From positions 13,341,921 through 13,405,920 of the forward strand of contig CM082581.2 in assembly GCA_040954595.2 (NCBI GenBank): a stretch of 64,000 bases of DNA. The letters are read 5' to 3'. The notes below the pieces were generated by a model. It did not search any database. It saw nothing but the letters and a program-made list of their open reading frames with translations, and was not told the DNA's origin. Below are positions 1-64,000 of the stretch, piece by piece (the first letter of the stretch is position 1; each line of letters opens with the position of its first letter). Both the position numbers and the translations under genes were made by a program. The stretch comes from Balanoglossus misakiensis (Eukaryota > Animalia > Hemichordata).

Positions 1-3000
1 ACATTTGGTCTGTGATGGACTTAATAAAAAAGATCATTATTATATTTAATATATTTATATCACTGTATTAAAACGAAGACTAGGCGACTGTTGAAACAGG
101 AATTAAACTTAAATGCTTACAAAAACTAGTATGCCTGACTGCTTGTCAAATGTCAAAATCGTGCATAAAGATTAATTACTTAATCCCCCCATTTTGTTGA
201 ACAGATAGATAACACTTCCTACATAATATTTCCAGATAGGATACACCCAAGTTTATTTTATCATTTGATTAGCATGCAAACGATGAATAGAAACTAGACG
301 TGGGTGTGATGTATTTTTGTGCCACTAATATCATATCTCTGTGTCATATAATTATATTCAAATTGGCAAACCTGGGTAGAAGGCTCTGTTGAAACTGCCA
401 TTTTCTATTCTAAGCATCATTACATCCACTGACATAATACAAATGAAGCTGGTCGCCCACTAATTACCCATCCTCATGAATAAAAAGCAACCATTTCATT
501 TCCATTTTATTTAAATCGACGATAATCCTAACAACGGCATGGCTGCCGTATTCACTTGGTAATCATACAGCAAGTCCTTTTCCATGCTGACTCAATATCA
601 GAGGCCAGGCTTGATAACATCAATAAAATATACATTAGAAATTAAACAGGATTGTGTTATCAGTAGATGGGTTACACTTCACTTATGAAAGAGCTCTCAA
701 CTGATGAATTGACCAGAAAAGAACCACTGATGTAGTACAAGAATTGTTTATTGATCTCCACTGCAAGTCAGCGTGGAAATGCATTTTGCAGCTTCCAAAT
801 GGCAGGGCATTTAATAACAACAAAGCTTTCCATGAGAGGCCATCAGTGAGGAAATTCTACCATCCACTGGATGACCATGTCCCACAAAAGGACTAAAATT
901 CACACACGGATAGGCTTACAAAATAGCCGAGATGTTTGGCCGGCATAATTGGCTAGAGTCTGACACTTATAATGATTTCGAATATCCCCCCCCCCCCCCC
1001 CCCCCGAATAATATTTATATCTGCCAAGAGGCACAACCGCCCTATTGTTAACACAGGTACTAGGTATAAGGTTGGGACAATAAAGAAGGTCGTTACCAGC
1101 CGAATAAAAATACCAGGCCGCGGTTTTAAGACTCGTACACGAGGAAAATAATCCCCATCAGCTATCTCCCCGTAAAATAACAACAACCACACTTATAGAA
1201 CCCATCATATGCCAAAATTAAAGGCGCACGCCATTATGCAAATCCCTATCCACTGACTAACTGAGATCATGTTCATTTCACACTCGTATTACTCAAGGTT
1301 GTGACGAACAACTCGACAGTACTACACACATACATTACGGACGCATTACGGGATAAAAGGAAAAGTCGTACACTTATGAGACAAGAGGTGTCTATTTATT
1401 TCAATGCCAAGGAAACATAAATTACGAGGTGCACTACGGTAGGAGGGACCCCCACTACCATAACACAGAACAAGTATTTTAAGAAAAAATCCATATCGTG
1501 AATCGATCGGACGCGTTTCATTCAAATACAGCATTAAAGATTGAAATCGTTTGTTCAACTTCCAGTTGTCGACTGTGTGTAGCACGGTAGCTTTGCAAAA
1601 CATCGCAACAACAGTAATTGTGACAGTCAACGTTGATCAGCCATACGAGGAATGTCCCCATTCTTGTCGAGATGTACATTACATTATTTGCCGCGCTCTC
1701 ACCCTGATATAGCCAATAAATAGCTGCCGTATAAGATCTCCAAGCCAAGGAGTTGAACAAGTCGCGTATTTCGCTGTCGAAAGATATCTGTCTATCGAAA
1801 GAAGCAGACAGGTCAGACCCAGACTGTTGTGTTGACGCTCGTTTGATCAAGGATACCGTTGCCGGCGATTTACATCATGATACGCGCGTCATATATATAA
1901 TATAGCGCGCGTTGAGCGTCTCTTTTGTATTAAAGCTCCGTGTGTTCATTATGTTACGGAGAGGAGACCGTCAGATGATGATAGCAAAGTCTTTGTCTCT
2001 GTAAAACCTATTCGTTAACCCTGAAACAGTAGCTAACAAATCGATTTTTCAGAATGACTTCACCTACCTGTACTACTACTAACTTCTTGAGTGTCGGAAT
2101 GTCCGAGTAATCTCTTCTGCCGAACCCTCTTCAGCGTTTGGCCCACTGTGCACAAAAGACAATTAACATAAAATGAAGATTTCTGCAGAAATGACAACTA
2201 TCGACAGAGGCACACGGGGAGCCTATACTTACTTCCAAAGAGCCTTATTTTGTAGATGTTAGTACGACGTTTTCCGACATCTTCAGCCTTGTACACAGAA
2301 GCTGCTGCTGTATATATCCTATTAATCTGATGATCGATGAAGTGTTCTTGCACATGCGCTCTCTGGCATAGGTTGAAAGGTTATACTTTCGCTGTAGGGG
2401 CCTTTTCGTTATCACCATCAATAATACGTGTAAGCTTATAAGGAGAACATCCCCCCATATTGAAGTTTCCACATCCCTCTAAATGTGGATAGAGACATAT
2501 TTCCGAATAAGGCAAATCCAAGACAGATGCCCAAAAAGTGTACCCATGGCAACCAGGGGCCAGCTCAGTATTCAAAGACTGATAGCTGACGCATCCCTTT
2601 ACGTTTCCAGTTTCTAGAACAACCCATTGACTATAATCTGACCACACACTCCAAATTATCAATCTCAATGCATTTAGGCCTATCATATTTTCGATGAAAT
2701 CCTTCGTAATTATTCACAAAGGCCTAACATGACCTTGTCAGTATTTATTTATAATTGTGTTTACATTCTCCCTGTTTCTTCTATAAACTCATCCAGCAAT
2801 GTACATAGTCCGAACCGCAGAGAAACTATAAGCAAGCGAAGCTGGAAATCTAGTATATAGTATAATGTTTTTCTCAAAAACAGACTATGGTTCGATTCTG
2901 CCTGCCAAACATCGCAAAAATGTCACAACAATTCACTTTATTGAACAATATACAAGATCCATAAAGCTAGCGTTACCGAGCAATCACATTTCTGTGTTGC

Positions 3001-4539
3001 CCAGTGCAACTGACGCAACTAGCGCAGCCAACGGTAGAGGTGTAAGAAACCAGCAGGGGTTACTAAATGTTGGTGAAAACAATAATGTTTCATGAGGTAT
3101 TAATTTTGGTCTGGTTGATTTTAATGGATAGGTACACTTTGTTTTGCTGCAGGTTTAACATTGAATACAAAAGAACAGTTATTCTGCGCAGGATCGATCA
3201 GTACTCGGCCTACAGTGTCCTCTTGTGAACGCAGAGGACAACAAATGCATGGTGATGGATCTGAAGAAGATCTTGGTTGTGGCATGGAACAGCGACACGA
3301 AACGAAATATCACGGGACTGGCAGATGAAAGTTGAAGGACGAAGAAATTCAATGGGAATTCAAGGAATATATGAGAATGGCCAAGGAGACATAGGGGTAT
3401 GTAATTTTGTCTATTCATACTGACCCAAGCAATCATTATATTCCTAAGCCAAAGCGACCACCCTCCCAGATTAAAGTCACGAAAGAAATTTTAATCCCTT
3501 TGTCGCGCATTAGTTTTATTGGTGCGCATATTGGTGTCTCTGTTACCTATAGACAGCGCCTACAAGCGACGAATCTTCGTTCTAACGCGACGTTGATTGC
3601 ATTTCAACCGTTGAGGGCACACCATTTCCAGCAGTATCAGTGGCATGTCCCAGCAAATCAGGACATGTACAAAACCACGTATATTTAGTATTATTTAGAA
3701 GATGCAACGGAAATTTCGGTGCGAATGATCGTGCATGCGCAGAGCTCCTGAGAGACAGGCCAATAGATTGTCTCGAAACAACTTGAAGAAGACAAGGCTT
3801 TGTCTATCGTAGCACAAGTCAAGAGGCAAATAGAATCGTTTAATTCTCCGTATGTTACTAGAGTAGATGAAACGAAACTCACGGGTCTGGCAGAAGGGTG
3901 TTGGTGAAAGAAATTTCAGTCCATGCGGAAGTAAAAACGCCGAATAATTTGCAAGTGCCAGCGGCTTTCCGTTCATTACAATTGTAATAGAACTCACGTT
4001 TGAAAGTCATTGAACGGTTACTTGAAAAGTTAAGGGAAACAAACTTTCATAGCTCGCTCATTTCGAATATTGAACTCGGCAGCAATCTTTGATCGGGTAT
4101 TCTGTTTCACTCCAATTTCTGACTTCGTGGAAGGAAACCCTACGACAGACTTTTTGTGATTTGTAACATGTATATTAAAGAATACTACTAAGGCTTCGTT
4201 GGATACAAAGATTTTCCGCTGGTCATTACCCAAGTAAGGTTTTTTTTTCTTTCTGATAAGATTCACTTCTTAAATATGGACTGAAACTTTCATTACTGTG
4301 CAATGACGGTATATTAAACATCACGGAAGCCATAGAACAGGCAGATACCCTATCCGATTCATATGCCTTCGATTTCAAGCAGCTTCAGCGTACGGTTTAT
4401 TAAAAAAAGGAAAGTGCGTGATGAGCCAATGTGCCTGTTTGCAATCCATGGAAAGAAAATGGTTGTGGGTGCTTTGTTTTAAACAAAAACAGTGACTGGT
4501 ATTGTCAGGTGTCGATGTGTAGGAAATCCTCTTTAATAA

Positions 4540-4850
4540 CAATCATCTCAAAACAAGCTGTAATCCTTCTCCAACATCTTTGTCTTTCTCCCGCTAGAGG
4601 GCTAATCACACAAATGGGAGGAACCGACAAATTACACCCCGCCAACTGTTTCTCTCCGACCTATAATGTTGGCCAGAGGAGATGGAAGCGTTTAGCCCGG
4701 GCCAATAAGAACTTTCATGCAGTTTACGGTGAAATTAAACAATTACCATCGTTGGCTTCCAAAAAGGATGACTCTGATGACAGGCTTCTGATAATCAGCC
4801 GAAGAAACCTTATATTTACGCTGCCTTCGTCCAAATGTTAATCACAAAAA
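4540..4850. promoter_or_regulatory. Candidate enhancer/promoter region upstream of glass, dense in homeodomain-type sites
   Basis: TAATCC (~4561), GCTAATCA (~4601), AATTA sites (~4630, ~4733, ~4741), GATAATCA (~4790), GTTAATCA (~4837) and a CCAAT (~4702) lie within about 300 bp. This is upstream of a probable non-coding exon (donor ttt|GTAAGT at 5126, acceptor at ~5564). Motif inspection only. Confidence 0.3.
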
Positions 4851-5025
4851 ACGGTCTCGCGAGGGAACGTCAGAGTCTGCGTTGTGGTAATTTGAAGGGA
4901 TGATACATAAGGCTTATAGGTGTACGCGCGCATGCAATCTGAATCAGTAGCAAAACCGATTTATCCGAGCACCGCGAGTTGGTTTGGTTTCTTCGCCAGC
5001 CCATGTTAAGTTTCATCTGTCTGTA

Positions 5026-5068
5026 TTATCATCATCGTCATCATCATCATCATCATCACCATCATCAT
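5026..5068 (+). repeat. (TCA)n trinucleotide microsatellite, imperfect
   Basis: Run of tca/atc units seen directly; it produces the poly-Ser in spurious ORF 4984-5382. Confidence 0.85.
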
Positions 5069-5584
5069 TCTCATCACTAGGCTCCTTCGGATTCAACACT
5101 TATCAGCCTGCATTTAATAAACTTTGTAAGTATTCGTCAATATTTAAACATTGCCGCCATATCGATAAAAACGCCAGTACACACATCGGACGATTTCGGT
5201 CCTGTATGTATTTACACGCAGGCAAAATGATGCCGGGTAAGGGACAAGTTACCACGGGGGGCACATATGGTACCCCGCCCCGCTCCCCCTATTTGTGCAA
5301 CCGCTGCGACTTTGAGTTTAAATCCACGCTTAACTCTTCCGTCAAGGTGGCGAGTTTACTTGACCAAATGCTGAGCTGCTGAGAGTAATTGAAACAGGTT
5401 GCTGAAATCGTCACTGCGTCAATTTGAGCGATATTACCCCAATCAGACGGAGAGGAGGAGAGGGGGGGGGGTTAATGAGCCCTCTATAGGATATCCATCG
5501 TATGCTGGCATATGTTGTTAATGCGATGATGTTCTTTATTTCTCGTTTCTCCCTCTTCCATCAGTAATTGGTTTGACAGTTGAG

Positions 5585-8500
5585 ATGCACACCACTTCCA
5601 ACGCCACCATCTCCATGGAAGATTATTCCGGCGCGTCGACGAGCTGCGACTTGTGGAAGTCCACCAACCTGATCCACCTGCCACAGGAGGTGTCCAGGTC
5701 CAGCTCCTGTCTGGACTGGAATACTCACTCTTCCATCGACTACGACAACATGCCAAACATATTCACCCTCACATCTTACACGCCTTCATACAAGTAAGTT
5801 GTTTTCAAACTACCCATTGCAAACTGTGTTGAAATACAGGGCAGTCATGCGTCAGGGATCTGAAACATAAACTACTACGAAAAGTAAAACTGGAAACTGT
5901 GATAAGAAGAATGTAATAGAAAAGAAAAGAAAAGAAAAGAAAAATGATAAAATAAATGTTCTGATAAAAGTAGATGCACGTGAGTCAATCGGATGATTGA
6001 AGATAAAGATAATATTAACTTTACAATTAAGCAGCAGATCATATCGATAAGATCCCATCATATCGATAAACGTGTCTCCAACCAACCACGTTAGTTTGAA
6101 ATCCCGACTTTTCCATTTTCCCATGCGATCGGGAATAGTGTTCAATTTGTATTAAGGGTTACCGAGTGCCTTTTTTTCACGCTGCCACGACCACTTTGTC
6201 TGAAATCCCATCATTGTTTCATTTCTCAATTGAAATTTCGAACACAAAGCTAAGACTGTCACCTTGCCAACAAGAATAAAATGTAAAACAAAGAACATTT
6301 TCATTTCTTCTAATGCATGTCCGGCAACATACGTCTTTGTCTTAAAACACAGACATAAGAGGCGACAGTTGGACTTCTTCTATTTGTGCATTTATTAAAA
6401 ATTACTCGTCATTGGTGAAAGAAAAAGGTGTTACGAACAGCGAGAGGAAATGCTACCGGTATTAAAACAATTTAGGCGCAAAATTAGTTTTAATAGGAGA
6501 TTACTTAAGAATGCATGGTTGCACTTGAAAACAAATCAGCGAGAAAAACTACACTCGGCTTATTAGGGCAGATTAAGATATATACCGGTAAATGAGAATA
6601 TTGTCAGGAGCTTGCGGATAAGGAGGATTACATGACTTTGTTAGGGTGATATGGAACTGATTTTCGCATCGGAACAAAAAATGGTTTTAAGTCTTGTATC
6701 ACGAGCAAAACGGAAATTTGTTTTTATAGATCAGAACTGTCCAAATACGTCAGCGAAATCTAGAATCTAAAATGGGGAAAGATGTGTGTCTGCCTTATTT
6801 GCTTTATTTAATTTCTAAGTGGCGTTTTCGGCCTACTGTTTTACGCCTTTATTTCCTTTGCTGATTTTTCGCTGATCTTATTATTGTGACACTAAATTTG
6901 TTTGCAGAGATCTGACGGTGATCAAAGAGAAGGGCTCGGACGCCGTCGCCGATGTCTTGCTATCTCTGAAGAACGCCGTAGTGAGGCCTGGCAACTCCAT
7001 GTCGTCGCTTCACTCACCGTACAGCCATCAGACACGCTCCTTCAACAATAGCACCGCTAACGCGCCAAATTTCGGTAAGACGGCTCTCTCTTTCCTTGGC
7101 AACACGCACTCATTTTTTTTATTTTTCCCAACACCTCTTCGATAGCTTAAATCACATTAGGTAATTTTGACAGGGAATGGAGCTAGGAACAAATTTTGTA
7201 TATTTGGTATTTTTTCCGTTCCGGAACAAATGTGCCAACATTAAACCAGTCCTTGATTATTTACGATGTCCACAGACTGTCCGTTCAAATCACTCGTGTA
7301 CACGGCCTTTTGCTTTTCTGACGTTAATCTCTATCTGAACGCTTAGCACCATTGCGGGTAAGAACGACTTCGCAAATGATGCGCTCTTTCTAAGACATTC
7401 ACATCCTCAAGAAGGGCCACTAATAAATGAGCAACTGTAAACATATCTCCTCAACGCTATACAATGGACATAATTTGTAACATTGACCAAACAAAGTGAA
7501 ACCGACGAAAAACAATGGGATCATGAACACAAAACCAAACTTTTAGTACAATGTTCTTGCTTTAGCATAAGAATACAAATTGGCCTCGTGTCCGCCGCAT
7601 AATCCATCGTTTAAAACATATTATCGTTCCCTAAAATAATGAACGCTTTTCTCAGCATCAATGAGATCGTCAGAGAGAAATTGTTTTAGTTCAGATCCTA
7701 TGACAATATGACAATAGGCATTGAGTAGTTCAATTCTGAAATCTTGAAGGGATCATTATTTGGCGTTATCGATAACAACGAACGCACGTCACGAGAAAAT
7801 GTTTCACGGCACGCGTCGCGCAGGATACTTTCTCCCCGGCCTCTCATACGCGGTAATAAGGCAACTGATAACCGGGCTTTATTTCTGTTTGCGACTGCCT
7901 TCAACGATACGAGATTTTTGGTTTTATTTGTATTGCTGAAGCACAGCAAAATACAAGGCAAATGTTTTGTCTTTCGAGTGCCAAGTTATTCAAGATCGGG
8001 CCACAGATCAATGAGAAAATGAGTCTGTGATCCGACACACGCCCGCATGATTTTTTCTACACTTAAAATTCGTTTTTCAAGTCGCGGTTCTTCATAAAAC
8101 TTGCACAGTTTTCCGATGGCAAGCTGCATCCACATTTCCGCGACAATTCCACATTTCCGCGCGAGAAGAGGACCTCAAAGGGGACGGGCTTTTCCCGACA
8201 TTTCGCTTTTTGACGGTGAATCAATATGAGCGTTTCTCTCTGGTTTCGTGATCGTCTGCGGTGTTTAAATGCAATGAGTTCAATTCAAATTTTAAGAACG
8301 AACAGAAAATACACGATCGATATTTTTGTTTTAGGTCCCCCTCCCCCTCATCATCATCCCCCACCACCTCCACCCACTCACCACGAGCAACAAATTCTGG
8401 GTCCCGGCTATGGCAACCAATATCACAACAGTTTCCAGAACATCGACACGTCGGGTGTTGGACATCACACAACAGCATACAACCACCCTCACTCACACAG

Positions 8501-9955
8501 TCAACACTTCCAGTCGCTACAGCCCACCAACACCGTATACCACCAACCCAGTAGCGTTACCATGGCGCCGACTCAAGAAATGCCTATTTCGTGCTACACG
8601 TCCCAGGTAGGCTTGCTATATCACTGGTAATTTTACGATAACAATGACTTGATTTGAAGGATCTTTTTATTGTCTGTGATTGTGTTGTGATGTTTTGCAT
8701 TTTCACTGCCGTTTACCGATTGGCCAATATGAGTCCAACGACACTGTACGCGTATATATGTCAACAAATTTAGTTTTTTTTTTTTGCAGTTTAAAATTAA
8801 AGGATCCATATATAATGTTTTATTCGGTTTGTCCTTAATTTGTAAGAATGACAACCGTATTTCAGTATTCTTTTTTTACCCTTCTTGCTTCTTCACATAT
8901 CGGTTGTTTGACACATCCTTGCATATGATAAATACATTTTGAAAATCCTTCATCGTAGCAATTCTTTGCAAATTCCCAGGAGCAAGGAAAGTTTCCCAAG
9001 ACATCCTACATACACGACACTCCATCTTACGAAACCTACAACGTTGACTACAACAACGTGTACAGGAGCGAACCGACTCACCAGAACAAACCTTACAACA
9101 ACACGACCACCTCATCCGCGCCTTCGTACTCGGTGTACAACACCCCGTGGAAGAAACAGAAAACTGAACGAAGACAATATAGGAACGGTTGTCGGACTGA
9201 CCCCGGCAAAGGTGAGGTCCAACGGAGAGGAGCAACGGTTAGCGACAGGCAGAGAGGCAGACAGGGAGAGAGAGGGGAGGGAAAGAGCGAGAGACAGACA
9301 CAGACAGACACAGAGACAGACAGACAGGCAGGCATGATAGATACAAGGCAAACAGAGGGGCAGATTCATTATTGATACAAAGATTCATTGATTGATATTT
9401 GGCTGTTTTTCATTTTAGGTTCCAATTTATGCCGACTTTGTGGGAAAACCTACGCCCGACCAAGCACCCTAAAAACACACCTCCGCACTCATTCGGGCGA
9501 AAAACCTTATAGGTGTTCGCATTGCCACAAAGCCTTCTCCCAAGCTGCCAACTTAACGGCGCATGTGCGTACCCATAGCGGCGAAAAACCCTTCAAGTGT
9601 ATGATATGTAATCGGAGTTTTTCACAGGTGAGCAACCTTGCATTATTCAAATGAAGTCTGTCTGGATTGGTGATCACGCCAGCGCATGTGTCGCTGGCCG
9701 TAGTGTGCTTAAGTTAACCCGTTCTTCTTCTTTCACTTTCAGAGTTCCTCGGTGACCACGCACATGCGCACCCACTCCGGCGAAAGGCCTTACAAGTGCC
9801 GCCTGTGCAAGAAAGCGTTCGCTGACAGCTCAACGCTGACAAAACATCTCCGAATTCATAGCGGCGAAAAACCGTACCAGTGTAAGCTGTGTCTTCTCCG
9901 CTTCTCCCAGTCAGGTAACCTGAACCGGCACATGAGAGTACATAATAATGTCTAG
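5585..9955 (+). CDS. gl: Glass-type C2H2 zinc-finger transcription factor (5 fingers), ~433 aa, 6 coding exons
   Basis: Model join(5585..5793,6908..7074,8335..8606,8980..9211,9419..9627,9743..9955). All introns are GT-AG with consistent phases (2,1,0,1,0) and the total is 1302 nt. The fingers [28 protein letters not shown]...[14 protein letters not shown]...[14 protein letters not shown]...[12 protein letters not shown]...[21 protein letters not shown] closely match the Drosophila Glass finger array as I recall it. The exon 4 acceptor could alternatively be at 8959 (same frame), and the N-terminal start is less certain. Confidence 0.93.
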
Positions 9956-12900
9956 CCTCGCCACTTGTAATTACCACTGAGTAGGGGGAAAGCCCGCAGC
10001 ACCGCGGCATCGGAGTACGCCCAACGGTACCACAAAATTGTACAACCGTCGCTTATTTTAACACAATATAATGGTCCTAGGCTTTTATTTCTCTCGAGAC
10101 TGGTGGAAAAAATCTGTAAAAATATTATTCATATGAATGGTTTATTCGAAATAAATAATGTTTATTATCGGTGTGTCCCCAAAGTTCGGACTTTCTGGAT
10201 ATAGTCGAAAGAACCACTGGACCGTGACAGTTTTTGCATTGGAGTGCAAAGTGCCCCCCCCCCCCCCCAGTGCACCACATGCAGAGAGAAATGACCATGC
10301 TCGTTTTTGACTTGCAACTTGCAAGTGAACGCGCTGATTCTGTTAACTAATAATGACAAAATATCCATTATTCTGCCAAAACAGTTCCCCGAATTTTGTT
10401 TGGAAATTCGGCTGAGTGCTGCACACACGGGTCGTGGGAACTGGAATAATGGCGCGGCATTGTGACGGAAGACAAGAGGGCGTGCCCAATGGCTTGTGCA
10501 TTTCAGGAGGAAAAGGAGATTCGGAAAGTCCCCAAGCAACACTTTGGCTGGCTGGTATTTAAAGGGTATTAGTACCAATCAAGTCTTGAAATGAGTCCAA
10601 ATATGAAGGAAATTTGATCTTTTGTGTCAGTTTACCCCAGAAGAGTTTGAATCCACGAAAATGGCACTTGACAACACGCGGGGCAATGGGTATACATGTA
10701 TATATATATAAACTCAATATGCTTATGATCACTGTCTTCCAGTGGAGAAGCATAATTGATGCTTTTTGTGAGTACTCGACTGAAGTTCAGACTTAGTAGA
10801 TCTTAAGTTACTCATGGTCCGGAAAGGACTTGTTTGTGAGGGGATGGACACAATGAACGATCCATGTCACGACTTGGACGGTTTAGCAATACCTCACGGG
10901 TTATGGGTTGTGTGGAACCCGGGACGAATGTCCGTCTTGTGCAACGAATGATACGCATTTAAACATCGAAGTTGTAATGCGGTGATATTTTAGTGAGAAA
11001 CCTTCCATCGTGTACTTGCGTGACAAATATAATACCATTATTTCTTGCATGCAAACACCAGTATATATCTTCCGTATACAATGCATGCATGTGGTTGAGA
11101 AATCGCGGTGCTTTGCCAACTTCATTATCAAGTTTCGGGTGTTATCTGAAAATGTGCGCAGGCCGCAGCGTTTTGAAAATAGGGCCTCACCTTACCGAGG
11201 TTTCTACAGCCATGCAGATGATTGCCCTGTGTGTTTTTCGTATAGGCAGCAGTCACCGTGATAGGACTATCGTTAACCACGACTTCAAGCCTAATTTCCT
11301 TCTGATAATAATCACCAAATGAAGTACAAAAAAAACCTCGAACATTGGCAGAACTATACAATTCGTATTAAAACGTATTAAACGCGCGGCTGGGATTTGA
11401 ATCTGAATAGGATGGCCTCGCAGACTGTTACTGTAATAATTTATCTCGTTAAACTCGTGTGTGAAAACACCTCAACATACGGCGATCAACAATATTGTAT
11501 TGAACGAGGGACCAAATGAACATTTCCTATCGCCTTTATTCGTGTCACTGGTCTTATTCTCCATCGGCGCGTTACTTCATTGTACGATCTGCATGATAAA
11601 CCGCAGCAGAGGATGATTAAGTACCGTTAAAGAGTATTGTGAGATTGTCCAATTAGCTAACAGATTTTTTAACTTCTACACAATGCCCATAGACCCCGCG
11701 TTTTCAATGCATTCTCGGCTGCCCGTGCAGCGCACGGTGTTTTTTGCCCGAGCAAGCTGTGGCGTTAACGCGGTAACAATAATGCGTACATCTGTTGGTT
11801 TGCATTGCTGTGATGGTTTCAATTTTTGGTAATATTGCATCACCTTGTTCCCGTTGTGTTTTATGACAAGACAAGACAAGTCAAGACTAGTCCATATGTG
11901 CGTGTGCGTCTGTTTTGAGGGGGAGGGTATTTCATTCTTGGAAGTTGGCCTGGCGTAGTTGCAAGAATCCAGAGTGACTCTCAGAGTGTCTCAGCACAGA
12001 GTTAAATACACATACTTTTTATCGGTTTGCCAACCACTTTTTCTGTGAAGCGCAAAGATATGACTTTCAAACCGCGGATGTCTACATCAAACAGTGATCT
12101 TGAATATTACACCGGTACAATGAACGGCACGTTTGTATAGCAGCAACATTTTTGGGGTTTCAATTCAATACGTACACGCCTGCGTATTAAAAAGACCAAG
12201 CGTGTTGTGTTTGGTGAGTCGACGTTGTTTAACAAAGTGGCCACCAAATTTAACATTCACTGTATTAAAGCAGTGTTGCCATACTTGGCCAATTAGGCCA
12301 TTTTGCTGGTACCCGCCGAGCCTCTTTACAAGTAGTTTATAATAATTCGCGGGACTACGACACGTGATTACCACATCTCTTTCTAATGAAACGTATGTCT
12401 CCCTTTTTAACATCCTCGAACGGCGCAGGGGGGCCTTTTTTTCGAAACAGGAAAGTTTAAAAGTAGTCAGAAAAAACAGAAACTAGCAAAACTTAGGTTT
12501 GTGAATTTTGAGTGTAGTTGAAAAGCGGATCGAACGAGAAGCCGATGTATTCTCCCATATGTTTTGTACGTATATGCTTTTAATGGTAAATGACTTACAA
12601 TAGCGTATGATTAGGGCTACGATGGCGGGGGTAATTGCTTGACGTCGTTCCGAGTGAGCCTCCTGTGGCAAAACGTCTCTTATACATCCAAATTAATAAT
12701 AATAATACTACAGTATGGCTTGCTAAAAGGGACAAAGTATAGCCAGAGTGCGATCATGAATAATAAAGTAATCCTCTGGTCATAGTTACACTTCTTGCAC
12801 TCATACATAAGTGCATGTACACACATACACACACACACGCACACACACAAACGACTCCCAAAACATAAACTTGAAACTTCGCAAATATGAATGCTAGGGA

Positions 12901-14662
12901 CTCTATGGTTAGTACCCGTCTCTTTCGTATGTAAGCAGCTATCTGTCTGATGATTTTAAGATGGTAAAAATGAAATATTACATAGTAACATGCATACTTC
13001 AGGCACGGCCGCGTGGGTGAACAGTGACGTCACATCAAACGTCACTCGTGAAAAACAAGTGGGAAACGATCATTGATATGGTTTCCGAAAAACGTCAAAT
13101 GACACTACAAAAAGGTTGATAAAAAATCCAAATGATGAACAAAAATGAAAAGTTGACAGCTGGCGAATTGTGCCCAATCCACAAAATATCGGGGGGGGGG
13201 GGGAACAATCTTGTCTGCGTCAATGGCAATTTTGTAAGAAAACAACATAGCTGTGTCTGTTTGCCTTTTTGCTCTATTGTTATAGTGTAATCCGGTTCCT
13301 GGAAGGTACACAATACAATCTTACAGCTCGTTCGTTGTTTCAATCAGTCATGGAGTCAACACCAATTTAGACAATTTTCCACTTCTGAGAATATTGAAGT
13401 CCACTTCTGTCAGACTGAAAAATAATTGTACTTCGGTGGAAAATATTCTTCTGGTCTTTTTTTAATCATGATTAAGTTTTCAAGTGAAGTTTTCATTTAT
13501 ATCGCATATCTATTGTGTGTGTAGTCATTGTCGAAAGTGCGCATGTGCTACTAAGTAGGTGGGATACTCCCGTTTGTAAAATACACGTACCTACAGCCAG
13601 CTTTTTCTTACTTTAACTTTGCCAGACACACTGTGATTACGCCAGAAACCTGACCTTGTTTTGTATTTAAAATGGCACATTCATACAAGAGCTACTCAGA
13701 AATGAGAAATAAAGTAAAAAATCAAAACATTTCTAAAAACTAGTAAAGGGCACACTTTTCCCAGAAATTACCCCGTGAACTGCTTAGAATATCTATCAGA
13801 TACCCCAAAAGTACGAAAAGTAAAGTTTGAGTCTCCTCTGGTTCGAAATACAGATCAACGTCTCACCCAGGGATAGGACCGCCATCTTTCCGCTATTGAA
13901 AGACTACATTGATTTGTTACTAGTGAAACAGTCTCATTACTCTATTCACCATTGACATTGCTTTATCCGTATAATTGCGATATTGTATCTCCTCTCTTAT
14001 AAATTTGGTAGATTAGCCCATGGGTTTGGTCTAATTTCCTCCCATATTACTCAAAAGGGGTAAAACATCCCAGAAAAGAAATATCTTGAAATTATTGAAC
14101 GAGAGTACCACATTCAACGGCCTAGCAACCGCCAAGACCGTTTCTAGGGCGGGGATTTTGTATTTGAGTTGTCCGTGACATCTTTATCACATCATCAAAG
14201 GCACATAGACCCGCTTGAATTGTGTTTGACATAAATGTCTTCAGACATTAATATGCCTGTCCATAAGCAATGGTGGCGGGGAGATGTATTATCTACCCGG
14301 ACACCAAATCGCAACTTGAACCGTCAATAGCCGGTGGTAGCGCTAGCGTAGCAGTCTAGCAGAGACTCCTCGTCTGGAAGCAAAAAATGCATTATCTGTT
14401 GTTACCATATAATTAATTATCACTGGTTGCTCCCCGTCACTCATGGCCCAAAGCATTTCGTTGTCAGTGGTAATTTTCCAGTCTTTTAGAAAACTAGCTT
14501 CAAACTCCATCACCGTCAATTGAAACGTGGCCACGTGACAAGGCAAACACGCGCGTCGATCGTCATTCGGCGAAATAGCTGTGTCATGGCCGACCAGATA
14601 TCAATAACACGCTAATGTATTACTTCTATTGATGTAAGTATGTGAGACGGATTGTGAAATTT

Positions 14663-14783
14663 GTGGATGGATGGATGGATGGATGGATGGGTGGATGGAT
14701 GGATGGATGGATGGATGGATCAATGAATGAACGAATGAATGAATGAACGAATGAACGAACGAACGAACGAATGAATGAATGAA
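14663..14783 (+). repeat. Compound (TGGA)n/(TGAA/CGAA)n tetranucleotide microsatellite
   Basis: Visible tggatgga... followed by tgaatgaa/cgaacgaa; explains ORF 14601-14792. Confidence 0.9.
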
Positions 14784-16889
14784 TAGAGACATTTAAGGAC
14801 AGGTGGACGAATATTTATTGACATCATCGTCTAGATTCACTCAGCGTGTTTCAAGCAATAATGACAGACAAACTCATTTACCAGAGAAGCGTTCCACTTT
14901 GACGTGCTCAAATATCATACTAAAATTTGCTCATTACTGGTAGTTACCAGTTTAATATGACAGGTATGATATAGGATATTTAGTTTTTTTAATGTGTACT
15001 CGGTATGCGTTATTAGGCGGTTATATTTCTGGGGAAAGCAGTGTGGGAACTATATCCCGGGGCAGACAGCCTCCATAATCTTCTTGTCTATATAACCTGA
15101 TCCACCAGGACTTCGCTTGCAAAACACTGTATATACTGATAGCCATCTCAGTAAGCGTTAACAAAGAGTTCTTGTTCATAATCGTTGTTCTGACTGGGGG
15201 TTTTGTTTCATCTGGTGTACGGGTGGGACTCTACCTCAGGGGTAACAACTTGGACCACTGTTATCTATGTTGATTCCCCAGCTGTCTGCTTTGATTAAAA
15301 ATTATTTTGTACGCTGACAACTCGGCTGTCGTTCTCCACCACTGGGTATAGGATCGTTTGCGGAGAGAGGGAGGGGGAGGGGGCAGAAACGAAAGGTATG
15401 AAGGCCTCTGGAGTATTGTGGCGCTGCCTCTACGAAATGAGACAGACTCTTCACGAGAATGTAGTAAATTTCTCCTCTTTTGTGCCCTTCGTTTCATACT
15501 GGTATTTGTCCTGCACACTGATCATGCCAAATGTCTCTCAAAAGGATTACACAGGAGCAAACAGCGTGAATTTCTAAAGATCCCACACACATCTGTGTCC
15601 ATTCATGACAAATGTGTCATGGTCCAATACTTCACATATAAGGGGGCCTACAGTACAATATGCATGATATGAGTAATGCCATTATGTCAAGGCCTCCTCA
15701 ACACCGAGTGGAAATTAAATGCAGACTGGTGTTTTATTCACTGATGCCACACTGCGCTTGTTAAAAACACAAAATGGGTTATATGACATTCGGCATATAC
15801 AATGTACCAGTATTTTCCAATATACATGTACATACAGAATAGATTACATCACCGAATATTAGCATAATTATGTTCGGGAATTGCCACGTTTACTTTCCGT
15901 CCATAATAATTATTTTCGTTAATAAATTCATTGCGTCTTTGTCTTTGAAAGGCATAGTACCACGTTGGTATAGATTGTGTCAACAAGCTGGTCCAACCAG
16001 TATGGCGTCAAAACTGCCCGTGTATGTTGCAAAATTAACATAATAGTATCATGTACTAAGAATAACTTTATCGAAACAGACCATTCAACAGGTGGTTATT
16101 GAACCGACTGGTGATGAGATAATTATGTTTTTTTTTTAATAAAAAGTAAAATGTTCACATAATTACTTTGTGTACGTTCTAAAGACAGAGAGACATGCCA
16201 TAAAATGGTATCAGGTCGGTTACCCCTTAGACACTTTCCCTTCGGACATGTTACCGAATTTTTTGGGGTGGGTAAAAGTCCTGGTTTGTCCGGCGATGCA
16301 AAGTCAAGACCTCGCCTAAATTGACTGTCCCTTCCTTGTTCACAAAATATTACCTAAATACATATCACTAAGCCTTTAAAGAATTTAAGTCATCCTATAA
16401 ATAAATATATCAGTAATATCTAAATATATCGAACACACGCCGCAACAATGAATATCTGGTGCATGTCCAACAAACAGGTACAGGTCAGGGTCGTCATGGA
16501 AACAGTCTTAATATAATGGATTGTAAAGCGGACAGTTCGGGGTCTTTTTATCTTTCACGAGGATATGTACCATCTGCCCTGGTATAATGATATTATCCAT
16601 GTTCACCATGTCCGTTTCACTCACTATTAGCAGATACCCCATTATGCAAATGATGAAATCGACAGTTGTTGACGTGGCACCATTCAGCTATTTCCTAATT
16701 TATCTCAAACTAGATGTCGTAAATCATATGTTAAAATTAATAGTAAAATGTGAATTGTTAAAATAGACTTAAACGTTTCCACGTGTTCTACACCCTGGGC
16801 GAGCATCCCTGTTGTTTATCGATTGAAAATGTCATCTATCATATGCCGGTACCTGCTGTTGCTTGATATTTTTGGGGGTATGGAATGTT

Positions 16890-17312
16890 CTATCGACGGT
16901 AATATCGGGTGGCCGTCTCGTCATCATCTGTCAGCACCACTTCCATCTCATCGCCATTCGCTTTGTACTCAACTGTGAACTGATCTTTCTCGTCCACGGC
17001 TTTCACAATCAGTTTATCGCCCTCGACGATTGCGACTGCTTTTCGCGTTTTCCCCATCGGATTGCACAGCTCGTCGAACTCCTCGCCGACTTTGAACTTG
17101 AGACTCTGGGCGTGGCCTTGGTCGTAATGGGTCTTGATGGTGTAGGCTTGGTCCTCTCTGCTGATCACCGTCTTGTGGCTGGAGGACACCACCGATCTGG
17201 CGACAGGGAGTGGCAACGCCAGCCCTTGCATCAAGACTTCTAACAGGTCATCACTGTCCGAGTCACGGTCATGTGTCCACTTCCCCAATAAGGCCACAGG
17301 AAAGGAAGACAT
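16890..17312 (-). CDS. Fatty-acid-binding protein / intracellular lipid-binding protein (iLBP), 140 aa, intronless CDS
   Basis: Single ORF with iLBP hallmarks: GKW near the N-terminus, FKVGEEFDE, EGDKL, GDEM and C-terminal ATRYYRR. Length is typical of the family. Confidence 0.88.
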   Translation of the reverse strand: MSSFPVALLGKWTHDRDSDSDDLLEVLMQGLALPLPVARSVVSSSHKTVISREDQAYTIKTHYDQGHAQSLKFKVGEEFDELCNPMGKTRKAVAIVEGDKLIVKAVDEKDQFTVEYKANGDEMEVVLTDDDETATRYYRR

Positions 17313-18327
17313 TTTGTCTCAGCTCGTTGCCCCAGGTGCTTTCTGCACAACCGAATGGATCAACACACCCAATTCCTTCTCTGGCTAGTGAGGTGGCTCG
17401 CAATATTCAAAAGTGAAAAAAAAAACTGGTATATAAATATAATTATGGTATTAACAAAACGGCACTCACCACTACAGTGGAGGGGGTACAGGTTGTGTTG
17501 TATGCATGTTGGGTCAACTGTAAGGGTGCTGTTTGAGGCCAACTGTACAGATGTTGTCAAATGCCAGGCTAATATATGGCATCTTGTAGTGGGCCCTTTG
17601 AAAGCAGGAGTTGACCAAAAGAAAACCACACTCTCATTTTAAACTAACGTATTCAAATTTTATTTTCAAAACAGATGCATCAAATGCTGGTGCATGTATT
17701 CCATGCAGAGAAAACCAAATTTACAGGTCAGGTTTCTAATGCAATCATGGGACAGTAAGAATGGAGCAAACATTTTGCATCTTCCTTAAATTTCACAGCT
17801 ATATTTCCACAGAGTAAGATCTTAGGTGGTGGCTTTATTGACTGCACCATGGAATGTTTTACTTTTTAAAAGAAAGTTACTGCTTATCATACAATCTAAA
17901 CTAGAAAAGTATTCTACATGTCACTTTACATATTCTGGTAGATGGCTCAAACACTTTTTCATTCTATAAAGATGCCTAGGTAATTATCAAAGATGAATTT
18001 TTTGTGTTTGAATGGCAGAAAGATTTCACCACGGAGTCACAAATGATCCCTGATTTATCAAAAATTGCACGTTTCCAAATCAAAGGCCATTCAGGGAATA
18101 AAATATTTCTTACTCGAATGCCATCTTCTGATGCAAACTGGGTACATTATCCTCAGGACTTTCATCAGTGATCCACTCCATCCCTAACCCTTACATAACC
18201 AGCTACCTCTATGTATGTACACTTGTCCATTTCAAGATCCAACACAGCAAACGTCACAAAAGCTGGACTGCCAAAGGTGGCCCCCATTGCCTTTAAATTG
18301 CATGTATCCCCCCTCCCCCCACTGTTT

Positions 18328-19272
18328 TCACTGTATAATGCCCGCTTTTGCAGCCATGTCTTTGGCTTTTGTGGAAGCACTTTTCGCAGTCTTTTTGAGT
18401 TTCCTTTCTGTCAGTGTCATGTCTTGTCCCTTGTCGAGGCCATACGATCTCTCCAGGGCAAAGATGAGTCCCTTTTCAGCGTTGCCTGCGTTCTTCTTGT
18501 AGCGCTCGACTCCGAATGCACTGATTGCCTGGGAAAATCCATAGATGCCGGAAGTGACCCATGCTTCCCGCTTCAACCTGGTCCCTTTCTTGTTGTTCTC
18601 ATCCAGAAGATATTCACACCTTTCTTCCACAACCTGCCAAGAGAAAATATCAGACACATAATTGTACAGTGTTATCTTTATTTGGAGGATCAGAACTTTT
18701 TCACAGGTGCTGGCCAACTATGAAGGAGGATCAAGACTTGAAGAATGTAAATATCAAGATTGGTGAAGTGCAAAATAGTAATCACTCACCATGACTGATT
18801 TCAGATATCCAATATTCCGTGTGTATGTTGTTAATGTCCTTGCTATGGGATCCACGACCGATTCTTCAACGATGTAAATATGCTTCGGCCCAGACACAAA
18901 GATTTCACCCCATCTTGGCAACCCCTTGTTTGTTTTGGAATACAACTTCCTTGTGAAAAGCCTTTTGTTTTGCACATAGCGACATATTGTGTCTTCTGTA
19001 AGCACGTGTTTACTGAATAATAAAAAGAAGCAAAACAATAGTCAAGTTAGGATGACTTACAAAAACATTCAGTTGTACCCTGGATGTCAATATCAATTAT
19101 CAACACACAGTACATCAACTGTCATTAGTCTGGATATCTATTTTTTCCTTGGGGTCTATGGTGGTACTCCATTGTATGCTTACCTTCTTGGGTTTGGATA
19201 CCTCTGGAAAAACGTTGATACAACTTGATCCCAGCTGTACTTGAAGCATGAAAACCCACTATAGTACTTCAT
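18328..19272 (-). CDS. PRELID1: PRELI domain-containing protein 1 (Ups1-like mitochondrial lipid transfer protein), ~205 aa
   Basis: complement(join(18328..18633,18790..19012,19184..19272)), 618 nt, GT-AG introns. It has the PRELI motifs YSWDQV..FFQRYPNP.SKHVLTEDT, LPRWGE, IVEESVVDP..RTLTTYTRN and FGVERYKKN, and a LEA-like C-terminus (AKSASTKAKDMAAKA) as in PRELID1 rather than PRELID3/SLMO. A non-coding first exon probably ends at ~19755. Confidence 0.9.
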
Positions 19273-19754
19273 TTTGAATTTATCTGGTGACACAGAAACA
19301 TTAGATAGATACTGTGATAAACTCACATGAAATATTTGCGCCAAAGTTAAGATGTCACTCGCAAAAAATGACGCAATAGTGACGATCACCAGCATAAGCT
19401 ATCTGTGGGAATGTTTTTACTGCAACACTGACAGAGAGGGCGTTGTCCGATCAGATCAATGATCTAATGTTACGTTACAAGTCACGGCATGCACTACGCT
19501 AAGATTCAGTAAACAACTGAAACTAGAGTCGGTTAACAACTTGGAAGTACACAGAAGGAACATAGTATTACACGAATCTTTTAAAATCGCGACAGTCATC
19601 TTTTTAAATGCTTGGAGTACGTGCGTTCGTTCCACTTTGATGACATCACGCGTCGTCACGGGGCATGCATGGCTCGGCGTTGTGAAGGCATCGGAGATCT
19701 TACAAAGAAAGGGAAGATGTTAAACGAATAAGTACACACCATAGAAACATTTAC

Positions 19755-19958
19755 CTTATGAATCGGACTGAAATTCCCATTTATCCATCGATGATCAGTC
19801 AGAAAACAGCGACCAGGTCCGCGATCACACGCCTCACGTACTCGACGCAGCGAACGTGCAAATCAACACGTCTGATAGTTTGGTGCTTGTTACCTCGAGT
19901 AGTGGAAGAGGTCACCTGATGGTGGCGCTCATCATTGCGAAATACACACGAAAGAAAA
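19755..19958. promoter_or_regulatory. Bidirectional promoter shared by PRELID1 (-) and DDRGK1 (+)
   Basis: The divergent ATGs (19272 and 19959) are under 700 bp apart. A minus-strand donor (aag|GTAAAT at 19754) puts PRELID1 exon 1 within ~200 bp of the DDRGK1 ATG. The interval is CpG-rich. Confidence 0.65.
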
Positions 19959-21744
19959 ATGGATGTCCTGGTCTGGTCATTAGTTGCCGCGGCGATATTT
20001 ATCACAGCTGTTCTTTTCTTCGTCAGTAAATCACAAGATGAATGTAAGTGACCTTTTACGAAATACGCTAGAGTACAGTTATTCAGACGACCGTTTTCAG
20101 AATGAACGTGAATAGCAATTAGCTTTGACTCCCGATGAAAATTTCACGTTCACTTCCCACCCATCTATATCTATGTCAATGATCTATATCTTTCCACTTC
20201 AGTTTCATTCGCATAGCCACGACATTGCCAGTTTTCGTGTACTTATGGAGTAGTAACAAGCCAGTGTGGTATACCGTGTACCACTACTGCATCAACGTTG
20301 TGTTATTTTACTTTTTGTTAGCATCGAAAAGAGAGAAAAAGCCTAAAGAAAGGGCAGCAGGCAGTCGCGTACAAGATGCTGGTCCAGTCGGTGCCAGAGC
20401 TCGGAGGGGCAGAACGGCACAGGCTAGAATGAGACGACACGCTAGGCAAGATGAAGACGATGACGATGATGATGAAGAAGAAACTTGTAAGTAAACATCT
20501 GTTTACAAGAAATTGTGGAGGTTGTTTAAAATGAGCATGTTTTGAAAGTCCAAATCAATTTTGTATTTCATCATTTTCTTTTCCAGATGAAGATGAAGAG
20601 ATGTCTTATCTTGATGAACCAGTACTCCCAGATGGAAGTAAACCTGGAAAGAAAAAAATGAGAAAATTGGAAGAGAAAGCGTACAAGAGAGAAATGAGAG
20701 AGGTGATTAATAATCATCTGAAACATATTTTCTTGAGATACACATGCACACACACATCCAAACTTGTTGGAACACAGTACATGTATTCCTGAAGTTGATG
20801 ATTGTTTGCCCTGTGTTTTCCAGAGAGAACAGCAAGAGAGAGAAGACAGGAAGAAACGTCAAGAGCTACTGGATGTGCAGAGGAAAAAAGAAGATGAAAG
20901 GCGGGAGGCAGAAGAAAAAGAGAGGGTACGGTTAACAGTCCTGAAATCAAGTGGGATTGTCTGTTTTCCAGTTGATCCCTGTCACTAAAAGCAGAGAGTT
21001 TGAAATGTGACATTGACTTGTTTTACTTTTTTGTCGTTCTCAGGAGGAGGAGGAACGTCTCCGGAAAGAAGAGGAGGAGAAGAGGGAATATGAGGAGTAT
21101 CTGAAATTGAAGGAGGCTTTCACTGTGGAAGAAGAGGGCCATGAACAGATACTTACAGAGCATGAGGTACGTACATACAGTATAGACAAGCACAAGTTTG
21201 TAGACTAAGGTTGAATTGTAGTTACTGAATCCTTGTGGGTTAATAAGGAGGTGAGAGGTCTGAGATCATGCCCTGATTTGTATGGTTAATGTTGTAATTT
21301 CTTTGGATTTCAGTCGCAGTCGTTACTTCAAGAATTCATCGATTACATCAAGCAGAAGAAAGTTGTTATATTGGAAGAACTTGGTGCTCATTTCAATCTG
21401 AGAACACAGGTATGTACACCATCATGCTTTTGGCTTGTTCAACATTTGTGATTTCTGAACCCATCTAACCCTTGACCTCATATACATAACCAATATGACC
21501 CTTGACCCCTTTCTTTCCACAGGAAGTAATCAACCGTGTGCAGGAGCTTCAGGCTGAAGGGAAGTTGACAGGTGTTATTGATGACAGGGGAAAGTTTATT
21601 TACATTTCACAACAAGAAATGGATGCTGTGGCCAAGTTTATCAAACAGAGAGGGCGTGTGTCAATTACTGAACTGGCAGAGCACAGTAACAAGTTGATCA
21701 ACTTGCAGCCTGACAAAATAGAAGAAGCAGTTACTGCTCATTAA
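19959..21744 (+). CDS. DDRGK1: DDRGK domain-containing protein 1 (UFBP1, UFM1-ligase adaptor), ~302 aa, 7 exons
   Basis: join(19959..20043,20322..20486,20587..20702,20824..20925,21044..21166,21314..21409,21523..21744), 909 nt. It has an N-terminal TM anchor ([20 protein letters not shown]), a charged coiled coil, [15 protein letters not shown], and a PCI-like domain with [15 protein letters not shown]. Confidence 0.96.
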
Positions 21745-23636
21745 GTTTATGTGTGGTATTCTGATAGTATTTTAAACCAATAGCTGTACTGAGTGAAACC
21801 AAAAAATTAAATCCCATGTTCAGAGTTTAACAGTGCCCTTTATTCAAAGTCATTGTTTCCAGTCATGATAAACTGTTGTGTCGATGACTTAACTGCCAAA
21901 AGCCTGACAGCTGCCCATAATAGTGAGATTGTCCCAAATCGATAGAGTTTCAGATGAGGATACAGACTAGGTGGCGAATAGCGCCGCCAACGGTTATCTG
22001 ATGGATGCTTTCGGATCCAAAAGACGAGACCAAATTCTGAGTCTCCGTGCCAGCAATGCGTCCGAAACAGAATTTGGCAAGTTCAGGGCAAAACTCTGCT
22101 GTACCGACGAAGAGACAAAAATTACAGTGAACTGTCCCACGGATTCTCACGTTTTGGGTGTCGTTACTCTATACACTGCAATACACAAAACCTGGAGCTG
22201 TCAAAATGCCAACAGCGGGCGACTCTTAGCAAAACCAGAAACCAAGAGCGACATACCAAGGGGATTGCAACGTATTAAACTCTCAAACGAGACATAACTA
22301 TGAGGTCTCTGTCCTGCAATGTGGTTTCGATGAATACCAACCCGACTGACTGTAGAAACTAGAAATTCATGTCATGTCGCAGTACAGTCATTAAGGACCT
22401 GACCGTGTCAACCGACTCAGCATTTCAAGTATTTGCTGTCATGCTGAGAAAATGTCGGTGCTTGTATTCTGACATCGTGAATCTAAACCACCAAGCCCAG
22501 ACTATCAGAATGGACAACGAACTCTCCCACGGACCCATAATCAGTCAACTATTTATGAAGTATTCATAGTTATTTGTTCGATTTTTTCACTCCCATAGTT
22601 ATATTTTGTTGGTGTTCATAAATACGCGTGATGCATGACCAATCAGACATTTTGAGTCACTCCAATATTAGCACAGTGTCTACGTTTGTGTCTGTTTGAT
22701 TGTTTGCGTTTTAGACACAATAAATAAACCTTTCAGCCACCGTGGCAATTGTGGAATGATTTTCGTGTACACGCTAGCGGTTTCTTCGGCTATATACACT
22801 ACATTGACATCATTTTTACATTTATCACCGCAAATAAAACGTTTCACTTCGCGCATGATTACCTCAGCTGTTTGGAATTGACTCCGGGCACAGTTTGTAT
22901 CGGGTATTCTTCCGACGGTTCGGTGGGTGAATGAACGTTCCTTTCAGTTCTGCGTTCCTGCGCATATTTGCGAGATTTGTAATCCACCCTTGTCCGACTT
23001 TGCACAAAGCAGGCCCCACTAGTCAACTTTCACCGATCGCATATATTGATGTTGAACTTTCCGTCTTAAAAAGTTACGTGTCACACTAGTATAAAGTATT
23101 AGTAGTCGAAATGCTTAATTGCTACAAGAATAATAAATAATTTTGAAAACACACACACCAGAGATCAGTGAACCCTTTCTTATTTGGCTTTTTGTGTGGG
23201 GTTGATGTAGTGGAACTGCCACGTCTTAGTTCATTGTACTATCCATATATTTCAGTCCTGGACCTGATGATGACCTCAGTTGGTCTTAATTGACCCAAAT
23301 AACCCCGAAACCGTTGCCCAACTCTTGAAGTACAAAACAGGATTCCGCATATGTGCGTCTGTAAACACGATTAGGCAAATGAAAAGGTAAAGGAAAGTGA
23401 ATTCTTGGTCACGTTACGTTATCCATATATGGTTACTACTTCTGATAGAGGAGACCAAGTGGGCCTAAGAGTATTTTGACGCATGCGTGGTCATCTGTCT
23501 CACGGATATAGTATATATAGAAGTGCATGAGGTCAGGATATTCATTTTAGCTGGGCTGCCGAGACGAGAAGTTTTCCAGCAGTGTCTACAATTATTTCCA
23601 ACAGTTCCATTACTACAGTACAGATAGCGCTGAAAA

Positions 23637-24683
23637 ATGGCACACCAAAGCAACGACCCGGTACAGATACTTTCCCACATTCACTCGTACGCTCTGACGC
23701 AGGCGCTGGTAGGTGCTTGCCATCTTCGGCTCTTCGACCACCTGGAAAACGAAGGAGTGACGGCGAAACAGACGGCGGATACAGTGCAAGCGGACTACCG
23801 AGCGACCCAAGACCTATTGGACGCGCTGGTCACCATGGGCTACGTCCAGAAAATGGGCAGCGGCGCAGCGACTGTGTACAGAAACACGCAACTTGCCAGC
23901 GACTACTTGGTAACCACCAGCGCCCAGTCTCTGTATCCCTACATCATGATCCAAGGCCAGGTGGCCTACCCGGTACAGTCTAATTACAAACACGCCGTTC
24001 AGGAGGGCCGACCCCAGTTGCAGCGCACTTTCAACCAAGGTCAGTACTTCTCCGACATCGTTTCCAGGGACCCCAAGAAAGCGATGGCGTTCTTCGCATC
24101 TAAGCATTCACTTGCGCGTGTCTTCCACTGTCCAGTGGTCCTGGAAAGTTTTGATTTCTCCGAGTATCGAGAAGCTTGTGATCTCGGCGGAGGGAGTGGT
24201 ACCATCGGACTGGCACTGGCGCAGACCTACGAAAATTCAATGTCGATAACTATTTTCGATTCCCCCATGGCCATCGAAGCTGCGAAAAAATTCATCCCCG
24301 AATCCAGCATTCCCTTGAATTTGATATTCTCAGCGGGCGACTACATGAGGGATCCCTTACCGTACTGTGATCTGTACGTGTTACCCCACATCATCAATAT
24401 GCTGCCCGACGAGAGGGTAGCCTTCCTTTTGAGGAAAATTTACGCTACCATGGTACCCGGGGGTGCCATCCTCCTGTTGGAAAACCTGTTCAACGACGAC
24501 ATGCGCGGGCCGCAACTTACTCACATGCTGTCGCTGGGTCTTTTGGCTTTCAACGGGACGAGGCAGCGGTCTTTCGAAGAAGTCAAGAAACTCCTGGAGA
24601 GCCAGGGCTTCAAAAACGTGGACGTGAGGCGAACGGGGTCCCTGTCTGATGCTGTTCTGGCTAGGAAGCCACATATGCCCTAA
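23637..24683 (+). CDS. ASMT-like SAM-dependent O-methyltransferase (methyltransferase family 2 with dimerisation domain), 348 aa, intronless
   Basis: Long single ORF with the N-terminal dimerisation region (ALVGACHLRLFDHL...LLDALVTMGY...YRNT), SAM motif CDLGGGSG, IFD, AGDYMRDPLP and PGGAILLLE, QRSFEE. A TATA-like TATATATAG sits at 23512-23520. Confidence 0.9.
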   Translation: MAHQSNDPVQILSHIHSYALTQALVGACHLRLFDHLENEGVTAKQTADTVQADYRATQDLLDALVTMGYVQKMGSGAATVYRNTQLASDYLVTTSAQSLYPYIMIQGQVAYPVQSNYKHAVQEGRPQLQRTFNQGQYFSDIVSRDPKKAMAFFASKHSLARVFHCPVVLESFDFSEYREACDLGGGSGTIGLALAQTYENSMSITIFDSPMAIEAAKKFIPESSIPLNLIFSAGDYMRDPLPYCDLYVLPHIINMLPDERVAFLLRKIYATMVPGGAILLLENLFNDDMRGPQLTHMLSLGLLAFNGTRQRSFEEVKKLLESQGFKNVDVRRTGSLSDAVLARKPHMP

Positions 24684-27663
24684 AGGAGACAAATATTGCC
24701 GCTCTAATGAACACCATAACTCGAACTGGTGTATGAAATGCGATACAGTATTCGCACTGAGTCATAACGCAGACTTGGCAAACACACCCCAAAGTGTCTA
24801 TAAAGTACATCCTGATGTCGCGAATTCAACAGCACGCTTACCGCACATTCTTGTGATACGCAGAAATATTACAAATCTTAACTCGAACATTTGGATTTAA
24901 GTAGGTTGTGACGTCCGTAGTATATTTTTACAAGCTTGGCGTATTGCTATATATAAATTAAGTAAATGTGTGCAGGCGTGGGAGATATCGCCCAGGGTTC
25001 ACGTCAAGAAGTTCTAAGCCACTTCGTTTGTAGAATAGAAATGTGTAGACGTCAATGTTCAAAAGCCGCGTAAAAACTGCGTGTTTTATAACTCATAGTT
25101 TCTAGCATTGTCTGTGTGTTTGGCGTGGCCTAGTTGGTGGGCCGACAACGCCCTTTATACACTGCAAGAGTGACTTCACATAATACATGTACATTTGAGG
25201 CCCCATGCTGCCATTGTAACTCGAGTCGGGGTACAAAAGTTGCTCATCACGCTTGTTGTCCCATTATCACCGTTCAGCGGAGGTAGCAAGCAAACAAAAT
25301 AATGCACAGACGTAAAAAATGGTCACAAGGATGATCTTAATTCAAGAATGACCTTAAGACGTATCTTAGTTTGTCTTTGACAGGTGACACCAATCGCACG
25401 TTAATTGACCCAGACCCACTGTATAAATTTAAAGAAACCTGTACAGTCGGCCGTGTTAGGTCAACTTCGATGTAAAGGACTGTTGCTATACGGAGGCTAT
25501 CCATTATTGAGAATGCTGCGATTGTTCTGGCGTCTTTATACCACAATGACATACCCAAAGTGTGTTAGATAGAGGCCTCTGACTTTTTACTCAAAGGCTG
25601 TATTGACGAAAGCTGAATAAATCTCCCTTTTCACATCCATAATGCGCACGGTTTAAGATTTCTTCACCACTGAAGTAGAGAAGTGGTTTTTAGCGCACAG
25701 ACGTTTCATAGAGAACACGTGGGTGTAAGAGTGAATGAAAATAATAAAGGTTTTAGAAATTGGGATGCAGCCCGGACTCTGATTTCAATGCCAAAAATAT
25801 CTATACATAAATAGAACATGGTTGTGGTATGTGGCCTTGTTCAGCACACGCATGCAGACCACCATTTGTAAGCTGGCGAAATTAAAGTCATATAGAATCC
25901 CATACCCTGAAAACGGTAATCTATCCCCTTATATGTATCATATGTCTCTCCCTAAAGTCATACCCCCAGGAAATTTATTTACTAATGAAGGGTCAACTTT
26001 TTCATATGAGTGTCGGATATCAGAAGCGTGTTTAAAGTGGTGATTTATGCCATTGCAGAGGACATTTAACGTGTATATGTTTCGAATGACTCATATCCGT
26101 ACCATACTGATAATCTGGAGTAAAAACACACGAATTCCAGCGCCAGATTTTCGTTGCTTTTTACAACTTTATCGGGAAAATATTATTGGAGACGAGAATT
26201 ACAGCATTCATAACTTGTTGAAAAGAGGGGAGGGGTACCGAAGATTTGGAAACGGTAGGAATAAAAACTTACCTCGATCTGTTGAGGGCGCCGTACCATA
26301 CCATGGAATTGGCCAATTCACGACTTCCCGACAATCATCCCACACGAACTGAGGCAATTAACTTTTAGAGCACTGCTTTGCCCATCAACCCAACCAATGC
26401 TGATATAATGATATCTCTGGCTAGATCCTTAATCATACTGGACCCTAATTGCAATAGCTAATTATAAAATGATAAATGGAACGAGAAAGCAGATAATGAA
26501 ATTCCCAGTACAGTAGTTTTTCCCCAGATACTTTTTGTACATCGAAGCCCCGCCCCCGGGCTTGTCGGACGCAGACCTGACATCATGATAAAACGTTAGG
26601 ATTAATTACAAATAAAAAACACGTTGTCGAGGACAAACTTTCATGTATAATAATAAATGGAGGGAGGGTGCGAGATGTATGCATACATACTAGTACAAGC
26701 TACATGTATGTCATACCCAGGGGAAATGCCTGGGTTGTGAGTTTGGGGTATAGAACACAGACGCCTGAAGATGTCGAACGGCCTCTCTCATGTTTCTAGT
26801 ATACTAAAAAAAACTTTTATAATTATACTAGTATACCCGTTATATTAGACCGGCCGTTTGTGGCGGTATAGAATGGCTCAAGGTCCTTTGTATCTTTTTA
26901 CATCATGTTACGTCACTTAGTGACCCCGCCCAACAACGCCAGTCATTTTATAAACAATCTGGGGGGCGTGGCAGGCTGGCCCGTCGTCTGTCGTTCATCG
27001 CGCAGAATGCAGTGCGCAGTGTCAATATCAGCAGAGGTAAACCATAAACTATCACGTTGTTGAGAGACTCCACCTTGTCTTGGCCCTTTTCCACGAAAAT
27101 TTGAACCGATTCTGTCCTATTTTCGAAGAGCCGAGTCGAGGTCTTGTTCCCACCGACCTTGGGTAAGTGAGAAACGTTCGTCTTTGTTTCGCAGTTTGGT
27201 GATTTCCACACAGAGTCAGTCAAAGCCGTTGATGAAACGACAGTGTTATCAAACGTTCTTGAAGTACGATAAACGTTCCAAGTTCTGTTGCAGTCCAGTG
27301 GGAAATAAAAAAGCTTGCAATTGGCTCCTCCCGCAGAGATACTGGTTTCTTTCAGGTAACATTTCTTAACGCTAACACAACATTGTTCCTCTGGCTGTAT
27401 TGTTTTGCAGGCGGAGGGCAAATTTCTGTCAGTTTTAAAATGGTGTAGACGACAAGTGAGTCATCAAGGACGTTGACATACAAGGCACTGAACGTCACGA
27501 GCCCAGAACCTAGAACCCGGAAGTATTGATGTGTAAGATTTGGCGTCTTCGTCATCTTCATCAAGATCAACTACTAGTACGGGTGTGCGTGTGTAGTCTC
27601 CGCTAATCTTTCGAAAAGGCTACCAGAAACAATTCTTCCAATATACTTCCTGAACTTCGAAAC

Positions 27664-30600
27664 ATGATAATGTCAGGGACTACGAGCAATCGTCTCATAT
27701 TGTCGTGGCTGCTTGTTTTGACATTAGCTGTTGCCAGTTTTCCATCATCAACGCAGGCACAAAGTTGCAATGATGGAGAGTGGCTCGCCGACCTCCCTTC
27801 GCTGGGAACGTTTTCAAGCACCTCCAACTCTACTGACAGTGGACTTGGAATCCTCATAGATTGGGCAAATGGATTCATAAACATAGTTCAACCGAATGAT
27901 TTACCTTACGGTGAGTATGCGATCTCTAAACGGATCAATACTGTGTGATTGTTCAGACAATGATAGGGCGTGTGCCTCTTCATCAATGTCACCATTGTGT
28001 CCGTGTCACGACACGGATCTGTCACTTGTCTGCACTTTTATGCAGCATGTATACTTGTAAATGTTGAAGATGCTGAACGCAGTGCGATATGAGCCAATTG
28101 TGCCAATTTCATCTATAATAGTCACTGTTGCCATAGTTACGATAGCATGACTAAGTTTTGTGTATGGAGGTTATGCACGATTACAGTTTAATATTCCCAG
28201 AAGAAGATGGCATGTCTTCATATCCGTAAAACTTGTTGAGAACATTCGTTAGACACCATCTTGTTCTGTGGAAAATTAAACTGTAATCGTACTATTCAAA
28301 TGTAAATTCTTATCCAGCGTTAATTCAGACCAGTTCTTCAAATGCAGTATCTATCAGCAGCATGGCAACAATAAATATAGATTATGCGGGTATAGAGACC
28401 AAATAATGGCAAGAGTTTGTTGACTGCTTCATTCAAGGGTATATTCCACATTGATTTCCTGAATCACTCGGTGATAATGCATAAACCATTGTTTAGTTAA
28501 ACTTTGTCCATTTCTATCAAAGTCACTGGCCGTAATCTTATATCATAGGGCAAAGTTGCTGACCAGAGCAGCCACAGATATCATACTGACAAAGAAAACT
28601 AGGGAAATAAATTGCTTCAATGAAAATGTACAGAAAACAATTCAGAAAGGACCGATAAGATGTGTAGACTAAAGATAATATGGATTGAAACTCTGTATCT
28701 GAAAGATTTTTTGTCAATCAGTTTGATAAATTTGATTACTGTACTTGCACTGGCAACTTTTCAATTAAAAACAGTGACCAGTTTAGTAAGTTAGCTGTCA
28801 TATGATGACAGTTTCCAGCTCTCCATGTGTAAACAGTCTAGATGGGAGGTGGGAAAAACATTAGATCGGCCTTGAAATGTGGCAGAGAGTGTATAAATAT
28901 TAACCCTACATGTTCTGTACTGGCTCTCGCGTAGTTCGCGAAAATTTATCGCTCGTGAAAATTTCCCATTTTACAGTACCTTATCTGTAGTATAATACTC
29001 GTGTGCACAATCATACAGAATACTTGATGAGTATGGTACTTATGACCATTTTCGGGGGGGGGGGGGGGGGGGAGTTGAGTATAGCAGCAGTTTGCTTATA
29101 TGTATCTCTATGAAATACCAAATCCAGTTATCTAATATTTAGAATCCATTGATTGTATATGTCCACCACTCTCTACAATTTCATCTCTTTGTTATGTAAA
29201 TTATTTTCACTAATATCTGACACAATGACGTTCCAATCTGGAGTTTTATTAGAAATGGAATTTTTGCTTCATTCCTGAGGGCATTCTTACAAATTCCATT
29301 TGAAGTATTTTCCTATGTACAAATATGTGATTTGGTCAGATGTGTGACGTTGCAAATTGTGTTTGAATTTATGTGTAGTCATAGCTGGTGTAATGGCATA
29401 TTGTACGTAAAGCAAACAATTGCTGATTTAGGTTAGGAAAATCATGAACAAGCTCTGTTTCTCATGGTATTAACAAAACAGTTCCAGATGTTGGCCATAT
29501 CTAAACTTTGTGATAGGTTGGGTGGAGAACAGCTGTCGATATGACCAACTGTAAATATTGGCCTAATACAAAATGTGCAAGTTGTTTTATGTACGGAATG
29601 ATTTTCTGTCAAATGCAAGTGTTGTTAATGTTACTGACTCACCTATACTGGGTGACCTATTTCAAACAGGAAATTGATTTTATGCTAAAATTGCAGCGTT
29701 AAAAACAAAAAGATTGTCAGTGTTAGGAAGGTGCTGTTCATGTCCACCAGTGCCTGAAATGTCAGAATCGTTGTTTTGCTCTTTTTCTTAATTATTCTGA
29801 ATAAAATTAAAACTGGGAAAATGACTGCATGCGACCTGACTGTAAAAAGAGAAGAAAAACCGAACTGGGCATATAGCACTGGTCGTGATAACCGCGTCCG
29901 CAGTTCACAAATTTAGCACTGTCTGACTGTGGAAGCTGCCATGTTGCATTGTTCGCGGCAAAGCGTTTGTTTAAATTCATCGATGTCGTTCTTTGTGCGT
30001 TTCATTTGAAGCGAATGGGCCAGTGTGTGAATTGCTCCTGTGTTGACAATGGAGGGACTCGCAATGGTTTATATGGTGTATGCGCGCTGCCCGGTTACGA
30101 TTCATGCGCTGTGTGCAGGCGTGGTGATTGCTTGACTGCTTTGGGCAAAGGTGCCATAGAGGCGCCTGTTAGTAAAGGTGTGTTGAAAATAAAAGGTGGT
30201 TGACTGTGTGGTGAGCATGGTTGGCTGATGTTGTACAGATGTTTTAAAAGGCCAGCGTGGTAAATTGTATCAGTTACACTTACAGGAATCTGTCCAAAAG
30301 CAGCTTATTCACTAAACAAGTGGTTGCTGTGCCACATAAAGAGCTAGTCAATATATATTCTGAATTATTTCCTTGTCTGTGGCTACACAATACATGTACA
30401 AGGTCACTGCATGAAGCCATAAATAACCAAAAGAGATTCAGGATTAACCTATGCATGACGTCACAAGGAAAATTGAAAATTCTTTTATATGCATACCGTG
30501 TATGACCCACCCCTTGTCAATACTATAATGGAGTCTCTCTCCATTGAGAAGATTAAAAGTTATTACATAAAATATGCACAACAAAAAAGTCACTCGTGCA

Positions 30601-33600
30601 GTGACTTTTTTCATATAAATCAATCAACTGTGCTGAACAAGTTTGTCTGTCTCAGCAGTGAACACATGAAATAATGAACGGAAAATTAATCTGTCCAAGT
30701 TACATTTATCTCACAGTATGGTGCCAGTTTTTCTGTGGAGATTATTTGGTTTACTAGTACTTGCAATCAGTTTTTACATAATGTGTGGCTGTATTCTAAA
30801 TCCGGGTAGAGTTCACATCTATATATAGATTTCAATTCGTAGGAAATGACTTTTCTGTCAAGAATTGTGAGTCATCTATGATGGTGTAGGCTGACAGTGT
30901 ACAAGCTCTGATAAGAAGTATATCCTGTGTCTGCGGTAATAATATATGCACTGCATTTCTGATTATTGCTGAAATTCTACCAGCAATATGTAGATACTTG
31001 TAGGGTGATACTGGCGTTTAAGCAGAGGTACATGTATAAACAGGATGATTGCATGCGGTGACATCCTGAATCAGGCAATGCTCTGACGTCAGGGCAAGTG
31101 TAGAGGACACATGAAAAATAACCTTTAGTATAGATTGTATGTTGATTTTAAGATGGCTTGACATTAAATGCTAATAGCATATCATTGTGTTGGTTTTGGT
31201 AGAGACATGTATGCACATAGGTGTGACTGTGATACACTTCAGGATTTCTTCTGTGTACATCCTTGTCTAGTTGATGTCAATCTTGTTTGTGAGACATGCA
31301 CGTAGCAATACAGCTTCTAAATACACCAACAGATGTGTCTGATAGCCCAGAGATAACATAATCACTTTGGTATTTAGAAATGTAACTGTCAAGATATTTC
31401 CGTGAACAATGCCGTATATTTAACTTTCAATCAATATTAATATTTGTTAGCATGACAGTTATATTGACACATGAATAGCATGACCATGCCAAATGGTCTC
31501 CTTAGAGAGAGAGGCTTAATTTAGTATTCATCGTTTCTTTCCAAACTGAAGAACAAAGAAATGATTCTTTGATGCTAGATATGTACAGCCTCAGGGACGC
31601 AGAAAAAAGGCAATTAATTGAATTGGAAGAAATCCAACCAGCTGTGAGACTGAAATGTGGCGGTGTGAAAGTATTACTTGAAATAGAAATCAACTTTCAC
31701 ATCCACCCATGCAGCTTCAGAGCACTTTTCATGTATCAAACACACAAATTCACTTAAAACCGCTGTTCATGAATATCTGTATCTCAGCAGAATTGGGAAG
31801 TCTCCCTCTCATATTTGACTCAAGACCGAAACTGACAGACAATCATGGAGCACACACTGACAATGAAGCGTTAGGTTTCATGTTGGTTTTCAGTGAAATT
31901 AAATTATTCCTTCCTGGCACGCAGTTAAGTAGGAGAAGATTAGCAAAGAGCAAGATGGCTGCCCTGAAGTCACCATTGGATCTTTTCAGTGACCATGACC
32001 ATGGATGATGAAGGAGGATGTTGCTCGTGGTTTGTTTGCCAGAGTTTGGTAAACAGGTTTATACGAGTTTTAATGCCCTTGAGACATAACGTTCTCCAAC
32101 TTGACATGCAAAACAACTGCCACTGGCATTTCACATTTGACTGCCTGGGTTAAAAATCTCCCTGGATGCCAGCGGTTGTTTTGCTTTAGAAATGCTCTGG
32201 ATTCATGCCTGTCTATAAATATTGTGGAATCTATTCCGTGTTTTTCGTGGGCCTAAGAAACACAAACGCACAAGCCTGGAAAATACAGGATAGGTTCTAG
32301 AATAGACCGGCAAACATCCCTTATTGTTTTCGTTTTAAACATCATATTTCATTCCATGTCCCTGGGTATGACGTCGGCTTCAACCAATGAAGATGATAGG
32401 ATTGCATATAAAATGCCATGGTGGTGAAAGGGTCTATGACACCATGACATCAGTGGTCAGATCTGTGTGACACCAAAATGATGTACGCTAGATTCAAGTG
32501 TCAATTTGGCGAACAGAAAGCTTCCACAGTTGACATGAGTCCAATGTGCACACACGTACACAACTACTTTACCCATTTATCACTTTAAAAATGGTTCGAC
32601 CCCCATTGATTTTTAATGGCACTGCTGGGCTCATGCACATGAAAATGGGGGGGAAAGGTTAATGAAAACAAGATCTTGGGAATTGGAAATCAAGATTTTT
32701 TCGAGGAAAATTCCGCATCAATCTAACAAGCTGACAGTTAGCACAGAATGCGATACCGTGTTTAGAAATATAAATTGATGGCTAGAAGCTTCTTAACTGG
32801 CTCATGAAGCCAGAATGCTGAATCAATCATGCAAAAATAATAAACAGTATGTCACTTTGTTAATAGCTATTTTGCTTCAGGTAAGGTTGGAAGCTCGGTA
32901 AACAAGGTCTGTTTGAAGAAATACAATACCAGGAACAGGAATGACATAAGCTATATTATGCAAGACTCGTTCTTTAAAAAAGTGGGAAGAAATCTCCCGG
33001 TTTTCTGACTTCTTGTTCGAGTACAGCTGTGAATTCTATATCTATCCAGGCTGATATATAAGAAAAATATTTGGCAGTTCTTTTCTTACACAGAAATTGT
33101 AACTATAAATAGTTACATGTGCATTTCGCTTTAGGGTTACATGTATACATGTACATATTCAGCAAATGCCATCTATGTTAAGTGCTGTGTGTCACAAAAC
33201 GAAATACATTCTGTTCAACCGGGCAGAAAATTACAAGTAAATTGCCAATTCCATGCGCTTTATATGAGAAAGCCTTTTATCTGATTACAGTTGAATAAAC
33301 TGCTGAATATTGTTCAATGGCCACTCTCTTAATCTGAGATCTTTTTCTGTCACAGCCTCAGTCTTATCTGTGTGTGATTGATGTGAGCTGCGTGGTGGCT
33401 GATATTAATTTACAAAATAAATGTTTCCCTTTTTCAGCATTATAAGTTGGATATAACATCAAATTTGGTTTGTTTCTGTAATTTTTTGGCAGGTTTGACA
33501 TTTTTCTTTGTTTAGTTGTGCATGCAGGGCAGTTCTGAACTGGCATTGGCGAGTCTAAGATCTGTGCAACTAAATGGGAGAATAGAGATATTAATTCATA

Positions 33601-36600
33601 TTTTTGCTGATAGGAGACATATTAGTGATAGAAATATTTGTGTACGTGTGAGTTCTATCGGGCACATGTTTGCACAGGACATAGAGTATATTTATCTGTC
33701 AATTTGAACTGGACATTGAGCCTGACAATGCATATTTACTGAGCCCTGACATTTGTTTTAACTTTGAACCTGGTAGGGAATAATTGATTTGTCCGGGAAC
33801 TGCTGAGAATTATATTTTTTATCGTCTGTCACTTGCTTTATGTACCCAGTAAAGCGCTAGTTTGACTAAAGGTGGTTTGGTATTTTCTGTTATTGCTCAA
33901 CACAACAACCCGGATACTAACTGCAAGTAGGATTATAGGTGATCATTTTCTTGATAAAGATCTTTCAGACTCAGCACTCACAAATGAAACATTCGACTTC
34001 AGCCAGATTGTGTGATGTGATAAACACGTGTAGTACACTGATAATTACTGGTTCGCATGAGAGCAGGACATGACATTCTGTAAATTTGACATTTTTTTAA
34101 TCAGTTTTTGTAATTTAGATAAAAATTTACATTCACAGTTTAATTATTATTCCCACTTTGGTATGATAATGATCAATCTGATTAAAATCAGATGTAGGGA
34201 ACGGCGACTTGGTTTTTTTATGCTGTCAAAAAACCAAGTCGTCGTTCCCTACATCTGATTTTAATCAGATTGGATGATGATGTGAATTTGCTTGTATCAA
34301 TTGTACTTCTGCAGTTTTGCACATCATTGATATTCTACTGGCTTGCTTCAATTTTCCAGTTGTATAATCACTTACGTCATGCAGTTCTAAGCCCTTCCAC
34401 TTTTTATTCAGAATGGGAAATTGGATCAATATCTCTTATTGTGCTCTGTGAAAATCATTAAAAGAACCTTTGATATATTCTGTCCTTGTCAAACAACCGA
34501 GATTTGTTTATCAGAACTCCGTTTTTATTATTTTGTGACAGATGTCTTGTGAGTGGAGATTAAGACATGTGCAAATTTCACATATTTTTGTAAACATGGT
34601 ACGAAATTTGACCCAAAAACGTCTCTTTCGGGGGAAAACCTATTTTGAAGACTGACATTCTGATTATTACACATAATCTTTTTATTTAATTATGTAGGAA
34701 TTGAAAGGCTGTGTGTAAGTTGTGCCTTTGTGCTAATTTAGATGTGTTATTTAAAGCCGATAAAATAAAATTGTCAGCACATAAAACGTGGCAATTCAAT
34801 GGACTCGCTAAATTTGCGGCACCTTGTAGTACATGCCATGTCTTAGAGAAATTTAATAAGAGGCCACATGGCCATGTGTGGACATTAGTCATATTTGTTT
34901 TTGTATTATTTATAGCAGTAAAGGTTAAACCCTCGCTTTTGCTGAAGGTCATGGACAACACAATAAGTGTAATAAACTTTAACTTCTGGAACAGGATGCA
35001 CTCTTGGAACTCAGTACAGTGACCCCAGTATTTTATGGATTTTAAAATGTAAAAAACATGGTAAAAATCCTGGATGTATTTGGTATGTTTAATGCTCATG
35101 TATTAGAAGCCTTCTTTGACTGATCCTGTGGCATTTCTGTTTTTTTCCCTTCTAATATTTGCAGAACTCATTCGCGATGGAATGAATCAAACACTAGATG
35201 ACAGATTCCAAGCCGACCAAAAAGGTTTCATCCTTCAGGTAAGAGGGGTGGATACATTACGTCTAGTATGAGACATTATTTTATTTTCTTCATGGATAAA
35301 AGACATGTTTGTCCACATGATGAATACTTCCATAGTGAAATTTTGTGGTTGGAACCAGAAATGTTATCATTTTAAATCGTCAGTCAGAGATCACAGCTGC
35401 AGGCCCTTTCTCCTGTTGATGAGTCTTTTCAGAACACCTGACTTTGAAATATTTTTCTTTCCTTCACAGGGAATGGAGTACATGGCTGGCTTCATAGTAT
35501 GTCTTCTTATTGGGATATTGTACATACTGATTATGCCAATAGTGTGTCTTTGTTTTTGTTGCTGTCGTTGCTGTGGCTGTTGTGGTGGTAAACGGGTCCA
35601 GAAAGTGACAAAGTATAGCACTTGTAAAAGGGTCTACTTCTCTATATCGCTGCTTCTTATAACAGTGGTCATGGGGTAAGTTTTGTATGAAGCAAATGTA
35701 TGCACAAACACAAGTGCTATATGTTTTTGTTTTCATACTGTTTTATTCAGGGATGTGAACACCAGATTTTGTGTGTGACAGCTTGCAAAAATAAAGGTGT
35801 GCGTGAACCGGTAAAGATGAGAATAAACCTTTGTTAGGAAAAAATCCCCAAGAAATGCTATCGGTACTAACATTTTCAGTCTTTGTATGTTTGTTCTGCA
35901 AAGTGAAAGAAAAATAGAATGCTGGAACACTGACAAAAGGGTAGCAAAGTTTAATCTTTAATAAGTTACAACACTGTCTGCGTTGGCATTTGATAACTTG
36001 TTTGTAGGCGTGGTTTCCAAGTACCAAATGATTGGCTTGAAAATCTGCAGAGTAGTGTGACTGGCAGGCATTGTGTACATATAGACATAAGATTGGCATT
36101 TGTCTTTCTGGTTTGATTTCAGGGCTGGTGTTGCCTGTACAAGCTTATCAAATGACTGGGTGTCAGAAAGTAACGGTGAAATTTATGATTCCTTCACTTA
36201 CATGCTGGATGACACTGTCACTTTTCTGGATGGAGCTGTTGGAGTGAGTTACTATGGTTTTTTTTAAATGTGGGAGTATGTTAGACTCTCTCACAGCCCC
36301 TCTCGCCGTCCATGCAGGCTTATGGTCTGATTGCATGTGTGCCCGACGAGAGATTCGCTACCCAACACCAAACGTTGCTTCTCCCTTGCCAAACGGTTGA
36401 GGGCGTGTCAGTGAAGAGCCTTGTTGTAGCGAACCGTGGGCTGTGAGAGAGTCTAGGAGTATGTATGATGTGTGTGTGTGTGTGTGTGCGTGTGTGTGGG
36501 AGTAGAAGTAGTAGTTCTGAGGATAAAACAAAGGAAGGCTTGGAGAGGGAGGAGGGAGAATAGAGAGGAAGGAGGGAGTGAAGGAGGGAGAGAGAAATTA

Positions 36601-37861
36601 AGCTATCCTAATTACACAGGCTCCTTGCCATCACCATATGCTCAGCCCCACGTCTAATTTTTCTTTGATCAACAGCAACTGGAACACATCACTTCCTGTG
36701 AGCTGTTTGCAACAACAGATCGTGTAATGGTGGAGTTGGATAGTAAGTTCTTTTGTTTGTTTCATTAAAGAACATATTTGTTTTACATTATTGTGGATAA
36801 ATGTGCAAAGCGTACATAATTGTAGAAGTTTTTACGAAACTTTTGACGATGAGATACATTGATGATGGGTGAAATTTCACCTGGAATTGAACACACTGCA
36901 ATACAAGCAAAACAGTATGTTCATGTTGTTGTAACAGCCTTTTGATAGTCGTACATGTGGAGTAGACTTTACTTACTCTGGTTTGTCAAGCAGCTATGCA
37001 TCGTTAAACTTGATATTTTTTTATTTCTTCTATGACAATAAAACTCCATTTATGTTGTCTGTCCACAGATATAGGTACAAGACTTGGAGTCCCCCTTCAA
37101 GAGTATGTGAATGATACTTGCGCACCTATTTTTCAGGAGTTGGACACATTTACAGAGAGTAAGTAGGAGAGGTATCTCATACTTCAGCGAATGATTAGAG
37201 AAATTGAATTGTTTGCATATTGCAATGAAACTTGAGATATGTTTGGCCAGAATGGTTTGGCTGAGGGGTATGCCCTTTACTGGCGAGGGTGGCATCTGAT
37301 TAATAGTTTGGTTGTGTATTTTCTCGCCTTTTGTAGCATTGGATGAAGCTCTTGTGGTCATGGAACACGTCAACGACCTGGTGACTGTGCTGGAAAAGAA
37401 CGCGACAATGCTGGCGACGGAGTTGGAAGACACGGCAACCCAGCTAGATAGTACAGTGGGGGATTGTGGAAGTGCCTGTGATATGATTGATACAAGTCTG
37501 CTGACCATTGGCATGAACTTTTCCTCTGTAAGTATGGAACCTGGAACTCTGTAACAATATAATGGTGTAACGAAGACCCAAAATGTATTTCTTGTAACTA
37601 ATACATAAGATAATGTTCATGTTACTAATTTTAATTCGCTATGTTTTCAGCTACCAAATTTGACAGAAGATTTGGGTTCCCTTAAAGAGTTGTTGAATGG
37701 AGACTTCTCCAATGAGACTGAGAAGGTGAGTGTCTTGCATGCATGCATGCATGTATGTATGTATGTATGTATGTATGTATGTATGTATGTATGTATGTAT
37801 GTATGTATGTATGTATGTATGTATGTATGTATGTATGTATGTATGTATGTATGTATGTATG

Positions 37862-37892
<31 letters not shown>

Positions 37893-40800
37893 CTGCTGGA
37901 ATAAAGTGTAACATGTATACTTTCTGGTTGCCTAGGCGAAAGACGCATTCAACGGAATTCCTCAAACAATAGAGGACCAAACTGCAGTAGGAGTCCATAA
38001 CATCAGCACTGCACTTACAGATTTGGAAGAAGAAGTCGCTGTCATCTTTCATAATGCCACGCAGTTGATAGACGATGTAAGCTTTCTATAATATCCTCCT
38101 GTACATTGTTGTTTTGACATATAACCTTTCAGAATGGAGAATGGTGGTGTGTGACTCTGTTTAAATCTTTGTGCTCTTCTAGATGAAGAAGACAGTAGAA
38201 GAAATAAAAGTTGATTCTCAATATTACTGGGATCTTGTAAAACAAATTGATGACTACAGGTAAGAAATTCAATCATAATCGTTCCTGTCGTTTAATACTG
38301 AAGAAGTCGCCCCATAGAAGAGTGAACCAGTCAACATTTTTTTCAGTTCTCAAAATACAGTTTATTCCTTCTTAAAAAGAGTTTACTGCGAGTTTATTCT
38401 TTACAATGAAGCTGAGTACAAGAAAAAGGTACAAAGTCCTGGCCATATTCTGGGTGTGTGAGGTTTTTTCCTATATCCACTCCACAAATTTGAAATGATA
38501 GATCTATGTGTCATTTTTCTTGTTATGTACTAGGTACTACACGGTGATCGGCTTAGCTTGCCTGACTCTCTTGATAGTGGTGATAAACGTAGCCGGCATG
38601 TCCATGGGTTTGTGTGGGACCAAGAGGGATGCGCATCCAATGGAGAGAACTCGCCTGTCGAACGCAGGTGGCAACATCCTGATGGCGTGAGTACAATTAT
38701 CTTGTTGGCATTCACGGATTCATGCCTTTTGTGAATTCAGATGGGCAGCTTCTGGTCTGACACAACTTTCCATTTCTTGCAGTGGCGTTGCATTCTCCTT
38801 CTTTTTCTCTTGGCTGCTGATACTGATTGTGATGATCTTGTTCTTTGCGCTTGGCAACGTGGGTCAGCTGTGTGAACCACTGAATACCCTGGAGATCTGG
38901 GAAGAGGTGAGTGTCGTAATTTTTCTTCAACATACATGTACTTGGCACTGACCCACTGAGAGAACTAGCACCCCTGTCAGTGATACACCATGTTTGATAG
39001 GTCCAAACACACAATCTTAGAATCAAGAAGGTAAATGAAAAAAAGATGACACTTTTATTTGTTTGCTCTTCTATTCACAGACTATAGATTATCCATATTT
39101 GCTTAATGACGAAGGATATTTATTAAGTGGTTTGATCTACGATGATCCATCGATCAACCTGACAGTATCTGGAATCCTGAGTGACTGTGGATTGGACCTG
39201 TCCCTCTACAATGCATTAATGCTGGAACATCAAATTAACCTGACTGTACTCACTAATTACAAAGACGTAAGCATGGAGAAGGATTTTGTTCATTTTGCGA
39301 TGTGTGGATCCCCCCAAAAGGGTTCAGAAGATGTTCAGGGTGTGGATTAAATAGGTTGTGCAATAATCAACATGAGAGGGGCGCAAACGGTCTCTTACCC
39401 ACCTCACAGGCCATTTCTTTAAATACAGAACACTTCAATAGATGTACAATGTTCACAGTTCCCCATTAAAGAACAGTACAGTGTGCTGCTGTTCCACACA
39501 TCTACATCTACTGATCTTGACAACTTTGAATCTTTCAGAATCTGGAGATAGAGTCAGCTATCCACGATATTCTAAAGGATATAGACTTGAGTAGCCTGAC
39601 AATATTTCCTGATGAACTGAACAAAACCCTGCTAGAGTTCAAGTCAACCTTACAGTCTCTCAATGAATCTCTCTCTGAATACACAGAAATGGTGAGTGTA
39701 AACTTGTTGGTACCAAAACATCAAGTTCCCGTGGAAAAAGTCCATGGTGTTTTTACCAAAAAGATGTTTTTGTTTCTGCTATATTTTCTGTGAGATAATC
39801 AGAGTCAAAGTTTTTCTTTTTCAAGGTAGTTTCAAGGAATCAGGACTTTGTACATGCAGCTATGATGTTATGGCTTCTTGAAGGCTCGACATTGTAAACT
39901 TCAGACATACGCCCTCTGTGTCAAGGAGGATGTCCACTGCAGATCAGTGACTGCAGATTGTGCAATACATCTTTCAAGATTTCACTTCTGTAACATATGT
40001 TTTTGTTTAAACTATCTAATGTATGTTTCTACATTTCTGAAGTTATTAATGATGTTTTTTTCCTGATCCAGTTGTCAAATAACAATATTACAGAAGTGGA
40101 TCTCTTGGTATATGCTGATCGACTGTATGATCTATCTGTCAGTCTAGATAATGTAAGTATGTCTCTAGTACACACCATACCATCACCTTCTTATGTAGAG
40201 ACATTGTCGTACACTGCTTGTCTGTTATTGTGCAAATTGTTACACTGTGTGTCTGACTGCTTTTAAACCAGCACGCAAAAGAACTACCTAATTCTAGAAT
40301 ATTTCCTTTGTATATCAGTACACGATCACTGTCAACAGTTATCTTGAAAAGAAATTATTTGCTTTTTGACAAGTGCTCGTTGTAAAACACTTCATAACTT
40401 GATGTGTTTGTTCGTTACACACACAGGATACAATATCACCGGCTCTGAATGAAAGCGCAGCTGATCTGACCAGGATTCACTACCAGTACGTTGTACCCAT
40501 GGAGATTGCTTCAGTAAGTCCGAATTGACCACATGCAAGGGTTGTGAGTGGCCTTGATATAAAAATAAACAATGTCCGTGTGCAGCTAGTATTTCATCAT
40601 GTGAAAAATATGATTACTGCATGAATTAAGTGGAACAAATACACCTATATACAGTGCATCATTCTATCAAATATGGATAGACGTACATTTACAGTATTTT
40701 TCTGCTGCACTCTCTCCTCCAAACAGGACATGTTGCTTGACGAGATAGACAAACTGGGAGTCCTGAGTCTTGAACTACAGAACTCCATCGATGATCTGAT

Positions 40801-42033
40801 CGTAGCATTTGAAGAGGCCGATGAAAAGATATCGTCCAACGATACGCTGATATTTATTGAGAACGAGCTTCTGGCTTTCTCTGACGAACTTCTGAACTAC
40901 ACTGATCAGTATGTTGAATACACTGTCTATCAGGTTAGTACTGACTGCGCAGACTATGATTGAAGTCTGGGGTAAAATATGTTTACGTGGCAACATTAGT
41001 GGAGCATCTCTTAAAAGGGGTTAGCTGCTGTGACATTTGATATTTTTAGTTTCTTCTTCCTAAACCTTCTTAACTTACGCTGTTACTCGACCCTTTAAAA
41101 GAACCTGTACATTGCAGCTAGTGTTGACATTGTTTTAATACAACTAACTCAAGTCCACACTTCAGTTCATCATGTGCAATGTTAGAGATAGACATACTGC
41201 AGAATGTTCACTATGTCAGTCACGGTGGTTTTAATTTTTGTTGTATGAATTACATATGTTTGCTTATAGATCAGTGAAGAATTAGCTCGCTGTAAGCCCA
41301 TTAGGACAATTTATGATTCTGCCGTGGTAGCTCTCTGCAACTACGCCATCGACTCGCTGGTAAGGAAAATTCTCAAGCTTGCTTCATAAAGTTGAAAACT
41401 GTTCGCAATCAACTACATGTACACTAAAAAGCTAACACGAAGTCTGGTTTTGGGTGTTGCCAGCACAGAACAGCTTTGAAAGTGTTCAGTTGACTTCATC
41501 ACAGTGTGTGTGGCAAATTCTGATATTGCAAAGATAGAGAATGATCTAAATTTTCCTTGCGCAAAATACAAGTAAAAGGTTAAAGACTTATTTTGAGACG
41601 ATAATGAGTGATTCATCCAACTTTGTCTTCTGCTTTTCAGCATTTGATCTGGTTCACACTGGGGTGGTGCATGTTCTTCTACGTGCCGAGCATCATATTC
41701 GCCGTCAAGCTGGCCAAGTACTACCGCATCATGTCGGCTGAGCACAAATCCAAGAGCAAGAAGAAGAAGAAGAAGAAAGGCAAGGATGATGTTGAGGATC
41801 TGGCCATGAAGGACATGAATGGAGAACCAGAGATTCCACCTTATGGAGGTGATACAGCTATTACAATCACATTACCTTCCACTAACCTTATAAATAATGA
41901 CGAGTACAGAAACGTCCCAGAAAACTCCATTTTAGTCGGGAAAAGGGGCAAGAGGTATAAACTCACGTACGTTCCGGAGGATGGGGACGGCGGAAATTGC
42001 TTCGTGCCGGTGCTTCATGAAGCTGATTGTTAG
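27664..42033 (+). CDS. PROM1: Prominin (5-TM glycoprotein), short-tail isoform ~920 aa, 19 coding exons
   Basis: join(27664..27910,35165..35238,35470..35675,36123..36243,36676..36742,37069..37158,37337..37527,37651..37725,37936..38076,38183..38259,38534..38686,38783..38906,39081..39266,39539..39691,40072..40152,40427..40513,40727..40933,41270..41359,41641..42033), 2763 nt, phases consistent. Shows a signal peptide, FINIVQP, TM1 followed by the Cys-rich FCCCRCCGCCGG, SNAGGNILMA, GNV..LCEP, ARCKP..YD...LC and WFTLGWC..FYVPSIIFAVKLAKYYR. The symbol denotes family membership, not strict orthology. Confidence 0.93.
28926..28978 (+). mobile_element. Solo right end of a TA-flanked MITE, similar to the element at 63607-63784
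   Basis: ttcgcgaaaatt...ctcgtgaaaatttcccattttacagta resembles the ctcgcgaaaataaagtggtttacagta terminus at 63758-63784. No matching left end seen. Confidence 0.5.
34174..34272. repeat. Long inverted repeat/hairpin (~45-bp arms, ~9-nt loop) in prominin intron 1
   Basis: The left arm caatctgattaaaatcagatgtagggaacggcgacttggtttttt is the reverse complement of the right arm apart from one G/A difference. Confidence 0.9.
36282..36455. mobile_element. Non-autonomous DNA transposon (MITE), 174 bp, 18-bp perfect TIRs, 9-bp TSD
   Basis: TIRs TAGACTCTCTCACAGCCC / GGGCTGTGAGAGAGTCTA, flanked on both sides by GGAGTATGT (36273-36281 and 36456-36464). Confidence 0.9.
37751..37890 (+). repeat. (ATGT)n microsatellite, ~35 units, prominin intron 8
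   Basis: Perfect tetranucleotide run; source of the MYVC/HTYI ORFs. Confidence 0.97.
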
Positions 42034-44086
42034 TGATGTCTGCAGGGTTTTGCTAAATCATGTGTGCTGTGCATGCATTATTTATATCACCAAGCTCATC
42101 ATGAGTTCAATTATGCTTAGATAATTTACATCATGCCATAAAGAACATTTCAGTCAGTATTATAAATGTTTCTCATGTCAGTATTTTCAAAATATTTCTT
42201 CCGATAATTAACTCTGCTGTTGGCACAAAAAAGACCTTAAGAAATTTTATAAACTTATACTTTGAATTTGTTCTCTGAAGGAAATAATTTACAGTTTACA
42301 AAAACTTTGTTTTCAATACTCAAGAGATGAATTATATTAGAAAGTAAGTTAAAGAAAAAAGTCTGAACCATTTAAAAAAATGATACAATTATTGTGTAGA
42401 TCTTCCGTACATCAAACCATTGTCAGTTTCATAGCCATACATTGTCACCATATAGCAGTAATCACATGATTTCACATCATTGCTTTGTTGTTAAAGAGAA
42501 TGAAGATTCTGCTGTTACAAAGTTTACCTATTTAATGTTTGCACAGAAAAACACTAATTTTGATAGGGTGCTTTCAGGCTTGCAAGGTGAATTCTGAGAA
42601 AATACGTCTGATGTAGCAACTGTGCAATGGTACTGCTCATTATTTACAGAGTGCAATGCAATTATATTTTTTCATCAGCGTTTGATGTCATTTAAGACAT
42701 TCTTCCAGTACAATACTGCAGTACGCCATTACTGTTTTACTTCAAGCACAATTTGCAACATACATGCACATTTAAAACCTTGTCTGGCATAAGTTGATGA
42801 GAACTTAAAACTCAAGATATCTTGGGATAAACGCAGTTACCTGGAATAGCAACCTAGAATATTTTATACATAGGCCACTCTGTCAAAGTTACATTTGGTA
42901 ACCTTGGATGGGTACAGGATGTGTTTGTAGGCATTGTTACAACTTGTGACTGCTCTTTCTGGTTTGGTGTGTTGGTTCATTTTGTCAGTGAGGGTGTCCC
43001 ATGGACCTAAATGGTAGTGTTTGGTAAGATTAGCTGTGTGTAAAATTGTTGTATCAAAGAGTGCTAGTTTACGAGTTGTGGAAGTTGTTGCGGTTAATAT
43101 TGTGAGGGACAGGGTGATACGGCAAAGTGACGAAGGGCAGGAATTTCGATGGTGTATTTTGTTGTTGTTTTTTGGATGTCAATCTTCTGTCAGTTAATCC
43201 AGGATCCAGGATTGTGTAATCAGTATTTGCCTTTCCATCACCATAGCTTGGTCCAAATCCACTGTTTTCTATGGTAAAGTTTGACCCCTCTATACAAGGA
43301 AATAGGGAGGAAGGCGTACATGTATTTGCGGTTACCTTCAGATTGTGTTTCAGTTTAGGACCAAAGCTAATGCTTCATTTGGGCTGGTGTTTCTTTTTGT
43401 GTGAGTTCAGCTGGGTTTTAAATTTTTGTCTTTTAATGGGTTCAGTCACCATGAGTTTGTTCAACTCTTGAGTGTCAGGTCTTTACAGTTCTACCTCTGT
43501 TATAGCAATGCAATATTTTCTTTTTTACTTTCTACAAGTTGACAACTCCTTTGAATTAATTTTATTGGTGCTCACTTTACAACTCATGCAGGACTCAAAG
43601 GGTGATTGACTGTGAAATATTTTTTAATCCACAACTTCTGGGGCACACTGCCAGCTTATTTTACTTGTAATGCAATGCAATTTTAAAATGCAAGAGGTGC
43701 TTATTGGTCAGCCCCATTTTAAACAAATACGCACAGTTGATGGCACAGAATATGAATACAGAAGAAAAACAAATAATCACAAAGTATAAATAGTAGAATT
43801 TCTCCAGAAATATTGCACTTCAATAAGGAAGCATGGGCAACAATTGTAATATAAAGGCAATTTATTAACAAGACTTCATAATATATTTTATTCTATCATA
43901 CTGCTGTAATTTTCATCCATTAATCAGCAATTTGCAGTAATATGTTATGGAAATCCTACTTATATGCTTTCTTTCATGGACAAAATAACTGTACATATAG
44001 TTTTATAAAAGGAAACTGTTCCATGTTGACATTCTAAGGACCTGTAAATATGTTCTATTTTTGTTCATTCTGTGATCAGATTTACT

Positions 44087-44092
44087 AATAAA
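44087..44092 (+). terminator. Probable proximal polyadenylation signal of prominin (short isoform)
   Basis: AATAAA about 2 kb after the 42033 stop, followed by T/GT-rich sequence and upstream of the cassette-exon array. Confidence 0.5.
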
Positions 44093-44853
44093 ACATGACT
44101 AAAACCCATGTGTATGTCTGATTCATATTTAATCTCATAGTGCTCTTGTTTCTGTAAAATTGCTTATTCATTTGTTAAAAGTAATGTGTTGCTTTTGTCT
44201 TGCCATAAAAAAGTAGGATTTCCATATTTCTGCATTTTGTTATGTTTTTAGTTGCTAAGGTGAATCTCTTTTGGGTGATGATTTCATTTCTGAAGTTTAT
44301 TTAACTTTTATTAGTTTGCACTGTAACCTTATTCTGCTGTAGAGTTATGGTTAATCAAATCTTTGTTTTGCATCCTCCACGAAATTTTCATGGCAGGCAG
44401 TAGAAGCAGTTTCAGAACCCTCAAGGAAGGATTGAAACTCAACATACTTGCTTGATTTGATTTGTGCATGATTATTGACAAGGGTGCAAAACCGAGAACT
44501 TTAAAATTATTTCTTTGGCAGAATTCTTTTACTTGTAGTGAGCAAGCTATCAAATGATAAAGCCAATTTTGTTTTTTCAAATTGCACCCATCACTTATGG
44601 CATATCATCTTCGCAAATTGTGAAAAAAAACATTCATCACTCCATGAAAGAATTTTCAGAGAAAATCTATATGCCACTTGAATCGTGATAGTGTTTTTTG
44701 TGTGTATCTTGGTAATTATAATCAAAATCGTGAACAGACAAATTCATGCCACATTCCATCCGATGTCATTGTGCATCACTTTATTTCCACCCCAAAAATT
44801 CACTGCAAAATTCATTTTTGTTGAGTCATATGCTTATTGAAATCATGTTGCAG

Positions 44854-47800
44854 AAGATTCACATTCAGGCAATCGTCGAAGAACCAACCATCCACGCTAT
44901 GATGCAGGTTAGCCGTGATTTGTGTGAGGTGTTCAACTCATCATAACCATCAGAATAAACTGCCTGGTTAAATGATCATAATAGTGATAGTAAAATGAGT
45001 TTAACTGTACTGGTAACTCTATTCTTCGGAAAACGTAAGGTGAAAGGTCACTAGTCAAAACTCAAGCATGATTGAAGTTAGAAACCATCCATTCTCGTGT
45101 CATGGTGGTGTTTAAGGTGTTATATTATTACATTGCATTACAGGGAACTCTATGTCAAACCTATCTTCACCCAGACGCACAGATCATCTTGAATATGGCT
45201 ATGCAGGTCAGCTGGGTTACATATTGTGTGAAACAATGATAGCTGTCGGAAACTTTAGTGATTCAAAGCCATTTTAGTCAATATTTCATCCCAACTCTGG
45301 TGTGGTAAACAGTGTACTCGTACATGCCATTATGTACTGTATATTTTTAATGAACAGTTTCTTCAAACCCACTCGCCACAGAAGTTTTCCCAACCCTAAA
45401 TTGGTGCTACTTAATATTCAGTAATGGAAACTTTTTCATTGACTTCTCTATAAATGTTGATGTCATATATTCTCTCGCATTTTGCTCCTAGACAGTGGAC
45501 ACAATATAAAGTTCTCATCTTCTACTTTTCTAGCATTAATTAATACATCCTTTTTCTGATGCACAGATCTAACAACATTCAGCAGTAATTCTTCTTTCCT
45601 GTCAACCTGAAACATCACCCTCCCCCCTCTCCCCCTCTCTCCTAGCGGTTCCTTGTGTGTTCCTTTAACCCTCAGCTTCTCTGTCACCTGGTAATGTCAT
45701 GTGGATCACACTGTCTTCTTTTCTTTAACAGACACTAATCAACTGATACAAGGCCAGAGTCAGGGAGCTGCCGCGGCCGGGGCTGTTAACTACAATTACA
45801 ACAGTGGCCCTAAAACTAACCCTCACTACATTCATGGTAGGTATCTGTGTACTACAAACTGGCTTTCCCTTTATTTCCTGTGTGTAAGCCTCATATCTGT
45901 TCTTCCCTCACTCAATACAGCAGTTTCACCCCTGTGTCCTCGTATCTGGGCCTGGCATCACCACTGCAAACAATGTGTATGGACTAAACCATGGCTGTTA
46001 AAGAGGTGATATAGTACACACCATGAAGATGACAGTTGTCACTTGTACTGTTGAGAAAAAAAGACAGCCATTTTGAAGTTTTCTTCAAAGCCAGGTTCAG
46101 TCAGCACGTGAATGTGAAACTTGTTATTTTTGATGAAGCATTCTGAAAATAAGTGAGCTCTATCACACCTTGATGTATTCTATATTATTTTACAGATGAT
46201 CCCATCATGGCATACGACAACCCCAGGGGTGGTCGACCCCCACCCTACAATGGTGAGACCCCATTTGTATCGCCTAGTAATTACTTTTGATGAGATTCTT
46301 CCTGTAAGATGTCATGCTTGGTCTAGACTATGCTGGTCATATCTTCTTACTCTTTTCTTTTTTTACGATTTCTGATGATTGTTCTGGTTGTAAAGATTTC
46401 TTTTGTTTCACTAATTAACAATTTTAAAGGTGTGCAATTTTCTAATATTACGAAATGTGTGGACTGTTTTATTCTTCGTTGTTACATTTTAAAATCCTGT
46501 CAGAGGCTGAGTTGGAGCAATCGGTGTGTCAGTTTGTTGATGGTAGGTCTTGCCCTGACTCGCAATTAATAACACTTTGACCACTGCAGCTGTGGTCAAG
46601 TCTAACTATTTGCAAGTAGAAATAGGTTTTCACCAAAAAGTAGATTCTGAAATTTATGAAAATTGGGGTAGTTCCATAACTGACATCACCTTCTCCAATA
46701 ATGAATATTTGAGGTTAAAATCCATACTTGCTTCCTGTTCAAAAGAAAACAAAGTTGTATGCTACAAGTGTTGCGTGTAAATAGTGTTGGGTTTTGCAAA
46801 TCATTTGTCTTCACTAAGACCCAACACTTATAATGTGAGAAAAGGGAAAATGACACTCTCAAACAAAGATCAGTATATGTTTTTCTGGTTAAAATTGGAT
46901 CACACATTCTGTAAATTAGCTATTTTTCTAATCAAAGAGTTTCTAGTTAGAATTAGAATTTGTTGTTTCTTAAATGAAACTGATTTAGTCATTTATACAC
47001 AGATTTGACAAAATTTATAATAGACAAAATTTGCACTGTAACATCATAAATCTCTGATTAAAGGCTGGGCCAAAATAGTCAATATACATGGTATTATGGG
47101 ATCATATAAGAAACGCTATTAAACTACAGAATCTAATGAAAGCATTCTGCTTAATATTTGAGACACCGGCATTGACAAAAGCAGGGGCATTTAGTTGTTT
47201 AGACACCAATATGTGTTGAAATGAACCAAGCTACTTGTTATTGCTGAAATGTTACATTAAATATTGGAACCAAAGTGCTTGAAAAAAAGAAACATAATTT
47301 GAAAAATCTAAGCAAAACAAGATGATCCATAATTTAGGGCTTACCAGAGTACTATTTTCAACTTAAAGGCATATGTATGTAAATGAAAATGTTCATATAT
47401 ATTTATACAACTGTGTGACTCAATTCATATATTTGAATATTGTAAATGATCTGGTCCGTTTCTGGTATAGATTTATGGCCTTCAAGTGAGATATTTCTAG
47501 CCCAATAAAGGAAAGAATTTTCGGGGTAAATTCTACTTGCTGTCTTCCTGAAAACAGTATTGTGTGGAAAGAGTGCGAAAAGGTGTGATCGCTTCAAAAT
47601 TTCCAAATTCAGGGTTTATAGTATCACATTCCACACAGCAAAGCAATAACAGATAGATCAGCTTCTGTCAGTTTTGAATTGCTACGACTAGTCTGAGAGA
47701 TCACCACCACTGCGATGGCAGACTTTTTTCCCTGTGGGTAGGAATACCTCATTGAAGACCCAGTGTTTTAGTATCCGACAGTGTTACAGTTTTTTCCTCT

Positions 47801-50800
47801 ATAGAGTTAGATATTGATAAATGGAAAGAGTCTTTTACTTCAAAAGGAATAAACTTCAAATTGTACATAACCAGCTTTCGATTGGCTATCATGTGTTTTC
47901 CATCGTGCGTGTCACATGGATCATTTTGTGGGGAACATGGATCATTGGGTTGGTGACTGTGTCTTGTTTCCGTTTGTCTGATGTTTGTCATTCCTCGCCT
48001 TCATAATCATGTTTTGGTTTTCATTCCATATAGATCCTCGCCAGTACAACGGAGTGCCGGCAGCCTACCAGTTTAGGCCACTACCGGAAGCACCTCACGG
48101 TATTTGAGTTTGTTGTATTGAAATCATACATTCTCTCCCGTCACCTCTGCTTTTCTTCTTTTTTTTCTAGCTACTGTAACAGACTCTGGTGGATTGGGTT
48201 CTGGGTTTCTCACTACTTAGCTAACACATTGAGACTTTGCAATAAAAATGAAGTCGATCTTGAAAGTTGATCAGAGAGTTTCTGTCGAACAAACTTCAAG
48301 TTGAGACAGAAAGTACAAAGAGTAAAAGCAGTGCGCATGATGACCAATATTTGAAGATGAAATTTACGGACAAGTTGTGCTGTCATAATCAGCGGTTCAT
48401 AGCACATTTCAGAAAGCAAATTAACACAAAAAAATACCAATGAGACCAAAACTACCTTGAGATCAAAACTTTAATCAAATCATTGTCAAATGGTGGTCAA
48501 CTTGCAGCATCATTTCAAATGCAGTCACAAGTCTCAATGTCACCTTGCAAGGATAAATGAAATTGCGACTAACACTTCTCTGCACAGGATACTAACACAC
48601 AAGGCCATGCATCTTTAATACCTGCCAGTATCCTGTTCATCTCTTCTCGGTGTGATATTAACACTTGACTTCTCTGATTGTTTGTGTGTTTATTTCAGAC
48701 AGACATGTCAAGATTGACATTACTGAGTAGGCAAAGCATAGCCTCAAAACAGAGCATATTGATCGTATACCAAGTTCAACCCATTGGGATGATGGCTATA
48801 TTTGATACATTTACCTAAATTGGCATTTGCTTTTCTTGCTCAGAAATGTTAAAATTGACATCAGATTGTCTCAGTCAAAGCAGTTGTTGTACCATTGTGT
48901 TCAACTGCAGTGATGGACCTTTATATGTCAGGGAAATGGGGGGTGAAAGGGTTCAAAATATTGCTTCACTTGCATACCAGTTGACTGTTCTGCTGACAGC
49001 TTTTACTTTCCTCCTCTCCAAGTGAAACCAACGCTTTACTTTTTAGGTGATAATTCCTGTCCATCTCCTGGCTGTCCTGCTGCAGTGTGTGTTTAAACAC
49101 TATTCTTTTTCCATGTGACTTTTGCAGACGTACATTTGTTTATCTATTAACTTTACTTTCTTCTTCACTTGGTACTCCAACCTTATGCTGTAAAAGTGGC
49201 ACCCCACCTTGTAAAATAGCTTTTGTCAATGTTATGCTGTTCTTGCATAATTTGATGTGGAAAAGAGCAATCATTATCAAACCCTTCCATGTGAGTTAAC
49301 GAATTTTACAAGACAGGAGCACCACTTTCAGTACACTTGATGTCAATAATCCCTTTACTTAGTTACCAACTTTTTTCTCAGTTGTCAACATAACAGCAGA
49401 TGAGAGCTGGCTAACTCAACACAAATCTTAAGCGACTGAATGGACAACTTGCATACACTCTTCCTTTCATTCTAGTCTAACCTGCGCTCTTTCCTTCATA
49501 GGTGAAGGTTCCTTTCTTACAGGCGTAATTAGTTGTGGTAGTGGTAGTACACACAGCTTGCTGACTGACCTGTGATAATGTGCCAAAATCTTGGACATTA
49601 CCATAACCATAACCATACTTTGAAGAAGATATTATTGCAAAGATTCAATTTGGCTTGTGATATTGGACATGAACATATTCTACCTAATAGTGCTGTAATA
49701 ACATTTCTTACAAATTTGACAATCTGTAAAGAGTACCATATATTAACAAATGCAGTGCAACAGTTCTCAATGCAGTAATGATCAACAACACTCAAGGTCA
49801 TACTGGTGTTTTGCATGCCAAGTCTGGCCTCCAATTTGCATATTAATGTGCTAACATCTGCTCTCCTTACTAATCTTGCTAATCTTGATCTGTTGTTCAG
49901 GCTTCCTGGCATGTAGTTTTCTTTAGGCTCTCTGTGGTTCAGAAGAAGTCTCTCCTAAGATTGCAACAGGTATCATCATGCTCATTGTTGTCCATAAGCA
50001 TTGCATGCCCATTTTCCATTTTATTTTCATGACAGCCAACACCAGAATCTCATCCCAACATCAGACACGCACATCACAGCATGAATCACGTTCATCACAA
50101 CATCCGAAACACAAGAAGAAGTCCTCTGCATCCAAGTCCCGTACAAAACACCGCGAGAGCAGCAAGCAGCATGTTGACCACTATCCCAAGCAGAAATATC
50201 CCAGCAAGCCTGTTGGTAACTATAGTGACCAACGCAGTAGTTTCAGTGGCAGCTACATGTACCCCAGCAATCAGTTCAGTGGGCAGCGCAGTAGTCAATA
50301 TGGCCGCCAGGGCAGCGGTTACTATGACTACCCCCAGGGGATGGACTATGGCTACCAGCGCAGCAGCAGTTATCAACCAGACGGGGAGGATTACCTCATG
50401 CCACACGAAACACCACAAATTAATTATTTCAATGACCTGTACCGCCATGGTCCCAAGGGTAACTAAATCATTTTCCATATTTCGTCAGTGCGTGTGATTT
50501 TGTGTTGCAATCAATGTGCACTGTTCGTCAGAAACGGTTCATCCACCAACAGAACTTTGCCTGTCGTGTTTCATTTTCATGCAGCCATCATCATTTTGTG
50601 TGTCATCCTCTCCAATAAATATGCAACTGCATGCAAAAGGAAATTTTACTAATTGCATGACAGGAATGCTTGTTACAAAGTTCATGGGAATAATGCACAA
50701 TGCTGTGTGAGGTTTTTTTGACAGTCCATATTTAGATGTGAAAATCCCAGTAATGTAGTGTCTGCTACTAGTAGTTGCTTTTCTGATGGTATGACTTGTG

Positions 50801-51235
50801 TTTAAGCAGTTGTTACCCCCTTATCCTCAATGGTTCAACCCTGTTGTTTTTAATGGTTCAATTGGACCGGTCTACTGTAAAGTAGGGGAGGGGTGAAATG
50901 AAGTTTATAATAACATTGCCTTGCTAGTTTGGTTTTAGTTTTCTAGGAGTGTATGCGATAAGACGCACCTGAAAACAGTATTTAAGATGCTTTCTTTCTA
51001 GTTTGTTAAATCGCTTCAGATGTCATCACAGAATGTGCTGAATATGTAAGAATTTGAGATATGGTCAGCAGCATGCACTCACTCACAGACTGCTATTCTG
51101 TTCCTTTCAGGGAAATCAAGATATGAAGCTCCCAACAGTGGAAGCAACTGGTCTTTCGGCAGCGAACCTCAGCAGGGACGTCAGGCAACTGCTAATTCAA
51201 CCTCATTCACTCAAGATGTTAACCACCTGTATTGA
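44854..51235 (+). CDS. PROM1: Alternative C-terminal coding exons of prominin (long cytoplasmic tail)
   Basis: Entered from an internal phase-1 donor at 41848|41849. Phase 1-1 exons: 44854..44907, 45144..45206, 45732..45836, 46196..46252, 48034..48099, possibly 49023..49046, and 50036..50458. Last exon 51111..51235. Candidate alternative last exons: 48699..48730, 49502..49575, 49901..49926. All have AG acceptors, the internal ones have GT donors, and all keep the prominin frame. Confidence 0.7.
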
Positions 51236-51661
51236 AAATGATCATACAACTCCCCTTTTTCTCTCAATAATGTTGTAATTGTAATCATAATGTTTTTAGA
51301 CGAGAAGTGGGCTTCACTGATCAAAGCTAGGTTTCCATGCAGCTTCCAGGGGTAATTTACCGTGTTTTAATTTATCTCAGGTGTTTGGGTTTCATGGAAG
51401 TGATGTTCTGCGTGCAGAGACCTTAGACTTGATTCCGAGAGTGGATGCCAAAACATGCTGCATTGTGGGTTGTTGAAACACTGGTCATCATGTACCAGGG
51501 TAGATTCAACTTCAAAGTACATGTACATGTACTTCACTGAGATAATTTTTCTATGCAAACACAACATATCATATTTAGTTATTTGCAATATCTACCAGCA
51601 GGGCCAAGAGCAATGTACTGAAGACCAGCAATTAAGTATCAACCACTGAGTCAACTTAGCA

Positions 51662-51754
51662 TTAACCCTTTCACCACCATGGTTCAGTCCAAACCCATTG
51701 TTTTCTGTGGCAAAGTTGGAACTCTAAAGAGGGAACTGGGGGTGAAAGGGTTAA
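51662..51754. mobile_element. piggyBac-type MITE (~90 bp), TTAA-flanked, in the prominin 3' UTR
   Basis: TTAA|CCCTTTCACC ... GGTGAAAGGG|TTAA. Degenerate relatives at ~32569-32662, ~43229-43310, ~48890-48955 and ~50812-50900. Confidence 0.75.
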
Positions 51755-52816
51755 AGGTTAAACTCTGTCATGACAAAAGATGACAGTAATCAATTTATAT
51801 GCCTTAAAAGTGGCAAGTTATGCAAATCATTTTTGTCTTCCGGTATTTTAATGAAATATATATGCATATCTTACTTGCAGTGTCTACCCAACATGGAGTT
51901 GGTTTGGAACTTACACATGAATGATGTAATCTGAGCTGTAACAACCAATAACTTGACATGTTTCAGTAAAGACCAGCTACATATACATCTTCACATAAAA
52001 CAACCAAATTGCAGATTGTTTTTCTCTACTTGACACTGGAGGGTAATCTAAAGAACAACTCTTTTGGTTAAGATATTTTAATGTCTTCTAGAAAATTAAA
52101 ATAATTCGGATATATCTGATGAGGGTACAAGATTTGTCTAAAGTACAAGATTTCCTTGTATTCAGGGAGTGCAGAATTTAACCAAGGTAGCAAAATATTA
52201 ATTATAAATTTATCAGAATTCAGTCTTTAAATGGTGCTTTTTTTATGTAAATGAAAACCTGCCAATGAGATGTAATATTGCATCCATGCTGTAAAACAAC
52301 TCTTGAAGAAATGTTTAATTTTAGAAATGAAAGATACAATCTTCATTTTTTTTTATATAAAATTGATTTAATATTTCTACCATTATTATATTGTGAAATG
52401 GTCCAAAAACTAACTTGGCTGATTTCAGTGCAATGTGTTACTTTTATAAATCCCAATGTTTGTAGCTGAATTTAGCAGAGCACATAGTTAATGGCTGAAT
52501 GCAACATAAATGCAGGCCACCGATTATGAAAAAACCCATGCATATCAAAAATATTACTTATTGTATAATCTTATCTGTGGGCATAGCATTCTCCCGTTGT
52601 CAGTAAAGATATATATGCCATGGGAACTGAAGATCCTGTCACAGACTTTTCTCGTTATTGCATATTTTGTGGTGTTGGCTTTGTTTTTAACTGTGACATT
52701 TAATTTTTTGTGAAGATAACAAATTGTGAAGATACTGCATCTTGCAAGGTAGTGATGGATGTCGATGCATTGTGTCATGTATTTAATTAATTAGAACGTC
52801 ATCTATGTAAACTTGT

Positions 52817-52822
52817 AATAAA
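52817..52822 (+). terminator. Probable distal polyadenylation signal of prominin
   Basis: AATAAA preceded by TGTA elements, at the end of a ~1.6 kb AT-rich 3' UTR after the 51235 stop. Confidence 0.55.
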
Positions 52823-53227
52823 TTTGCATTATATTCACGGTAGTAATCATTTTGAATGTGATGTCATACGACAGCAACTTATGGACAAACTGGTTGCAAC
52901 AAATCAAATTCTATCTGTTGGCACAGCGCACCCAGTGGTGGGGCAGGACATCAGATGAGGACCCAGACAGTAAACGATCGTTTTCCTTGCTATTTACCAC
53001 TGGTGGCGCTGTGGCGCGGATGGGCTTTGCAGTATTTTTGAAATTACCGTTACGCGAACACTTTACCACGGAAAAACACAAGCTGTAATCCTCCTTAAGT
53101 GCTCATGCTTTCCTTTGAAGACAAACATCACCCGTGTGATGATAACCCGGAGCTAAAATAAACGAATTGAAGATAGGCCTATATTCAATCCACAGCCGTG
53201 TACAGACAGTTTCATTGGTTGAGAGCG

Positions 53228-53560
53228 ACCAATCAATGCAAAGATCCACCAGGTGCTTTTCCACATTTGTAACCATGCTTTGGCCGCGTCACCATTTTTC
53301 CGGTGAAACCGTCGGCCGTCGTGACCGAAGAAAAACATCCAGAGGCTGACAAGCTCTAGGGTTACTACTTGTTGTTCCCGGATTTTGGAAAACTTCTCCG
53401 GGACAGTTGCAAGACTCAGTGTGGAAAGAAACTGCCAGTCCTTCAGATTCTGCCGAGAAGTCTGATCCATCAAGCAACATGTGAGCATACACCACTCTCT
53501 TTTGTTACTGATAAAGTGGCATGATTACCTTTTAATACCGTAAATACCCCATAACAAGAT
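53228..53560 (+). repeat. Diverged dispersed repeat, copy A (homologous to 63128-63503)
   Basis: Shares collinear blocks with copy B: caccaggtgct, gaaaaacatc, acttgttgttcc.ggattt, gaagtctga.ccatcaagcaaca, gtgagca, tggca.gattac, aacaagat.gc. Confidence 0.75.
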
Positions 53561-55177
53561 AGCATTATCTGTGCGATCATGACACATGTATTCCCCTAAA
53601 GAGGGCATCTTGGAGCTTTAAATTTCAGAGTAGTTTCAAATCACACCGCCAGTTTCACGGAAGGATTTATTTTATAGCCACCATGATTTGCAAACACAGA
53701 TTTCCTTGTCTCGTTTTACTCTGGAAACTCTCGGCTTTGGCGAGAACGACAAGGACACATGTGGCATGCACACCACCTCTGAGCCCAGGTGTAATGAAAT
53801 ATTATCGTTCCATCCTTTTCTGTGACATGCGCCGTTTTCATGCATCATCTTCGGCCATCTTGTCTAAATTGGACGGCCAACTCATCCACTGTCTCGGGGG
53901 AAATCAACTTTAAAAATCCCTATCGACAACGTGAGTTTTACTTCGGCTGTTAACTGCCTGTTTGTGGGCAAGCGTCCAAAGAGATTATGGAAAAATACAG
54001 AATTTGACAGTCAGGTGCAATAAAATCCCACGACTTCTCAATAAAGAGCCTACACTTTGGAAAATATTCAGTTAAGGCTTTGAGGTATCTCGAGTGATCA
54101 GAAAAAAAAAGAAAACACCGATCTTGTTCATAATTATTCTTGACAGCACAAAATAAATTGTCATCGATAAGAACTCATCAATCTCACTATTTATGGCATT
54201 TTAAAAATCACTCGGGATGTATTAGAAAGGAAGAACCCACTTGTAAAACAAACGTCATAATCTTAAACAACGTCGAAACGTACCAAATTCGTTAGTATGT
54301 TTGACTGAGCCGCATATGAAGGACACGATCTCAAAGGGACGATGTAATCTCATCCATTAATACTGTATTTTAAATTCTATAACATCGTCGAATATGCTAG
54401 TGTCATTTGTCTTATTCAACCTGACACGAATGGCCGTTCGCTCAACGAATTGATGAGGACTCATAGGTATCCCAACCCTCCCGACAATAAGCAGCATTTT
54501 CCAGCCAAAACCTTTGTCAGGTTTCGCAAACTTCCTTTGAAATGTTTATATTTGAATCGTCCGGTATGGAAGGGGTGTGCGAAGATGCACAGGTTTTATC
54601 GGCTCCCGTGGTTTGAAGCCTACGTAGTACCGGTGTCTGTCTGTCTGCCAGTTTCTGTCTGTCTGTGTCAGGATTTTGGAGTTTGACCGTCTTAATTGTT
54701 TTTCGCTTTCACGAATCCTCGTGGTGTGTACGAAAAGAAGACACCGATGCGTACTATTGGATTGTGACTTTCTTGGGAGAAATCGTTTACTCAACTCACG
54801 TACATGTATCTAACGCACAAGAGTGCATGTGGTTTGAACAATAAATCCCGCCATTTTGTGTCCCGATAGAGAAGTGACCCCACGGCGGTTGTGCTCACGT
54901 ACAATTCAGTGAAATTTAATCAACGACTTAAATACAGTATGTTCACCACATTAATCCCCACAGACTTGAAAGCCGCTTGCGGCACCAACACAAACGTCAT
55001 CATTACCACCCCGAAACTATGTACAGAAGAGTAATACATTAAGTCCAAGTCAACGTCAAAAATGTAGAAGAATGTCACACAAAATTAAAACTGTGCAAAT
55101 AAACATAGTGAGTTTTAACTTTTCAAAATATTTCTCTGTGGTCGAATAATATTTTTTTTCTGGATTCATGACAAACG

Positions 55178-58100
55178 TCACTGCCTCGTTTTCAATTCTT
55201 CTTCCGCTTTGGCTTCCAACAGTTCCATGAGTTTGCCCACGTCTTCGCGTAAACTGTTGGCAACTTCCATCAAATCCGCAGTAGATACCTGCAAGAGATA
55301 AGAATGTCAGGATTAGCCACGTCGTATTCATCTTATTTTACGGAGTGTCCATAGACTATTTCCCCGGGCCAATTTCAATCAATCCGCCGTCTGAGCCGCG
55401 AATTTTAATCGACTGCAGATCAGTTTTCTAGATTATGAAAACAAGAATCCATCGTGTCATTTTTCATTTATCTAACTCCTCCAGGTCGAAACATATCTTC
55501 GAAGGCTGCAGTCGCTCATCTCGAATCTCAAAGATCGCATCGCACTTACTTTGTTAAATGGCAAAAACAGAAACCACGTTTCTTACTACGGTGCTTATAC
55601 TCAGCCAGCTATAAGTATCATCATTTGAGCGTTAATCCTGAGAATATTACTTTGTCTATTCAACCTTCCCTGGGGTCTCTCTGATAACGTCCAATGACCC
55701 ATAATTCAAATGCCCTTTTCTCTCAGTCGATAAATCGAAAACCCGTATGACGCCATCGGTGACTCTATGTTTATCTGTATGATCCTTGAATTGCAAATAC
55801 TTCACAGTTCAAATACCTGTATTGACTGATTGGCATCATGCAAAGCCGACAATAAACCCACACTGCCTTGTTCTTTGCTTGATACGCAAGTGGATCAATA
55901 CGTCACCTCAGAAGTTATCTCAACTAATCACGTTAGAGGAGAACACCGGTATGAGAGACTTCTTCATTATTTTTTAGCACAAGATTCCAACTTTAAGGTA
56001 ACCTTCCCCTATAAAACGAAAACATGAGTTCGAACTTTTACCTAATTGCCATATTTTCACATTCAAATAACTTGACAGCGTCGCTCAGAACAGACTAGAC
56101 GATGAGCAGATGAAGATAATTGCTTTAATAGAGAGGAATGCCGCTTAGAGATTAACATCCTCTCTTATCATTATTCATCGTTTACAGAATGGAAAAGACT
56201 AATAACACAGTTCATGTGCCCTGCATTCTTAAAACTGAGACAATTCACCTTTCAAATGATACTCACGAACTGTTACATAGTACATTGTTACGGCAAGATA
56301 TTAGATGATGCCAAGGGGCACTTTACTTTTCCAATTAATGGTATATACATGTCAGATAACAGCGTCAAGTACAGCTGCAACTGTTTCCCCATGACACTGA
56401 AAGTGGGCGCCTATTTTTTTGTTAACCAGCCGTGCACTTACAAACTTCAGCGAGGAACTTGATGCGGATAATTGAAAGCGTCCACTTGATCACTTTAAAC
56501 AATTCCCGAGGATAGTATTTGGCACGCGAGCCAGTTGATGCGGGCATGGCATAAGAGATGGTGACAAAACGATTACTTTAAGACACTTCTTTAAATGTTC
56601 ACATTAACGCCACGTCCCCATAAGACAGCGTTTTGAACATACCACTTTATCAAACGTATTTATCTTGTCCGCCTCAATATTTGCAAACGCCTTCCAGGAC
56701 GCAGTGGCTGTCGAAAGATAATCACAGGGTCGTGACCTTGCATTATGGCGCGGAATTTCATCGAAAAGGCACTCAGTGGTATGCCATGCCATGAATGTCA
56801 TGAATGTCACGTTCGTCTCCACCTATTGACAAGTTTCTGTATGTTCTTATAGAAGTATAATTGGAACTGATGCTTTATCCCGTGGCTTGCGTGTTTTGTA
56901 TGGCTTCACTTTCGTGGTGGTGTTACCATGGTGACCGTTACTGGGCTGTCTTATATGATTGACAAGGATGGAGGGGTTGCCCCATCTTGCGTTCTACACC
57001 AACCAGAAGTGGGTTCTGGGTCACGTGTTTTAACTTATGTTTAATCGCTACCATGTGCTTTTGATGAGAATCAGCGGGGATCTTTTGGAGGAGGAACCCC
57101 AAGTTTCAGCTCTGTACAACTTTTCCTGATTTGTTTTATCCCTACCAGATAGCCAGCCCCGAGTCACCGATCGCGAGATCTAAGACGTCTTTACCTTAGC
57201 GGTTCGGTGTGGGCAGATTTCTTCGACGAGAGACGCTTGCTTTCCGGCGAGTTCCGCTGTTTGTGAGATGCGGGTCCGTCAGCGTTGTATCGTTTTTTTT
57301 TCAGAGGCGGGAACGTCCGGGCTTCCGTTACAATTTGGCGGCAACGATGGGATTGTTAAGGCAACTTTGGTTCAGGAGCCCCTTTCGAATATTAGCCAAG
57401 GTCTTCATCAACGCAGCGGTAAGGTTTGGTCGGTGAATGTTGTTTGTTGAGAACCGTTAAACTTATATTGTATGTAAAAGAGGTCACAGGAGTTCGTGGG
57501 CGTGTTAGCACTCTGGGCACCGTACTCCTCACGGGATCTGTTAACGCAGGTCAGTGCAACACATTCCCCGGGCTTTTGTATCGTCTTCTTTTGCTGTGAT
57601 TTGGGAGCTATATAGTGTTCATTTTTAGGCATTCTGTGTCTCTGTGTCGACAGATTGGTGTTGTTTTTTGTATCATATGATTGCTATTTTATACGGGGGA
57701 CATGAATTTATCGCAGGATAGGGAGGTTGTTTTCAACAATAAGTTTGATTCTGAGTTCGAGAGAACAGACGTCGATTCTACGGTCATTTCTGATGAAGCC
57801 CTGAAAACTCCGCTCGTTTCATCACGCACAGGGAGGGGGGGTTTAGATATCTGAAATTTCCAGGAATTTTTGTGGTACAAATGCCATTTTCCAGGATGGT
57901 TTACTGGACAAAATTGTGCATATTACTATTACTGTTACATTCACATTTACTCAGTGTTTTTCTATAGTTTCAACAAATCATTTTAGAGATTTTCAATTGT
58001 GATGACTAATTGCCCCTGAACATCGATATCAGGGGTGTCTGCCGTCTGTTTTATGCAGACGCGCGGACGCCTGGCATGACCTCTAACAAAAGTTGCTACA

Positions 58101-61100
58101 TCTTTACAAGGTTAGATTAGTTGTTGCAACCGGAACGCTGAGCTGAGTTAATTGTTGCAATTTGTGCATGTTAGTTGCTAGGCTATGATGCTATTTATAG
58201 GACGCCTGCCTAAAGAAACTGGTGCACTTTTACCATGGCCATTCCCCCTAGCCCTTGAGATGCAAAAAAGAGGGGGGGGGGGGGGGGGGGGGGGCAGGGG
58301 CTAAGCCTGGCGTAGTGGACAGCGCCCTCACGCGTCAGGCGGCGGTAACACCTGAAGTGCTGTCTTCTCAGGGTCAAGACAATTCAGTGTCATCAATGAT
58401 GGGAAATGTTTCTGGGGGTTTTCCTGACCGTGTTGGAAGGGATTATTCCCACGCGAACAGGGTTGTTGGTAATACAGGGACTGGTACTACACAAACACTG
58501 GGTGTTGAGTTGGGTGGTGCCTTGCGGGAAAGTGTTGCTGGGTTGCCTTGGCAACATCACTGTTGTATAACTTTGGTTATACTTTCTCTAGTCCCCAATC
58601 CATGTTGAAACGTATTCAGAATGTCATTGTATAGACATTTAACGTGTATTTGAAATACATGCAACGGAACGTCAAACCCCTATTTTAAGTCTTTTTGCAA
58701 CAAAGACATGTACATACTGAATACTGGCTGTTTTGATACTTTGTATTGGGTGGAGCCAGTCTACAGCTGGTAATACACATATTAAGGAAAATACTGAAAA
58801 TATCATCAAATGTTATCCCTGTCCTTAAAACCACCGCAAGCCAATGATGACAAGCGTACTTGTTGCCACCAGAAACGATTCCATAAAACATCATTGATTT
58901 TTACCGTCAATCGTGCGAGAACCCAACCGAGGTCTATTTTGTATGTACAAATAGCCGAGCAAGTTGATATTATACACTCCCCGTTTAGCGCCGGGAATAT
59001 GCACTTTCTAAGTTGACGTGGCATAGTAATACTTGTAATGGTTCAATAAAGAAGCTGTCAAATAAAGAACAGCATCTCTCTTAATGGAGAAATATACGTT
59101 TTGATGACAGGGACTGATATCGATCCCAATTTAATGACGTGGCGCGTGCGCAACCCCGTTTTGATATTAGGTTTGAGTAGACACATCGGTCCGCTAACAG
59201 CTACATCAAATTGAACTAAACCAAAATGACAAAGATGAAACTATTATATCGGAAAATAGTGCTTCGTAATACTAATGGTCTTCCCAAGTCATTTAGCTGT
59301 ATACATATTGCCTTGTACTAAAACACAGTTCAATTCACGCAATCCATAAAACAGTAACGTTGACATGTTTTGTACCTTGTACAGTTTTGCGCGCTTTAAT
59401 AGTCATTCCAGATTGAAGAGGATTGGCCAGGTTCATTTAGCGTTCTGCAGGTGGAGAAAGTTTATGTCTAATTTGTCGTGATATAAAACGTGGTTAGACC
59501 CTTAATGTAGTTTTAACCCAGCGGGGAGGATTTTGTGAGTTATAATTGCTTTTTGTGTGAATGCCCGCGACGATTCAGATGCGTCAGAGTTTCGGGTAAC
59601 ATGACAGAAGAGACGCCAAAGTTTTATTCGTTCTAACATGAATGGAGTGGCCGTTAAAAAGTTATGCAAGTTTATAAACACGTGATGATAACGCCAAAGA
59701 GTTTGTTATAATACACGTGCAGTATTGATGCCGGTCTCAGCATCGTTATTGACAGAGGTACTGAATACGGTTTCACTTTAATCAAGGGATTACTGCTTTT
59801 GAGAACGACTTCAATTCACCATTTGGAAATAGTGATGCTCCTCAAAGAATCCACGTCGCTTCTCGTATTTTGGAGAGATTTTAGTCTCAACACATTGTCG
59901 GCAACAAAAGACTCGACACTCGATCGCCCCTTTACATGTCTGACACGTAAGATTATATGGCTGTACTGCTTATTCATAAACATCATCTGTAAAAGATGAA
60001 TTCTTTACCTTAAATCATATTTCTTCAGGGTTAAGCTTGAATAGTCGTGTGACATTACTTTCTCAAGGCTGCATTGAAATTACCATGGGCCTTAGGCTGC
60101 AAGATCCAATTTTTCTCAATTACCCAGAAGCAACCTTGGTATACCTCAACGCGTTATTACTTGAAATCCTCATCAATAGTTCTTCGATTAAAAAACGGTA
60201 TGGGTTAATTTAACTATGTAAACTTCTATGAAATTGGCATTAGCAGAGCTTAGTTTCTAGAGATTCTCACAGGGCGCGTACAATCTCAAGAACCAAGAAA
60301 CTTTTCATCCGGTTGCCTGGGTGAAATATACTTTCAGGTCTGTCGTTTGTGCGTCCAAGTACTTTATAAGTTTTATTCCTCCCCGGTAATATAATCAAAT
60401 TGTCTAAATGCAAATCGAACAACAAGACACGTCATAAATCCGTTGACATTTTTTGACAATGTCGACAGGTGCTGCTTTTATTGTTGAAGACAGTTTTTGT
60501 CGTTTGGCGGCAGACTGCGAACTCCGGTGTTTTGTGTATTCGATCGAACGGAACCCGAAGTTTTACAAGGAAAACATTTCCTGTCACACATTGACTATTT
60601 CAGACCAGCGATTATCTATCAGACACTTTGTATATGAGTTTTCCTCTACTGCACAGGCAACCTATTAATTTCGCACTCAGTTTCCGTCACTTTAATGAGA
60701 AAAAATGACACAAGTCGACAAAGTTCCTTATGCCATGAGATTGTGTTCACCGTATGCTTTCACAAGTCGATAGTACTACGCATGAATGCGAACCCAACCA
60801 ACCAAAAATAGCTTTCACGAATTCGACCGGCTTAAACTAAGGCTATTTGCGGTTTAATATCATTATTCCTCGCGATGAACATACATTTGCAGTTTTGCCG
60901 TGTCTTTGTATGAGAAACATAAGTCTGTTTCTTGCACGAAGAAAGTGCAGTTCGAATATATTCTAACCGCCCTTACAGAATCAAGATACTCACAAATGGA
61001 TCATCCTGTGTTCGCTTTCTTCCGGGTGCCCACATCTGTCCACCTTTGCCAGAATAATGTAGTGTGGCATCTGTCAATGTACTGAGTACAACCATCGATA

Positions 61101-61134
61101 GTAATACCATGGCGCACACTTTCGAATTTGCCAT
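55178..61134 (-). CDS. Corazonin/GnRH-superfamily neuropeptide precursor (corazonin-type), ~135 aa
   Basis: The first coding exon, 60994..61134 (acceptor tttctccccAG at 61170, donor TTT|GTGAGT), encodes MANSKVCAMVLLSMVVLSTLTDA|TLHYSGKGGQMWAP-G-RKR-TQDDPF: signal peptide, peptide, amide-donor Gly and basic cleavage site. Best-fit phase-0 continuation is 57695..57850 (ISKPPLPV...CDKFMSP) and last exon 55178..55288 (VSTADLMEVANSLREDVGKLMELLEAKAEEELKTRQ*). The first coding exon is high confidence; the downstream exons are moderate. Confidence 0.78.
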
Positions 61135-61526
61135 TGCTGTTGTGTTGTTGTTGGGGAGGTGTTGATGCTCTGGGGAGAAATGTCGTAAAAGTCAATTCAC
61201 AAACTCCAAATACTTTAAATTTTCTTCTGTGACTTGATTGACGAAGAAAAACAATCAGAAAGAACGAAATGAAGAATCATACTCTGATCAGATTAGAAAC
61301 TAAAAGATGAAAATAAACCAACTCTTTCAACCGCTGATCTGTTAATGTCGCCGATGACGAATTTCGTTTTGCGCCTTTGCGGAGAAAAAGATTTTACCGA
61401 AAACTATGTCGACTATAACGACAGACTGCCACCGCCATAAAAATTAAAAACAGCACCCAAGACGGTTTCTTGCCGTGCGTTGAATGTAAGCAGGATCCCC
61501 GCGCCAAAAACACTAAACGTACTTAC

Positions 61527-61626
61527 CGTTTATGAGTGCTGTTGGGCGCAACTTTTCAGGCGTGCTTTCTTCTTTGCAGACTCGGCGATTACTTCACGCT
61601 GGACCCCTTAACTCCCGTTATTTATA
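61527..61626 (-). promoter_or_regulatory. TATA box and non-coding first exon of the neuropeptide precursor gene
   Basis: Minus-strand TATAAATAA at 61626-61618, predicted TSS ~61595, and a strong donor ACG|GTAAGT at 61526 that can splice to the acceptor at 61170. A CRE-like TGACGCAA lies at ~61776-61783. Confidence 0.65.
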
Positions 61627-63127
61627 CTCGCCTCTGCAGGAAGCATGCGAGGAAGTTATCAACTTCAGCCGGAGCTCATGCATAGATAATGAGCGAGCCT
61701 TTCAGATTGTATTATTCAGACGCGGTTGTGCCCAGTCCCCAAGGAATCCCAACTCTTAACATCCATGAAAAGCGCTTGCGTCAATAAAACAGGATTTTTC
61801 TTGGAAACAGGTGTAAAAGCGTTCAGGTGTTTCGGGGGATAATATTGACACCACTGTAATTTCAAAAGACTTATTAACCAAGGCGAAGGCAGCGGTTAAT
61901 CGAGATATCCAAGTTTAATTATTTCCTTCAGTTGATTACCATCGTGAGTTTACGAATTTGTTCAATATTTGCAACGTAAGCCCCCCCCCCCCCTCTTCGG
62001 ATTACTCCAACGTATTTCGCCTCAATGAAACCGATACACACAAAACCCCCACTCAACTCACATCTATTAGCAGAATATCTATTCTAACAATCCCTGGGCC
62101 ACTTTTAAGAAGGACACTTACTACGCCAACAGCTCTCCCTTTGGAATTTCCCTGACAGCAACGATCACGTTAGAGCATCGTTCATCTGTCACCTCTCATA
62201 GAAAGTTGTAACAAACCACAAAAATAAGTTTTCTGAAAAACACGACAGTGTACAATCACCCTCACCTCCATTACGCCTGTTAAAGTGTTAAAAGCCACTC
62301 CCAATACGCAGCACAGATTTCACTTTTGACTGGTCACTTCCATTCGATTATTCAAGCCTTTTTATGCCTGACTGCTCCTCTATTTTGTACAAATAACTTG
62401 CTCCTCGCCACCACTGTCATAGGAAAGCTCTATCATGAAACACTCAAGGATACAACATACAAAACAGACCCGTTCGTATAGGACAAAATTTTGGACAAAA
62501 CTTGCTAATTTTTTCCTATAACCCCTTTCCAGGTATAAGCGCTATCAGCTATCACTTTCAATTATGGATTTTGATTGATAACGCCTATAAATACACCAAT
62601 GCTCACTGAGCAGTCGAGGTTCATTAATTGATAAGGCGCTAGCGTCCAAACTCCAATAAATAATACAGGTTGCATGAGAAAATGCAACTTTATCAGTGGG
62701 TGAACACTAAACAAAAGGTCGTAGCTATAAAATAGCAATTATATCTTATTTATTAAACAGCATATATTTTAGGCAAAGCAGATATTTACAACTGGTATGG
62801 GAAATCTGCCAAAATATGACATTGTCAGCATTTTGAAAATGCCTTTCTCATTGACAAGCGGGAAGGGTTTGAACATCACTTAAACCGGTGAAAACTGAAA
62901 TTGTCTCAGTCGATTTAGGCATGAGATAATCACTCAAGCCATGAAACAGATTAGTATAAGTGTTGATTGTAAAGAAAATAATACACAGACTCTATGCAAA
63001 TTCATCTCAAAAAAGCAGTCAGAGTGCCGACCAATATCTGAATGACCTCGTGTACATTAATTATTCGGCGCGCAACACCTGGTGTAAGACATGACCAATC
63101 CCGACGCACACGCTGTTTTCCTGTTAG

Positions 63128-63503
63128 CCAATTAACAATTAGAGCTTCACCAGGTGCTGTTTTGCATGTGCCACCCATACCCATGAGAATTTCCGTTGTG
63201 AAATAGTGTGCTTGATGACGATGGCATGGATGGTGTATTCTTTCTGGACCAGAAAACGCATTAAAAAGTGAAACAGAAAAACATCGGAGGATGCTGAGGA
63301 CGACTTGTTGTTCCTGGATTTGAGAGAACTTCCCGGAGAATATTTGCAGAACTGTATGTCGGAGGAAATTGCCATTCCATCAAGTTTGTCGAAGTCTGAC
63401 CCATCAAGCAACAGGTACAGGTGAGCACATAGGCCTTCCGCCATGTTATGTTAGTGATAACATGGCACGATTACAAGCTCATACTCCCCGAGAACAAGAT
63501 GGC
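63128..63503 (+). repeat. Diverged dispersed repeat, copy B (homologous to 53228-53560)
   Basis: See copy A. The antisense ORFs at 53289-53495 and 63139-63444 both contain LLDGSDF because of this homology. Confidence 0.75.
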
Positions 63504-63606
63504 GACCCGTCACATTCATTGCACACGTGCAACCTATGAAGACCGTAATTCGTTGCTATATCTTTTTCTAGGGAATAGTAAATAGTAATCGTGGCTTGTT
63601 ACAAAC

Positions 63607-63784
63607 TACTGTAAAACACTTTATTTTCGCGAGCAATTATTTTTCGCCAAATACGCGAGAGCCAAAATAGCGTAAATTGTTTTTGAAGATAACGATGCAG
63701 TGAATGAAATAAGAGAACGCGAAAAAGTGGCCTCTCTCGATATCGCGAAAAATTTAACTCGCGAAAATAAAGTGGTTTACAGTA
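63607..63784. mobile_element. MITE with ~25-bp TIRs and TA target duplication (Tc1/mariner-superfamily-like)
   Basis: TA|CTGTAAAACACTTTATTTTCGCGAG ... CTCGCGAAAATAAAGTGGTTTACAG|TA, with one mismatch between the TIRs. Confidence 0.85.
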
Positions 63785-63930
63785 TGTTGTTTATATGTCC
63801 CTTGTTTATATTGTTCGGCATTTGAGCTAGCAATGGCAAATGCCCCCAAGAGGAGCAGCATCTATGATAATGCACCCCGCGTGGTAAACTTGTTTAGCAT
63901 CGCGACTGCGGAAAAACGTCGTCTAGCTGA

Positions 63931-64000
63931 AACAGGTACAGGTGAGCACATAGGCCTTCCGCCATATTATGTTAATGATAACGTGGCACGATTACAAGCT
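63931..64000 (+). repeat. Recent direct duplication of 63410-63479 (runs to the window edge)
   Basis: 70-nt copy aacaggtacaggtgagcacataggccttccgcca...tggcacgattacaagct with 3 substitutions. Confidence 0.9.

What the first reader, a model, noticed from the sequence alone, without database searches (positions are those of the whole stretch)
41849..51235. Prominin cytoplasmic tail built from a combinatorial array of phase-1 cassette exons carrying signalling motifs
Seen: after an internal phase-1 donor in exon 19, six or more exons all have lengths divisible by 3 and phase 1-1 boundaries (54, 63, 105, 57, 66, possibly 24, and 423 nt). Any subset therefore keeps the frame. They encode compact motifs: AYDNPRGGRPPPYN (a PPxY WW-domain ligand plus a YDNP tyrosine motif), QFRPLPEAP (class I SH3 ligand RxLPxxP), and a long Ser/Gln/Gly/Tyr-rich low-complexity segment. 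Established: vertebrate prominin-1 varies its short tail by splicing. Inference: this tail (~300 extra aa) is far larger and more modular, acting like a splice-programmed adaptor that could recruit NEDD4-family ligases and Src-family kinases, or form condensates.
Basis: partly seen in the sequence, partly recalled or inferred. Interest (0 to 1): 0.7.

Follow-up and report, generated by a model that had tools for sequence, protein, structure and literature searches.

The report
Splice-swappable sorting signals on prominin tail
A likely acorn-worm gene for the membrane protein prominin has a long inner tail built from six frame-preserving exons; predicted transcripts of related animals leave out matching blocks, and the best-kept blocks carry short motifs that likely decide whether the cell keeps, internalises or sheds the protein.

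Summary
A 26-exon prominin gene model (1156 aa, open frame) has six phase 1-1 tail exons (54, 63, 105, 57, 66, 423 nt) and a last exon; all 64 subsets stay in frame. The 24-nt exon is unsupported, and the exon-19 donor is probably its normal end.

No RNA run was listed for this DNA. Predicted RefSeq isoforms of orthologs (Ptychodera 15 seen of 16, Glandiceps 6, two crinoids 9 and 8) share one core per species and drop matching blocks.

These and PPxY occur in 10 of 10 ambulacrarian orthologs; the SH3 ligand in 3 of 10. PPxY occurs in 49 of 144 prominin tails (8 expected), and in 0 of 33 in the vertebrate clade.

Best reading: a splice-set trafficking and ubiquitination code, probably evolved separately from vertebrate prominin-1 tail splicing. 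Binding is untested. The scan earlier noted shared invertebrate tail motifs in a placozoan prominin. New variant of a known kind.

The parts
27664..41359 (+). Prominin core, coding exons 1-18 (signal peptide, TM1-4, both extracellular loops); intron phases mostly 0 (12 of 18)
   Evidence: Pfam Prominin hits on 6 of the 11 core-exon pieces scanned; 67% identity to the Ptychodera core
41641..41848 (+). Exon 19: TM5, KLAK motif, lysine-rich juxtamembrane stretch (12 Lys in the first 45 tail residues); weak phase-1 donor (4.2 bits)
   Evidence: (Pfam E=3.7e-8)
41849..42033 (+). 61-codon read-through of the exon-19 donor, probably chance; an in-phase alternative donor lies at 42028 (5.5 bits)
   Evidence: 3% chance; no poly(A) hexamer within 700 nt
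42578..42586 (+). Candidate 9-nt phase 1-1 microexon (G-L-Q); unverified
   Evidence: Only hit of a targeted scan of 41849-45732; acceptor 4.3, donor 5.9 bits. Three hemichordate orthologs have G-L just before this junction
44854..44907 (+). Cassette A, 54 nt, phase 1-1 (RTNHPR); weak acceptor (0.4 bits)
   Evidence: matches a Ptychodera block (p=0.004) present in 7 of 15 isoforms
45144..45206 (+). Cassette B, 63 nt, phase 1-1 (RTDHL); least supported; internal acceptor at 45183 would give 24 nt
   Evidence: position matches blocks in Ptychodera X2 and Glandiceps, similarity not significant
45732..45836 (+). Cassette C, 105 nt: acidic dileucine-type motif DTNQLI at its start (45732-45748; Asp from the split codon) and NPxY (45818-45829) near its end
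   Evidence: [DE]xxxL[LIVM] 10 of 10 (1.0 expected), strict [LI] form 3 of 10, NPxY 10 of 10 (1.4 expected)
46196..46252 (+). Cassette D, 57 nt: invariant Tyr (46213) and PPxY (46237-46248)
   Evidence: PPxY 10 of 10 (2.2 expected); block of identical length skipped in Ptychodera isoforms
48034..48099 (+). Cassette E, 66 nt: RPLPEAP (48075-48095); very weak donor (0.5 bits); read-through stops at 48107, with AATAAA at 48241
   Evidence: (3 of 10); alternative ends in Ptychodera X12 and Glandiceps X6 start with Gly, as read-through would give
50036..50458 (+). Cassette F, 423 nt: low-complexity, basic first half, Ser/Tyr/Gln/Gly-rich second half, EDYLMP; read-through stops at 50466, with AATAAA at 50614
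   Evidence: 0 of 20000 intron samples stay open for 140 codons; skipped in Ptychodera and Glandiceps isoforms
51111..51235 (+). Last coding exon: NWSF and C-terminal NHLY-stop, kept in 4 of 4 hemichordates

Best explanation
This is a prominin gene whose tail is encoded by six frame-preserving exons, and alternative splicing likely uses them as a sorting code that would set whether the protein stays on membrane protrusions, is internalised, or is ubiquitinated and shed in vesicles. SHOWN: exon anatomy and frame independence; every tail exon ends in G, so each junction residue is fixed by the incoming exon; orthologs carry the same blocks, and their predicted isoforms drop them; three motifs are kept across hemichordates and echinoderms. 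INFERRED: (1) skipping also happens in this species (weak donors, skippable counterparts); (2) exon C recruits clathrin adaptors, AP complexes through the dileucine-type motif and PTB adaptors such as Dab2/Numb/ARH through NPxY; (3) exon D binds WW domains of a NEDD4-family ligase, which ubiquitinates tail lysines such as the constant Lys-rich stretch of exon 19, feeding TSG101/ESCRT sorting as reported for human CD133 K848; (4) exon E (SH3 ligand) and exon F (Tyr-rich disordered spacer) are younger hemichordate tuning modules. About 0.9 that the exon array is real and alternatively spliced; about 0.6 that trafficking control is its main job.
For: 64 of 64 subsets open. One core sequence per species in 15, 6, 9 and 8 isoforms of four species, so all their variation is in the tail. 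16 distinct tail junctions in Ptychodera, 11 in Glandiceps. The same skips recur in separately annotated species: C+D and F in Ptychodera and Glandiceps, C in both crinoids, E in Ptychodera and both crinoids. Tail donors are weaker than core donors (5.2 vs 8.4 bits, p=0.002). Dileucine-like motif, NPxY and PPxY are each in 10 of 10 orthologs, in the same order. PPxY is in 49 of 144 family tails (shuffles mean 8, max 18), with 84 matches in 9,922 tail residues against 1 in 113,835 core residues. Motif roles: PMC5297682 passages. NEDD4/K848/TSG101 in human CD133: PMC13651184 and PMC11776279 passages.
Against: No transcript of this species was seen. RefSeq isoforms are predictions; that they rest on RNA-seq junctions, with whole chains partly inferred, is recalled knowledge. 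The strict dileucine form is in only 3 of 10 (the others end in V or M), and the relaxed pattern was chosen after seeing the alignment. The 10 orthologs are related, so the shuffle expectation overstates significance. NPxY lacks the upstream Phe of (Fx)NPxY. Acceptors are not weaker than core (p=0.40). In sea urchin C and D go together (7 of 9 have both, 2 have neither). NPxY and PPxY also serve signalling. Exon B has no significant homology. No binding was tested.
Confidence: 0.6

Rival explanations
1. Splice-programmed signalling adaptor: the tail mainly docks Src-family SH3/SH2, PTB and WW signalling proteins, and splicing sets the signalling output.
For: RPLPxAP in 3 of 4 hemichordates (0.06 expected over 10); 30 Tyr in 341 residues; an acidic DYL motif in exon F of three species; human CD133 Y852 lies on an optional exon and binds Src SH2 (PMC13651184).
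Against: The SH3 ligand is absent from Saccoglossus and all 6 echinoderms. YDNP is in 2 of 10, and YxxP is no more frequent than in shuffles (8 of 10 vs 8.7). The YDDV Src site of vertebrate prominin-1 reads KDDV here.
Confidence: 0.2
2. A long, mostly constitutive tail with tolerated splicing noise: the motifs matter, but the many isoforms are rare frame-preserving skips that annotation pipelines chain together.
For: No RNA evidence here; Saccoglossus, Amphiura and Asterias each show one tail model; C and D move together in sea urchin; runs of same-phase exons are common in disordered regions (PMC3632108).
Against: The same skips recur in independent species; donors are weak only in the tail; the same annotations show no core variants in four species.
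Confidence: 0.15
3. Condensate scaffold: the main role of splicing is to switch the 141-aa Ser/Gln/Gly/Tyr block on or off, clustering prominin by phase separation.
For: Exon F counterparts in three hemichordates share composition (49-57% S/Q/G/Y/N, 11-13% Tyr, net charge +6 to +10) and are skipped as one block; no secondary structure predicted after residue 819 of the Ptychodera protein (a low-confidence model).
Against: No match to exon F in Saccoglossus or four echinoderms; composition is typical of many disordered tails; no condensate predictor was run.
Confidence: 0.05

Closest known systems
Vertebrate prominin-1/CD133 tail splicing (exons 24-28 and F27'; ten C-termini; PMC3047580 Table 1, PMC10967083)
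   Same: Same family and domain. Optional small exons change the tail. In human an optional segment holds Y852 (Src SH2) and, by my reading of Table 1, K848, the NEDD4 target four residues away.
   Different: Vertebrate tails are at most about 60 aa, against up to 341 here. PPxY is in 0 of 33 vertebrate-clade rows. The vertebrate junction residue is D whatever exon follows and E on read-through, which implies phase 2 (inference), against phase 1 here. By eye, the first vertebrate junction falls inside the stretch encoded by exon 19 here. The arrays are probably independent.
Ambulacrarian long-tailed prominins, annotated 'prominin-1-A(-like)' (Ptychodera XP_070539601-21, Glandiceps XP_077991895-900, Saccoglossus, Strongylocentrotus XP_030841336-44, crinoids, sea stars, Amphiura)
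   Same: Orthologs (100/100); same C-D motif block; isoform models vary in the tail.
   Different: Already in RefSeq as predicted isoforms, but I found no paper describing the array or its motifs. Exons E-G are hemichordate-type; echinoderms have other blocks after D.
Arthropod prominin-like and other invertebrate PY-bearing prominins (Zeugodacus, Hydra, Oculina, Priapulus, Ruditapes, Patella, Mytilus)
   Same: PPxY in the tail; Zeugodacus, Ruditapes and Patella models also vary the tail.
   Different: A separate branch for arthropods (100/99 split). In Zeugodacus the terminal PY stays in 5 of 5 forms; here it sits on its own cassette.
LAPTM4/5 (PY motifs, Nedd4-dependent sorting) and LRP1/megalin tails (NPxY, YxxPhi, dileucine); PMC5297682
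   Same: Membrane proteins routed by the same motif classes.
   Different: Unrelated proteins; used only as a model of how the motifs work.
Symmetric, disordered, motif-bearing alternative exons (PMC3632108, PMC3437557)
   Same: The general principle fits this tail closely.
   Different: Here it is six exons in a row on one tail, with a motif block kept across two phyla.

Membership tests
Prominin family (PF05478) | Profile match | tested here: met
   7 of 16 exon translations hit Prominin, 2 above the whole-protein cut-off on their own; best E=7e-19. All 8 homologs of the TM5 query carry PF05478.
Prominin family (PF05478) | Five membrane spans, two large extracellular loops, Cys-rich first intracellular loop, KLAK after TM5 | tested here: inconclusive
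   Five hydrophobic stretches, the Cys cluster and KLAK are visible in the translation. No topology predictor was run, and the ortholog model was low confidence (mean pLDDT 46.7).
Prominin family (PF05478) | Cholesterol binding and localisation to membrane protrusions | not testable with these tools
   Needs cell biology.
Vertebrate prominin-1 (one-to-one ortholog) | Groups with PROM1 in a tree | tested here: not met
   Ambulacrarian clade 100/100; sister to a short-tailed ambulacrarian group at 82/85 (unstarred); vertebrates form their own clade 100/98 (31 rows).
Vertebrate prominin-1 (one-to-one ortholog) | YDDV (Y828) motif and exon 24-28 tail layout | tested here: not met
   The window has KDDV; junction position and inferred phase differ.
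Frame-preserving cassette exon array | Lengths 3n, same phase at both ends, no stops in any subset | tested here: met
Frame-preserving cassette exon array | Skipping seen in transcripts of this organism | tested here: inconclusive
   No direct data; only predicted isoforms of orthologs.
Dscam-type mutually exclusive duplicate cluster | Exons are tandem duplicates, one used at a time | tested here: not met
   No pair of the five small exons is similar at DNA level (best p=0.28). A vs B with flanks ranks 3rd of 78 pairs. C, D, E and F occur together in ortholog isoforms.
Sorting and docking motifs (acidic dileucine, NPxY, PPxY, class I SH3 ligand) | Pattern match and conservation | tested here: met
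   10, 10, 10 and 3 of 10 (dileucine in relaxed form; strict 3 of 10). The RxLPxxP class label is recalled.
Sorting and docking motifs (acidic dileucine, NPxY, PPxY, class I SH3 ligand) | Binding to AP complexes, PTB, WW or SH3 domains | not testable with these tools
   Needs binding assays.
Prion-like / condensate-forming domain | PLAAC-type score and phase separation | not tested
   Composition only.

The most novel reading that the evidence does not exclude
A PY motif for NEDD4-family ligases is an old, unrecognised feature of animal prominin tails, found from cnidarians to insects and sometimes overlapping a TSG101-type PSAP site, as in viral late domains. One ambulacrarian paralog split the endocytosis, ubiquitination and SH3 signals onto separate exons, so splicing programs residence versus uptake versus vesicle shedding. 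Vertebrates lost PY and rebuilt a smaller switch with different exons, a case of convergent splice control on the same organelle-shaping protein.
Probability: 0.3. Interest if true: 0.72.

Novelty: new variant of a known kind. Interest (0 to 1): 0.5.

Why it matters
How prominin is sent to microvilli, cilia or vesicles, and what its tail variants do, is open even for CD133. Here the candidate signals sit on separate exons, so natural isoforms are ready-made deletion experiments in sea urchin or acorn-worm embryos. The PPxY enrichment across invertebrate prominins also offers an origin for the NEDD4-CD133 link, and asks how vertebrate prominin-1 reaches NEDD4 without such a motif.

Tried and rejected
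No RNA holder was listed for 41600-51500, so no reads were laid; this is no evidence either way. No whole genome is held, and no ortholog DNA was available, so dN/dS and ortholog exon phases could not be computed.

Exon F alone found nothing among longer proteins, a weak search: Ptychodera does match it in pairwise alignment. The protein atlas gave no usable hit for the Ptychodera tail. Rfam gave 0 matches in 27000-54000.

Rejected: orthology to arthropod prominin-like. FastTree suggested it (0.94); IQ-TREE with a mixture model separated them at 100/99. No AU test was run.

Rejected or unsupported: tandem duplication of exons A and B; the 24-nt exon; the exon-19 read-through as a real isoform; pairing elements for exclusive splicing (nothing distinctive in the repeats listed); family-wide PSAP/PTAP (4 of 144, shuffle max 5) and YPxL (11 vs 8.3 expected); family-wide NPxY (11 of 144, shuffle max 11-16). 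The AlphaFold model (6-row alignment) is too poor to prove disorder. No complex prediction was run: no WW or AP partner was at hand.

A scripted tally of junction residues per ortholog block was not completed; isoform counts are read. The primary NEDD4-CD133 paper (PMC6048314) was not held, so whether that contact is direct is unchecked.
Full report
GENE. The + strand carries a prominin gene from ATG 27664 to the stop at 51235. A 26-exon model reads 1156 aa without an internal stop. Seven of 16 exon translations hit Pfam Prominin. The core is 67% identical to Ptychodera flava, 55% to Glandiceps, 52% to Saccoglossus and 33-37% to three echinoderms. The window is therefore most likely an acorn worm (inference; tree 100/100).

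OBSERVATION. Six internal exons after exon 19 (54, 63, 105, 57, 66 and 423 nt, here A-F) are phase 1-1. All 7 tail introns are phase 1, against 3 of 18 in the core (p=2.5e-4). All 64 subsets stay open and give tails of 85-341 aa. Every tail exon ends in G, so the junction residue depends only on the incoming exon. Tail donors score lower than core donors (5.2 vs 8.4 bits, p=0.002, matrix from only 18 sites); acceptors do not (p=0.40). The 24-nt exon has only weak candidates and no ortholog block. The 61-codon read-through of exon 19 is within chance (3% per donor, and two other donors of the gene read through for 57 and 61 codons).

ARE THE EXONS USED, AND SKIPPED? No run could be laid on this DNA, so the evidence is comparative. 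The TM5 query found 8 prominins, 6 of them long-tailed orthologs. Their clusters hold many RefSeq isoforms: Ptychodera 16 (15 listed), Glandiceps 6, Antedon 9, Anneissia 8, Strongylocentrotus 9 plus one older model, Acanthaster 2. In the first four species all isoforms share one core sequence. Blocks deduced from isoform differences alone match the window's exons: D 19 vs 19 aa, E 22 vs 22, C 31 vs 35, F 148 vs 141, A 26 vs 18, B 17 vs 21. In 15 Ptychodera isoforms A occurs 7 times, B once, C 13, D 8, E 11 and F 7 times, over 16 junctions. The same skips recur in different species. Limits: A with B was never seen; D without C was seen in 0 of 21 hemichordate isoforms, but in 4 of 9 and 4 of 8 crinoid ones; sea urchin keeps C and D together (7 of 9); Saccoglossus, Amphiura and Asterias show one tail each. 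These are predicted models, and whole-chain combinations may be inferred by the pipeline (recalled).

WHAT IS CONSERVED. In 10 ambulacrarian orthologs (4 hemichordates including the window, 6 echinoderms) three motifs stand in the same order. A dileucine-like [DE]xxxL[LIVM] opens exon C (10 of 10; strict [LI] form 3 of 10), NPxY closes it (10 of 10), and PPxY ends exon D (10 of 10). Shuffles expect 1.0, 1.4 and 2.2; the rows are related, so this shows retention rather than independent draws. RxLPxxP is in 3 of 10 and YDNP in 2 of 10. The Tyr of YDNP is invariant, in a YxxP context in hemichordates and a YxxL context in echinoderms. Exon F aligns to Ptychodera, marginally to Glandiceps (p=0.03), and not to the other five species tested. 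It shares composition with both. The last exon is conserved in hemichordates only.

FAMILY CONTEXT. A profile search returned 150 representatives, 144 with a locatable TM5. Their median tail is 49 aa; 37 reach 100, 4 reach 200 and none 300. PPxY is in 49 of 144 tails (shuffle mean 8, max 18), and only once in 113,835 core residues. Named carriers include Hydra, Oculina, Priapulus, Ruditapes, Zeugodacus, Patella and Mytilus. In a 132-row tree (the representatives with 740-900-aa cores, 28 named proteins and the window), the clade holding the five named vertebrates has 0 of 33 with PPxY, against 48 of 99 elsewhere; for tails under 70 aa it is 0 of 33 vs 10 of 55 (p=0.012). Each cluster is represented by one isoform and most rows are unnamed. 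The careful tree (31 rows) puts the gene in an ambulacrarian long-tail clade, weakly sister (82/85) to a short-tailed ambulacrarian group and apart from arthropod prominin-like; deeper branches are unresolved.

MECHANISM. Shown: anatomy, frame independence, conservation, and block-wise variation in ortholog models. From the literature: [DE]xxxL[LI] and NPxY are read by AP-1/AP-2 and by Dab2/Numb/ARH, and PY motifs bind Nedd4 in LAPTM4/5 (PMC5297682). Human CD133 is monoubiquitinated by NEDD4 on K848 and sorted through TSG101 into vesicles, and Y852 lies on an optional exon (PMC13651184; PMC11776279). Inferred: exon C adds uptake, exon D adds ligase recruitment, and E and F add lineage-specific docking and spacing; isoforms lacking C and D would stay longer on protrusions. 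Weak donors followed by near stops and AATAAA after E and F suggest further truncated forms. Odds: trafficking code 0.6, signalling adaptor 0.2, splicing noise on a constitutive tail 0.15, condensate switch 0.05.

COMPARISON. Vertebrate prominin-1 has ten C-termini from small optional exons (PMC3047580 Table 1; PMC10967083). In that table the residue after exon 24 is D in all nine spliced types and E in the unspliced one, which implies phase 2 (inference). The array here works like the vertebrate system but is probably not homologous to it. The link between symmetric exons, disorder and motifs is established (PMC3632108, PMC3437557).

IN PRINT? Eight searches listed no paper on hemichordate or echinoderm prominin tails. 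'Prominin + PPxY' gave 4 papers and 'prominin-like + WW domain' gave 1; none concerns this by title or abstract start, and I saw listings only. One search was loose (20 of 927 shown, none with prominin). Two prominin reviews had no PPxY in the text held. Subscription papers are not covered and no supplements were read. What I saw of each paper: PMC3047580 passages and section 5; PMC10967083, PMC13651184, PMC11776279 and PMC5297682 passages; PMC3632108 abstract and passages; PMC3437557 abstract and outline.

VERDICT. A real, conserved feature: a new variant of known prominin tail splicing, larger and more modular, with an apparently undescribed motif block. Function is inferred throughout. Interest 0.5.

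Noticed in passing
window 46253-46290: Reading through exon D's donor gives a 12-residue end that resembles the end of Anneissia isoform X7 at the same position (6 identities, 2 forced by the donor; 2 of 20000 random read-throughs scored as high). Noticed by eye first; no poly(A) hexamer within 700 nt. Possibly an old short isoform ending just after PPxY.
   Followed up: partly
window 42578-42586: Candidate 9-nt microexon (G-L-Q) with a TGC just upstream of the acceptor; three hemichordate orthologs have G-L at this junction, which the window's exon 19 lacks.
   Followed up: partly
window 44854-45748 and 51111-51235: A short T/V-N/D-H/Q-L word recurs in exons B, C and at the C-terminus, and partly in A; DNA similarity between the exons is not significant.
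   Followed up: partly
P0154 (Oculina), P0050 (Branchiostoma), P0232 (Priapulus), P0234 (unnamed): PSAP/PTAP in 4 of 144 tails, overlapping PPxY in the coral; [TS]APP in 10 of 144 (shuffle max 4).
   Followed up: partly
144 prominin tails: [DE]x[IVL]P[LM] occurs in 37 of 144 tails (shuffle mean 0.7, max 4), including the optional vertebrate exon 26b; partner unknown.
   Followed up: no
window 8220-9700 (+): C2H2 zinc-finger gene (Pfam); resembles Snail/Scratch factors (recalled).
   Followed up: partly
window 16890-17318 (-): One open frame of 142 aa with a weak fatty-acid-binding/lipocalin match (E=1.9e-5, just under the cut-off).
   Followed up: partly
window 18328-19041 (-): PRELI-family gene pieces.
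   Followed up: partly
window 23634-24683 (+): Uninterrupted 349-aa O-methyltransferase frame (Methyltransf_2 plus dimerisation domain).
   Followed up: partly
window 27911-35164: First intron is 7254 nt, against 96-447 nt for the other 17 core introns; tail introns are 236-3005 nt.
   Followed up: no
window 63400-64000 (+): Two near-identical short peptide stretches about 520 nt apart near the window's end; not identified.
   Followed up: no

What the first reader, a model, noticed from the sequence alone, without database searches (positions are those of the whole stretch)
60994..61134. Hidden corazonin/GnRH-superfamily neuropeptide gene: predicted TLHYSGKGGQMWAP-amide
Seen in sequence: a 47-codon minus-strand exon, below the ORF-track cut-off. 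It encodes a 23-aa signal peptide ending T-D-A, directly followed by TLHYSGKGGQMWAP, Gly and RKR. It has a textbook acceptor and donor, an upstream non-coding exon and a TATA box. Established: GnRH/AKH/ACP/corazonin precursors place a single peptide right after the signal peptide, and H-[FY]-S...W-x-P-G is characteristic of the superfamily. Recalled, to be verified: it aligns without gaps to the 14-residue hemichordate corazonin-like peptide (pQPHFSLKDRYRWKP) as H-[FY]-S-x-K-x4-W-x-P. Like echinoderm corazonins, it lacks an N-terminal pyroglutamate. Inference: a divergent, easily missed corazonin-type ligand, possibly a lineage-specific paralogue.
Basis: partly seen in the sequence, partly recalled or inferred. 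Interest (0 to 1): 0.9.

Follow-up and report, generated by a model that had tools for sequence, protein, structure and literature searches.

The report
Hidden acorn-worm corazonin/GnRH neuropeptide gene
This stretch, likely from an acorn worm, has the layout of a small spliced gene predicted to release one 14-residue amidated nerve-signalling peptide of the corazonin/GnRH family; it is more likely a corazonin, but it could be the GnRH for which no acorn-worm precursor was found in the papers searched.

Summary
The exon is there as described. It is the only signal-peptide + short peptide + Gly + dibasic architecture in the window (1 hit; 0.03 per shuffle). Neighbouring genes place the window in an acorn worm nearest Ptychodera flava. 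New here: a predicted last exon 5.7 kb downstream (55288-55178). It has the best acceptor of 318 in the interval, completes an 83-residue precursor, and encodes the amphipathic helix shared by echinoderm corazonin and GnRH precursors (rank 1 of 47,710 and 2 of 69,855 windows). DDRGK1, a neighbour of the vertebrate oxytocin/vasopressin-GnRH2 block, lies 33 kb away. Superfamily membership is about 0.88. The subtype is open. One coding intron, 14 residues and P-amide favour corazonin (0.55). The Leu-His-Tyr start, the Trp-x-Pro end, the helix start and loss of the invariant corazonin Arg11 favour GnRH (0.3). Only one hemichordate precursor was found in print: XR_438542, called corazonin in one paper and GnRH in another. 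No transcript, homologue or receptor could be tested. Verdict: a new member of a known family, with a testable chance of being the unreported hemichordate GnRH.

The parts
61620..61626 (-). TATA box (TATAAAT)
   Evidence: Only TATAAA[TA] on the minus strand between 61500 and 61800; function inferred
61527..61596 (-). Predicted non-coding exon 1; 5' end estimated about 30 nt after the TATA box
   Evidence: Donor G|GTAAGT ranks 17 of 7,883; no ATG; no transcript evidence
61170..61526 (-). Predicted intron 1 (357 nt, in the 5' UTR)
   Evidence: GT...AG
60994..61169 (-). Predicted exon 2 (176 nt): 35 nt of UTR and 47 codons from ATG 61134
61066..61134 (-). Predicted 23-residue signal peptide
   Evidence: One Lys, uncharged hydrophobic core, T-D-A end; SignalP not run
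61024..61065 (-). Predicted mature peptide TLHYSGKGGQMWAP-amide (monoisotopic mass 1530.74)
61012..61023 (-). Gly (amide donor) and Arg-Lys-Arg convertase site
   Evidence: only [WF]-x-P-G + dibasic in six frames of the window
55289..60993 (-). Predicted intron 2 (5,705 nt, phase 0, six codons after the basic site); the only coding intron found
   Evidence: No credible symmetric middle exon: best of 10 loose candidates scores 1.3 in sum
55178..55288 (-). Predicted last coding exon (36 codons and stop); completes an 83-residue precursor
   Evidence: Best acceptor of 318 between 60960 and 55000, rank 15 of 7,038 in the window; open in phase 0
55214..55273 (-). Amphipathic helix matching the C-terminal domain of echinoderm corazonin and GnRH precursors
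   Evidence: Corazonin motif rank 1 of 47,710; GnRH motif rank 2 of 69,855; hydrophobic moment reached by 209 of 20,000 shuffles
54915..54920 (-). Nearest poly(A)-signal candidate (ATTAAA); the first AATAAA is at 53671
   Evidence: unverified
19959..21744 (+). DDRGK1 gene, 33.4 kb from the peptide gene's stop: synteny marker, not part of the gene
   Evidence: Pfam DDRGK E 7e-06, PDB DDRGK1 E 3e-06, DDRGK motif in the last exon, distance

Best explanation
This is likely a three-exon acorn-worm gene for a corazonin-type neuropeptide precursor that is predicted to release one amidated 14-residue peptide. Shown by the sequence: the open frames, splice dinucleotides, hydrophobic N-terminus, peptide + Gly + Arg-Lys-Arg, a downstream exon encoding the family's C-terminal helix, and a DDRGK1 neighbour. 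Inferred: exons at 61596-61527, 61169-60994 and 55288-55178 are spliced into one mRNA for an 83-residue precursor; signal peptidase cuts after Ala23; a prohormone convertase cuts at the basic site; carboxypeptidase trims it; the amidating enzyme converts Gly38 to give TLHYSGKGGQMWAP-NH2 with a free N-terminus; neurons release it and it activates a corazonin-type GPCR, by analogy with starfish probably as a muscle-exciting neuromodulator. The helix-bearing remainder would be the co-released associated peptide. Confidence is about 0.88 that it is a real GnRH/corazonin-family gene and about 0.55 that it is the corazonin type (orthologue of Saccoglossus XR_438542 about 0.4, second corazonin paralogue about 0.15).
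For: (1) Architecture unique in the window. (2) One coding intron of phase 0; one intron is the published mark of deuterostome corazonin genes and two of GnRH genes (PMC10321317; PMC4923880 supplement S9 legend); no credible middle exon. (3) 14 residues, ungapped against the Saccoglossus corazonin with 5 of 14 identical plus Tyr/Phe (counted by eye); 7 of 14 ambulacrarian corazonin classes met, reached by 279 of 200,000 permutations. (4) One Gly before the basic site (Pro-amide), as in Saccoglossus and sea urchin corazonin; all 4 Trp-containing echinoderm GnRHs seen have Pro-Gly-Gly. (5) Exon 3 is the best of 47,710 windows for the 20-column echinoderm corazonin helix, 14 of 20,000 shuffles. 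(6) Eleven residues from basic site to helix, against 10 in Saccoglossus corazonin by my alignment and 28-35 in starfish and urchin corazonin and starfish GnRH. (7) DDRGK1 33 kb away; it is linked to the tetrapod oxytocin/vasopressin locus drawn with GnRH2 (PMC4432659), and amphioxus corazonin sits beside vasotocin (PMC3969558, as reclassified). This supports the family, not the subtype. (8) Atlas feature neighbours of exon 2 with a named family are all neuropeptide precursors, GnRH 0.87 and corazonin 0.85; under 0.9, so leads only.
Against: No transcript, so the 5.7-kb splice is unproven. No homologue found in three protein searches or the PDB and no Pfam hit for exon 2 at E<=1. Arg11 and the bulky hydrophobic residue 6, present in 5 of 5 ambulacrarian corazonins seen, are Met and Gly here. 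The peptide ends fit echinoderm GnRH better; the corazonin-specific middle is weak (3 of 6; 8,539 of 100,000 permutations). The first 12 helix columns fit asterozoan GnRH (rank 2 of 69,855) far better than corazonin (rank 266). The Tyr-Cys pair of echinoderm corazonin helices is absent. The helix is no closer to Saccoglossus corazonin (5 of 20) than to starfish corazonin (6 of 20), odd for a one-to-one orthologue. On its own the 14-column corazonin motif is not significant across the window: 32 of 63,455 windows reach 7 matches and it ranks 8th by score. No vasotocin, NG-peptide or neurophysin motif lies in the window.
Confidence: 0.55

Rival explanations
1. It is the hemichordate GnRH: same gene and processing, but the peptide would activate a GnRH/AKH-clade receptor, with a second gene in the genome being the corazonin. 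The gene would have lost, or hides, the second coding intron, and the peptide would have lost pyroglutamate and the terminal Gly as amphioxus GnRH did.
For: Leu-His-Tyr at 2-4 and Trp-x-Pro match echinoderm GnRHs: 5 of 8 end columns, BLOSUM class score 25.6, 12 of 100,000 permutations, against 10.5 and 119 of 100,000 for corazonin ends. Helix columns 1-8 match the motif of starfish and two brittle-star GnRH precursors, 5 of 8 identical to starfish. Amphioxus GnRH also ends aromatic-Ala-Pro-amide, has one Gly and no pyroglutamate. Invariant corazonin Arg11 is missing. GnRH signalling is described as retained throughout Bilateria, yet only one hemichordate precursor was found in the papers seen. 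DDRGK1 is a neighbour of the vertebrate GnRH2 block.
Against: One coding intron, not two. 14 residues against 9-12 for the deuterostome GnRHs seen; the GnRH end motif was scored with the middle left free, so this was not penalised. No Gln1, no Gly-Trp-x-Pro, no Pro-Gly-amide. The GnRH helix motif rests on only three asterozoan sequences; sea urchin GnRH does not share it. The only Saccoglossus receptor listed by PMC4923880 is classed as corazonin-type, and PMC3969558 calls the hemichordate position ambiguous, so a hemichordate GnRH receptor is not established by what I saw.
Confidence: 0.3
2. It is a real secreted amidated peptide of another or a new family, and the likeness to GnRH/corazonin comes from convergent short motifs and a generic amphipathic helix.
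For: No database homologue. Atlas top named hit is prolactin-releasing peptide (0.88), and only 2 of the ten best family hits agree. Several families put one peptide right after the signal peptide. Amphipathic helices match each other easily.
Against: Peptide, helix register, intron phase and the DDRGK1 neighbour all point to the same superfamily; the helix falls in the same register for both paralogues, which PMC4772807 says share a C-terminal domain.
Confidence: 0.08
3. It is not an expressed gene: a chance arrangement or a dead copy.
For: No transcript or homologue was found; exon-2 splice sites score only moderately.
Against: Architecture arises 0.033 times per shuffled window; TATA, strong exon-1 donor, intact frames, a top-ranked downstream acceptor in the right phase and a family helix behind it would all have to be chance; there is no stop or frameshift.
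Confidence: 0.07

Closest known systems
Saccoglossus kowalevskii corazonin precursor, XR_438542 (pQPHFSLKDRYRWKP-amide; PMC4923880 supplement S9)
   Same: Same phylum; 14-residue peptide directly after the signal peptide; His3, aromatic 4, Ser5, Lys7, Trp12, Pro14; one Gly; one coding intron; similar length (91 against 83) and short linker to the helix
   Different: Only 5 of 14 identical; Thr instead of Gln at position 1; Gly-rich, nearly uncharged middle instead of four basic residues; no Arg11; helix only 5 of 20 identical in my alignment
Echinoderm corazonins (ArCRZ HNTFTMGGQNRWKAG-amide, receptor-tested; urchin, brittle star, sea cucumber)
   Same: No pyroglutamate; aromatic 4, Ser/Thr5, Gly8, Trp12, Lys7 in three of four; Gly-Gly-Gln shared with starfish, one place shifted; 20-column C-terminal helix
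   Different: No His-Asn-Thr start, no Arg11, no hydrophobic 6, no Tyr-Cys in the helix, linker shorter by 17 residues or more
Echinoderm GnRHs (ArGnRH pQIHYKNPGWGPG-amide, receptor-tested; urchin and two brittle-star precursors)
   Same: Aliphatic 2, His3 (Tyr4 as in starfish), Trp-x-Pro-Gly, helix start L-x-E-[IV]-A-x-S-L as in starfish
   Different: No Gln1, no Gly before Trp, Pro-amide not Pro-Gly-amide, 14 not 11-12 residues, one coding intron not two
Branchiostoma floridae GnRH (YSYSYGFAP-amide) and corazonin (FTYTHTW-amide) (PMC10321317)
   Same: Divergent members without pyroglutamate, missed by ordinary searches; GnRH ends aromatic-Ala-Pro-amide; corazonin has Gly-Arg-Lys-Arg and one intron
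   Different: Much shorter peptides; little residue identity

Membership tests
GnRH/AKH/ACP/corazonin superfamily | Single peptide directly after the signal peptide | tested here: met
   cleavage site by hydropathy and the (-3,-1) rule only
GnRH/AKH/ACP/corazonin superfamily | Gly + basic site giving an amide; Trp near the C-terminus | tested here: met
   W-A-P-G-R-K-R
GnRH/AKH/ACP/corazonin superfamily | First coding intron of phase 0 after the peptide (deuterostomes) | tested here: met
   Donor at 60993, phase 0; criterion from PMC10321317; splice predicted, not observed
GnRH/AKH/ACP/corazonin superfamily | Conserved C-terminal helical domain | tested here: met
   shared domain stated in PMC4772807; rests on the predicted link to exon 3
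GnRH/AKH/ACP/corazonin superfamily | Profile match to Pfam family models | tested here: not met
   No Pfam family for exon 2 at E<=1. Not defining: I did not test whether known ambulacrarian members pass these models
GnRH/AKH/ACP/corazonin superfamily | Location in the GnRH/vasotocin/NPS neighbourhood | tested here: inconclusive
   DDRGK1 at 33 kb; no vasotocin or NG-peptide motif in the window; noticed after the fact
Corazonin type | One coding intron | tested here: met
   No credible middle exon; prediction only, a micro-exon with weak sites cannot be excluded
Corazonin type | 14-15 residues with [FY]4-[ST]5 ... [WY]12 (ambulacrarian pattern) | tested here: met
   Tyr4, Ser5, Trp12; 7 of 14 classes
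Corazonin type | Arg11 and hydrophobic residue 6 (5 of 5 known ambulacrarian peptides seen) | tested here: not met
   Met11 and Gly6; absent also from amphioxus and protostome corazonins, so not family-wide
Corazonin type | Activates a corazonin-clade receptor | not testable with these tools
   Needs the receptor and a cell assay
GnRH type | Two coding introns (deuterostomes) | tested here: not met
GnRH type | N-terminal Gln, Gly-Trp-x-Pro, Pro-Gly-amide | tested here: not met
   Thr1, Met-Trp-Ala-Pro, Pro-amide; criteria from PMC4772807; amphioxus GnRH lacks Gln1 and Pro-Gly-amide too
GnRH type | Aliphatic 2, His3 and Trp-x-Pro as in echinoderm GnRH; asterozoan helix motif | tested here: met
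   patterns read off 4 and 3 sequences, not a published definition
GnRH type | Activates a GnRH/AKH-clade receptor | not testable with these tools
   Needs the receptor and a cell assay

The most novel reading that the evidence does not exclude
This is the hemichordate GnRH ligand, the gap between echinoderm and amphioxus GnRH: a mosaic peptide with echinoderm-GnRH ends, corazonin-like length and one intron, lying near DDRGK1 as vertebrate GnRH2 does. It would break the intron-count rule used to tell the two paralogues apart, and it would mean the published Saccoglossus 'GnRH' expression map (probe XR_438542) shows corazonin while true GnRH neurons are still unmapped.
Probability: 0.3. Interest if true: 0.72.

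Novelty: new member of a known kind. Interest (0 to 1): 0.5.

Why it matters
Starfish and amphioxus each have receptor-tested GnRH and corazonin. For hemichordates I found one precursor in print, named corazonin in PMC4923880 and GnRH in PMC10508912, and that naming feeds an argument for a hypothalamus-like centre at the proboscis base. A second, very different acorn-worm sequence makes the question testable with one synthetic peptide and one genome search. If it is the orthologue of the Saccoglossus gene, it shows that the otherwise constant Arg11 and basic core can be lost within one class of animals, which is modest news. If it is a second gene, hemichordates gain their GnRH or an extra paralogue. 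Either way it supplies a query for a gene class that annotation tends to file as non-coding RNA (both the Saccoglossus and the sea urchin corazonin carry XR_ accessions).

Tried and rejected
No whole genome is held for this window, so no search for a second family gene or for receptors. No RNA holder was listed for 54700-61700; this is no evidence either way. Homologue searches: exon 2 against proteins of 84-2000 residues, 4 candidates and 0 scored; against 35-114 residues, no candidate; phmmer over 1.84 billion representatives gave 4 hits at E 3e-05 to 3e-04, all multi-stretch; two were read and all four Pfam-scanned, three being repeat-rich surface-type proteins and one a repetitive protein with no family; rejected as noise; PDB 0 hits at E<=10. 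Atlas on exon 3: nothing above 0.83, low recognition. No second copy of either exon in the window (tblastn, best other E 0.9 and 0.13). Middle exon: 1 candidate at strict and 10 at loose thresholds, best summed score 1.3 against 8.5 for the exon-3 acceptor alone. An exon-like 62-nt stretch at 57256-57195 has a weak acceptor (-0.9) and would shift the frame; rejected as part of this gene. Plain match-count versions of the helix motif did not rank exon 3 among the top six; only BLOSUM-weighted scoring did. Gly-Arg-Lys-Arg as a corazonin mark (4 of 8 against 0 of 10 in S9) was dropped because a brittle-star GnRH has Arg-Lys-Arg too. A C/A-rich likeness between this 5' UTR and that of XR_438542 just before the ATG is too low in complexity to count. 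My first guesses of amphioxus or crinoid as host were dropped. In one search the DDRGK1 splice check used wrong coordinates and failed; the last exon was re-read. A tree or HMM of full precursors was not built, since the published precursors were not available as stored sequences; subtype assignment therefore rests on short class motifs. No structure or complex was predicted (peptide too short, no receptor in hand). Five look-ups of earlier scan findings gave nothing on this genome or sequence.
Full report
Observation. A TATA box at 61626, a strong donor at 61526, an acceptor ending at 61170 and a phase-0 donor at 60993 are present, with no upstream ATG in the predicted UTR. By a generic, recalled weight matrix the exon-1 donor is strong (17 of 7,883) and the exon-2 sites are moderate (256 of 7,038; 613 of 7,883). 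The architecture signal peptide + short peptide + Gly + dibasic occurs once in six frames of the window and 0.033 times per window in 60 resamplings; my thresholds were chosen with the locus in view.

Host. The intronless methyltransferase frame at 23634-24683 is 76% identical to a Ptychodera flava protein, 67% to Glandiceps talaboti and 66% to Saccoglossus kowalevskii, then falls to 37% or less in the other 23 of 26 hits (global identities 76.4, 68.2, 66.0). The window is therefore inferred to come from an enteropneust, probably a ptychoderid other than P. flava. This rests on one gene.

The rest of the gene. The best acceptor of 318 between 60960 and 55000 is at 55289/55288. It opens 36 codons in phase 0 and a stop, giving 83 residues with exon 2. 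Residues 6-25 of this exon form an amphipathic helix (209 of 20,000 shuffles reach its moment). Scored with a 20-column class motif from four echinoderm corazonin precursors, this is the best of 47,710 stop-free windows in the whole window, and 14 of 20,000 shuffles of the exon reach it (6 of 5,000). In the same register it is second of 69,855 for a 12-column motif from three asterozoan GnRH precursors (17 of 5,000 shuffles). The two paralogues are reported to share this domain. Unweighted match counts did not single the exon out, and the margin over the runner-up is small (21.8 against 20.7). The splice is a prediction. If intron 2 were read through instead, a 53-residue form would still yield the same peptide.

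Surroundings. From 8 to 51 kb the window holds a C2H2 zinc-finger gene, a fatty-acid-binding protein, a PRELI gene, DDRGK1, the methyltransferase and prominin. DDRGK1 ends 33.4 kb from the peptide gene's stop. PMC4432659 names ddrgk as linked to the neurohypophysial genes in tetrapods and lists DDRGK1, fabp1, ptpra and GnRH2 in the legend of its synteny figure (the figure itself not seen). PMC3969558 places vasotocin beside vertebrate GnRH2, limpet AKH and the amphioxus gene later renamed corazonin. One such neighbour among six genes is unlikely for a random gene (my rough estimate, a few per cent, noticed after the fact), so it supports the family but not the subtype. No vasotocin, NG-peptide or neurophysin motif (recalled patterns) is in the window.

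How it likely works. Shown: the parts above. Inferred from general knowledge of neuropeptide processing: entry into the secretory path, cleavage after Ala23, convertase cut at Arg-Lys-Arg, trimming, amidation from Gly38, release of TLHYSGKGGQMWAP-NH2 (1530.74 Da) with a free N-terminus, and action on a GPCR of the GnRH/corazonin group. In starfish both peptides contract muscle preparations (abstract) and ArGnRH did not induce spawning in vitro, so a neuromodulator role is the safer guess than a reproductive one.

Corazonin or GnRH. For corazonin: one coding intron, the criterion of PMC10321317 and of the S9 legend of PMC4923880 (its main text states the reverse); from recall, the second coding intron of human GNRH1 falls inside the helix that exon 3 encodes unbroken; 14 residues in ungapped register with the Saccoglossus peptide (5 of 14 identical); Pro-amide from one Gly; the long helix match; a short linker like Saccoglossus. 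For GnRH: ends that fit four echinoderm GnRHs better than five ambulacrarian corazonins (25.6 against 10.5; 12 against 119 of 100,000 permutations; middle left free); a weak corazonin middle (3 of 6); loss of Arg11 and hydrophobic 6; a helix start like asterozoan GnRH; no greater likeness to the Saccoglossus precursor than to starfish ones; and amphioxus GnRH as a precedent for no pyroglutamate and Ala-Pro-amide. Weighing these by judgement I give corazonin type 0.55, GnRH 0.30, another family 0.08, not a gene 0.07.

Novelty. The peptide string is in 0 papers of the library. Nine further searches and the passages read showed no ptychoderid GnRH or corazonin and no second hemichordate precursor. 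The Saccoglossus probe called GnRH in PMC10508912 is XR_438542, the accession of the corazonin in PMC4923880. The 2018 nomenclature review by Zandawala, Tian and Elphick is not held; subscription papers, figures, the cut part of the PMC10321317 archive (its receptor tree files), most of the PMC6188537 supplement (8,325 characters held) and the PMC3969558 synteny table were not seen and could hold a hemichordate GnRH, a Ptychodera precursor or DDRGK1 in amphioxus. No protein homologue was found, which fits poor annotation of such genes but also means there is no conservation evidence.

What I saw of each paper. PMC10321317: parts 1-3 of 4 of the text, supplement list, a search, and parts 1 and 4. 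PMC4923880: passages, supplement searches and part 3. PMC10508912: passages and supplement search. PMC3969558: passages, sections 8 and 14. PMC5627052: passages and two supplement passages. PMC5626854: abstract, outline and section 31. PMC4432659: passage and section 20. PMC6188537: passages and supplement search. Passages only: PMC5860471, PMC9793003, PMC5818035, PMC6586643, PMC13407887, PMC4772807, PMC9974683.

Verdict. A well-formed, probably real and unannotated GnRH/corazonin-family gene of an acorn worm: a new member of a known kind.

Noticed in passing
window 8220-9913 (+): C2H2 zinc-finger gene (Pfam); the fingers look like the transcription factor Glass (name recalled, from no call), which in flies is needed for photoreceptors and the AKH-making gland (recalled).
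   Followed up: partly
window 16890-17318 (-): Fatty-acid-binding-protein-like frame of 142 codons without introns; fabp1 is also listed in the vertebrate vasotocin synteny figure legend, but the subfamily here is unresolved.
   Followed up: partly
window 18328-19011 (-) and 19959-21744 (+): PRELI-family gene and DDRGK1 head to head.
   Followed up: partly
window 23634-24683 (+): Intronless acetylserotonin O-methyltransferase-like gene with close relatives in three acorn worms and much lower identity elsewhere.
   Followed up: partly
window about 27700-51300 (+): Prominin gene, apparently with extra 3' exons encoding a long Ser/Tyr/Gln-rich tail (45732, 49927-50466, 51111); tail to tail with the peptide gene. 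The tail exons have no convincing Pfam hit and their link to prominin is a guess.
   Followed up: no
window 57195-57256 (-): Exon-like 62 nt with a fair donor (rank 107 of 7,883) and weak acceptor inside intron 2; may be an alternative first exon or chance.
   Followed up: partly
window 53364-53482, 63300-63479, 63931-64000 and 63601-63790: Pieces of a dispersed repeat on both sides of the peptide gene, and a 33-nt inverted repeat 124 nt apart that resembles a miniature transposon.
   Followed up: no
window 58252-58608 (+): 118-codon stop-free frame inside intron 2 on the other strand with no Pfam hit.
   Followed up: partly
literature, PMC10508912 and PMC4923880: The Saccoglossus 'GnRH' expression probe is XR_438542, the transcript classed as corazonin by the paper it cites. 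PMC4923880 also gives opposite intron counts for the two families in its main text and its supplement.
   Followed up: yes
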